The notes beneath the pieces were generated by a model. The model was given only the letters and a program-made list of their open reading frames with translations, ran no database searches and had not been told where the DNA came from. From positions 23,560,001 through 23,624,000 of the forward strand of contig OX597823.1 of the NCBI GenBank assembly GCA_951406725.2: a stretch of 64,000 nucleotides of DNA, written 5' to 3'. Both the position numbers and the translations under genes were made by a program. Each line of letters begins with the position of its first letter. Position 1 is the stretch's first letter. Shown here in pieces: positions 1 through 64,000 of this stretch. The stretch comes from Octopus vulgaris (lineage: Eukaryota).

Positions 1-495
1 TCACTTAGTTTTACTTGTCTACACTTTTTACACCTTTAAAGTATTCCCCATTTGAAGCAATGCATTGGTCCAAGCAAATTTTCCACTATCCAAAGCAGTG
101 CTGGAACTCTTACAAAGTGATACCTTTTAATACCGCCTTTGTTTTTTTTTTCTTCACTTCTTCCACATCTGCAAATTCCATAGCACCAGCTTTTGTCACT
201 ACTGATGACCTTCACAAAAAGTCCAGATCAACTTCCAACAGTTCTTTCAGTTCACAACATGCATTCAGTTGTAACTGCTTTTGATCTTCCGTGAGCAGGT
301 GAGGCACAAATTTTGCTGCACCTCTATTCATTGGCAATTCCTCACTCCTAATTCGTTGGCAGGAGCTTCAGGATACACCTGTCATATCGACAAGTTTGTC
401 AATTGTTCAGTGATAGTCCTCCAAGATCAGATCATGAATTTTCATGATGTTTCCTTTCGTCCAGGAGGTTGACGGTCATCCTGAATGAGACCAGG
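1..495 (-). mobile_element. Mariner remnant
   Basis: Minus-strand helix-turn-helix region and end-type sequence (aagtattccccatttgaagcaatgc) typical of mariner. Confidence 0.6.
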
Positions 496-689
496 TCAAC
501 AATCTTCACACACAACTAAGAGCAGAACAACGATGGCCTGCAGTTGAAGATCTGTTATTAGAAAATCTTGATTAGTCTCCCTTCCAACAATGTTGCAAAT
601 GTAGTATATGGGATTTAACTCTGACAAGTTTGGTGTTACATGTTGGTAAAGATTGTCAGACATTCATTCTTGAATTATGTGGGCTTTGT

Positions 690-1225
690 GAAGAGGTTCT
701 GAGTCTTGTTGAAACATGTAGGCCCTTCCACGTCATACTTCATCCATTCAGGGCTTAACAATTGCATCCTGCATTTCAACATATCCAGCATCATTAATTC
801 TAAAACCCTGTGGAAAGATGTGAGATGGCATGACATGCACTACATTACTCATCACTCCTAAAACCATCTCAGTTGCTGGAAACTCAGTGCTCATCACTCT
901 TGGAACATTAAAAGAATCTGAATATAACCATGGTATTTCTCCTGTCAGACTTCTGGTCTTAGTTGAAGTTTTTCTCACCAGAGAAGAATCAAAGCTAGTT
1001 ATGTTTGTTTGTGAGGGGTTTTAACCTTGTTAAGTAACCACTTGGTATTATGAAATAGTTTTCATGTGTCTTTGCTGGCATGAGTTAGCCTTTCCTTAGT
1101 ACATATGACTTGTATTGAATGCCCTTGTACACCACAGTTTTGATAGCCCTTTCTGATACCCAAAGTTTTTTTGGTGATGGCTCTATTGATTTTCTAAGAT
1201 CAGCATCAATAATATTTTGAAATTG
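690..1225 (-). mobile_element. Fragment of the same Tc1/mariner-superfamily type
   Basis: MVLGVMSNVVHVMPSHIFPQG parallels [20 protein letters not shown] of the 8786-10051 element. Confidence 0.7.
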
Positions 1226-1239
1226 ATGACAAAAAAGAT

Positions 1240-3033
1240 TTATAAATTTTTACACGATAGAAATTTTCAATTACGGATTGATCATCATCTGTTATTATCT
1301 ATATATGTGTTGAAGAAAGGAATCCCTACGCATGCTGCAAATAGGTTGCAATGCTGAGGTACTATATTACCAAACTATGAGTTTATACCATCTAAGAAAT
1401 TAGGACATGCTGATTGTTTATCAAAACTGATTTTGAAAAATACTGAGCTATTTGAGGATACCATGATTGCTATGTCGTGAGTGGAAAATGAAATTTAAAA
1501 TATTTAGTGTAACATCATACATAAACTACTAGTTACATTTCAAGACATAAAATTAAAAGCAGGAGATGATAAATTCATAAAAAAAAAATTGAAATGCTGA
1601 GGCTAAAAGAAATAAAAATATGTTTTGCTGAATACAACACAAATTTGAAACTATGCTCAATGTGTGGAAGTATGTTGATGTATTCACAAAGAGTTGTAGT
1701 GCTACCCAGACTACAAAAGCAATAACTAAAAGAATTTCACATTGTTCACTCAGAGATTTTGAGAATAAAATCGTTAATGTGAAGTTATATGTATTGGTCA
1801 AGAATGGACCATGATATTTAAGGACTTGTGAAGCAGAGCCTGTACCCCAGCTGCAAAATCACCTACCACTAAATGGTAACTGTGGTCAAAAGCAGATATT
1901 TCACGGTCCAGACTACATGTTAATTATGCAGGGCCTCTTAAGGGTTCATATTACTTTGTTGTGATGGACAGTTTTTCAAAGTGGCTTGAAGTGCATAAGT
2001 GTAAAAAGCATATCCGCAGTTATAGTAAGTTTTTTACTTGAATTATTTACCAGATATGGTATTCCAGATACCATTGAGTCTGACAATGGAACTCAGTTTA
2101 CTTCAGGCAAGTTCAAAAGATTTTGTAAAATGTTCGTTATCGAACATGTAACCACTCTGCCATAATATCCTAGGTCAAGTGGACAAGTGGAGTGTTTTGT
2201 TGATACTTTTAAGTGGGCTTTAAAAAAGGTGAACAATGAAGTAATGGATGACCTAGCACTTCAACAATTTCTAAGAGTATACTGAGTAACATCTAATCTG
2301 AATATCCCATTTGGAATGTCACCTGTAGAATTAATACTTACTAAAAAGATCAGATCCATCTTTGATGGGTTGATACTGAGTAAAAGAAGAACAATGGCAA
2401 GCATCAAATATACTTCAAAATTCTTCAAGATAGATGATAAAGTTTTTTTCAAATCATATAGATATGGTAAAGAAAGCTGAAACAAATTGGAAAAATATTA
2501 TTCTTGGTAAAAGGAAAAAATTTGAAACATAAGAGACATATAAACCGACTCAAAAAATGATGTATGGAAGAAAAGATGAAATCCCCTTGGAAGTATTGTA
2601 TGACACATTTGAGGTACCAGCACTCAAACAAATTGAAGTGATACATTCAGGTAACAGAAAAAGGAAAAGACTGGAAATACTGAGATTAAACCCTAATTGT
2701 GAGAGATATTAAACTCTGGGTAGAATTTAATTCTCAAAAATGAGAGAAGGTATGGGAGGCTAATTCTCAAAAGAGGAGATGTTGTAGAATGATCCTGACC
2801 ACCCCCATGTGACCAAAAATGGACTGATGCATTTCAATAAAATGAAGAACTGTCAAAGTTGACAGTCAGCAGTTGATAACATTTATTGTTCATATTGGAT
2901 TGCTGTGTTAGTTTAATATTGTACCTACATTTGGTGTTGAATGGAGTATGTTGTGCATGAACATATTAATTCTGTGAGAGGTTATTCTAGATGACCATAT
3001 CAAACTATTTATTTGGGTAATACTATTCCTACA
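1240..3033 (+). mobile_element. Decayed Ty3/Gypsy 3' half (RNase H, integrase, PPT, probable 3' LTR ~2780-3033)
   Basis: Fragments KKGIPTHAANRLQ, HADCLSKL, SRLHVNYAGP, DSFSKWLEV, SDNGTQFTS; purine tract aaaagaggaga followed by TGTTGTAG. Confidence 0.85.
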
Positions 3034-3249
3034 CACTTTTGCATGCTCGAACATGCACCTCCTTGCAGTGAGATATTCAACTCCATGGCATAACAAAAGC
3101 CATGTGTCTGAACCATTGGGCAGTCATGATTAATGAATTAGACAAAGTTTAAAAAGAAGCCGGTGTTTGAATTAGTTTACAATAGTATGTATGTATGTCT
3201 TTGCTTTCACTTTTTAATTGAGAGTAAATTCTGACCAACTACTGACTTT

Positions 3250-3520
3250 GTAGTAAGGTTGTGAAGGAAAGTATCTTGATTTAACCATCATTCTTTAAAT
3301 CTTAAAGAAGACTTGCAGATTTTTACAGTCCCAGATATCATGATCAGTTGTAGTATATGAATTAAAAACTTGCATTCTCTCCCTAAGATTCTAAGGTCAG
3401 CTGTTCTTTGCTCCAGATGGGTTGGTATGTATTCTGTTGCTCCATTAATAATGGGTATAAAGCTGAAAGTATATCTTGGGTACTGGATTTGCAAACTCCT
3501 TCTCAATGACCCACTGATGT
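3250..3520 (-). mobile_element. 3' remnant of RLE-type LINE
   Basis: LQIQYPRYTFSFIPIINGATEYIP resembles the RLE C-terminal 'PIIIGA.G' motif. Confidence 0.45.
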
Positions 3521-3783
3521 ATTTTTATAACAACATTCATGTCTAGTGGGTATGCATGCTCCCTGGATACAAATGAATAATATCCGTGAGAGACAGAAAT
3601 GAAATATCAAAATTAAAAATTTTCAGACATGATATGCTCAATTTAATGTTGATATTTCAGCCTTTGGTTGGCATGTACTTATGTACATAAATGTGTGATT
3701 ACGTGCACATATATCTGAATATGAACAAATGTGTCTGTGTGCATTTGTACATATGTGTGTGTATGTGTAGATTTTCTTTGCAG

Positions 3784-3871
3784 AGTAAATACTGACGACA
3801 TCAAAAGTGAAGTGGAAAACTTTTCAAATTCTTCTGTTACATCATTTGTGATGTAACTATATATGTAAAAG
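3784..3871 (+). other. Candidate upstream (leader/signal-peptide-like) exon, apparently defective as assembled
   Basis: ttttctttgcAG acceptor and aag|GTaaa donor; GTG-KWKTFQILLL in one frame and IICDVTIYVK-G (phase 1) in another; needs a frameshift and has no ATG. Confidence 0.3.
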
Positions 3872-4916
3872 GTAAAATATTTTTCTACTTGGGGTGAGAG
3901 GTATGTATATATGTATCTTTTAATAAATACATGTTTTTATGTATTACTATTTGTTTCATGTGTTGAGAACATGCCAAACAGTATTTTATAACAAGTCTGG
4001 TGTCCTAGCACAATTATCAGATGCTGCCCACATGACTCAACAAGCAAAAAATGAGACAAGAGAGGAAGTGAGAAAAGGTGAGAAGGAAGTATATATAAAA
4101 GCTGTAAGACAAAAACGAAATCAGAAAGAAGTAAAAAGGGGAATTAGAATTATTTCACTTAGACCATAAATTAAAAGGCTGAAAAAATAGTAGCTTAGAG
4201 CCTATGGTACAGTTATTCAATTTGGTGAGGGAAGCACTTTCCAATTTGTCAATAAGAACTTAGCCATATACTTAGAACCACTGAAAATTTCAGATCTAGA
4301 GTTCAGCTGTGAGAGTTCTTAGATCTGAAAAAAGGATCTGAGTTCTTTCAACTATGCTTACACTCTTTTGAGCTGTTAATATAAGCTGTGAAATTTTTGA
4401 CTATATTCTCACTTTATCATATGTGGTGTGTCATTTGATTTCAAACCTCATACATGGCTAGCCAACTTAGTAGCTTTACTTTTGTCCCTTGTTGGAAGAA
4501 AGACATGAGATTAGCATAGCAATTTTTGAATTCTCCTTCACATAGTCTGATATAGTTCTTCTTATTGGTTATGTTATTATCTGGTGTTGTTGAAACTTCT
4601 GCCTCATATATGATAGATTTAATCATGCATTGCTGGTCAAGTGGACAGGTTCCTGGGTCTCAACAGCTAAAACTGGGAGTGGGCTTTTGGTGTTGGTCTT
4701 GTGTAATGAAACTCTTCATATTGGAGCAGCAGCTATATGATAATTTCACTGAGTGCCTGTTAGATATTTTCTTGTACCTGTGATTTTCTGGAAAATGTTT
4801 GTCTTGGAGAGACAGGAATCTTTTACCTATGTTAGTTTTTACATTAAGAGAAACAGGAGTGGCAAACCAAATTTTCTCAGGTCTATTATATTAGGTTTAC
4901 TATTATTATTCTGATT

Positions 4917-5141
4917 AAGGCGGTGAGCTGGCAGAATTGTTAGCACAGTGGGCAAAATTCTTAGTGGTGTTTTGTCTGCCAGCACATTCTGAATTCAAAT
5001 TCTGCCAAGGTCAACTTTGCCTTTCATCCTTTTACGGTCGTTAAATTAAGTACTAATTGAGCACTAGGATCGATGTAATTGACTTAACTCCTCTCCCCAA
5101 AATTTCAGGCATTGTGCCTATAGTAGAAAGGATTATTATTA
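4917..5141 (+). mobile_element. CORE-type SINE (other copies ~23900-24060, 27460-27595, 35075-35285 minus, 38085-38270, 45745-45960 minus, 57355-57560)
   Basis: tRNA-like head, ttgcctttcatcctt..taaattaagtac core, (ATT)n tail. Confidence 0.75.
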
Positions 5142-5654
5142 TTCTGATTAATATTAGAGGGATTATATATTAATTTATCCATAAAGCCACTATTGGCTAG
5201 GGCATTGTTGTTGTAGGGTACTGCCTTCTGAAAAATTTCTTTAAAGAAAGAGAGGTTAGAAACTCTGTTACTAATGTAGGTTGTCAGGTTTTTAAATACT
5301 ACTGGAGGATGACAAGATTCTTTGTGTATATAGAAAAGTTTTTCATTTGGCTAATGGGGAGGTTTATCAGGGGAATAATTCAGGTCTAGGAAAACAGCTA
5401 AAAAATCAACTTTACACAAATTAATAGCAGATGTGATTTAAGGCCTAGTTGTTTCCTAAATTTATCAAGGATGTAACCATCACAGCCATGGGAAATACCC
5501 AAACTGGGTATTAAACAGATTGAGATCTAAGTACCCTTATCATGACGTTGGTCTATATCAAGACAACAGTTCTGTTAGTGTGTGTGTGTATGTGTGTGTG
5601 TTAATATTTGTGTGTATGTGAAATTTTCTCTCTTCTGATTATTGTTCACTACCT

Positions 5655-6020
5655 TTTTCTTGTTTCAGTCATTAAACTGTGATCATGCTGGGGCACTGTC
5701 TTGAATTTTTAGTCAAATAAATCAACCCCAGTACTTCTTTTTAAACCTGGTACTTATTCTGTTAGTCGCTTTTGCCAAACCACTTAGTTATGGTGATGTA
5801 AACAGACCAATACCAGTTGACAAGTAGTGGTAGGACACACATACACACACACACATATATATATGATAGGCTTTTTCAGTTTCCATCAACTAAATCCAAT
5901 CACAATGTTTTGTTCAGCTGAGACGTATTGTAGAAGACACTTGCCAAAGGTGCCATGCGGTGGGACTGAACCTGGAACCATGTGGCTGAGTAGCAAACTT
6001 CTTACCATACAGCCATGCGG
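5655..6020 (-). mobile_element. tRNA-derived SINE (related piece ~37210-37365)
   Basis: Minus strand gcatggctgtatggtaagaag..ggttcagtcccac..ggcaagtgtcttctac..aataagtacca. Confidence 0.7.
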
Positions 6021-7476
6021 AATCAAATTTTACAAAGCCAACCAGTTCAATATTTTATATGAGCAATTTATTATGAAAAAGCAATCCATCCATAAAATTA
6101 TTTTTCAGTGTGCGACACCCTCTCAGATTTAATACAAATTCAGTTATGCCATAAGGTATATTCAAAACTTTGCCAGAATGTTGTAGATAATTCAATTTTA
6201 CATTGCCTTTCTGATGGTGTGCCTTTGTTTAGGATTAAATGGCCATAACAATACTTGGTGCATTGACCATCTGTTGGGCAGCACAAAGTGCCCCATTAGA
6301 AGAAAGATGTATAAATGGATTACATGAAGCTTAAATTTTGAATTCAAATGAATCTCAATATACAGTTCTATATTTAAGAGATGAAGAATTATGTACATTA
6401 TTTACATTCGACGGCTTCAGCTGATATACCCTCCAGCCTTGGGTATTTTTCGATGTTATTATTTTTATTATTGTTATTGTTCAGGTATACTGCTTGGTAT
6501 CGAACTTGGAATCTTAAAGTTAGCAGCCTGCGCTCTTAACCACCACGCCATATGCCCATGGGCAATTATGGAGTGAATTTTAGGGCTTATAAATCTAATA
6601 TTTTTCTATCCTTCCTTAATGCCGATTCCCATATGCTGCTCATATCTGCACTCAGTCTGCTTAGGAGGTTATTGTGTCCTAGCATATGTGCTGCTTCTTT
6701 TAGTTTCCATATTTTCCACTGGTGTTCTCTATCTATTATTTTAATTTCATCCCACAGGGGGAGGTGATCTCCATTTTTCCATACATCAACTTCAATTCCA
6801 CCATCCATACAGTGTAAAGAGATGGATTGCTCAGTACCTAAAGCATCGTGCAAAGAATATAAGTAGCGATCGTAATACACACCACAAAGAAATGATCAAG
6901 CTCAATAATGATCTGTTAAGCAACAACTACCCCAAAAGTATACTATCCACTTCAATTATGAAGAAGAGAGAGAATGAGGCCAAGAAACTGTCCACAGTCT
7001 GTCTACTCTATGTAAAAGGCCTCTCTGAAAAGATACAAAAGATATGCGGCCCATATGACATCAAGACAGTATTCAAGAATAATACAACACTTCACAAATA
7101 TCTCCTTCGAGTAAAACCACCAATAGAAGAGAATGTGACTAAAGACTACGTGTACTCCATCCCATGCAGCTGTGGTAGGTTATACAAAGACGAAACATGC
7201 CACCCCCTCAAAATAATGGTAGACGAACATCGCAAAGCTATGGCATGAGATATTGATAAATCAGGTATAGCTGATCATGTATAGAAAAATGAAGACCATC
7301 TTCCCCTGTGGGATGAAGTTAAAATAATAGAAAGAGAACACCACTGGAAAATAGGAAAACTAAAAGAAGCAGCACATATGCTAGGACACAATAACCTCCT
7401 AAGCAGACCTAGTGGGAATCAGTATTAAGGAAGGATAGAAAAATATTAGATTTATAAGCCCTAGAATTCATTCCAT

Positions 7477-7551
7477 GGGCATATGGCGTAGTGGTTAAGA
7501 GCGTGGGCTACTAACCCCAAGATTCTGAGTTCAATTCCAAGTAGTAACCTG
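7477..7551 (+). other. tRNA-derived segment (A and B boxes) within the Penelope repeat; inverted copy at ~6478-6558
   Basis: tggcgtagtggttaa (A box), gagttcaattcc (B box); inverted copy has a CT-GCT-AA anticodon-like loop; acceptor stem does not pair. Confidence 0.7.
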
Positions 7552-7644
7552 AACAATAATAATAATAATGATAATAATAATAATAATAATAATAACATTG
7601 AAAAATACCTGAGGAATGAGAGCCCAGGTTCGAAATTTCCTGAA

Positions 7645-7690
7645 GACACCTGAAGAAGGCTGGAGGGTGTATCAGCCGAAATGTTGTGTT
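7645..7690 (+). ncRNA. Minimal type-I hammerhead ribozyme motif in the Penelope terminal repeat
   Basis: Stem I GACAC/GTGTT, core CTGAAGA, stem II GGCTGG/TCAGCC, then GAAA-TGTT. Confidence 0.65.
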
Positions 7691-7909
7691 AACAGCAAAC
7701 AAGATGAGGACAAATATCCATTGAATGTAAATAATGAATCTCAAGATGTACTACAGCTCCATGAATGCAGACTAAGTTGCCATGTTGTGGATCAATTCTG
7801 TGTTTATAATATATTGTCCATTTAAAACAAATTATGCACAGGCGCTATTTCATAGTTAATGTGTATTTGAGTATAAAATATATTTCTTGTTTTCTTTCTC
7901 CTTTTCTAG

Positions 7910-8143
7910 CCAAAGACGAATTTTTGACATTTAAAAGAACTGGCATACCAGGGTATGATACATTTGGGCGGCTGAAAAATGTGAGCTTAAAGGAGTGTGA
8001 TCATGCTTGTCATCAAATTCCAGGATGTAACTCTTATGAGTATAATGAAAGAGAAATGTCCTGTGATCCAAGTAATGTGACCCACTTGACTCATAATCTT
8101 CAACCCAGCAAATGGGGCTGGGACATTTACATCACTAACCCAG
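7910..8143 (+). CDS. Exon A1: PAN/apple domain, type A
   Basis: cttttctAG|c ... ccag|GTcag; [32 protein letters not shown] = C-x3-C-x5-C..C PAN core. Confidence 0.9.
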
Positions 8144-8607
8144 GTCAGTAGAGCGTTTACATTTCATTTAATGTGTCATTATGCACATGTATTTGTGTTT
8201 GTGTGTATTTACTTACACATATACATATATGTATCTGTGTGTGTGTTAAATGATGATAATGATGATATCTATATGCACAAAGTTTTCATATATTCATTGA
8301 AATTGCAAGTTTCATAATCCACTGATAAGGTACAGGGATGTAAAAACACCAACACTGGTTGTCAAATGGTGGTACAAATGCAGATACTAAGACACATACA
8401 TATAGACATATATATATTTATATATATACACATATATATACATACATATCATCATCATCATCATCATCATCATCATTTAACGTCCGCTTTCCATGCTAGC
8501 ATGGGTTGGACGGTTCAACTGGGGTCTGGCAAGCCCAAGGCTGCACCAGGCCAGTCAGATCTGGCAGTGTTTCTACAGCTGGATGCCCTTCCTAATGCCA
8601 ACCACTC

Positions 8608-8660
<53 letters not shown>

Positions 8661-11600
8661 GTGTATATATGTATATATACATATGTATATATACATATGT
8701 ATATGTATACATACATGCATACATACATACATACATACATACATACATACATACATACATACATACATACATACATACATACATACAGGGTGCGATGGGT
8801 AAATTGTCACCATTTTATATTTAATTTCATGTATGTGCATTGTATAGTATAGTAGGATCAACTGGGCATTGTCTGTGAAAAAAACAGCACCATGGCACAA
8901 TTCACTCTGCCAGAAATTGGGAAATGACATGCTGTACTGCTTGGCATTTGCACCAGAAGCTCCGATGCAAACATTTTGGAGTGTTTAGGTGTCAATCTGA
9001 GGACAGAGCAGAGAGGATTCGGAAAGAGTTGGATGAGTCAAGGTGATTATGAAGGTATGGCAGCTCAGAAAACTCCCTCTGATTGTTCTGAGAAAAGAAA
9101 AGAACTCTTAAATTTGTTGGTGAGATCCAGGCTATGATTGATGATGGTCAATCTCCAAGTCAATCAGGTCCATCACCAGGGACATGGCAGTGTCTGAATT
9201 TCTTATTAAGCAGCTAGTACATGAAGAGATTCGATATTCTTCACATAAGATGAGAAAGGGCTTATCTTAATCCCAGGCCATCAAGGACAAGACAGAAAAC
9301 CACACTATGAAGCTTTTGAACAAACTCAAGCATCGCCTCCAACTGAACATGCTTTGATTTTTCTCAGATGAGAAAATTTCTGCCAGGATCAGATGATGAA
9401 CACACAGAACAGCCATTGGCTTGCTCTGTCCCAAAACATGTACTGAGAGTGATAAAAACCAAACATCCAATCAACATCCTGGTGTTTGCAGTAATTGCTA
9501 GTGATGGCAACATTATGCCTCCATTCATCTTCCCACATGTCCTCAGACTCATCATGGTGCCAACATTAAGTACCAGGAGGAGGTACTGCTGCCCTGGGTC
9601 AAGAGAGTGGCTGCTAGAAGACCCTTTGTCTGGCAAGAGGAATATGCACCATGCCACACAAGCAGCAGAAACCAGTTATGGCTGTCAGACAATTTCTGTG
9701 ATCACATAACCCCTAGCATCTGACCACCTAACTTCCCTGATACAATCCCTTTGATTATCATGTGAGGTGCACAGTTGAGTGAGAAACCAACAAAACTGCT
9801 TATAACACCAAAGATGAACTGAAAGCAAGGATTATGGCAACTTAAGGAAATTGTCCAGGAGAGTTGCAGGATATTTGGAAGTTGTCTGGAGGCCATGATT
9901 GAAGCCAATGGTGATTTTATTGAAAAGAATTTTCACCTTAGTATTTCAAGATATTTTTATGTAATTTTGGTAAATATATCTCTTAAAATGAGATATCAGA
10001 TTTATTTTCATTTTTGTGTAATTTTGACAACAATTTATTCACCACACCCTGTATATATATCATCAACATCATCATCGTTTTTAACGTCCGTTTTCCATGT
10101 TAGCATGGGTTGGATGGTTCAATTGGGGTCTGGGAAGCCAGGAGGCTGCACCAGGCTCCAATCTGATCTGGCAGTGTTTCTACAGCTGAATGCTCTTCCT
10201 AATGCCAACTATCCGAGAGTGTAGTGGGTGCTTTTTACATATCACCAGCACAGGGGTCAGAAGAGGCTGTCATCGACCATGTTTGGATAGTGCTTTTACA
10301 TGCCACCAGTATGGGAGCCAGAGGGGGCTGACATCATATATATACATACATGCACAAGGTGGTATCAAAAGGTTCCCAGATTAGATATGGTTAATAAAAA
10401 ATAACCTATCTACCTACCTTTTAACATTCTCCTTTGAAATAGTTTCCCTGTGCAGCAATACACTAGTCCCAGTATTCCTGCCACTTTCGGAATCTGGCTT
10501 GGAAGTTGTTTCGGTAAGTGAGCCAAGGACCTTTTTGATTCACTCTGGATCTTGACAAGCAATGTTAAAATGGCAACCTTTGAGCTGCATTTTCATCTTG
10601 CAGAAGAGATGGAAGTCGGCAGAAGCTAAATCTGGCAAATAGGGCAAGTGTGGAATCAATACCCCGTTGCTTTTGACAAGAAACTCTGTTTCTAATTCTA
10701 CTATCATGTCATCCCATAAGTTTTGTCTGAATTTTGAATAAAGAAAACAAGTGATCAAATGCTATATTGAAATTTAATCATTAGTGTACTTTCCTTGATT
10801 ATCTATGACTTCCTTCCATCTATTTACAAGCTTTTTAATCCCATCAATGTAAAATCTTTTGGTTTCAAAGCAAAGAACTCTGAAATGTCAGTATCGACCT
10901 CCTCCTGGCTTGTGAAAGTTATGTCCCCCAAATGATTCTGTAAACTATGAAACAAATGGTAGTCTGAAGGAGCAAGGTTGGGAGAATAAGGTGGATGAGG
11001 AATTTTTTCCCAACCAAGCTCTTTGATCTTTTGTGATGTGATCTTTGCAGTGTGGGGTTGCACATTGTGCTGATGAAACATCACTCCCTTGCAGTTCACT
11101 AGAGCGGGTTTTTTTTTCTTCAAAGCTTGGTTCAAATGCTCTAATTGTTGACAGTAGACTTGAGCATTGATTGTTGCACTAGATGGGAACAATTCAAAGT
11201 GAATTACTCCTTTGCAATCCCACCAGATAGAGAGAAGAACCTTTTCCCAATGAAGTTCCCTTCTTGGTTGTGGTTGAGCTTTTTCCCTTTTACCAAGCCA
11301 CTGTTTGTGATGTTTAACATTTCAATAGAAGATCCATTTTTTGTCACCAATCACAAGTTTATCCAAAAAGGGTGAAATGAGTTCACGAGAATGGAGAGAA
11401 GAGCAAATGTCAGCTTGGGATTTGCAGTTGCTTTCAAACAATTCATGAGGCACACATTTTCCAAGTTTAGGAACCTTTCCAAGTTGTTGAAGATGATGAT
11501 GAACAGTTGTATGGTTTGAACTAAGCTTTATTGCCAGTTCTTCAACTGATAATGCAGAATTTTATTCAAGTAATGCCTAAAGGAGCTTATCATCAAACTC

Positions 11601-14600
11601 AACTGGATGTCCTGTTCGATCTTCATCTTCTAGGCTGAAATATCCACTTCTGAATTTTGTAAACAATCTTCTGCAAGTTCATTCATTCTTTCCCATAAAC
11701 TGTGTCGTTTTGAGTTGCTTCGGCTGCAGAGTTTCCTTTTTCGTACTCATAAAACATTATGAGCCTCAAATGCCCTTTGGATACTTCCATGTTAGAAAGG
11801 GTTTTAATCAAAGAAAATTTAATTCTATTATTATAATAATATTTAATTAGCTTAGATGTACACAAATGCATAAAAATAATTTTTAATTCCATTAGACATT
11901 TTAGAATACTATTAAATTTCATTCAATTTTAAAATAAGGTAAAATCGGACAGAACTTACGGGATGACCAGATATATATTTATATTACATTCATATATATA
12001 TATATGTACACATGCACATATATATATGCACATACACACACATATGTACAAATAATTGCATGCATGCATACATACACACGCACGCATGCACACACACATG
12101 CATACATACATGTAAGTATGCATGTACTTATATTTGTGTGAAAATGTCTTCCATTTGCTTCACTCAATATCATCTATTCTAAATTAGTCATTTTTACTTC
12201 ATTGTCTTCCACCTCATGACATACAAGCAATCTTGGTATCAAGTTCTCTTTTCAATTTCAGTTACACTGACCATTGACTGTGGACCGCCAAAAGATGTTG
12301 CTGGTGCATCAAAGTTTTACAAAAACACAGCCTATAAATCTGAAGTGACCTATAGCTGTCGAGATGGACCAAGCAAAAAGTCAGTATGTGGAAAGAACAG
12401 TAAATGGACTCCAGTTGCGCTTATTTGTAATGGTAATGTAGATAACTTCTTTATTATTGTTTCTTTCTTGGTGATCTCTATATTATAATTCTGAAATGTG
12501 AAAAGTTTGTTTGTTTGTCTGGTTTTGGCATTGAGAACGGGATTGACTAGATCTCGTCGGATTGACTCCAAAGTTTACAGGGACATGTAAAATGAGGTGA
12601 GGATGCGAGTGGGCTACATTAGAAATTCCTGTCTTAAAAGGTGTGGTTACTAGGGCAAAAACGCACACTTTGACAAGTCTTCTCTCATTCTGTTATCTGT
12701 CTGTCTTCCGTTCATCTCTCTTTCCTCCCTTCGTTTCACTTTCTCTCTATAATGTCGTTTGACAGTGTCTACTATCTTTCCCTCCACCGCCTTCACTCTT
12801 TCTCTCACATCCTCTCTCTCTCTCTCTCTACGTCTGTCTGCATTCATAGAGAGAATTATTATCGCTACCACAACCACACAATCATGAGAACAAATATTAT
12901 GAATCAGACTAGCTTAAGGTGACCCACTCTACGCACATTCTCCCTCTTTGTTTCTCTCTCCTTTCTCTCTTACTTTCCCACTCTCTTACCCTCCCTTTGT
13001 CTAGGTCTTTCCCTCACTTTCTCTTACTCTCTATCTTTCTCTATCTATCTCTCTCCCATTTATAAACAACAAAAGATCTTGAGTAAGTTGAGAAAGAAAA
13101 TATTTTGAAAGATCAATCATAAATATCAGGCAGTGACAACAGAAAGGTCTGCTTCAAGGCAGACAGCAAAACACTAACATTTAAAAGGGACAGACGAACT
13201 TGCGAGCTGAATAAAAATAAAAAATATTGGAAACCAAAGTTTGAAGGGATAGAACCTGAGGATAGTAGAGTCACCAACTGGCTTTCCGTTTTGGTGTAAA
13301 ATGCCAGCTATAGCTACTTCTGATGCATCTGATTCTATTGAGAAAGGAAGGATTTCATCAATCACTGTTAAAGTAGCGTTTGCTAAACCATCTCGTAAAG
13401 TTTTTAAACTTGACAAGGCTAGTTCACTCAAAAGAAAATATTTAGTATCAACCAACGGTTTTATCTTGTCAGAGAATTTGGGAATCCATTTAGAATAATA
13501 CGCAAATAGACCAACAATTCGACTCAATGCTTTGTGGGTACTAGGAATAGGTAGTTCTAGTAAGGGTTTTACCCGGTCAGGGTTAGGTTTCAAGTTACCA
13601 TTTTGAATTTCATAGCCAAGCAATCGAATCCGTGTAGTGCTGTAGATGCATTTGGTATCATTAAAAGTTAAATTACAGTCCTTAGCAACTTGAAGAAAAT
13701 GTTTTAACTTTCGATCATGTTCTTCCTTCGATTTACCGCACACAGTTATGTTGTCGATATATGCAAAATTAGCTCTACAATTATGGCTTTCGATTATATT
13801 ATCGATCACTCTCTGGAAACAGGGCACTGCATTTGTAAGTCCAAAAGCAATACATTTGCTTTGATACAATTTTCCCTGCGCTTTGAAAGCCGTGTAAGGT
13901 TGATCTTCGACTGGAATCTCACCTTGATGATATGCACTTTTGAGATCTAGTGTGCTAAAATAATTTAATTGAGCTATTTTTGTGACCATATCATGCATAT
14001 TTGGCAGTGGATATCCATCTAATTGCGTAAACCTATTTATAGTCTCACTATAATCAATACACAGTCTCTTGCGATGATTTTCTCCTGATATTACCAATAC
14101 CTGGGCTCGCCAGGGAGAAACACTGGGTTCAATTAGCCCTTCTGCCAGATCTTGGCTTATAGTATCAGCAATAAATTTTTCATTATTGGCGGACTGTCTT
14201 CTCGATTTCGTAACTATGGGTTTACAGTCAGAGTTTAAATTTTCAAACAACCTCAGTGTAATGTCATGTTAGAGCTCTCAAATGTAACAGGTGCTTATTA
14301 CCGTCAAAGGTAATTTGTACATGTTGATGCTGTTTTAAGAAATTTTGTCCTAAAATTATATCTACAAACAAATTATCAAGTACCACCAGGTTTACTTTCT
14401 CATAATTTCTTCCATGAAGTTCAATTGAACTCATACTATAACCGTTGCTTTGGGAATGATTTCCATTGACAGCCATGTTAATTTCATTCTTTTCAGACTT
14501 CACCACCAATTTGTTTTTCTTTGCAAAGTCTTTGCTAATATGATTTATAGTAGAGCTGGTATCAATCAAAGCAAATGCTTTCACACCATCGACTTTTATT

Positions 14601-15499
14601 GTATAATTAACTTTAGTAGCAGCTCCAACTTGACATAAAGCCATGGCGAAGTTGCCATCATCAAGAGCTGCTGATGTCTTACCAAAATTTTTAGTTACTT
14701 GACTGGCATTCTTTAGCAAAATGACCAAAATATTCACATTTGTAACACTTGCTCCACCTAGCAGGACACTTAAACCTCGGATGAAAATCATTAGGTCTGC
14801 AAAAAGTGCAGGATTTTTGAGTTCGTTTTGTCACTGAACAACCTCTATTTCCACCAGGAATTGAGATTTTGTCTTCTTCACGTGGAATAAACGTTGACAA
14901 ACAGCTTCCCTGGCTGTTTATAGCAGACTGACTGCTATTATACACTTTGAAATTCCTTTGAGCAACTTCCAGCGGACGGGCTTGGTTAAATATTGCTTCT
15001 AAAGTTATCGCCGCATCTTGAATATTTTCTAAAAGTCTAAGGCGAGTTGAAGATGACATTAATCCCGAGATAAATGCGTCAAGAACAGCTTCATTTTTGT
15101 GAGTCTCAGCGTCCACAGCTCTGTACCCGCAATCTTTAGCTAGTCGTTTCAATTTCTGTAAATAGTCGTCAACTGATTGACCTGGTTCTTGTTTGCATGT
15201 CATTAAAAGGTATCTCGCAAAAATAATGTTCAATGGTTTCACGTACATTCTCTCCAGAGTTTCAATTGCTTCTGAGTAATTCTCACATTCACATATGAGT
15301 TCGTAAGAGTCTTTATCTATGTGTGCTATTAAACACTTAAGTTTGCTTTCATCCATGATAGGCGGTTCAGCAGGAAATGATACTAAAAAATTTTTTTAAG
15401 TTCTGAACCAATATTTCCATTCTTTTGAAGCTTGATTTGAACTTCAATCAGTGATACACACACACACACACATGCATGCACACACACACACACATGCAT

Positions 15500-15550
<51 letters not shown>

Positions 15551-18500
15551 CATACATACATGTAAGTATGCATGTACTTATATTTGTGTGAAAATGTCTT
15601 CCATTTGCTTCACTCAATATCATCTATTCTAAATTAGTCATTTTTACTTCATTGTCTTCCACTTCATGACATGCAAGCAATCTTGGTATCAAGTTCTCTT
15701 TTCAATTTCAGGCACAATGACCATTGACTGTGGACCGCCAAAAGATGTTGCTGGTGCATCAAAGGTTTACAATACCACAGCCTATAAATCTGAAGTGACC
15801 TATAGCTGTCCAAGTGGAGTAAACCAAAAGTCAGTATGTGGAAAGAATAATAAATGGACTCCAGTTGTGCCTATTTGTAAAGGTAATGCAGATAACTTCT
15901 TTATTATTGTTTCTTTCTTGGTAATTTTGTTACGTTTTTCTGTTGTCTTTGTGAGAGAAATTCTGTACAATATAAAGTTTGAATCCTTCCTTACTAAAAC
16001 TCAGCAACCCTCTGAAACATATCTCTGATGCTCTTGTTTTCTTCCAGTCCACCACCATTAATTATGATAATGCTACTAATAATAATGATGACTGATTTTT
16101 GCTAAAATCTAACAGTTTTTGATGGGGGGCTGCTTAATCAATATTGTCAATACTACTCTTTAGTTGGTACTTTGCTATTCACCCATGCAAGTATGGAAAA
16201 AAAAGTTGGATTTGAACTGAGAACATGAAGAAGTTGGATACATAGTGTAAACTATTTTTTATAAAGCTCTAATTAGTATACCTGTATATATTAAAAACAA
16301 AGATGATAATGATGTTGATAATCATTTTGAATGTAAAAGGGTCTCTATCTGAGACCAATTGAAGAACCCCACCATTGAAGATTACCATGAAGTCTATGGA
16401 CAAGCATCCTCTGCAATTTTCATTCCTTGTCCTACAGTTTCATGCACTGTTGTTCCCATCTACTCCTATCATTTTTGCCACATTCACCTCTCTTTCAATA
16501 ATTTCCATTGAGGACAGTTCCATCCTCACCTTCCTTACAAGTGAAACTTTAAAACTGCAGACGAAGGATTGACCAAAGTGAAATGCTACTGTCATCCAAT
16601 CTTTAACCTCTTCCTCAATGCAACTTCTTTTGCAACAATAACCAAACAGAGGAAAATTTCCTTCTCTGCCAAATTAAATGAAGGTGTGAGGTAATCACCA
16701 TGATGGACTTGGCTTGCACAAATATGCATTCTGCACATAACAGCAACTCTTTGACATAACTCCTGTGTTTGGTTGAAGAATGGGCCAAAATCTTTCTTGC
16801 ACATTCCCACATTCTTCCTCACCAGTGTCTCCAGACTCTGAACAATAGTACTAAGAATTCTCCTGCTATTATGGTAGATGTCTGCCAAAAGGCTGCCAAA
16901 CAAATCTGGCATGAACTCAGAGAATTCATAGGGTAGACCATCCAAACCAGACAATTTCTGACCTGTTTCTAACCTGTGCAATCACTCATCACTCCTGTAT
17001 TTCAGTGGCTGTCATTTGTCTTTTGCAGAACCTTGCATCTGTTGTAGAATCACAGCAGGCTGTCCAGGTACAAACTAAAGTCCATCTGTTCAGAACCAAG
17101 TAGCATGTGCTACTGTTTGTTTTGGTTTGGTTTGGTTTCTATGGCCTTTCCTAGCACCAATCCCACTGCAGAGTGTACTGGGTGCTATTTATGTGGCACA
17201 ATCACCAATGATTTTTACATGGCTCCTGCACCAATGCTTTTTACATTGTACCTCAGTTTTAGGATCTCCATTCTGTTGTGATGGGCAGGTCTTCTCAAGT
17301 GCAGCAATGTGCCACATATCTCAGTCCTCTGTCATCCCCTTCGTAAGGTTCACATAGAAGTTAATGCATGCTCTGTAGTGAATTAACTATCCTCTGGTCA
17401 GTCAAAACTTATGAAATATGGCCAACAACAGACGATATAAAACTAAATTCTAATGAGAAAGAATGATGAGCTTTAGAGCAAGATGTTTTTATAGTTTTTC
17501 AAATAACAGTATTAAGATTTAAAATTTTACTAATATAGTGAAGCAGAGTAATATTATAGATAACGTCCTTGATTTTTGCTTCATAGTTAATACCGTTTAC
17601 TTCTTAACATAAAATGAATGAGTAATTTTGTTTTAATTGAAATATTTTTATAACAAATAAGAGAATAGAAAATGAAAATGAGAGAGAACAAAATAAACTG
17701 TAAACATATAGCTGAACATTACAACATTGGTGACATGAATATGCTCCATATTCATTGTGAAGCTCTTAGATTTCTAAATGATCCTCTGAACAGCTACCAC
17801 ATGAGGAATGTTATGCTCTCTAAATTACAGCCTTATCCTGAAGAACTGAAGGGATTTTTAATAAAAATAATGTAGAATTGATCTTTTTCCATAAAACTTT
17901 TAGGAACTGTCTTTTCCTATGCTTCATTTGGGATGAAAATAAATACACCTGAAGGACAGAGATCTAATTGTTTCAAAGTTCAGGGACAAACTTATACAAT
18001 TTCTACTCTTCACCCTGAAAGCCAAAGCCCACAGTAGAGTCAATTATCTATATTGGATCATCCCATAAATAATGTGTTGTTTTTTTAATTGCATGAACTA
18101 AAAACCAGAAGGGAGTGGAATAAACTATCTGCATCACTTTGCTTTAAAAGCAGGTAGTAATTTTACCTTTTTCTTATTCTTAGTGTAAACTTTGAAGAGT
18201 GCAGTTCTATTTTAAAAGTTATTTTTTCAAAGCTATAATTCCTTTCGAGTGCTGAGCCTCACAGAGGCAAAGTGGCTCAGTTCTTTTTGAGTGTTGGGCC
18301 TCATGGAAGCAGTGACTGAGACCTTTGGCATTATGTCGTGCTTGAGAAGAAAACCCATCAAGCCAAGCAAAATCGCAGTCATTGTAGATACTGGTTTCAT
18401 GCAAATTGTTACCTATGCTGGTGGCATGTAAAAGCACCTATTACACTTTCAGAGTGGTTGGCATTTGGAAGGACATCCAGCCATAGAAAACCATGCCAAA

Positions 18501-21500
18501 TCAGACTACAGTCTGGTGCAGCCTTCCAGTGTATCAATCTGGTCAAGCCTTCCAACCATGCCAGTCTGGACAAGGGACATTAAATGATGATGAGGATGAT
18601 GATAATGGAAGTAACAAAGGAGTATATTTGGCATATTTTGCTTTATGAATTCAATAAAGGCAACTATGCAATGGAAAGTGTGAGGAATATTAATGCAGTT
18701 TATGGGGATCTGAAATGGACAATAAATGTAAACCAGTGTCAACGGTGGTTCCAGAAATTCTGAGCTAGAAACTACAACCTAGAAAATACCCCTTGTCCTG
18801 AAAGATCTGTAGAGCTTGACAAGGAATACTGCAAATCCTGGTGGAAGAAAATCCCATCATAACTGTTGAGGAACTAGCAGAGAAGCTTTGATTTGGTCAT
18901 TCAACCATTTATCAACACTTGCGTGCCATCGGAAAAGTCAGCAAATTGGATCAATGGCCTCCTCACAAACTTCCTGAGTTTAATCACATGCAAAGAGTGA
19001 ATGTGTGCTCTTCTTTGCTGTCATGTCTCATGAATGGACCTTTTTTGGACCAAATAGTGACTGGTTACAAGAAATGATCTCTCTATAAAAATTTCAAGCA
19101 CTGAAGACAGTGGCTAGGGAAAAGAGAAACACTGGCACCCCATGCTAAAGAAAGTCTTCACTCACATAAAATGTTTTTTATCTGTTTGGTGGGCTATGTA
19201 AGGTTTAGTCCACTTTGAACTTATAAACCCAAACCAAACGATAACAAAGTAGATCTACTGCAAGCAGCTTGAGCAGCTTATGTCAACACTAGAAAAAAGA
19301 TTACCATCTTCAGTTTGAAGATGAAAGGTGTTCTTCCATCAGGATAATGTTTGGCCACATACAGCGAGGATGACCTTCCAAAGGATAGAGCAGTTTGAAT
19401 GAGAAACGATGCTCCACACACCATATTTGCAGGACATTGCCTCATCTGATTATCTTTTATTCCACAGTCTTCAAAATCATTTGGATGGAAAAAATATGAA
19501 TTCTGTAGACGAGGTCAGAATAGTACTGGAGGAGTATTTTTCATCATGGACAAGTGAATTTTGGAAGTAGGTCCTTACAAGTCTACCAGATAGATAGAAG
19601 AGCGTTGTAGAAAATGAAGGAGAGTATATTTTAGATTAAAAAAGAACTTTATCTTAATTTTGAAAAATAAAAGAGGCATAAAAATAGCCAAACTATTTAT
19701 GGGATGACCCAATAATTGAAACAAAGGAAGCTCCAGATGGAAGCTCCTCAAAATTCTCAATGTTTAGCTAACATAATGAATATCATTCAAAATGTTATTC
19801 ATTGCTATAATTCTTATGTTTAGTTACATAAAAAGATGCAGTCAGTGTAATTAGAAGAAGCACATCATTCCAAAACAATGTTCCTATTTGTAAAGTGGAA
19901 CTTCATTTCAGGTGAGGTGTAGACATTAAGTAGCATTCTTTTCCAAGTAGTGAAATTACAGCTGTATTTATTGGTGAAAATGAAGCACCTCTTGAGAATA
20001 GGGCTGTTTTAATTAATCTCAGAATTGTTCCTTTCCAAAGAAATTCTTATTTGTCATGTCATCTAGATCCAATGTGCTATCCACGTCTGTTTTCTCATAG
20101 TGAATTTGAGTGGCACAAAGAAATCCAGCACCACGAAGCTTATAGAACACCTGTTCATTCTATGGTCACCATGCAACAAATTTATAATTTTGTGATATGT
20201 CCTGCATTATGATGACATAACTTCGTCTGTGTGACTGGCCCAAACAGCATACCTAACTGACTGGCACTACTTACTGTGTCTGTCCGCTATTTATTATTAC
20301 TGGACCAGCCCACTTCTCAGCTGGGAGTGTCTGCCACAACACCTCCCTCCTTTGAGAATTTTCCTTTTCGTATAATACAACATTACATTCATTTAATTTT
20401 TTCCTTTCTTTTTTTTTCTAACCTGAATTATATTTCTCTTCTTATTTAGATTCTTACTTGTTCCACATAGAATTACATATTTTTTTTCAACACCACATTA
20501 TTTTTTTTTTCATTTCTTTTTCTTCTAACCAATTATTTTTCTCTTCATATTTAGATTTTTTCTTGTTCCAGACAGAATTATATATTTTTTTCAAAATTCT
20601 GCAGGTAGTACAGTCTTCATTGTTTACTGGTAGCACAAATTAACATATAGTGACCTGACTTAAATCTTTTTTTGCTCCACCCAGAACCATATATTTTCCA
20701 AAATGCCGCAGGTAGTACCAGTCTACATTGTTTACCGGAAGTGCTATCAACATATAACGACCTGACATAAATCCGTCAAACAGATTTATATTATTTTTCT
20801 CTTCAGTTCTGTGTTTGAGTTCCAGTTTTATCAGACATTTTTTCTTCAGAATCTTTTTTAATATATTTTTCACCGTGTTCATACATTGTGTGTTGTTCAG
20901 TTCTGTGTTTGAGTTCCAGTTTTATCAGACATTTTTTCTTCAGAATCTTTTTTAATATATTTTTCACTGTGTTCATACATTGTGTGTTGTTCAGTTCTGT
21001 GTTAGAGTTCCAATTTTATCAGACATTTTTTCTTCAGAATTTTTTTTTTATATTTTCCCTGTGTGAAGTTCAATTCCGTGCTAGAGCTCCAGTTTTATCT
21101 GACATTTTCTCTTCAGAATCTTTTTTTTTTATATACTTTTCACTGTGTGTATATTACTTTTCACCGTGTGAAGTTCAAATCCCACCTTGGGATTTTTAAC
21201 ATTTTTCTGCAGCGTGAGCTCTATGTCCTACATTATGACAACGTAACTTCATCATCTGTGAGACTGGCTTGAAAAGTGTACCTTGTTGACTGACCCTACT
21301 TACTGAGCCTGTCCACTATTTATTAGTAGTGGACCAGCCCTCTTCTCACCTGGGGGCGTCTGCCACAACATTTTGTTTGGCTGTTAGACATGGTTTTAGT
21401 GTTATCCATAGAGCAGAATAACATGTAAAGATTGAGGGATGCCATTCACAATTTATTAGGAACAATCATTCTCGATTTCATGTTGAAGAGTACAGAGGGC

Positions 21501-23612
21501 TAAAGGGCCATCTCAATGCAGAAGAAGAAAGCAGTTTTGAGCTGGGAGTTCCAGTTATACTTCTTTCTTCATTTCAAGGAAGTTCACAGAGCATGCATCA
21601 CTCTTAAAATTGCAATGGCAATAGTAGCAAGATACTGTAAAGCAGATCTTTTTTTAACTGGCACATGTAGTCTGAAAATCCCAGAAATCTTCAAATACCT
21701 TGAGTCAAACTAACACCCAGTGAATCAAATTTACTTTTCACATTACAAAGAACTCAGTTTCCTTTTACATTAGATTATTCAATGACAATGAAGCACAAGG
21801 TCAGACATTCAATAAGATAGGGATTTGCCTACCCTAACCACTATTTAGTCATGGACAGTTGTATGTTGTATTTTTTAGGATCAGGAAACTAAATGATATT
21901 GTTGTTAAAGTAGTGAATACCAACAGGCAAGGAAAACAAAGAGGGAAAAGTATCACTAAAATCATTGTATATAAGGAAGTATTAAATTAATGGTATTCTG
22001 ATAATGATAATTAATGGATTCAAGATTTAAATGATACAATGATGTAATAATTATACAACAGTGAAATTATTGCAATGTAATCAATTATTGATTTTTATTG
22101 ATATATTTCTTTTGCAACTCATATTCACTATATAAATTGCATGTCTATGCTTATTTAAATGTAAATAAAATAATGTGTATTTTAAAATATAATCATTATT
22201 CCTTATCTAAGAAACCATGGATGAGAATTACTTCCAAAAATAATGTTTGAACACAAGTTATCTACTGTCTTAGTTTTAATGACTGTAAAGTTATCATGGG
22301 TCCAGTTACAACATACTGAGATTTGTAAATGTGGTATCTAGATAGTCAAACCATAACAGAATAATATTATGGATAATGGTTTTAATTTCATTTTGGAGTA
22401 ATCATTGTTTAAAGCATTTACTCTATACATAACTCTCTCAAAAGATTTTCAATAATTTCGATCATATTGATGAAAATTGAAAAACTGTGGACCAGTATTT
22501 ATTCATACAGTTTGCTGCTACAATGGCATCTTTAGTATTACCTATGTGAACATTACAAAATCTCAAAATCACAAGAAATACTATTTCAAAAGAGCTTATA
22601 TATTTCCTATTCTTCAAAAGCTTGCAAAATACCTGCAGATTTTTTCAAATTACTATATTAATATTTGTTAAAATCCTACAAAAAACAGTACCAAAATAAT
22701 ATAATCTCTTTAATTTTGTTACATACTTAAGGGCGTTTACTTCTTGATGTTAAGCAAGAGAATAAACTATAACAATTCGCTATGTAGAAGACTTAACAAA
22801 TGTATAACAAAGACTATAACCTTCAGAGATGTTTTTGTTTCTTAAGACTGTATTTTCAATACTACAACATGGATCCTTACATGATCTCAAAAAGGAAATG
22901 TTTTTTAAAAATATACAATTTCAAAAGAAACATTAATTTTTATGGTTCAGTATAAACTTCCAACTAGATAAAAAATTTTGTATTTATTATGGAATTCCTA
23001 TGGGTACTGCTAGTTATAATTATTTTTGTTGTTAAGAGTTTAGGATAGAGAAAATCATAAAAGCATCAGACAAAATTATCATCATCATTGTTTAGCATCT
23101 GCTTTCCATGCAGGCATGGGTTGGATGGTTTGACAGGAGCCAACCGATTAGAAGACTACCCCAGGTTGCTGATTCTGTTTTGGCAGTGTCTTTACATTTG
23201 GATGCCCTTCCTAACACCAACCACTCTGCCGAGCAGACTGAGTGCTTTTTATGTGGTACCAGCACAGGCATGGTCAGTTTTGGCATGGTTTTTGCAGCTG
23301 GATGCCCTTCCAAATGCCAACCACTTTACAGTGTGGACTAGATGCTTTTCATGTGACATCAGCACCAGCCAGGTCACCAAGTAACTTGCAAGACAAGGAA
23401 TTTTGAGAGGAGAGAAAGTATTGGAGGAGGGGGATCTTGTGTCAGATAATGAAAGGTTAGAGTGTGATGGAGAACAGAGATGGGTGTCTTGCTATAGAGG
23501 GGCATTGGAAAAAGAGACCTTGCATCAGATGATAAAAGGTTAGAGTGTGACAGATAAACAGAGAGGCAGAACCAGGTGCCTTGCCATAGAGAAAGTACAG
23601 GGTTACCCAGCT

Positions 23613-23647
<35 letters not shown>

Positions 23648-26600
23648 AAGAAAAGAGAGGAAACAGGGAGAGGAAGAAAGGGAAAGAGAGAGGGAGAGGG
23701 AGAGGGAGAGGTAACAAGAAAGAGGACAGAAACAGATGTGTTGATATAAAGGAGATACTTGGTCACCTAGTCAGTGGGAAAGCAAGAGGAGAGAGAGAGT
23801 GTGTGTGTGTGTGTGTGTGATCAAGAATGAGGGCAGAAACAGGTGTGCTTCTGTAGAGGATATACATGGCTACCCAGCCAGAGGAAAGAACAAGGGATAT
23901 TTGTTCAGGCTTTTTAATTCATGAGTTCAAATTCTGCTGATGTTAACTTTGCCTCTCTGGAGTCAATAAATTAAAATTCCAGTGAAGTGCAGGGATCAAT
24001 TTAATTGATAAACTCCTACCTCAGAATTTTGACTAAATTTCTATGTTAGAAATGATTATTATTGATGTTGTTATTATTTTTCATTGGTCTTAATTTCAAT
24101 CTAATTCTAGATACTCGCATCAAATTTGTAAAAATAAAAAACGCAATGCTGAATGTAGCTGGGAAAACATTGGTGGATAAAAAAAAAGTAACAGTTGATG
24201 CCTGTGCAGAACACTGTTTGGCTCATACAAATTGCTTGTCATTTGAAATAACTAAAAAAAGTGGTCTCTGTTACTTATCAAAGCAAACTGCAGCTTCCTC
24301 CACGAAAATACAAACAGACAAAAGCAGGGATTATTACCAACGAGTGAAATGTAATTATTATTTGCATTTTATTACTGAAGTCTATTTTCCTCTTTTTCTC
24401 AAAATTTGTGACTACATATGTATATTTTATAATATATAAAGACATTGATGTAAACACATTCCCAAAATAATCAACTTAAGGAATTGTAAATACTGTAAAT
24501 TCTCATACAGCATTTATTCACATTGAATATTTTATGCTTGTTTTCAATAATTTCCTTCTTTTTGGTAAGAAAACTTCCTTTTCTCTTATGCTCCATCAGA
24601 AATTAAGATAATTCTATTCTTGTTTTCCTTAAACCTGAGTAGTATTAGTAATAGTGGCAGCAACAGCAGCAGGAGTAGTAGTTGTAAAAGCAATTTTCTC
24701 TTCATTTGTCCATTTTGGTATGTATTAGATACTGCTATTACAACACAGTATTTTAACACTAGTTACTATCCTTCATAATTTGATATACAAAAATAACAGA
24801 AAAAGTAATCGTAACCTATGAAGTTGTGTTTTGCTTATATTTTGTCATGTTTGCTATGGCTGGATACTCTTCCTATCATAATATGAAGAGAGAATCCTCT
24901 CAACTTAAATAAGTTTCTATTTAGTATAGTTCTATGGATTTAAAAACAACACATCCATTCACTTTGGTCTCAAAGATTTTGTTTTTTCTTGTTGAAATCC
25001 TTCCTTCAAAAAAAAATGTTGGATATCAAGGGAAATTCACTAAGTTTAGCGATCTCAGTAGTACAAAGTGGTGTCAAAAACTTCCTGTACTAGTTCTGTA
25101 GTACATCACCAAATAGCAGCACACAGTTACATGCATAGTAAGAGCTAGCAGTGACCATTATGAAGCAGTGTGCAAAGGGACATTGTTGTGTTTAATTTGC
25201 AAGTTGTGAAATTTGTATTTGTGTGATCATGCATATGCTGTAGTCTGTGATTGTTGTCATGGAGAGGAAGTTGGAACAAAGAGCCAACATCAAATTTAGT
25301 GTTAAACTTGGGAAGTCTGCTACAGAAACGTTGAGCATGCTCTGGCAAGCTTTCAGTGATAAGTCAGTGGGCTGTATGCAATGTTTTGAGTGGCACAAGC
25401 ACTTCAAAAGTTGAAGAACATTCCTGGAAGAGGAGGAGAAATCTGGAAGATCTACGACAAGTGTCACCCTCAGAAATGTAGAGAAATTCATCATCTTGTG
25501 CATGAAGAATGTCAGAGAACAACCAACGACATTGCTGTTGTATGGCTCTGTGCAGGCAATCCAAACGTTCATGAAGAATTGGATTCTTCACGATGATAGT
25601 GCACCATATCATTGAGTTTTTCTCACTTGTGAGTTTCTTGCCTAAAACAACATGGTGTGGTTTCCACACCCACTCTATTTGCCAGATTTAGCACCTGCAC
25701 TCTTCCATATCTTCTCCAAGATGAAAATGCAGCTCAGAGGTCACTGTTTTAACATTGTTGTTGAGATTCTGAGTGAATTGCAGAAGGCCCTTCTTATTTT
25801 GTTCTTTTCCTTTTTCCTACTATTAATTCCACTCATCTCTGACTGCCATTAACAACGCTACTTCACTTTGGATTAGATAGCTCAGCAAGTTCCCATGTTC
25901 AGTATGCATAGTCTTCCATTATAATAATAATAAATATTATTATTTTTCAGTAGTCTTATTTTTGTAATGTACTTTCACTGCACTACTGAGCACAGCTGTG
26001 TGCCTTGGGTATGTGCTGTGGTTTGTTGTGGGGCTCTTATTTTTACTGTATTGAAAGTGTTTTACGTAGGATGTGTGCGATGCCCAGTAGTGCTGTTTTC
26101 TGTATGTTATATATACTTGTTAGTTTTGGTGTTTTTGTTATGTATTTGTTTGAATAAATTTTTATCATACCTAATGCACCTACTATGATAGGAATTGTTT
26201 CTGTTTTTAGACTCCACATTTGAGTTACCTCTATTTCCAGGTTTTTGTATTTTGAAATTTTCTCCATTTCTTTTAGAGAAACATTGTTGTATGTTGGTAT
26301 TGATACATCAATTAGAAAGCAAGAGAGCAGTGCATGCCATCAAAGTGACACTGGGGTAAAATATACAAAGCACCATATCCCCATCATAAATCCCCATCCG
26401 ATAAGGGTACACTAAGCACAAGCATCACTATCATATGTGCATGACATGATGATCTCTGTGCCATCTACTGGATCTATCTGCAATGCATGCAAAGTGACAA
26501 AACTGTTCTGCATACACATGTCCAGTTCTCAAGCCTTGCTGATGTGTGGATTAATTTCAAACACCTACTTTCACTTGTAAGTTGGATTTGGTTATCAGCT

Positions 26601-29600
26601 GAATCCATTATGAAGATCATGCCATTGCCTTCCTTTGATTGGGAAAAACAGGCAATTTCTAGCTGTTTGATGGCTTTGGTGAAAGATTTTGTGTGGTAGA
26701 TGAACTCAGAAAAGGTGAAGATGAGATGTCTTTCTCATTAGTCAAGACCCCATTAACTTTTTCAAGTTTTACTTAAAATGGGAGTTAAGTGTAGAGAGAG
26801 AAACAAGTGCTGCCTCCCAACAAATTTGTTGACACATGAATGTGAGTAGTGAATATGGTTCAAATGAACAGAACAGCTTTGAGCATATGCCTGTTGATTG
26901 AAGACAGACTATTGAGAGGGATCACTTGGCTCAGTGGCCAGGGTTTCCCCAAGTAACTCTTGAAGGTCTCCTATGCTTTGAGGCAATTTTTTCCTTTGAA
27001 ATCATTGATTCTGTATTATTTTACATACTCAATTACTTAATCTTAATTTTATCTTCATGTGCCATCCTCATTATCCTGTCTACCATTAGTGATTAATAAG
27101 TAAAATATTGTTTTATAGATGTTTTTAAATATTAGATAATTGTATTGAAGTACCAATATTTGAATGAGATATGAGAACGACATCTGGTGCATTATTTTAA
27201 AGATAGTATATATCATAAAAACACACATTCCATCTATAAAATTATTTTTCAGTGTAAGACACCTTTCTCAGAATTAATGTGACTTCTAGTACATCATGAC
27301 ACATATACAAAAGCTCATCTGAATATTTCAGTTGTAGACAATCCATTTGTGCATCACTCTTTGATGGTTTGGTTTGTTTTTGTTTTAAGATTGAATGGCC
27401 ATAACAACACTTAATGTATTGGTTGGCTACCTGATTAATGCAATATTGACCCTGCAAGCAAATTCTGCTGAGGTCGGCTTTTCCTTTCATCCTTTCGGGG
27501 TTGATGGATTAAGTACCAGTTGCGTACAAGGGTCGATCTAATCTACTGGCCCCCTCCCCCAAAATTTCAGGCCTTGTGCCTAAAGTAGAAAAGAATATTG
27601 ATCCTGCAAAATTACCCAATTAGAAAAGAGATGTACAAACATATTGTCTGCAGCTCAAATATTTGAGACAAGGTTTCAAATAAGTCTGAAGATGTTCTAC
27701 TACTCACATGAATTCTGATTAGGTGTCATTTTGTGGAGCAGTTATTTACTTATAATAAATTATCCATTTACAATTTATGCACCTGATACTTTAAAATATT
27801 TGATATATGCTAGAAAATATGTGAGTGGTGCTTGTGTGTCTGTGTTTGGATGAGTATAAAAGGTATTTTTTGTTTTCTTTTTCTTTTTCCAGCTAATGAG
27901 CACCCTATTACATTTAAAAGAGTTACCATACCAAATCGAGATAATATTGGAAGGCTTAAAAACATGAACTTAGCGATCTGTAAGGAAGCTTGCCGTGCAT
28001 ATCCAGATTGCAGAGTTTATGAGTACAATGAAAAATATAAATTCTGCGACCTAAGCAATGTGACTCACTTGACTGAGGATCTTAAACCATATGATGGAAA
28101 CTGGGATGCGTACTTAATTAATACAGGTCAGCAGAGCATTTCCATGTTATTTGTAGTGTGCACATCAGTGTGTTTTTAAATTTACATATATGTATGTTGT
28201 TTTATATATATATAATCCCTCCACCACCATTTAAATTTAAATGTATATGAATTACTTCCCTGGCAACTCATGTACTCCTCCTGTTGTGTGGGTAGGGATA
28301 TATATTTCGCTTACTCCCTTCTTTATAGCATATACTTGTATACATGCATCTTTATGAGTGCAGTATATATCTAAGTATATGCTTATGTGGACTGCATATA
28401 TAAATATTTAAACATGATATTTTAACCTTGTTGTGCAACCACCCTATCCTCTCTTCTTGTTCAACCTACATGTCCAACATTCATACCTTCTTCATCTTTC
28501 TCTTTGTTGGCCCTTGTGCTTGATGTTGTATGGAATTGAGGAGATTGTTATTCATTGAATAAATTACGTACCAAAGCTCTATGTTAGCTGGTAAGTGTTT
28601 GCACATATCTACTTTTCAAGTGCTGACAAAAGTTCCATGAATGCCTTCCTAATGTCACTCCCAAGCATACAATTTCAAGGCTGCTACCATCAAAGTTGGT
28701 ACAACAGCAGGAAGTACTGGTGAGATTGTTGAATGGTTGGAGCAATGCCATGTTGTCATGTTTGGTGTGCAAGAAGTAAGATGGAAGGGAACCTCAGCTA
28801 GATTTCTCACAGGTAAGAAACAGAGGTTCAAATTCTTCTGGGTAGGTAGGAGTGATAGAGTGGGTGATGTATGCATACTTTTAGCTGAAAAGGGGGTAGA
28901 AAAGGTAATTGAGGTAGTTAGTGTTTGTGATAGGGTAATTAAGCTGAGACTTATAGATAAATTAACAGTTACATTTATCTCTGTTTATACTTCAAATCCG
29001 AACTGGTTGATGACCAGGACAAATTTTATGAGGTCCTTTTGCAGACTACCTTAACAACAAATGACAAGGGCTTGGTTATTGTGCTTGTGACTTCAAAAGA
29101 CATGTTGGGCAGCATCTTCTAGGATTCTATGGTGTGCATGGTGGTTGTAGCTTTGGTCCTAGGAATGAGGAGGGAACAAGGCTGCTGGAATTATGTGATG
29201 CAAAGATCTCATTATCTATACACTAACTTCAGAGAAACAGCCAGCCACCTAAGCACTTAACAGTCTGGTGGGCACATAAGCCAGATTGATTACCTCCTCA
29301 CCAGACAATGAAATAGACAGATGTTTGCAAATGCAAAGTCGTTTCTAGTTGAAGAGTGTACTACCCAAAATACGTTACAGGTTACTAGTTAATGATTTCA
29401 GAATTAGAGCTACAATGACTCAGAATTGGAAGTTCCTGTGGGACATTCTGCTGAGAGCTATAGACCAAATCTGTGGCTAGTGCAAAGTCCCACCTAGGCT
29501 GAGGTTGACATGGTGGTGGAACAAGGATGTAGACAAGGCTATAAAAGCAAAGAGATTGGTCTGAACAGACTGAAAAATTGGTGAAAATAGAAAATTATAT

Positions 29601-32600
29601 CAGGTAGCTGGAAAAGAAGCTAGGCAACAGGTTTACATAGCAAAAGGAATAACAGAAGATGAGAAATTTGCCAATGTTCTACAGCATGGGGATCAGAGAT
29701 GTGAGATGTTCAGGATGCAAAACAATGTATCAGTGAGACTAGAGATATGGTAGGTGAGAAATGTGTGTGAATGGATAATTGTATGCTTGAATTTAGGGAC
29801 TCAGAGAAGAAAGGTGCATGAAAGTGCCACTATGAAAGGCTACTAAATGTTGGAAAATGCATGGGTAAAGGTGAGTCTTTCAAATATTAAACAAACTGAG
29901 GGACCACCCATCAGAGTTGACGGCAGTATAATAGAAAAGGCAATTAAGGATATAAAGGTAAGGAAAGCTCCTGGACCATCAGGTAATTAAAATGGCTGTT
30001 GGTGTGGGTTAAAGCTTAGTTACTTCTATAGTAAATCAGGTTATTCAGAAAGGCATCATCCCCAATCATTGGTGTAGTAATATTATAGTTAGTCGCTACA
30101 AGTGTAAAGGTGATATCTTAAGATAGAAACAACTACAGAGGTATCAAACTGTTGGACCAGGTCATGGAAGTTATAGAGGCGGTTATAAACTCAAATGGTT
30201 AAGAATACAATTAGACTTGATGCAGTGCAGTTTGGTTTTGTACCTGGGAAGAGTACCACAGATGCCATCTTCCTAGTGAGACAGCAGCAGGAAAAGTATC
30301 CAGCTAAAAGCAAGCCATCTAGTGAAAGCTTTGAACAGAGTCCCTCTGTCTATTATCTGGTGTCTCTAAGGAAGTTAGGAGTAGATGAGTGGTTTGTTGG
30401 AATTCTATAAACCATTTAGAGTGGTGCTGTTAGTAGGGTGAGAGTAGGCCATGAATACAGTGATGAATTTAGCATACAAGTAGGGGTTCATCAGGACTAA
30501 GTTCTCAGTCCACTCTTATTCATCATAGTCCTCCAAGTCATAGGAGTTCAAAACTGGATGCCCATGGGAAGTCTTCATATGTGGCAGATGTGCAGGAACA
30601 GTATGTACTAAGGACACACGGAAATTAGACTCCTTCAAATGCCCAGGAGGGTCTCTTGAGGTTGTAGATAGTTTCTGTTACCTAGGTGACTAAATTAGTA
30701 ATGGGGGAGGATGTTCTGAAAGTATTGTTTCTTCAATAAGGATAAGACGGAGAAAGTTCAGAGAGCTATTGCCTCTGGTGGCAACAAAATGAGCATTGAA
30801 CTTGCCAGGTACTACAGCTTTTCTGAATTATGTCTTCTGAAAGTAAACTATCTATTTCGTTCTTAATAATCTGCATTTCTCGGATTGCAGCTTGAAGTAG
30901 TTGAAATTGGTTTGAGCTTAGAGATCTTTATGCCAGGAAGTAGTTCGTATATGGTACATTTTAGGCTTGATATGAACATGCAGAATGACACGGATTTGAG
31001 CATGCCCTTGAAGACAATTGTAACCACCAAGTGTTGACTGAGGATATCAATTCCGATGATGACTGGAGCTACAAAGTGATTGGCCACAAGGAAATTAGTG
31101 TTATATGCGTTATTTCCCAGTTGCAATTTACTACTGAATTTGCCTTTAATCTCCAGTGCTGTGTTGTTGGCCAAGTTAACTTATTCTGGAAGGTATGATT
31201 GTATTGTAATCCCCAGACTGCAAGAAGATTTGCTTCTATAAATGTCCTGTCAGAACCCATGTCAAGAAGGGCTTGTGTATTGTTGTCCTTAATTTTAATG
31301 GGTACTAGCTGTCCTATACCATTTGTTGCTGCTAAAATGATGGATAATAAGGCTCCATCACCATTTTTCTCTGAATTGCTTTCTGGCTTTGTGAAGTTTC
31401 GTTTGTTTCTTGGTGGCTTTTTGGGGAAGCAGACTTTCTCCCAGTGGCCTTTCTTCTGACATCTTTTGCGAGTGGACTTTCTTGCCGGGCATTGATTTTT
31501 TTTTTATGAATGTCTCCATCGCACCAAAAGCATTTAGCAGCTGCAAGATGGAGTGGTTGATTGATACAAGTTGAAACTTGCGATAGGTTGTGAGTGTCTT
31601 CTATGGCCACCCCTATGGTTTGAGGAGGTTTATAGAATGTTTCTATGCTGTCATGTGATGACTTGAGAAGCCTTTGTCTGATTGATGGTGATTGGAGCCC
31701 AACCACAAAGGCATCACCAATTAGAATTTCTCGGTAATAGTCTGCCATTAGGATTTGGATTTTACACTTCTTGGCTAGCACCTGTAGGCTTGACATAAAT
31801 TGTTCTATAGACTTGTTTTCCTTTTGTTTTTGAGTTCATAGCATATGGAGCATCATTATGTTTGAATCTTTCTTTATGAACTTTGAGTCCAGGTGTTCTA
31901 TTGCTGCCTCGAAGGCTTTGGATTCTTCAATGATGGAGTAGGTCCTTGCTCTGCAGAAGACTAAGAGTACTTCCAGTTTAGATTTATCTGGAACTTTTGC
32001 TATGTAGATGTGTGGCATCCATTTCAAGGAAATGTAATCTTCCTCAGTTGGGTTGTCTGGCAGGGTTTTTTAAAACACTTTGGCATCCATTTAGAATGAA
32101 GTTTGAATAAAATTTGTCATAAACCATTTCAAAGAAGGCTTTCATTCAAACTTTATTTCTGCTTGCCATCTAATCTGTTAATCACTGTCTGCTGTCCAAC
32201 AATTAAGACATCATCATCATCATCATCGTTTAATGTTCGCTTTCCATGCTAGCATGGGTTGAACGATTTGACTGAGGGCTGGCGAACCAGATGGCTGCAC
32301 CAGGCTCCAATTTTGATCTGGCAGAGTTTCTACAGCTGGATGCCCTTCCTAACGCCAACCACTCTGAGAGTTTAGTGGGTGCTTTTACGTGCCACTGGCA
32401 TGGGGGCCAGTCAGGCGGTACTGGCAACGACCTCGCTTGAATCTTTTTACACATGCCACTGGCACAGGTGCCAGTAAGGCGATGCTAGAAGTTGTTTTAT
32501 GTTAAACAAAGACAGTATCCATCTATCAATGTCATTTGACACTATGCTGCATTTTCATACTCAATACAAAATAAGATATCTATATTTTAAGTGGGAGACC

Positions 32601-35600
32601 TAGGTAGATATGGGGTGAAGATGTTAAGGCTGATCACAAGATATTTTGAACTTCATGGAGATGACAAAGATAGATCCATTCATCCATCCATCAACCACTC
32701 AATCAACCACCCACCCAATCAATCAATTAATCAATCAATCAATCAATCAATCAGTCAGTCAAAGAGATCTCCTGCATCATGGGTGTATACTAGAGAGGAC
32801 AACCTGTTCTTGAAAGCCATCAAATTTGCCATTCTTAATCTCACATTGTGATATTTAAAAATAGTAATTTCGACCTATTCCTAGTTTGAAATTTTTTCGT
32901 CCATTATCCTGCTGTATTGTTTTGTGTCTCAGCATCCTATTTGTTGGTGCTGATGTTACTCTTTGTATATCTCTACAATTTGCATGAGATATTTGTTGGT
33001 ATGTCCTGTCATTTGATGATTATTTATCAGCTGGAACCTGAATATTCACAAACTGAAAGCTGGCTTAGTGTTTGTTTTGCAGATAGCCTAGCTAGTCTGC
33101 CTGTTTAAGAGAAACAAAATTATATTCTCCATGCCTGTCTTCAGACAGTTGTTTCAGTCATCTTGACTTGTTTTTCTTAGATTCAGTTGCACTTCTCACT
33201 CCCTTTGTTGTTGTGCCCTTTTTTGCCAGCTGTTCTGTTGCTATCACAAACCTTTTTGGACGATCCATTTTGAATTGAAAAATTCAAATGTAGAAACAAA
33301 TAAAGGAGTAAGTATATTGTAGGCATAGAAAATAACCCAAAGATTTCATTATCAAAGGGATATTTATGTTTAATGGAATGACATTTGCAATGAAAAATTT
33401 CTAGGTAAAATTTTTCACAAATATTCTCAAAGTTTCTCAAAGCAAAATATTGTAATCACTTATTTTTAATGAAAACAGTTGAATAGAGAGGAAGAGAGAG
33501 ATAGCATTGTAAGAAAAGAAAATGAGCCACAGGATGTGTGGGGAAGGACAAAATGTGTTTTGTGAAATAACTGGGGAAGGAATCCAAATGAAGTGTGTGA
33601 GAGAGAAGTGACAGAGAAAGAAGGAATTAAGACATTAAAAAATTGCTGACTACATCACAGCAAATAATGTAGCCAAAATTTCCAATAATAAAAGAAACTT
33701 GAAAACTTTCATAAAAATTTATCAAAATTGAAATTTTTATGATTCATAGATGGTGTAAACTTTCATAACTGCTTTCTTTTAGCAAAGCTTATTTACTCAA
33801 AACTAATTAATAAACAAATTCCTTTATTATAGTACAGATGCATCATCTTCATCATCATCATCATTCAATGTCCATGTTACTTGCTGGTATGGATGGGATG
33901 GTTTGATAGGGTCTTGTGGGCCCAATGACTGCATCATGCTCCAGTGTTTGCTTTGGCATGGTTCCTATGTTTGGATGCTCTCCCTAATGTCAACCACTCG
34001 ACAACATGTACTGGGTGTTTTTTTTCTTCATGTCACCAGCACTATTGAGGTTGCTGTGTGACTCATAGGACTACATACCCAGATGAAGTGGGGATCATTT
34101 TCAAGCTAGGGGACAAGGAATTAAAGTGGTGGTTGTGGTGATGATATATACATACATACATGTGTTTTTACTTGTGTGAAAATTTCTTTGCTGTTTCAGT
34201 TAATACTTTTTATTCTAAATTTGTCTGTTCATTTTCATCTTCTCCTAACATATACTCACTTTTAATATCAGTTTCTCTTATCAATTTCAGTTTTCACAGA
34301 AATTAACTGTGGAGCACCAAGAGACATTGCTGGTGCATCGAAGTTCTATAATAATACCATCTATAAATCTGAAGTGATTTATACTTGTCCAGGAGGAGAA
34401 AAACAAAAGTCAATTTGTGAAAAGAATAACTTATGGACTCGAGTAGAGCTTATCTGTGAAGGTAACATAAATAATTTCTCTCTTTTGTTTTTGTCTAATA
34501 AATTTTGTCATACTTTTCTGCTAAATATATTTCTAAGTTGAAGAATTCATGTGTCCATGATAATTTCTGTTGTGTTTATGCCTGGTGGAATGGAGAAAGG
34601 AAGCTATCCTCGGACCAGAGACCATCCAAATGCTTACAACACAGCTAACTCTATTGATTCTACCCAAGGACCAGGTAGTGCTATTAAATTGAGTGGATTA
34701 AGTCTGTCAAGCAAGAGATGGGAGTGTAGAAACTAGTTGTCTCCAACAGGCTTCCGCATTGTTTTCATCCACCAGATTTCATCCACAAGGTTTAGCTTTG
34801 AAACAAATTCTTCACCACATAAACAAAATTCTACCAGAAACCATATTGCTATTAAGTAAACATATAATCTCCACAGCCATATCTCATCTCATCTTGATAG
34901 ATTTTTCTCTTAATTTCTAACTTGGCTTTTCTACCACTTTGTGTCATCATCCAAACTCTTTATAATATAATGCTCCCAGTCTTTCTTTATTAAAGCTTGA
35001 CAATCCTCTGAAACAGACTCCTGATACTCCTATGATCTTCTGTTCTACCATCCTAATTTATAACTATCCTTTCTATAATAGGCACAAAGCCTGGAATTTT
35101 GGGGTAGGGACTGGTTAATTACATTGACCATAATACTCAACCGGTACTTATTTTATCAACCCTTAAAGGAAGAAAGGCAAAGTTAATCTAGGTGGAATTT
35201 GAATTTAGAACATAAAGATGGACAAAATGTTGCTACACATTTTGTTTAGTGCACTTATGATTCAGCCAAGCTCACCACCTTATCCTAAATTATAATAATG
35301 CCAATAATAATAACAATGTTTTCTGATTTGGCAAAAACTCAACAATTTTTGAGAGAAAATTTTTAGTCATCAATTACAGTACTTATCAACTCCAGTACTT
35401 ATTTTATGTTATTAACCCTTGTAAGGCTGAATGGTAACAGTGTCATTGACTGTTTTTGAACTGAAAACATGAAGAGCCTGAATTACATGCCATAAAGCAT
35501 TTCTTGCAATGCTCTGCTTAGCATACATGTAAAAAAGAAGAACTGCTATCTAGGCCCAATGGAAGAACTCCACCCTGACCTTCAAGAACACATGTCCTCT

Positions 35601-38600
35601 CACTTAGTGTTCTCTTACCTATAAGTCTATGCACTGTTTTTCCTATCTATTCTTGATCTTTTTTACCACTTTCACTTTGACTTCAATAATTTCCTTTGAA
35701 GACAGTTCCTTAATTTCCATCCTCACCTTGTTTAAAAATGTGAGTGAGGTAAAACAGTCTCTGTAATCAGTCCTTACAACATTATCTATTTCTTTCTCTG
35801 CCAGGTTTATGGGGGGTCTGGGACAACCATCATGCTGGATTCAGCTGACAGCCAAATATCCATCCTACACACAACAGCAGCTGTTTGACATGATTCCACA
35901 AGTTAGTTATGTCAAATGGCTATGCAATATATGAGTGCATGCATAACGATATTGTTATACTACACACATTTTGAACTGGCCTGTTTGATGGCTCTTTCAT
36001 GACTGTAGAGTTTATCTTGTACTAGTTGATCCCTTTGGTGTAGCCCTACTGGGCCAAGGACCTCAGAAAGTTGTCCAAAGTATTCTCTAGCCAAAAGTCT
36101 TTCAAAACAAACTTTAAAGTTTGTTTTTATCGATGCAACTCTTTAGAATGTTCCTCCACAAACCCACAATAGTTTGTTAGAGTGGAACACCCACCAATCC
36201 CATTGCCTAGGTCAGGTTTGATCCAGCATATTATATCTTCTAAAATCCTAAGGATTACATTAGATAATGTGATTTAAACTCTTATATCGTGGTTGCATGT
36301 GATGCAAGGACGCTTTAACAATATTTCTAACATGTCGGGCATCCACACGAGGGATTCCACTGTAGCTAGTACACAATGAATGTTTAACTTACTGCAAGTT
36401 AACAAATCTGACAAAGCTTGTCCTCTAATCTATTGCCTGATTCAGCTTAACACCTAACCCTCCTGGTGGTCATGGCAATAGTGATGGCCAATATTTGGTC
36501 AATGTTGATATGTTCATTACAATAATAAACCCTCACTTTGACCTACAAATGCTCAGGTTGGGTATGGACCTCATTAATCTGTTAGGTGTAGGGGAAAGTG
36601 TTGCCCTGGAATTTCATGGCCTTACCATTTCTGTCATGTGTAACGGTGTAAAAAACAAAATTGAAAATATCACTTCATTCTAATAAATTATGTATTTATT
36701 ATTTAGAGACATGGCCAAACATAATTAAAGAAAGCAATGCAATTGTATGATATTCATGTTTTTCTCAAGGGTACCAACTGTCTAAGTAAAATGAACTGAT
36801 TAAAAGTCAAACACATATCATTGACCTACATCATCATCATTTTAGCATCCACTTTTCCATACCTGGATAGAATTTATTGGAGCAGATTTTCTACTGCCAG
36901 ATGCAATTTCTGTCACTAAATCTCACCTGATTGTCAGTAAGGTCAGATTTTCTACTGCCAGATGCAATTTCTGTCACTAAATCTCACCTGATTGTCAGTA
37001 AGGTCATATTTCCTCATGGCATGACATTTTCTCACAGAATATTAGACATGAGTGACACAGCATGTTTGACAGGAACATTTTATTACTGTCAAAGCAAAGG
37101 GATACAAACAGATTCTCTCTCTCTCTCTCTCTCTCCCACACACATGCATACACACATACCTACTTATGTATACATACATACATACATACATACATACACA
37201 CATATATGTAAAATGGGCTTCTTTCTTTTTTTTCTATCAAATCCATTCACAAGGCTTTGGTCAGTCGAAGGTTTTAGTAGATGACACTTGCCCTAGGTGC
37301 AACTCAGTTGGACTGAACCTAGAGCCTTGTGGTTAGGAAGTAAACATGTTACCACTGGCCATGAACAAAGAACAATGAGGGTTGTGGTAGGGTCACTTTG
37401 TTCATGGAAAGCAATTAGTAAAGTTGCTAATTATTGAACAAGGATTTATGATTAATAAACTTGTATTAACGTAAGATACAGAAATAATTTTTTTATTTTT
37501 AAATGCTAATAAAATAGTGATAATGCTAATGAAATAGTGTGAACAGGATAAATTATCCATACATTGCAGAAAAATACATTACCGGCCAGCTATTTACCAC
37601 TCAATGGGTGGCAAAATTATGCTAATGACTTATTCCAGTTATGACATTCAGAAGAAGCATCCTTGTCAAAAATAATCACTTTCCTTTTGTATCTCACTAA
37701 TAGTATTTTTTTTTTTGATGAATGAAATTCCTTAGCTTGGTGACGTAAGTTATGAGTGTCAACATTTACTACATATTTATATATTAAATGTTGATGAAAG
37801 TGAAATTTACTTCTCCAAAGCAAAACTTGCAAAATAGTGAAGTGATTGAGTCTTGTCATGACTGCTCATATTTAGTTGCATCTTTTTACATATTGGGTTC
37901 AAATGCCACCAGGATGTACTTCATCTTTCTCATTTCTGAGGTTGATAAAATAAGCATTAGTCATGGCTGTGATTGATTTATTCATATGCATTCTCATCAC
38001 AGAATGTGTGGCTTTCTGTTTAATTTAGAAACTATTATAATAATTGTTGGTAAATCGACGATAATTGTAATTATTATTGTTGTTAAGGGTGATGGATTGA
38101 CAGACTCATTAGAGCATCGGACAAAATGTACTGTGATATTTTCCCAGCTTTTTAACTTTAGTTCCAATCCTGTTGATGTTAATTTTGCCTTTCCAGAGCC
38201 AATAAATTAAAATGCCAGTCAATGCCAATCAATTTTATCAACCTACTTCAAAGTTTTTGTTCTTATTATTTGTTATAAAAATATTATTCTTACTATTTTT
38301 CATTGCTCTAAATTTTATTTAGTTCCAGAAATTAAGAATGAATTTGTGAAAATAACAGCTGCAGTACTGGATGTGTTAGGGAAAACACTGTTCAGAAAAA
38401 AAAATGTAACTGCAGATGCTTGTGCAGAACAATGTTTGTCTGATGAAAATTGTTTATCATTTGAAATAACTAAAGAAGGTGGAAAATGCTACTTATCAAA
38501 GAAAAGTGCAGCTGCCTCTAAGAAAATAAAATCAGACAAAAGCAGAGATTACTACCAACGAGTAAAACGTGATTATCTTTTGTAGCTTATTTTTGAACTT

Positions 38601-41600
38601 TTTCCTTTTTTTCTGAAATTTGTGATTCCATTTGTACTTCATAATATATAAACAACCATTTCTGTAAAGACATTGGCAGGGTTACCTATAAGGGCAGACA
38701 TAAACAAGTTTCAGCAATAAGGAATATTAGCAACTGTAAATATTCTTAGGGCATTAGAGCATTCTCATATAGCATTTGTTCACCTTAAACCTATTTGTGC
38801 ATATTTTCAGTTTTTCTTCTCTTTATTTACGAAAGGAAATTCTGGTTTTTCTTAAACCTGAATAGCAGCAGCAGCAGCATCTTTCTCTTCATTTGTTGAA
38901 GCTATTATGGCTTAAATAGTGCTTTTACAACAGTGTCTGAGCACTAGATGTTGTCCTTAATATAATACACAGAATAATTGAAAAAAAACATGTCAATATA
39001 TGTAATTATATATCTTTGATGTTTTAGTATTGCTATTATAGCAAGATGCCCTTCTTCCTATCACCAACCATTTTATCACAGGAAGAGTGGACATTTTCCC
39101 ATACACTGGAATTTGAGAAGTTCTCTACTGGAACTAAAGAATCCTCTCTACTTGAAATAAGTTTCTATTCAGTATAGTCCAAGGACAGAATCAACTGCAA
39201 GTACCTTCTTTGGCATGGTTATTACAGCTAATTACCATGCCTAACACCAACCACTTTACACAAGATATAAAACTCTATTGAGGTTACATATATATCGTTG
39301 GTAAAGCATAAATCCAAAAAAGAAGCTCACTCTAGGTTATAGGGCAGTATATGATATAATTAAAGTTAAATAGAGCTGGTTTAAGGGATTACCCTGGATT
39401 TCAGATCTCTAAAGCATTTAGCTTAACAGTATATCTTCAGATCCCAAAACCTGTTGGCTTAAAGCCTTTGTAGTAAGTGGTCTTTCTAATGAGTGGCTTC
39501 TCTAGAATATGGAGAATATCTGAAAGGAGATACGTTATATTATTAGCCAGCTATGTATGGCAGCTGAAAGATGATGGGATTCCATACACAGTATCATGAA
39601 GAATACTAGGAAATCCAGGCCCCCACACAAACAGGATCAAGTGCTGTAAACTATGCATAGCTGAATAGGCAAGGATTCTAAAGGACTCCTTCAACCTAGA
39701 AACATCCTTGACTCCAGAATGGAGATCTTTGGACTGTGTTTGCATTTCAGGAAATTCCTACTGGCCTATTGGAACCCACAGGATAACAAGGGTCACTGGC
39801 AATCGGTAGTCAAAAGGAGACAATCCCTGTTGTTGACATTGAGTAATGAGGTTCTTTCCTCCTCTATAAATATATATATATATATTGTCATCATCATCAT
39901 CATCATTTAATGTCCATTGTCCATGCTGGCATGGGTTGTACAGTTTGACCAGGGCTGGTAAGCTGGAAGGCTGCACCATACTCCAGTCTGATTTGGCATG
40001 ATTTTCTACAGCTCGATGCCCTTCTTAATGCCAACCTCTCCAAGAGTATAATGGGTGTGTTTATGTGCCACCAGCATAGGTGCCATTTGCATGACACAAG
40101 TGTCTGCCACGACCGTGATTTTGCTTGACTTGATGTGTCATCTTCTCAAGCACAGCATAATGCCAAAAGTTTCAGTCATTCATCATTGCCTCTGTGAGGC
40201 CCAATGCTCAAAAGGAACTCAGCCACTTTGCCTCCATAATAAATGCACAAACAAATGGGTATCAGACTCGAGAAGGCTAACTAGGAGAGAATACTTACCT
40301 TAGTGGTAAGGGTGGCTATGGTTTTGTTGGATTTCCAAGAGTAACCATTTGAGGTCTCCCATCCAGAGGAGAATTAATATTCTTTGTTTAAAATGTTGGT
40401 ATTTTTCTTTTTTATTGTATAGTTTACATGCACTTTTATGTCATTCCTTGTTATATCCATGTGTGGACAGGATGCCGGATGCACTTTTACTGAAAGACAA
40501 GAAGCCGAACAGACACAATGCCAAACGGACATAAAGATGAATGGACACAATGCCAAATGGACATATAGCTGAATGGACACAATAATAATAAAAAAATTCT
40601 TACCTATATAGTTTAATGACCAATTCACCAATTTGGCACTTAAGATTTAATAAGATTAAATTTGTCATTCTGGCATCTTGTCTGTTTGGCATTGTGTCCA
40701 TTCAGCTTCTCATCCTTCGGCAAAAGTGCATTTGATATCCTGTCTGTATACTGTTATATCTTGCTCTATTGTCCCCAAAGTTCTTGACTACTATTAGCGA
40801 TTTATAAAAAGCTTTGTTTTTGTTATTTTATGGGTATTTTAAGAATATATCATTATGTAGAGGTACCATGTAAATGAAATTTTGAATAAAATATGAGAAA
40901 GACATCTGATGCATTGTTATCAAAATGGATGATTTATTATAATAGCATGATCAATCCACAAAATAATCTTTCAACATAAGACATCCTTCTCAGAATTACA
41001 TCATAAGACATACTCAAAACTTTGCCTAAATATTTCAGTTTTAGATAATCCATACAGCCATTCTTCTGATGATACACTTTTGTTTAAAATTGCATGGCCA
41101 TAACAATAGACATCTTGGTTGACCACAGGTTAAGGAGAGCTTTCACCTTACAAAAACACACTATCAAGTTAAGTATGTACAAATGGATTATCTGCAGATA
41201 TAGATATAAGTCTGAAAGTAAACCTCAATATGTTCTACAACTCATAAATTCTAACTAGGATATCAGTTTATGAAATAGTTATTTGTGGTATTATTCAGTG
41301 TCCTTTTACAAAACCATGCAACACAAGCTTTATAACATTTATTGTGTGTGTGTCTGTGTGCATGCTTGTGTGTGTGTGTGTGTGTATGTGTGTGTGTGCA
41401 TGCTTGTGTATGCGTGTGTGTGTGTGTGCATGCATGCATGTGTCTGATTTTAAAATACATTTCACGTCTTTTTTTTTGTTTTGCAGCCAATGATAAACAT
41501 TTAATGTTGAAAAAGGTTAGCATACCAAAGCAGGATGTTTATGAACAGCTTAAGAATGTTGATGTAAATAAATGCAATAAAACTTGCCTTCTATCTCTAG

Positions 41601-41784
41601 AATGTAATTCTTACCAGTACAATGAAAAAGCTAAATCATGTTTTCTGAGTAATGTAACTCATTTCACTGGTAAACTTGAACCCAACAATGGAGAATCGGA
41701 TGTATACATAATTAATCCAGGTCAGTAGAATGTTTCTACTGTATTTATTGTGTGCATCCCTTTGTGTATTTATAAATGTATGTA

Positions 41785-41818
<34 letters not shown>

Positions 41819-43297
41819 GACTTCAATGCTGCATAGTAGTAAGACATGGGCCTTGAATGTAGTGGGTATGATAAGACTGGAAAGAAATGAAACGAGCATG
41901 CTCTGTTGAACTTGTAATGTAAGTGAGCAGGAACAGCATTGTATATCTAAGTAAAAAACTGGGCATAAGAGAAACCAAATGTTGTGTGCAAGAGAGAACA
42001 CTGGTATAGTTGTGCAATGCATTTAGATGAGGACAGTTGTATAGAGAAGTGCTGATCACTAAATGTAGCAGAAGCTTGTAGGTGAGGAACACATAGGAAG
42101 ATGTGGGAGGCTAACTTCAGGACCCTGAACCTTACTACACAGGATAAAACAAAGGTCTGAGATGTTTGGCCATATGTGCTTCTTGAGAACACGTGGCCCA
42201 TTACAGCAAAACTGACCTTTGGAAGCACAGTGTATGTAGATACCATTGTCCAAAAAAATCTTTTTCAACCATGGCCTAAAAGTGGTTAACTCCTTGGACC
42301 TTAATAAGGACCTTAAACAGGGTTATTTTCTTCATACCATAAACAATGAATAACCGCACTAGATCAATAGATCCTCCTGTCACCCTAAATCTATTAAATC
42401 TAGTAAAAATATGATTTTGAATCACATGGCCAAAGAACAGATCTTCCCTAAATAATATCCAATTTCGCAGTGAGGTCCTGGCTAGTAGTGGTTTCAGGAA
42501 AGGATCATGTATTACATGAATATCCCCCAAAAAGCCTCTATTCAGGACCCCTCTCCAACAATAACTTCACCGAGCTGTATCTTGTAACACCATCTCATGC
42601 TGGATATAGATATACACTCCATTGATGAGAGACACAGGGAATTACTAACTGTCAGGGCATGTGACTCAATGGACATTCCATCTACCAGTCTTGATGGATA
42701 TGTAGACAGACATCCCAGGAATGACATCAACTGATAAGCATGCTGGTATTAAAGCTACTGCTTGATGGGAGGACAGAGTTGTCTAATACAAGGCCAGTCA
42801 CTACAGTATATATGCTGATGGCTATTGTAGCAGCAGTTTAACTGAAAATCAGATTATCAGGCCACCTGTTCTTATGCAATCAATTACCAATGCTGGTGGT
42901 AACCCAGTAACATTTTTTGTCCAATCCATCCAGTATCACCTTTGTCCAGTACCCCAACTATCCCTTCTAGGACTAGGACTAGTAAAAAAAGGATGGTTTT
43001 TTTGGTATAACTTCTTATTGAGTTGCTTTGTATCCAACTAGAACCCTAAGTATTGCAGTGAGATCTCTGACCATTATGGTATTCATGGCATCATCCCCTG
43101 CTAACCATAATAAACCCTCTACTGATGACTCACCCTTAATATATGTTATCCTACTGGGCCACCCTTAATATATGCTATCCTACCACCAACCATTACTTGG
43201 GACCACAAAAGAGCTGAAGTCAATCCACACTCCACTGACTTGAATGAAAGCATAGCACTGAAATTAGTTGTTTTTTAATAAAATATGTATATGTACA

Positions 43298-43332
<35 letters not shown>

Positions 43333-43346
43333 ATATCATCATTAAT

Positions 43347-43408
<62 letters not shown>

Positions 43409-44992
43409 GTGACCAGCAAGCATAAAAGCCAAAATGGTAAATTTATAAATTTATAATCTAGGGTACAAGAGAGTACCAGTGTTTCTAGAAATAAGAGTCG
43501 AAAAATACTCAAATAAGCCACAATATCACTAAAAAGTCAACAAGCTGACGAAATTGAGGAGTGAGTAGAAAAGCCAAGATACTATTGAATTATATGGATA
43601 ATGCCATACTAAATTCTGGTGCCTTTAACTTAAGTACCATATTCATCTGAATCTAAATTTTACTAAACTTATATATATACACACACATATATATAACGTA
43701 AAAGACTTTTTCTGTTTCTATTCCTGAGCACTATACTAATACATTTGTTTGTTTGCACTCCACCTGCCCTCGTCTTTTGTTTATTTTCGTAAACCTTCCC
43801 GTTATATATATATATATATATATACATACATATATATATAGACATACATGGATGATGGCTCCTTTGCATTGAATGAGGCTGCAAAGAGAAAAGTTTGGAT
43901 ACGCCAGTATAAAATATTAAAGAATTTAATATTATTATTGTATATATCAATTTAATCGATAAACTTAATAGCGTTGTTTGTTTATCAATATCATTTGGAT
44001 CTTGTATTATACTAAGTTTGATTGTTGTTGTTAATATTATTATTGTTATTGACTGATTGGTAGTGGACTGTCGGTTGTAGTTGAATGTCTTCATAGTGCA
44101 TTGTTCATTTTTTCTAATATTTTTGCACCTTTCTTTAATTTATGGGGCTTAGATGTTTTTCTTACTTTTCATTAGTAAATAATTTTTGCCATTATATCAT
44201 ATTATATATATTGATAGTTATAAGTTATGATAGTTATTAATTATTATATTTATTTATTTAGAATGATTTATTATTATTTTTATAAAGGGATCTAATGTAC
44301 TACATTTATCTAATTTGAGAATTAATTTTGTTAGACAATATATCATTTAATAATTAGGTGGTATATTTATTAAGTAGTATTAAATTTAAGTAAATTTGGT
44401 TTTATATTAATTGATATTTTGGTCAACTATATTATCGAGTGATATATTAAATCTATAGGAACTTGTTAGTTTATTTAATGAGTGTGTCGATATTTGAACC
44501 ATTTCTTATTTTGATTCCAGTATTAATGGCTTGTACTAGCATTGTGTATATTAATTAATTTTAATGTTTTAGTATTAATTGCTTAATGGGTATTAGACTG
44601 TATTTGGATGTTTATTAAAAAAACATATTAATTAATAATCTGATTTAACAATACCTTAATGTTCTTAACATTCAAATCAACATCTCTGTCTATATATCTA
44701 CCCTCTTTATAATGTTATTAATTAACATGAAAATAAGTATATGTATTGATGGAAAACCTCTATAAATGGCTGATGATTGCTCAACATTTTAAAACTGTTG
44801 TAATATTTACAATGTTTAATAAAATGGTGTAGCGTGAAACAATCATACCAAATTACCGAAGATATTCTTGTTGCTTATTTTGATTACAATCACTCCATGG
44901 ATTTATATGGAAAACACCGTACAAAATTCGGGTGCATCCAATTTAAGTACCACATTCATTTGAATCTATATGTATATGTATATGTATATATA

Positions 44993-45075
<83 letters not shown>

Positions 45076-48000
45076 TTCTTCAATTTGTTTCACTCAATAA
45101 TCTTTATTATAACATTGTCATTATCTACTCATTCTCAGTCTCCTTCTAAATTAGACACATCATCAATATCAATATCAATATCTTATCAATTCCAGTTTAC
45201 ACAGAAATCGACTGTGGAACTCCAAAAGACATTTCTGGTACATTTAAGGTGTACAAAAGTACTGCCTATAAAGCTGAAGTGACCTATATTTGCCCTGATG
45301 GAGAGTTTCTAAAGTCAGTATGTGAAAAGGATGACAAATGGACTTTTGTAGCATCCACATGTGAAGGTAACATAAATAGATTTCCTCTTATTGTTTCTGT
45401 CTATGTATTTTTATTTTATTTTTGTTCTAAATGCCTTTGTTAGAGGAAGACTGGCTAACTCCATGACAATTTCCGTGGTGCTTGTGGCTGGATGGAGTAG
45501 AGAGGAAAATATTGTCAGACCACAATCCTCTGCAAATGCAGACAGAGTGGACATCATTAATTCTAGCCAAGAGCCAGATATTAAATTGGGTGATGGATTA
45601 AGTCTAACAACTAAGAATTTGAACTGTGGAAGCTTGTTTCTTCCAGTAGGTTTCTGCATAGTCTAATTATTTTTCCAATCTTCCTTTCTTAAATACTACT
45701 ACTACTGCTACTAAATGATGATGATGATGATGGTGGTGGTGGTTTCTAATTTATTCACAAGAGCAGGAATTTTTCATGAGTGGGGTTTAAGTCTTTACCA
45801 TAGACTTCAGTACTTGAATGGTACTTCATTTTATTGACCTCAGAATGGATAAAATGCAAAGTTGACTTTACTGGATTTTAACTCAGAACATAAAGAGCCT
45901 AAATACATAATGCAAAGGATTTCTTTTAAAATTCTAATGATTCTTTGAGTCAACAGTCCTTAATTATAAAAATAATAATGATGTCTTTATTATTATTTTG
46001 GCTGCTTGTGTTTGCAATTGTTCCCAACATTCATGAGCTTAGGTGAGGACAAGCATGATACCCAATTTAAAGGTAGCTTGTTAGCTTTTTTGCCAACATC
46101 CACCAACCACTTCTCTTCTGCAGATTGAATGCTGGAACTGGCCTATTACTATGCCAGTATCACCAATTCTAGCATCGAATTCAACTCCTGCTTCCAATCA
46201 TTTGTGAATATGGACTCACTTGTCTCAGTAATGTTTCACTAACCTGCAGAATGCTGTGGGAAGACTTTCACAAGGAGTCTTTGCAACACTAATTCTCATC
46301 CCTGTTTTGCAACATTCAGCAGTGAACCCATTCAGTGCATGCTGGAGATTGCCTTCTGATGAACCAAATAGTACAAAGTTGTCTGTAAATATCTGCCAAC
46401 CAATCCTTTACTTACCAATTGTGATACCACTTCCACAGTGGCTGCACATGTCAGTCCACTTCATAAGAATTATAAAAAGTACAGATGACAATATGCTCTA
46501 CTGCTGGAGTTCAGTACTCACAGTGTAAGATTTTGACTCAACACTATTTACCTAAACACAGATATGAGGTGTTATCAAAATGTTCCTGGACTAGTTCTGT
46601 AGCATGTCAACAGATGGCAGCACACAGTTGCATGTGTAGTGAGAGATAGCAGTGAACATCATGAGGCAGTGTATTGAGTGACGTTGCTGTGTTTATTTCA
46701 CAAGTTGTGAAATTTGTGTTTTTATGATCATGTGTATGCTGTAGTCTCTGATTTCATCATGGACAGGAAGATGGAACAAAGAGCCAATGTGAAATTTTGC
46801 ATTAAACTTAGGAAGTCTTCTACAGAGACATTGAGCATGCTTCAGAAAGTTTATGACAATGAGGCAATGGGTTGTACACAATGTTTCAAGTGGCACAGGC
46901 ACTTCAAAGCAGAAGAACATTCCTGGAAGATGATGAGTGATCTGGAAGACCTGCCATGAGCAACACCCTTAGAAATGTGGAGAAAATTCATCAGCTTGTG
47001 CATAAGGATCGTCAGAAGACAATTAACGATATTGCTGATATTACTGGTCTGTTATATGGGTCCGTGCCAGCAATCCTAATGTCTGGATTGAACATGCAGT
47101 GTACCTCCACCAAGTTTGTCCCCCACCTGCTGACAAACTGGGCAGAAAGAACAATGTGTCGAAGTATGTCAAAATCTCCATCTGCCACTGTCTACACATC
47201 CTAGGAATATTAGAACCAGTGTATTGCTGTGACTATTTCAAAGAAGATGATGTTTATACTGTGGTGGAAGGAAAACTGGAAGCAACAAGAGATGATATCA
47301 AGTCAGCAAGTGAGAAGAAAAGTTTTTACCTGCTTGCGGTTTTTTGTTATGTGCCCAGGGTGGCCACATTGGAACACACCACCATTGGCTTCAGTTCTGT
47401 GCACTCCCTGACTATGTGTGAACCTTGACATTTGAAAGATGGTCCCTTGGTCATTTGCCTTGCCAGACTCTTGCTGTAATTGTTTGCTACCTGTCTCATC
47501 ATCCCACTTGTAGCTGTCATCACTGTTGCCACTACATCTTGAGTGTTGCCTTGCATCAACACATATGATTTATCAATTGTCTCTCCTACAGATATCGTTG
47601 CGATATCTGGCATCTGCTGTAGATGTACAGAGATATTGTCAGGGAAGCTAGTTTCAAAAGTCAGCTTCACTATCTGCTCCATTGCTGCTCCAATAAACCC
47701 TGCTACGCTCACCAATCTCCTAATCTCGCTCACATAATTATCTATCTGCTTGTTGGTCCATCTAACCTTTCTGAACTTGCTGTAGGCTTTAAAAGTACCC
47801 TCTGTGTACACATCCTTCAGCCACTCTTAAATTTTTTCTGCTTTCTTTTTGTCTGCCTCATCCATCTCCAGGTAGAAACTCAGTGTGTTGCCTTCTAAAT
47901 ACAATAGTATGAGGCTTGTCACATCTTTTATTCCTTGTAGCTTCACCACTAATCTCACCTTCTTGATCCAGGCCACCACATCACCTTCCCCAGTGAATGA

Positions 48001-51000
48001 TCTCAACACATCATTTCCAATTCTGAATTTTGTGGCCATTACAAATAAAGGGCATGAACAACAAAATTTATTAAAAAATCTACTTCTTGGATGTATCCTC
48101 ACAACTGGTAAAAATATGCTGAAATAGCTTGTGGTTTGAAGGCACATAAATAAAATTGTTCTTGCCTCAACTTGCAATCAAGTACTCCCAGCAGATTGAT
48201 CACTTCTTCACCTGAGTTCACACAATCTCTCTCTGTCTACAACTGGTGTCTGTCACTACCCATGTTCCCTGGAAAAACCAAATGCAGGGAAAAACTTTTC
48301 TTTTCACTTGCTGATGTGACATAATCTCTCATTGCTTCCAGTTTTCCTTCCACCCTTGGTGCACAGTGCAGTGGGAAAAATGGAAAGGTGACTGCAATCA
48401 GTACTTTGAATAATGTATCAATGGATAGAATGCTGTGTCATGTCCTAGATATTTGTAGGGTGTCCTAGATATTTGTAGCTTTTCCAGTGACGAAGGGGAG
48501 GGGGAAGGCGACCCCAAGACCTTATGGAGATCTCTAAGGGAATGTCATCCTCCCAGGTGGATGGATGATTATGAGACAGAACAGGAGAGCAGTGATCTTT
48601 AGATCAGTGGGATGTATGGTGGAAGGAAGACTGGAAGAGACCAGAGATGAAGTCATGTCAGTGAGTGAGAAGAAAAGTTTTTTCCTGTGTTTGGTTTTTC
48701 CTGGGGACACGAGCAGTGACAGATGCCAGTTGTGGACAGAAAAAGGTTGTGCTGACATGGGTGAAGAATTGATCAATTTCCTGGTGGTACCTGATTGCAA
48801 ACCATAAAAAGTTAAGTAAATAAGTAAATAAATCACAAAAACTTAAGTAAATAAGTTATTTTTTTTATTATACATAACTAGTCCTGGAACGTTTTGATAA
48901 AACCTCATATTTGGGCATTCATATAGGAACTTCATGACAACCAGAAGTTACACATTTATCCCAGACTCTTGCACAACCTTCCACAGCATATCCCATGTCA
49001 TGTAGTTTTAGCCCTTTCCATAGCCTATGAAGCAAATATATGTCTCTTGGAAGTATCCTACGATTTCTTAAAGACCTTTCATAGAGTGGATATTTGGTCA
49101 GTTGTACTGCATCTAACATGGAAGCTACACTGTTCTTTAGCTAGCCTGCGCTCATCAATTTCTCTATATCTCTTTTCTAGACACCTAGTGTAGTCTTTAC
49201 TGAGAAGGAGATTCCTCTATGATTAGGGCACTCTCATTTGTATCTATTTTTAAAAATTGGGATTAACACCTTGGATTTCCAAATGTTTTGTATCTTTCCA
49301 GAGGTCTAGGTCCCCTGACATACATGAGTCAGCCAGAGAATACTTACTATATTTAGGGATTTTAACATCTCTGGCTGAATTTCATCCTCTCCAGCAGCCT
49401 TGAAACAATCGAGCACTTTAATTGCCTCTATGACTTCAGTCTTTGTGTGAGTTTAATTTGCTCCTAAATGCATCGTGACCATTGGAAGATTTTATTGTGA
49501 TTGGATTTAGGAGATCACCAAAGTATTCTTTTCACCTTCCAATGATGCTTTTCTCTTAGATTGAAAAACCCCAGCTGATTTCTTAATGTCAAGTGTGGAA
49601 AAGATCTTCTTGTCACGAAGTCAATGGTTGGTCTATCAGAACACTTTATTAACCAGTTTAAAGAAAAGTCCATCTTAACTCTGAAGCCCTCCCATGATTT
49701 AACCATCTGTTTTTACTGTTTCAGCAGCATGTTTATGTACCTCAGAGTACTGCATATGTAAATGGGTTTTGTAAGCCTCCTGTTTTGCTGGTTAAACCAG
49801 GAGGTTCTTTTACTCCCTGGTACTACACCGAGTCACTTTCACCTGCTACATTGTACCGTCAAAGAAGAACCTGCCAAACAAAACATTCTCCACTCTGCTT
49901 CAATATTCACAGTTTCTTCAGGAAAGTGTCTGAATCTGGATGCATTTGTATTTTTCATATTTGTTTCCAATTCCATCATCCACCAGGGCTTCCCATTTTA
50001 CCCTATAAGTCATCTTGGACGTATCAGATTTGTGAGTTATGTCTGCTGTACATTGTCTAAGATTGCAGACAACTAGGTAGTTATTAGTTGATAACTCAGC
50101 CACTTTCTTTACAGGAATGTCCACCATGGAATAAAAAAGGTTTATGATGACAACAAAACTTGTCAGTGACCTCTATCCAAAATTATCATGATATCAGTTA
50201 TACTTATGGATATTCCTGTGTTGGAAGAAGGTGTTCATATTAGAAGCCCTTTTCCTGCACAGAAGTGTAGTAAGGACACTCCATCATTCACATTCAATTC
50301 AGGGTCACTATTTCTCCTAATCGCATGTTTAACATCCAATGATCATTGCCAACATGTGCATTGCAGTCTCTTTGTAGGACAAATGTCTCAGACTTTACTA
50401 CATCTAAAGCTTCCATAACTTTGTCAAGGAAGGATTTGTACTTGGCACATATACTTACAACACCACAACAATCTGTTCTTCAGCCTAAGCTTTGGGAGGA
50501 AACCCTTCCACTTAGTGGTATCCACACTATAACAAAATCCTAGAGCCAGGTGCTTGTGTATATCCCCACACTTGAGTAGTGGAATTTCCAAATATACTGT
50601 ACCAGAAGCACAGAACCAGGTAGAGGAGACACTGGCTATATCTAGTTGGTTTCTGGGTTTGAAAATGAATAAAATTATAGTTTTTCTCTCTATTTCCTCA
50701 ATAATCTAATGACAGTGTTTTTAACATAAAAGTAAAGAACTCCAATAGATTTAACACAATATTTATAGAAACATGCCTCTCGTATAGAAACATGTTTTCA
50801 TCATGTTGAGTGGTGTTTGTGGCAGAATTAACATACCAGGTACTGGTAAAACTTACTTAATGTAAATTTAAATGTGATGAATTTGTCAAGATTGGTGAGG
50901 ATTTCAAGCTGAAATAAGCTGTTCAGGTGAGCATTAGGCCTATTGTATGTTTTGACCTACCCATAAATCAAATGTAACCTTATTTCTTTATCCAAAGTTA

Positions 51001-54000
51001 CCCTATATACATAAAATTTGATTTAAATTTAGTGCTCCATCCCGGTTTGTAATGAGTTTGTTACAATTTGTGAGGACTTCAAGCTGACCACAAGGCCTAT
51101 TGCATGTTTTGACCTACCCATAAATCAAACCTAACCTTATTTCTGCATGTAAAATTACCATACATAAACAGTATTTGATTCAAATTTAGTGCTCCATCCT
51201 GGTTTATGATGAATTCTTTACAATTAGTGAAGATTTCAAGCTGAAATATGGCTAAATATCAGTAAATATTACTTGGTTTTAGGCAGTTTTAACTATTTTT
51301 TCCAATTATTACCTTTTAAATTGGGATGTGTCTAATGTATCAGACCATCTTATAAGCCACAAAATATGGTATATATTTGTGCATATATATATATGTATGT
51401 TTATATTTATGTCTGTGTGCTGACTTCTTCACTTTTTTTCATTCTGTATACTTTATTGTTTGTTTGTCTTTGTCTTCTTATTCTCATCCTCCTCCTAGTA
51501 TAGATGAACTTTTGGTATCACACTGGTATCAATTTTTGTTTTCATTTTCAGCTTATGAAAAAATTAACTGTGGTATTCCAAAGGATGTTGTTGGTGCTAT
51601 GATGTCCTATGAAAAAACCATCTATAAATCTGAAGTGACCTATATTTGCCCAAAGGGAGTAAAATTAAAGTCAGCATGTGGAAAGGACAAAAAATGGACT
51701 CCAGTGGCTTCTACTTGTAAAGGTAATGTGAATAGCTTCTGTCTTCTTGATTCTGTTCCAATAAATTTGTTTTAATTTGTGCTAAATGTCTTTGCTAGAG
51801 GAAGACTGGCTGATTTTGTGGTAATGATAATTTCTATGGCTTTTGTGGCTGGTAGGAGGGAGAGTGGAAGGTATTTTCACTCAGGGACCTATCTAAATGC
51901 TTACCACTTGTCTCCAATTGGTTTCCACCAAATTTCATCAACAGGGCTTAGCTGTGAAGCAAATTCCTAAACAACACAAAAAAGAAAGCTCCATAACTCC
52001 ATCTGAAATCACATTATTGTTAAGTAAACTTATTGCATCCACAGCTCATCTGGGTAGCTTTTCTGTTAATTTCTAATTTGACCTTTCTCATTTGAACGTT
52101 GTGTCATTCTCCAAAATTCTGTACAATATAATGTCTGTGTCCTTCTTTATAAATACTCAGTAATCCTCCGAAACAGACATCTGATGCTCTTTCTGCCTTC
52201 CAATCCATTACCCTTAATAATAATAATGATGACTAATATTATTATTCATTTATTCACTTACCATCTCCTAATTTAGCTATTATCATGTTTCAGCTCCATT
52301 CCCCAGCATAGAGATGCAACACTTTTCTAAACACAGGGGTATTCCATGTATTTCTGCCAACTGAATACTTCCTATGAAGTTTGGTATTCGCAACTTTTGA
52401 TGCCAGAATATTGCCCTCTTTAAGTTGGCCCCAAGTGCAGGGATCACAATAGGTACCACACTCACTTTTGTGACTCTATAGGCTTGTTTCATTTTCAATG
52501 CTAAGTTTTTGTTCTTCTAACTTTCTCATTCTCTGGCTTCACAACATTCTGGTCTGCAGGTGTAGCTATGTCAACAAAGGTCCATCCTTTGGACTCCTTC
52601 AGTAGAAGAGTGATATCTGGTCAGTTATCCCTTGTGAGTTTCTTCTGACCATCCCCTGCTACTGGCAAATGTTGGTGTTCATACCACTTGTTCAAGTGTT
52701 CTAGCCCTTCTTGCAAAACTCCCAGTGTATTCACACAACCACTTTATTATAGAGGTTTTGTACTCCTTTTGGGTCAGTTTTGAGCATCTACTAACTACAT
52801 CTCTGACTGTATCAGATGATTTTTCACATAGTCTACACAAAGGTGGTATTGATGTTGTATCAATGATACACTTGATTGAACTGGTTTGTAAATCTTGTTC
52901 TTGAACAAAAATCGATCCTTCTGTCTCCTTAAAAAAAAACTCTTAACCCTCTCCAGGATTCTTCATCAATTTCATCTAATGTTTTTGGAAAAACTCTCCT
53001 TGTAGGACTTCCTCTTTCCAGTTGATGATCTTTTCTCTATTATTGCTCATATTGTACACACCATTGTCACTGATCGCCTTCTCACTCACTGCAGAATGCA
53101 ACATTCTTTTAATATTATTCCTCAGATAGGCATTCAAGGACTTGGTCTCTTTCACAACACTATCTCCTATTCCAACTAGTCCTCTTCCACCTTCTTTTCT
53201 AGGTAAGCAAAGCCTTGCTATGTTACTTCTAGTTTAAAAGCACCCATGCATAGCCATTACATTCCTAGCTTTTCTATCCATGTTGACTAATACCTCCTTT
53301 GTCCATTCCACAACTCCTGCATAATAATGTATCACACCTAAAGCCCAAATGTTGATACCTCTAATCAGGATCCATCTATTCAACTTCATAGCTTTTTAGC
53401 TCTTCTGATATATTCAGAAGAAATTTTCTCCTTCATCTTCATGTTCACCATCTGGCCAAATTATAAAACAGCAAGGTAGTTTTAATCCTCTCTATTCACT
53501 TCTCTTATGCACTCATCATCTGGAAGTTGTACTCTACTGCTAATTATTATTATGTGTGCAAAGCAATGAAACTCTTTTGCATGCACTCATGCAGTGTCTA
53601 AGTATTGCTGATTTGTGGAGTTATGTCAAATAGCTGTGATCATGTCTGGGACAAGTCCAACTATTGGCTGAATCCACTACCCACCTTTAATGGGGTATGG
53701 CAGGCAGTGTTCCTCTGTCTAGTGGCTAAGGCAAAAGAAATTGTGTGAAAGGACTGAGTCAAGAGCTTATTGGCATTTTAAGTTCTACTTGGAAAAGAAA
53801 GTTAGAGTGAAAAATTAAGTGTTACCTCCCAGTGAATTTATGAAAAGATGTATGATTCTGGCAAAAATGGTTAGAGTGAGTGGCCCTACTCAAAATATGT
53901 GCCTGTAGATTGGAGAGATTGTCAAAATGAGGCTGAAATATGTGCAGATTCTGATGCTAATTCCGTTCTCTTAAATGATTTCATCAGCTATGTAATACCA

Positions 54001-57000
54001 TGTATACATTGAAAATAAAGATAAGGATGACGATGCAATCCTCTTGAGTGTACAAGGATCTCTATCAATGATCCCTGTAAACTCTATGGCCAAGTGTCCT
54101 CTCTAGTTATTGTTCTCTGACCTGCAGGTTTATTTATTTTGGTCTCTTGTCAACTTTTGCCACTTTCAACTTACTTCTCTTGAGGAAAGTGCCTTCCTCT
54201 CCATTCTCACCATCTTTACCAGTGAAACTTTAAAAATGTTGATGAGGTATCGACCAAAGAGGAAAGTCAGTGTCAACAGACCTAGTATCATCCTCCATGC
54301 AACCACTTTTTGCTGTAACAACCAGAGAAGAAAACTATCTTCTCTGCCTGGTTAATGGAGGGTGTGTTGCAATCATCATGATTCCCATCGCTGGCGAGTA
54401 GATCCATCTCTTTACAAAAACAGCAGCTGTTTGACACTCTACATGTCAATTATGCTTGGATAATGAAAGAGTGTATGCAACATGATTTTGTTTTACTGCA
54501 TGCATCTTACATAGGCCTGCCTGACCCCTAACCCAGCTAAGATTAAACCACTGTATTTGGCATTTATTGATCTGGAGAAAGCCTTTGACAGAGCCCTTTA
54601 GTCTGTGATATGGAGGTCTCTGAGAAAGCTTGTGAAAGCTGTACAAGCCATGCTCATGAGTGCTATTGGAAAGGTGAAAATTAGTCATGAATACAGTGAC
54701 AAATTTAGTGTGCATGTAGGTTTTTAGTCTCCTCCTTATTCATCATTGTCTTCCAGGCCTTAACAGAGGAACTTAAGATTGGCTTCTCTTTGGAACAACT
54801 ATATGCTGATTGTCTCACTCTCATAGTGGAATCTGTAACAGAATTAGAAAAGAAATTACTACTGTGAAAATGAAACCTGTAATCAAATGGTCTAAGTTAA
54901 CTTAGTAAAGACTAAGGATATGGTAAGCAAGAAAGCAGATAGGACCCTACATACTCAAGTAAATGGCCTTGCTCAATATTTAGAAATAATGTAGGCAGTC
55001 ATTTCATACAGTGTACATAGTGCAAGCTATGAACACACCAGAGATACAGTGGAATTACAGGAAGGTTAATGGAGAAAGTTTTTGTAAGTGGAAGATGTCT
55101 GAGGTCACATGTGAAATTGAATTTCTCAAATGCCTAGGAGGCTCCCTAGAGGCAGTAGATAGTTTGTTACCTAGGTGACCTAATTAGCAGTGAAGGAGGA
55201 TGTTCTGAAAGAGTAGTCTCTGGAATGAGAATAGGACAGGGAAAGTTCAGAGAACTGTTACCTTTGTTGGTAACTAATTGTCTCTATCTCAAGTAAAAGG
55301 CTGATCATATGATGCTTGTATACATACAGCAATGTTACATGGTAGTGAAATTTGACTCCTGAATGCAGAGTACATGTAAGGACTAATGAAGAATGAAGTC
55401 AGTATGCTCTGCTGGATTTGCAATACTTGTGTGCATGTACAACAAAGTGCGAATGTATTGAGAGAAAAGTTAGGCATAAGAGGACTCAGATGTAGCATAC
55501 AAGAGAGAAAACTGCTCTGGGTTGATCATGTGATGCATAAGGATAAGGACAGTTATATAAAGAAGTGCCGGTTTCTTAAAGTCAATGGAACTTGATTGGA
55601 AAATATAGGATGAAGTATTGAAGGCTGATCTCAAGATGCTGAGCCTTACTGAGAAGATAGCAAAAGACAGATTATTAACATTTTTCTGTGCTTATAATGA
55701 CATTCTCTCTAACATGTCAAGTATTCTCCACTCATGCAGTATTATGTGGCTGCTGTACTCACCTGAGAGCAGTATCAGCACATATTACATCTCATCTCCT
55801 TCAAAACAATCCCCCCTCCCCATTGGAACTACTTTCATTTCTCATCATCCCTACCCAAACTATTTCAACCAATCACTACCTTTCAGTACCTTCAGCCACT
55901 GCTCTCTCTATTCTCTTCTATATTCCATTCTAAACACCTCTTTTATCTGCTATTATTGTCAATAATCATTATGATCCACCTACTAAAGCCCCTTATGTAT
56001 TCCTATATCTCATTTCTGCTCTGACACGTTACCCATCATTCTTTCTTTTCTTCCCTCCTTCTTGAACACTCAGATATCTTCCACTTTAATTCCTCTGTAT
56101 ACTGGTATTTCCTATCATCAGTTCCACCACCCTTGTTCATCACTCATCACATTAACCTCTATTGCCACCTGTTTACTCTCCACTCACACTCTTATGAAGG
56201 GATCCACTATCACATCTCCTCCCATGATTTTCCATTTGTATTTTATACTCACCTTCTTGTTGCTTGAGAGCTTGCTCTAGCAACACTTCACTGTCTTCCT
56301 TGTACTGTTTTTAGCCATGAATCTCCTCTAGAGAAAGAGACCTGTACTTGTCCTATATCACAAATTAGCTTTTCAACACTTGACATACAGCCATACACTT
56401 ACACCTTCCCCTCCTGAATATTTCCTCTTGGTAGGGAGCTTTTCCCAAATCCTTTTCTCTTTGTTACATAGCACCCTCAATAGTACCAGTTGCTCAAAAA
56501 GGGTACCCTGTACACTTTGTAAAGTGGTTGGCATTAGGAAGAGCATCCAACTGTAGAAACCATGCCAAAGATGACGCTGGAGCTTGATGCAATCCTGCAG
56601 CTCCCCGCTTACCTCTCTAACTTTCATAACCATGCTAGCATGGAAAGCATATGATGATGATGAAAACGATTATGATGATGATGCTATTCTGGCTGGGTAT
56701 GGACCACGTTAATCTCATAAGAGTAGACCTAAGAATTTCAAGACATAACTGTTTCTACTTGACTAACTTAACAAAATATAAAAATACCTCCTCATCCTAA
56801 AAAATTATGCATTTATTATTTAGAAACATGGCCAAATATAATCAGAAAAAAGGAGAAATCAATGAGATTGTGTGATATTCATGTTCTCTTTACTGTCTAT
56901 GTAAAGTGAACTGACTTAGACTGAGTATCAAACCCAAATCATTGACTTCTCAATCAACACTTATATTAAAAGAATGAGGGCAAAAATACTCAGGATAATT

Positions 57001-57857
57001 CCCTGCATGGAAAACAAATAGTAAAGTGGCTACTAATTGAAGCAAGATATAATTGATTAAAATTTCACCCTCAGAGTGTGGTAAGATAACCTCATAAAGA
57101 TAGACACTTTTTTTAACATTACTAACCACGTAACTAACCATATAAGTTAAATCCTTTTATGTTCTATGTTCCAATCCCAACAGGTTGTATTTTGCCTCAC
57201 ATATTTCTGAAGGCTATTAAAAAAGCACTAATCAAATACTGAGGTTCATTTATTTTTATCTATCCTTACTGCAGATTCTGTGGCCCTGTGCTTAATTTAG
57301 GAACCATTATCATTAATGTTGGTAACATCGACAATAATTATAATTAATCTTGTCATTAAGGATGATGGATTGACAGAACCTTCAGAGCATGAGACAAAAT
57401 ATGTTGAGATATTTGTTCTTACTATTTATATTCTAAGTTCAAATCCTGCTGATGTCAACTTTGTTGTTCCAGGGCTGTTAAAATACAATGCCAGTCAAGT
57501 GTAGGGGCCAATTTATTTGACCAATTCCTAACTTAAAGTTTTGGCCTTATTGCTATGTTAGAAATTAATATTATTATTGTTATTTTTCATTGGCCTAAAT
57601 TTTACATTAACTTTTAGATCCTCAGATCCATTTTGTGAAAGTAAAAGATTCGGTTCTGGATGTATCTGGAAAAATATTGTGGAAGAAGAAAAATGTAACA
57701 ACAGAAGCCTGTGCAGAAAAATGTTTGTCTGACAAAACTTGTTTATCATTTGAAATAAATCGCAAAAGTGGAAAATGTTACTTATCAAAGAAAACTGCAG
57801 CTTCTGTCAAGAAATTAAAGTTAGCTGAAAGTAGAGATTACTACCAACGAGTAAAAT
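7910..57857 (+). CDS. Multi-exon gene (partial) for a modular extracellular PAN/apple + Sushi/CCP repeat protein; 11 exons, 759 codons in window
   Basis: Eleven exons with polypyrimidine-AG acceptors and GT donors, all phase 1-1 and all multiples of 3 (3x234, 5x171, 3x240 nt); no stops inside exons or at junction codons; conserved Cys patterns; start and stop not securely in window. Confidence 0.88.
8610..8785. repeat. (TA)n/(TACA)n microsatellite
   Basis: Direct reading. Confidence 0.95.
8786..10051 (+). mobile_element. Tc1/mariner-superfamily relic with TIRs and TA TSD
   Basis: ta|cagggtgcgatgggtaaattgtc ... acaatttattcaccacaccctg|ta; FSDEK, KTKHP, PPNFPD fragments. Confidence 0.9.
10353..10680 (-). 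mobile_element. Mariner 3' fragment
   Basis: [17 protein letters not shown]; terminal aaggtggtatcaaaaggttcc. Confidence 0.8.
10680..11975 (-). mobile_element. Decayed mariner (Mos1-like) transposase
   Basis: [19 protein letters not shown]; [16 protein letters not shown]; end cttacgggatgaccagata. Confidence 0.9.
12262..12432 (+). CDS. Exon S1: short Sushi/CCP domain
   Basis: atttcAG|tt ... aatg|GTaat; DCGPP...EVTYSC...C...WTP...C. Confidence 0.9.
12475..13170 (+). mobile_element. Helitron-like 5' terminus and CT-rich internal sequence
   Basis: a|TCtctatattataattctgaaatg...gtttgtttgtttgtc begins exactly where S1/S2 flank similarity ends. Confidence 0.5.
13270..15452 (-). mobile_element. Truncated Ty3/Gypsy element: gag (CCHC), aspartic protease, RT, start of RNase H
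   Basis: [14 protein letters not shown]; [15 protein letters not shown]; [25 protein letters not shown]; no LTRs seen. Confidence 0.93.
15455..15550. repeat. (CA)n microsatellite at the left boundary of the S2 duplicate
   Basis: Direct reading. Confidence 0.95.
15712..15882 (+). CDS. Exon S2: short Sushi/CCP domain (recent duplicate of S1)
   Basis: atttcAG|gc ... aaag|GTaat; [10 protein letters not shown]...VTYSCPSG...[14 protein letters not shown]. Confidence 0.9.
16760..17100 (-). mobile_element. L1/Tx1-like LINE remnant
   Basis: GLDGLPYEF motif from the RT N-terminal region. Confidence 0.5.
18605..19714 (+). mobile_element. Decayed mariner inserted in the Helitron
   Basis: [36 protein letters not shown]; end tttatgggatgacccaata as in the 10680-11975 family. 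Confidence 0.88.
20191..21370 (-). mobile_element. Small non-autonomous LTR element (TRIM-like)
   Basis: ~150 nt direct repeats 20191-20341 and ~21220-21370, both ending gtctgccacaaca; cctccctcct (PPT on minus strand) abuts the left repeat; ~85 nt internal tandem repeats. Confidence 0.75.
24111..24350 (+). CDS. Exon B1: PAN/apple domain, type B (Lys-rich)
   Basis: attctAG|at ... aaat|GTaat; [17 protein letters not shown]...CYLS...DYYQR. Confidence 0.9.
25062..25790 (+). mobile_element. Internally deleted mariner
   Basis: [19 protein letters not shown]; [11 protein letters not shown]. Confidence 0.85.
25960..26320 (-). mobile_element. 3' fragment of R4/Dong-like LINE
   Basis: [43 protein letters not shown]. 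Confidence 0.8.
27893..28126 (+). CDS. Exon A2: PAN/apple domain, type A
   Basis: tttttccAG|ct ... acag|GTcag; [30 protein letters not shown]. Confidence 0.9.
28600..30790 (+). mobile_element. Decayed copy of the same RTE family (APE+RT)
   Basis: [35 protein letters not shown] fragments matching the intact ORF; many stops and frameshifts. Confidence 0.92.
30795..32200 (-). mobile_element. Decayed Gypsy gag-protease fragment
   Basis: [36 protein letters not shown]; similar to the 13270-15452 element. Confidence 0.82.
32211..32490 (-). mobile_element. RTE-3'-tail repeat (SINE or 5'-truncated LINE); other copies ~8447-8610, 10060-10335, 18238-18605 plus, 23078-23400, 33840-34060, 39888-40235, 56480-56685 plus
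   Basis: (CAT)n-ttccatgctagcatgggtt..ctggatgcccttcctaacgccaaccactc shared with the RTE 3' end at 57966-58150. Confidence 0.85.
34291..34461 (+). CDS. Exon S3: short Sushi/CCP domain (absent from the ORF track)
   Basis: atttcAG|tt ... gaag|GTaac; manual translation [57 protein letters not shown]. Confidence 0.9.
38329..38568 (+). CDS. Exon B2: PAN/apple domain, type B
   Basis: gttccAG|aa ... aaac|GTgat; [17 protein letters not shown]...CYLS...DYYQR. Confidence 0.9.
40458..40751. mobile_element. MITE-like foldback element with ~100 nt imperfect TIRs
   Basis: gacaggatgccggatgcactttt.. vs ..aaaagtgcatttgatatcctgtc; flanked by direct repeat tgttatatc (40449-40457, 40752-40760). Confidence 0.75.
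41487..41720 (+). CDS. Exon A3: PAN/apple domain, type A
   Basis: ttttgcAG|cc ... ccag|GTcag; [30 protein letters not shown]. Confidence 0.9.
41815..42245 (+). mobile_element. 3' fragment of RTE LINE
   Basis: Matches AMLHGSETW..RNEASML..QERTLV..GRPRK..W region of the intact ORF. Confidence 0.75.
43300..43408. repeat. (TA)n and (AAT)n microsatellites
   Basis: Direct reading. Confidence 0.95.
43560..44950 (-). mobile_element. Very AT-rich, highly decayed possible Penelope-like remnant
   Basis: LIYTII..IFYTGVS loosely resembles GIY-YIG; bounded by microsatellites. Confidence 0.3.
45196..45366 (+). CDS. Exon S4: short Sushi/CCP domain
   Basis: attccAG|tt ... gaag|GTaac; [14 protein letters not shown]...EVTYICPDG...[14 protein letters not shown]. 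Confidence 0.9.
46565..48908 (+). mobile_element. Mariner with both TIRs, interrupted by LTR-element fragments
   Basis: atgaggtgttatcaaaatgttcctggactagt ... actagtcctggaacgttttgataaaacctcat; [16 protein letters not shown]. Confidence 0.85.
47345..48360 (-). mobile_element. Gypsy-like gag fragment with LTR-like upstream sequence, nested in a mariner
   Basis: [22 protein letters not shown], decayed zinc knuckle ([12 protein letters not shown]). Confidence 0.7.
48915..50560 (-). mobile_element. Decayed LINE (RTE-like, different subfamily)
   Basis: Minus-strand [14 protein letters not shown] and endonuclease-end motif [14 protein letters not shown]. Confidence 0.65.
50880..51250. repeat. Short tandem repeat, period ~160-175 nt, just over 2 copies
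   Basis: ttcaagctga recurs at ~50903, 51078, 51236; ttttgacctacccataaatcaaa and aaatttagtgctccatcc each occur twice. Confidence 0.85.
51552..51722 (+). CDS. Exon S5: short Sushi/CCP domain
   Basis: ttttcAG|ct ... aaag|GTaat; [11 protein letters not shown]...EVTYICPKG...[14 protein letters not shown]. Confidence 0.9.
52283..53535 (-). mobile_element. Decayed restriction-like-endonuclease LINE (R4/Dong-like) 3' half
   Basis: Minus-strand [20 protein letters not shown] zinc knuckle, [16 protein letters not shown]. Confidence 0.8.
54525..55670 (+). mobile_element. Decayed 5'-truncated RTE copy (RT and C-terminus)
   Basis: [22 protein letters not shown]...LREKLGIR...QERKL fragments. Confidence 0.9.
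57618..57857 (+). CDS. Exon B3: PAN/apple domain, type B
   Basis: cttttAG|at ... aaat|GTaat; [17 protein letters not shown]...CYLS...DYYQR. Confidence 0.9.
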
Positions 57858-58581
57858 GTAATTATTCTTTGTATTATATTATTGTTCTTTACCTCACATT
57901 CTGAAATTTGTATTTCCATTTCTACTGAAACAAGCCAGTAAGAATCTGATATGCAATATATATATATCATCATCATCATCATCATCATCATTTAGCGTTC
58001 CGTTTTCCATGCTAGCATGGGTTGGACGGTTCTGCTGGGGTCTGTGAAGCCAGAAGGCTTCATCAGGCCCAGTCAAATCTGGCAGTGTTTCTACGGCTGG
58101 ATGCCCTTCCTAACGCCAACCACTCCGTGAGTGTAGTGGGTGCTTTTTACGTGCCACCCGCACTGGTGCCAGACAGAGCTGGCAAACGGCCACGAACGGA
58201 TGGTGCTTTTTATGTGCCACCGGCACGAGGGCCAGGCGAGGCTGGCAACGGACACGAAACGGGGCGGTGCTGGCAACGGTCGCGAAACGGAAAGTTCTCT
58301 TACATGCCACCGGCACTGGTAACACATCTGCAATTTCCATTGATCGATTTCCATTGATCGATTTCGATTCTGATCCTCACTTGCCTCAATGGGTCTTCAC
58401 AAGCAGAGTTTCGACATGCCACCGGCACTGGTAGCACATCCGCAATTTCCATTGATCGATTTCGATTCTGATCCTCACTTGCCTCAACACGCCTTCACAA
58501 GTAGAGTTTTGTGTCCCAAGAAGGGAAGGTATGCATACGTAGGCTGGCTCCATCCCATGTAGAAGGCCACGGGTTGTGGAC

Positions 58582-61500
58582 TCACTTGTCCTGCCGGGTC
58601 TTCTCGCGCACAGCACACTTCCAGAGGTCTCGGTCTCTAGTCATTTCCTCAGTGAGACCTAAAGTTCGAAGGTCGTGCTTCACCACCTCGTCCCAGGTTT
58701 TCCTGGGTCTGCCTCTTCCACAGGTTCCCTCAACCGCTAGGGCGTGGCACTTTTTCACACAACTATCTTCATCCATTCTCGCCACATGACCATACCAGCG
58801 CAAACGTCTCTCTTGCACACCACAACTGATGCTTCTTAGGTCCAGCTTTTCTCTCAAGGTACTTACACTCTGCCGAGTGTGAGTACTGACATTACACATC
58901 CATCGGAGCATACTGGCTTCATTTCTAGCGAGCTTACGCATATCCTCAGCAGTCACGGCCCATGTTTCACTGCCATGTAGCATGGCTGTTCGTACACACG
59001 CATCATACAGTCTGCCTTTCACTCTGTGCGAGAGGCCTTTTGTCACCAGCAGAGGTAAGAGCTCTCTGAACTTTGCCCAAGCTATTCTTACTCTAGCAGT
59101 TACACTTTCAGCACACCCGCCCCCGCTGCTGACTTGGTCACCTAGGTAACGGAAACTATCAACTATTTCTAGTTTTTCTCCCTGGAAAGTGACAGAAGTT
59201 GGTCTCAGAGCATTTTCAGTGTTTATTGTTCCTGAGCATCTGCCACATACAAAAACCATCTTCCTAGTTAGCCTTCCTTTGACATTGCTGCATCTCTTAT
59301 GTGTCCATAGCTTACACTTGGTGCATCTTATAGAGTTTCTACCTACACCTTTTCTACAGATCGAGCAGGGCCATCTACCTGAAGGTGTTTGTGATTTGTC
59401 AACCTTCCTACCGATTACGACTTTGGTTTTAGCTAGATTGACTCTAAGGCTCTTCGATTCTAATCCTTGTTTCCACACCTGAAACTTCTCCTCCAGTTCT
59501 GATAGCGACTCAGCAATTAGAGCAAGGTCATCAGCATAGAGGAGCTCCCAAGGGCATCCTGTCTTGAATTCCTCCGTTATTGCCTGGAGGACTATGATAA
59601 ATAGGAGGGGGCTGAGTACTGAGCCTTGGTGGACCCCTACCTCTACCCGGAATTCTTCACTGTACTCATTTCCAACCCTCACCCTACTAGCGGCGTCCCT
59701 ATACATGGCCCGCACAGCTCTCACTAACCATTCATCTATCCCTAGTTTTCTCATTGCCCACCAGATAAGGGATCGGGGGACCCTGTCGAAGGCTTTCTCC
59801 ATGTCAACAAAAGCCAGGTACAGGGGCTTATCTTTGGCTAGGTATTTCTCCTGCAGCTGCCTTACCAGGAATATAGCATCAGTAGTACTTTTCCCTGGCA
59901 CAAACCCAAACTGCATCTCATCTAAACTAACTCTCTCTCTAATTAGTTGGGCTATGACCCTCTCTGTAACCTTCATCACCTGGTCCAACAGCTTGATACC
60001 TCTGTAGTTATTTGTATCTAGGGCATCACCTTTACCTTTGTAGCAGTTGACTATTATACTGCTACACCAGTCATTGGGTATGACCCCTTTGTGTATCACC
60101 TGATTAACTATATGGGTGACTAGGCTATAGCCAACACTACCAGACATTTTGAGCATCTCTGCAGTGATTCCTGATGGGCCTGGGGCTTTCCCTGTCTTCA
60201 TGCTTCTAATTGCCTTAGCTACCACAGAACTATCAACTCGGATAGCTGGTCCCTCTGTTGGGTCAACATTCGGCAGACTCTCTTTATCCCATTCATTTTC
60301 TTCATTCAGCAACCTTTCATAGTGGCATCTCCAAACCTCTCTCTTTGCATCCTCATTTAGCGCAAGTGAACCATCTTCCATGCGAACACACTTCTCTCCT
60401 ACCACATCACGATTCTCTCTCACACACTGTCTTGCAACACGAAACACCTCCAGTTTTTGGTCCTCACGGCGCAGAACATTGGCAAATTTTTTCTTATCTG
60501 CTTCCCCTCTGGCTAAATAAACCTGTCTCCTAGCTTCTCTTTTGGCAGTCTGATACAATTCCCTGCTACCCCCATTTTTCCAGACCTTCCAAGCCTGTCT
60601 CTTTTCTCTAATAGCCCTGTCTACAATGTTGTTCCACCACCACGTTATTCTAGGTCGAGAGGGGACTTTGCACCAGCCACAGATCTGGTCAGTGGCTCTC
60701 AGCAGGTTGTCCCTTAGAAACGTCCAGCTGTCTTCTACCCCCTGTGATGCTCTATCCCCTTCTACTTCGTCAGAGGCTTCAAGTAATATGTCCCTAAATC
60801 TCTGTCCATTTGCAGGATCTTTAAGCTTCCAGATCCTTCTTCTCCATATTTGTCGTCTTCTGGTTGTCCTCCTAGTCCTGATCCTAAAGTCACTAACTAC
60901 CAGTCTATGTTGTGGGGTACATTCTTCACCTGGGAAGGTTTTGGCATTTATAAGCAGCCATCTCTCCCTTTGCCTTGTAAGGATGTAGTCAATTTGGCTG
61001 GTATGTTGGCCCGATTGGTAAGTGACTAGGTGGCTGGTAGGTTTCCTGAAGTTAGTGTTGCAAATCATAAGATTATTTGCATCGCAGAACTCCAGCAGCC
61101 TGGTTCCCTCCTCGTTGCGGGAGCCATAGCCATAGCCTCCATGTACGCCATGGAAGCCCCCAGCATGTCGTCCAATGTGACCATTGAAGTCACCAGCCAC
61201 AAAGATAAGGTCTCTGTCGTTCGTCAATGAGGTAGTCTGCAGTAGAGTGTCATAGAATCGGTCTTTCTGTCCATCGGGTAGCCCCGACTGAGGAGCATAG
61301 GCTGATATAATGGTTGCTAAACTATGATGAAGCACTAATCTAATCTTAAGTATTCTGTCACTTACTCTGATTACCTCAATTACTTTATCTACCCATTTCT
61401 CAGCGATAAGTATACCCACGCCACCAACCCCGTCAGTGTTCCCTGCCCAGAAAATCTTGTACCTGCGTTCCTTGCCTGTGAGGAACCTAGCTGATCCTCC

Positions 61501-61749
61501 TCTCCACCTTATTTCTTGCATGCAACATATATCCACACATCTCCGTTCAAGCATCTCGACTATCTCACCAGACCTACCTTTCAGAGTGCCAACGTTGAGG
61601 GTGCCAACCCTGAGGGTGTGGAAGGCATGGGCTCTAGAGACCCTGGGACGGTGGACAGTAGCTTCGTGTACCTGAAAAGAAAGCTCGCACTTGGCAGAAT
61701 TCATGTGCAAAAAATGAAGTAGTAAAGTAGCCTTCAGTACAACCTGCAT
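58582..61749 (-). CDS. RTE-clade LINE ORF: APE endonuclease + reverse transcriptase + Cys-rich finger, intact 1055 aa
   Basis: GTLNVGTL, QEIRW, AYAPQ, GDFNGH, IDYIL (APE); KAPGPSG, QFGF, FVDMEKAFD, GVHQGSVLSP, LYADD, FRYLG (RT); RRLRWYGHVARM and GRPRKTW (RTE C-terminus). Confidence 0.96.
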   Translation of the reverse strand: MQVVLKATLLLHFLHMNSAKCELSFQVHEATVHRPRVSRAHAFHTLRVGTLNVGTLKGRSGEIVEMLERRCVDICCMQEIRWRGGSARFLTGKERRYKIFWAGNTDGVGGVGILIAEKWVDKVIEVIRVSDRILKIRLVLHHSLATIISAYAPQSGLPDGQKDRFYDTLLQTTSLTNDRDLIFVAGDFNGHIGRHAGGFHGVHGGYGYGSRNEEGTRLLEFCDANNLMICNTNFRKPTSHLVTYQSGQHTSQIDYILTRQRERWLLINAKTFPGEECTPQHRLVVSDFRIRTRRTTRRRQIWRRRIWKLKDPANGQRFRDILLEASDEVEGDRASQGVEDSWTFLRDNLLRATDQICGWCKVPSRPRITWWWNNIVDRAIREKRQAWKVWKNGGSRELYQTAKREARRQVYLARGEADKKKFANVLRREDQKLEVFRVARQCVRENRDVVGEKCVRMEDGSLALNEDAKREVWRCHYERLLNEENEWDKESLPNVDPTEGPAIRVDSSVVAKAIRSMKTGKAPGPSGITAEMLKMSGSVGYSLVTHIVNQVIHKGVIPNDWCSSIIVNCYKGKGDALDTNNYRGIKLLDQVMKVTERVIAQLIRERVSLDEMQFGFVPGKSTTDAIFLVRQLQEKYLAKDKPLYLAFVDMEKAFDRVPRSLIWWAMRKLGIDEWLVRAVRAMYRDAASRVRVGNEYSEEFRVEVGVHQGSVLSPLLFIIVLQAITEEFKTGCPWELLYADDLALIAESLSELEEKFQVWKQGLESKSLRVNLAKTKVVIGRKVDKSQTPSGRWPCSICRKGVGRNSIRCTKCKLWTHKRCSNVKGRLTRKMVFVCGRCSGTINTENALRPTSVTFQGEKLEIVDSFRYLGDQVSSGGGCAESVTARVRIAWAKFRELLPLLVTKGLSHRVKGRLYDACVRTAMLHGSETWAVTAEDMRKLARNEASMLRWMCNVSTHTRQSVSTLREKLDLRSISCGVQERRLRWYGHVARMDEDSCVKKCHALAVEGTCGRGRPRKTWDEVVKHDLRTLGLTEEMTRDRDLWKCAVREKTRQDK

Positions 61750-61922
61750 AACGCTAGCCTTTCATATTTTGCACTGTATGAACATTACCTTACATAGGTC
61801 GAGACTAGGGGTAGGGACGGGTAGGGATGGTGAGAGCATTTGCAGTCTTCATGGGAAGCAACCCCGGAATGGAAGAGAAATAGGAACTTCCGGCATGCGT
61901 GGTGGGGGTGGGAGTGCGGGTG

Positions 61923-63097
61923 CACCGTAGCTGAGTAAAGAGGTTCTGTTAATCGTGAGCTAGCAAATGGGTTTGTATGAATCGGGAGACAATACTAAAC
62001 GAAAAATTGAAAAATTGAAAAATCAGAGTGGCTATGAACCTGGAGACAAGTCTAAACGAAAAAAAAAAATGTTTGAGCTAGACAGGGTAATGAGGGAATA
62101 CTGAAAGAATGAGGGACAATACAATGAGATGGAAATTGAAGAATAGAGAAAGAATAAGGATAAGTGCAAGAAAGAAGGTAGTCGTAGCGAGGTTGGACGA
62201 TTCACTTAACTTTTAGCCATTCATGATCTGTGCGTATTCTTTAGATATTTTGAAGCGAGTGGGGTTAACGATAAATGCGATCGCTCCTTTATGTATGGCG
62301 ATGATGGTTTTGGGGAGGGGGGGGGCATAGAGGACCATGGCGATGATGGTTATGGGAAGGGGGACATAGCGAGAGAGAGATAGGGTTAGTTAGAGAGAGA
62401 GGTCAAGGGACACGTGACAATAAGCGGTGTGAGGGAATTTGACTGGGGACGGCATTGTCGATAAATAAACATTAGATAAATAGGTTTGAAAATCAGACAA
62501 ATCAGAGGGAATATCATTATTGATAGCTAATATAACACCGTAGCTGAGTAAAGAGGTTCTGTTAATCGTGAGCTAGCAAATGGGTTTGTATGAATCGGGA
62601 GACAATACTAAACGAAAAATTGAAAAATTGAAAAATCAGAGTGGCTATGAACCTGGAGACAAGTCTAAACGAAAAAAAAATGTTTGAGCTAGACAGGGTA
62701 ATGAGGGAATACTGAAAGAATGAGGGACAATTCAATGAGATGGAAATTGAAGAATAGAGAAAGAATAAGGATAAGTGCAAGAAAGAAGGTAGTCGTAGCG
62801 AGGTTGGACGATTCACTTAACTTTTAGCCATTCATGATCTGTGCGTATTCTTTAGATATTTTGAAGCGAGTGGGGTTAACGATAAATGCGATCGCTCCTT
62901 TATGTATGGCGATGATGGTTTTGGGGAGGGGGGGGCATAGAGGACCATGGCGATGATGGTTATGGGAAGGGGGGACATAGCGAGAGAGAGATAGGGTTAG
63001 TTAGAGAGAGAGGTCAAGGGACACGTGACAATAAGCGGTGTGAGGGAATTTGACTGGGGACGGCATTGTCGATAAATAAACATTAGATAAATAGGTT
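61923..63097. repeat. Near-identical tandem duplication, period ~613 nt, at the 5' side of the RTE element
   Basis: caccgtagctgagtaaagagg begins at 61923 and 62536; the copies differ mainly in homopolymer lengths. Confidence 0.95.
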
Positions 63098-64000
63098 GTA
63101 GATATTTAGCTCACTCTGGTTCATGTTAACATCCAGAAACTTGAAAAGCAATTTGAGTGCAGAGAGAATGGTGCTACATCTCAGCAAATTTGTTGATACA
63201 GAAATGAGTTGTGAGCATGGTGCAAATGAATTTGAAAAATCTTGGTATACGCCTGAAAACTGGAGACAGGTTACTGAGAGAGAAAACTTGTCTTAGTGTT
63301 CAAGGTGACTGTAGTCAAGTAATCCTAGGCGATTTCCCATTCTTTGGGGAAATTTTCCTTGTTTGAAATTTTAGTTTCTTTGTCATTTTACTTTTTGCAT
63401 GATCTTTTATGTCATTTTACTCTGTATCTTTATCTTGCATCCCCATCTTTATTGTCTCACCTTAATAATTAATAAAGATATTAATTAATAATTAATATCT
63501 ATTTCATAGATATTTAAAAAATATTAGGTAATTATGTATAAGTACCTGTAACTGAAATTCTGAATAAAATATTTAAAAACCATCTTGTACTTTTTTTAAA
63601 TGATAATTTTGTATACAAAATTATTTTTCAGCTTAAATCACTCTACTCAGAATTAATGTGAATTCTATTACATCATGAGACATGTAATTTTGTCTCAGAG
63701 CTTAGGTTGTAGATAATCCATTTGTACAATGCCCTTCCCATGGAGTCCTTTTGTTTAAGATTGAATGGCCATAGCAATACTTGATATGTTGGTTGACTAC
63801 CTGTTTAAGAAAGTATTGGCCCTACAAAATTGTACCACTAGAAGAAATATGTACAATTGTATTGTCTGCAACCTATATGTTGAGACAAGGTTTCATATAT
63901 GTCTGAATATGTTCTACAATTCACATGAATTCTGATTAGGGTGTCATTTGGTGAAACAATTATTTGTCCATTTACAAAACCACATGTACTACATACTTTG

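Follow-up and report, generated by a model that had tools for sequence, protein, structure and literature searches.

The window analysed here, 64,000 nucleotides of the Octopus vulgaris genome, falls inside a predicted gene of 1.64 Mb (Table 1). Within this gene, 133 Sushi and 210 PAN exons form an array of 343 repeat exons, all on the forward strand, in phase 1-1, free of stop codons and bounded by AG and GT, with no N gaps across the locus. Only two decayed pseudo-exons were found, and an HMM scan of 46,029 open reading frames returned no further array exons. The exons are arranged in 105 modules of interleaved types (73 ABS, 27 ABSS, 3 AB and 2 ABSSS, where A and B are the PAN types and S is Sushi), with higher-order blocks of 13-exon units present in about 4 and 6 copies. 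The gene model comprises 349 exons, with one signal-peptide-like start, one GON-domain end and a largest intron of 19 kb. From start to stop it holds PAN, Sushi and GON exons only, without a transmembrane or ZP anchor. Its spliced reading frame (73 kb of coding sequence) runs for 24,352 residues to the stop and predicts a sequon-rich protein of 2.75 MDa with a pI of 8.9, 14% lysine and about 1,390 cysteines.

Table 1. Features of the window and of the gene around it. Positions are those of the window unless a contig is named.
Feature	Position	Strand	Remarks
Giant predicted gene	G000:C10:23,362,495 to about 25,003,050	+	window is C10:23,560,001-23,624,000 (1..64000), wholly inside
PAN exon type B (B41)	7910..8143	+	upstream neighbour of S1
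TA/CA-rich microsatellite at S1	about 11970-12097		counterpart of the (CA)n at S2
S1 homologous tract	12089..12474	+	exon with its upstream flank and the next 42 nt
Sushi/CCP exon S1 (array index S42)	12262..12432	+	171 nt, phase 1-1, AG/GT; PF00084 23.8 bits
High-copy DNA element, two pieces	12474..13283	.	end presumably Helitron-like; natural end exactly where S1/S2 homology stops
Decayed retroelement fragment	13275..15453	-	gag-protease-RT-like from translation; broken frames; both ends truncated; joined to (CA)n
(CA)n microsatellite	15456..15548	.	5' border of the S2 tract
S2 homologous tract	15539..15924	+	family-type downstream intron retained for at least 700 nt
Sushi/CCP exon S2 (array index S43)	15712..15882	+	171 nt, phase 1-1, AG/GT; PF00084 27.2 bits
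PAN exon type A (A44)	24111..24350	+
PAN exon type B (B45)	27893..28126	+
Sushi exon S46	34291..34461	+
PAN exon type A (A47)	38329..38568	+
PAN exon type B (B48)	41487..41720	+
Sushi exon S49	45196..45366	+
Sushi exon S50	51552..51722	+
PAN exon type A (A51)	57618..57857	+

A one-module paralogue of 465 residues sits 70 kb upstream of the giant gene and is 80-96% identical to GON-Abd-1 of Abdopus aculeatus (UniRef R4G2C1) and to its Octopus orthologues (P0005, P0155-P0157). The giant gene is built from the same exon kit, namely a signal exon, a 30-nt exon, PAN-A, PAN-B, Sushi and four C-terminal GON exons, and differs in having 105 modules instead of one. GON-Abd-1 reportedly originates from a venom-gland survey. 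A published proteome of the O. vulgaris posterior salivary gland (PMC7693380 Table S1) includes 18 unique peptides of the small paralogue; for the giant gene, the parts of the PMC7693380 and PMC10138644 supplements that were searched hold no peptide or identifier match, and their other parts may hold some. A literature search (titles and abstracts, plus locus and protein identifiers) returned no description of the giant locus, and word look-ups in PMC12607849, PMC7911839 and PMC7656900 gave nothing relevant.

We conclude from the exon structure that the 343 exons are likely parts of a single gene, whose predicted product is likely secreted. The public annotations of O. vulgaris, O. sinensis and O. 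bimaculoides cut the locus into fragments (those of the last two being collinear pieces of it) and thereby imply several genes, whose first and last exons, if short and non-homologous, would escape the homology searches used. We regard this as quite improbable. All 343 repeat exons carry both acceptor and donor, the annotated fragments terminate in read-through intron sequence, and no intron exceeds 19 kb. Across 1.86 Mb the signal exon, exon 2 and the GON exons have two homologues each, one set per paralogue, and the homology search found none of them within the array. Alternatively, the array could be a module-choice cassette in which splicing joins exon 2 to a single module or a few of the 105 and these to GON, so that many 465-residue variants of the venom-gland paralogue result. 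In its favour, that paralogue consists of exactly one module, any exon skip keeps the frame because all exons are symmetric, and site models of both the Sushi and the PAN-A exons contain a class of sites with omega of about 2-2.7. Against this, the exon types are interleaved, unlike the grouped ones of Dscam, the splice sites have a uniform, canonical form, only 2 of 345 exons are dead, and no conserved selector is visible on average since the flanks evolve neutrally. Module choice is therefore unlikely, if less so than several hidden genes.

Titin has about 363 exons, and Drosophila Dumpy about 23,000 residues. Titin, Dumpy and apolipoprotein(a) are, like the octopus gene, giant and made of symmetric domain-per-exon repeats expanded in higher-order blocks; the octopus gene differs in its PAN-PAN-Sushi repeat, its GON end and the lack of a transmembrane or ZP anchor in the model. 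Dscam exon classes are grouped in clusters. In Dscam1-type arrays, too, constant ends enclose symmetric paralogous exons, more than 100 in each class, but the same-class clustering of a mutually exclusive array is absent here and no selector conservation was seen. ADAMTS9, ADAMTS20 and GON-1 contain a zinc metalloprotease and TSP1 domains besides GON, and the exon content of the model places it outside this group; for P0005, Pfam hits at E <= 0.01 are only PAN and GON, plus a weak COLFI overlap. Titin reaches about 40,000 residues, as given in an abstract. The cephalopod toxins SE-cephalotoxin and DECA-CTX combine EGF, Sushi, TSP1 and LDL-A domains according to the parts consulted of bioRxiv 10.64898/2026.04.09.716377, and have Sushi alone in common with the giant protein. 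Database searches recovered close relatives of the giant in octopods only, and a homologue search with PAN exon B45 as query gave no match.

Two neighbouring Sushi exons of the window, S1 and S2, had drawn attention in the first-pass annotation. Both score above the curated PF00084 cut-off of 20.7 bits, the four cysteines and the tryptophan of the domain are present as invariant columns, and the AF2 model has the CCP beta fold (pLDDT 88.9). The best Foldseek matches are CCP modules (MASP-2, C1r and CD55; probability 0.97-1.0, with E >= 0.08). The two exons are offset by 3450 nt. Our recount agrees with the earlier one: over 171 nt they differ at 18 positions, 16 replacement and 2 silent, which changes 14 of 57 residues and keeps all four cysteines and the tryptophan. 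The 56 whole codons give 15 replacement and 1 silent difference, and the split first codon adds one of each (scored by hand); each silent difference has a replacement no more than 2 nt away. The flanks differ at 2 of 171 nt upstream (12213 and 12223) and 1 of 40 nt downstream (12439), or 3 in 211 as also counted before, with a fourth difference at 12473. The contrast between exon and flanks is significant (Fisher p = 1.4e-4). S1 and S2 are sisters in the Sushi tree and share private codons. The states at residues 36-38 recur rarely or not at all among the 132 other Sushi exons, and the changes there strike the family-conserved E36 and L38.

It is barely credible that S1 and S2 are two alleles placed in tandem by the assembly, a worry raised with the original observation. 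Their homology extends over only about 400 nt, and both versions occur in three of four DNA runs under three organism labels (A, B and C). In these runs they appear as a 139-nt contig pair, one member identical to S1 and the other differing from it at 13 positions, as many as separate S2 from S1 over the same stretch.

The first-pass annotation read the contrast as an exon diverging nine times faster than its intron, after the model of snake-venom PLA2 genes. In those genes exon evolution is accelerated, and S1/S2 resemble them in exon-over-intron divergence, in the excess of replacements and in having a venom-gland protein as paralogue. Family-wide, however, the octopus array shows no such acceleration: across 98 higher-order-repeat pairs, exons diverge by 8.3% and introns by 11.1-12.0% at all distances, with 11.1% at silent sites and 7.6% at replacement sites. 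Because array introns diverge at the silent-site rate, the S1/S2 flanks are not under constraint. Among 397 young paralogue pairs (which are non-independent), the exon exceeds the flank in 58 and does so at p < 0.001 in 3, as against 103 with the reverse; S1/S2 rank third in this contrast. The pairs B224/B250 and S238/S251 share the pattern. A ninefold faster exon is thus not established, and the flanks have probably been slowed by homogenisation.

The transposons between the copies bear on their age. The DNA element begins at 12474, with a terminus that most of 11 other copies share. Private divergence, an upper bound on insertion age, is 3.8% for the retroelement and 3.5% and 6.5% for the two DNA-element pieces, or about 3.5% decay between S1 and S2, and the private differences are spread evenly over codon positions (24/31/28), as in neutral-looking decay. 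Since these transposons have decayed and one starts exactly where the homology ends, S1 and S2 are probably older than their flanks suggest. If the insertions came after the duplication, as this dating assumes, neutral divergence between S1 and S2 should be 7% or more; templated insertion of S1 beside a pre-existing element end is the alternative. At 7.6%, four or fewer flank differences in 212 nt have a probability of 2.5e-4, and the 18 of 171 in the exon are compatible (p = 0.10).

A second line of evidence comes from sequencing runs. Runs X3 and X5 contain a contig that has the letters of the S1 exon and, at 12213 and 12223, those of S2, together with a new variant at 12236; because Logan contigs drop bubbles and may be chimeric, this phasing rests on differences less than 31 nt apart. 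At the two positions the S2 letters are those less often seen in the family (T in 34 and G in 15 of 132). The array has many conversion-like mosaics, for example A155/A171 with 3% divergence in the exon and 24-35% in the flanks. Intron-limited homogenisation, offered earlier as an alternative, accordingly fits the transposon decay and the shared flank letters better than an accelerated exon does.

The other conversion proposed earlier, confined to the exon and copied from a third paralogue, happens elsewhere in the array. For S1/S2 it is very improbable and is contradicted unless the donor was lost: none was found among the 132 other Sushi exons, the nearest of which is 22-25% distant, and exact matches that span a differing site reach 20 nt at most. 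All 134 Sushi matches in the genome are confined to this region, and the private codons and sister position of S1 and S2 also speak against a third copy.

How much of the exon divergence is due to selection is less clear-cut. The flanks might be an honest clock (about 1.5%), in which case the duplication is very recent and strong positive selection has since acted, mainly on S1. Pairwise dN/dS is about 5 with a replacement-to-silent ratio of 15:1, the S1/S2 branch has an omega of 5.2 against a background of 0.72 (p = 0.016, the branch being chosen post hoc), the S1 branch has no silent change (LRT against omega = 1, p = 0.017), and the changes at residues 36-38 hit E36 and L38. Yet the pairwise test for omega > 1 falls short (p = 0.054; Fisher p = 0.09), and S1/S2 rank only second among 81 independent pairs; a one-sided 5% level is passed by 5 of these, against about 4 expected. 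The decayed elements that separate the copies, one of which stops at the homology boundary, and the derived flank letters apparently common to both copies in X3 and X5 also weigh against so young a duplication, which we consider doubtful, though far from negligible. Of the strong positive selection first proposed, what stands after comparison with more copies is that some selection for amino acid difference is plausible, as the branch and site models are elevated. In the site models preferred for the Sushi exons, omega is 1.7-2.2 at about 25% of sites; the overlap of the 13 changed codons with 12 M2a sites is 5 (p = 0.10, not significant).

Conversely, S1 and S2 could be old duplicates with flanks that conversion reached by chance and an exon that evolved at the relaxed pace usual in the array, without special selection. 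Nearest-neighbour Sushi pairs have a pooled omega of 1.0 and positional repeat pairs a pN/pS of 0.64, the latter trusted more because these pairs are not selected by distance. The exon total of 10.5% fits a neutral divergence of 7.6-13%, and the 16:2 split departs from the array-typical replacement share of 0.69 only at p = 0.051. B224/B250 and S238/S251 are again alike. However, 16 replacements exceed the array rate if the age is 7.6% (p = 0.001); at 13% they are unremarkable (p = 0.10). Since both flanks and long internal stretches of the exon are near-identical, chance conversion would also need tracts that skip just the changed codons, and we judge it unlikely, if still appreciable.

The reading we favour, with about an even chance of being right, is that S1 and S2 are sister exons in a likely single giant gene, their flanks likely homogenised by conversion while selection likely preserved the 14 amino acid differences. 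A local tandem duplication would have produced the pair before the transposons inserted. Short conversions between copies 3.45 kb apart, in tracts bounded by the microsatellite and the insertion, would then have reset the flanks to 1.4-1.9%, and conversions over the changed codons would have been selected against. A point against this reading is the small number of silent differences (1-2 in 38, towards the low side of an expected 2.9-4.9). Exon 5 of the human red and green opsins likewise exceeds its flanking introns in divergence between tandem duplicates, a peak explained in the parts consulted of PMC3924837 by conversion together with selection against conversion at the changed residues. 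The octopus duplicates differ in being exons of one gene with a tract of about 400 nt. Among the proteins retrieved there was no S1/S2 orthologue from a distant octopus.

Judging from its domain content, the product may be a basic, sequon-rich, multivalent scaffold, about a micrometre long by usual domain sizes. Its 105 PAN pairs might bind glycans or proteins in a gland secretion, with the Sushi modules perhaps acting as variable, surface-exposed linkers. Taken together, we lean towards the view that octopuses make a secreted protein of 2.75 MDa and 24,352 residues from a 349-exon gene, that this gene arose when the binding module of a venom-gland protein was multiplied roughly 105-fold, and that the modules diversify under selection against constant conversion.

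S1/S2 are a warning that an exon-faster-than-intron ratio can arise from slowed introns. With 343 intact paralogous exons and an internal neutral clock, the locus is a good natural system in which to measure conversion against selection. If transcribed as modelled, this would be a titin-scale gene encoding a secreted protein, which three octopus genome annotations have overlooked as a unit and whose exon structure links it to a salivary or venom-gland protein. Its product would rank with the largest known extracellular proteins. Questions would then arise about the production of so long an mRNA (73 kb of coding sequence), about the synthesis and secretion of a protein that holds about 1,390 cysteines, and about the role of the secretion.

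Direct comparison of the two look-alike Sushi exons S1 and S2 identifies 18 differences within the exons. The flanks differ at two positions upstream (12213 and 12223) and at one within the next 40 nt downstream (12439), with a further difference at 12473, past which homology ends. The exon is indeed more divergent than the flank (Fisher p = 1.4e-4), and the 16 replacement and 2 silent changes reported by the first-pass annotation agree with our count of 15 and 1 in the 56 whole codons, plus 1 and 1, worked out by hand, in the split first codon. S1 and S2 are real copies, because both versions occur in three of four DNA runs (labels A, B and C) over 12100-12700, as paired 139-nt contigs of which one is identical to S1 and the other differs from it at 13 positions. 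Both exceed the Sushi Pfam cut-off. The predicted S1 structure is confident (pLDDT 88.9) and most closely resembles CCP modules in fold, although at weak E-values; the changes map to strand 15-21 and to the inter-strand turn at 33-38, surfaces that may bind a partner. Two replacements at 15770-15778 (S2 codons 20-22) create an N-T-T glycosylation sequon in S2 that S1 lacks.

Features of the Sushi pair and of the surrounding locus (window positions for S1 and S2; otherwise G000:C10, contig OX597823.1)
Feature	Position	Description
Sushi exon S1	12262-12432	171 nt, AG/GT, phase 1-1
Sushi exon S2	15712-15882	171 nt, AG/GT, phase 1-1
Predicted giant gene, signal exon (second copy)	start 23,362,495	followed by second 30-nt exon
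Small one-module paralogue	23,269,851-23,294,200	orthologue of GON-Abd-1
Exons between the two GON paralogues	23,317,000-23,326,200	same strand as both; SLBB match

Strong positive selection had been proposed for this pair, for which we find pN = 0.115 and pS = 0.027 (Fisher p = 0.09). On branches picked post hoc, omega reaches 5.2, above the background of 0.72 (p = 0.016) but at p = 0.054 against 1; most changes fall on the S1 branch (p = 0.017, also picked post hoc). The pair ranks second among 81 independent young pairs, of which five pass a one-sided 5% level (about four expected) and five lie significantly below 1. For excess of exon over flank divergence it ranks third of 397 non-independent pairs; at p < 0.001, exon exceeds flank in 3 of these and the reverse holds in 103. 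S1/S2 is therefore no statistical outlier. A recent duplication under strong selection is, in our assessment, rather unlikely. Similar exon-over-flank divergence is seen in the exon pairs B224/B250 (PAN type B), S238/S251 (Sushi), A298/A316 and A230/A243 (PAN type A).

Across the array, 98 of 113 positional repeat pairs were compared (pairs of unlike type or above 16% divergence dropped). Introns diverge by 11.1-12.0% at all distances from the exon, close to silent sites (11.1%), and replacement sites by 7.6%; selection is therefore weakly purifying on average and the flanks neutral. Site models on 134 Sushi exons place about 25% of sites in a class with omega 1.7-2.2, with likelihood ratios of 137.5 (M1a-M2a) and 91 (M8a-M8), and about 262 for PAN-A (M1a-M2a). 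Null simulations with duplication (n = 9, 7 with conversion) gave -5 to 29, from imperfect fits and a simple null. By this comparison, part of the surface is likely to be under moderate diversifying selection throughout the array.

The family-type downstream intron is kept in S2; that of S1 breaks off 42 nt downstream, exactly where a high-copy element starts at a terminus common to most of 11 other copies, which lie in unrelated flanks. A second piece follows, then a doubly truncated retroelement adjoining (CA)n before S2. Private divergence is 6.5% (14/215) and 3.5% (11/312) in the two pieces of the high-copy element and 3.8% (80/2,111) in the retroelement. Private changes in the retroelement are spread evenly over codon positions (24/31/28, in three partly overlapping open stretches), as expected from decay after insertion. 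If the elements were inserted after the duplication, S1/S2 neutral sites should differ by 7% or more. At 7.6%, four or fewer flank differences in 212 nt would be too few (p = 2.5e-4) and the exon's 18/171 would be ordinary (p = 0.10). Homogenised flanks, an alternative already raised in the first-pass annotation, thus gain support, but conditionally on insertions that postdate the duplication. Elsewhere in the window, the S2-A44 intron holds a minisatellite (20802-21150; 94-nt unit, 2.7 copies), and 61923-63097 a direct repeat of 565 nt at 99% identity (61923-62486 versus 62536-63097).

In DNA runs X3 and X5, one contig carries S1 exon letters together with S2 flank letters at 12213 and 12223, the two being bridged by a new variant (12236) that leaves gaps below 31 nt. 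Since the S2 letters are minority states in the family, the derived state is likely shared by both copies and likely marks conversion, within the limits set by contig chimerism. We rejected a third exon as donor, and with it the suggested exon-limited conversion from another paralogue: the nearest Sushi exon is 22-25% away and exact tracts reach at most 20 nt. Exon-limited conversion does occur between A155/A171, A70/A109 and A290/A308, in one case across 250 kb; these exons are 2-3% apart and their upstream flanks 19-35%. For S1/S2, an older tandem duplication would have produced the copies, with flanks then homogenised and replacement differences retained, an account to which we give about an even chance; a neutral mosaic appears slightly less probable than recent duplication with strong selection. 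PMC3924837 describes the proposed pattern for opsin exon 5. The signature is of a known kind, and weaker than first stated.

The window corresponds to G000:C10:23,560,001-23,624,000, and its exons are mostly matched at 100% by public Octopus vulgaris proteins. Genome searches identified 134 Sushi, about 106 PAN-A and about 106 PAN-B matches at 23.27-24.98 Mb, all on the plus strand. In the gap-free 1.86 Mb surveyed, 346 of 348 matches are intact, stop-free exons (phase 1-1, AG/GT), the first three belonging to the small GON paralogue. The two decayed pseudo-exons, one PAN-A and one PAN-B (24,195,910 and 24,207,895), enclose an intact A-B pair; B140 (24,093,506) is a strongly diverged PAN-B exon shortened to 201 nt, with a counterpart in O. 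bimaculoides P0004. The predicted giant gene holds 343 repeat exons (133 S, 105 A, 105 B) in 73 ABS, 27 ABSS, 3 AB and 2 ABSSS modules, and a second GON exon set closes it with a stop. Higher-order repeats of thirteen exons occur in two blocks. Spliced in order, its 349 exons give a predicted 24,352 aa (2.75 MDa, pI 8.9, 1,390 Cys) over 1.64 Mb, with introns of median 4.0 kb and maximum 19 kb; repeat exons, counted with the small gene's three, carry 274 sequons and 14% Lys.

The locus probably encodes one giant secreted protein, with exon skipping possible. Signal, 30-nt and GON exons have no homologues beyond two of each end exon in the 1.86 Mb, and division into several genes seems very unlikely; splicing by module choice is improbable, if somewhat less so. 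Collinear fragments are modelled in O. bimaculoides (mostly 75-93% identical) and O. sinensis (mostly 92-100%), the longest retrieved reaching at most 4,470 aa; being predictions, they are no proof of splicing.

The small gene comprises signal exon, 30-nt exon, PAN-A, PAN-B, Sushi and four GON exons, and is 80-96% identical to the Abdopus aculeatus protein GON-Abd-1; its O. vulgaris annotation (385 aa) omits the PAN-A exon. The exons between the two GON paralogues resemble what we take to be the complex I flavoprotein gene, NADH dehydrogenase flavoprotein 1. Upstream lies a small membrane protein ORF, UPF0542 (SMIM15-like; 23,243,711-23,244,004), and a 233-codon ORF at 25,043,690-25,044,388, opening with a signal-peptide-like stretch, probably represents exon 1 of the gene that follows.

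In a set of 1.84 billion representatives, those close relatives that carry a name are octopod proteins, and assignment to ADAMTS or cephalotoxin was rejected. Our searches of open-access text found no description of 105 PAN-PAN-Sushi(0-3) modules plus GON under one signal peptide; we rate the protein, pending RNA, as a variant among giant tandem-domain proteins. PMC7693380 lists the small paralogue in the O. vulgaris posterior salivary gland proteome (18 unique peptides, 43% coverage). Judged from domains, composition and paralogue, the giant protein may serve as a long multivalent PAN scaffold in gland secretion.
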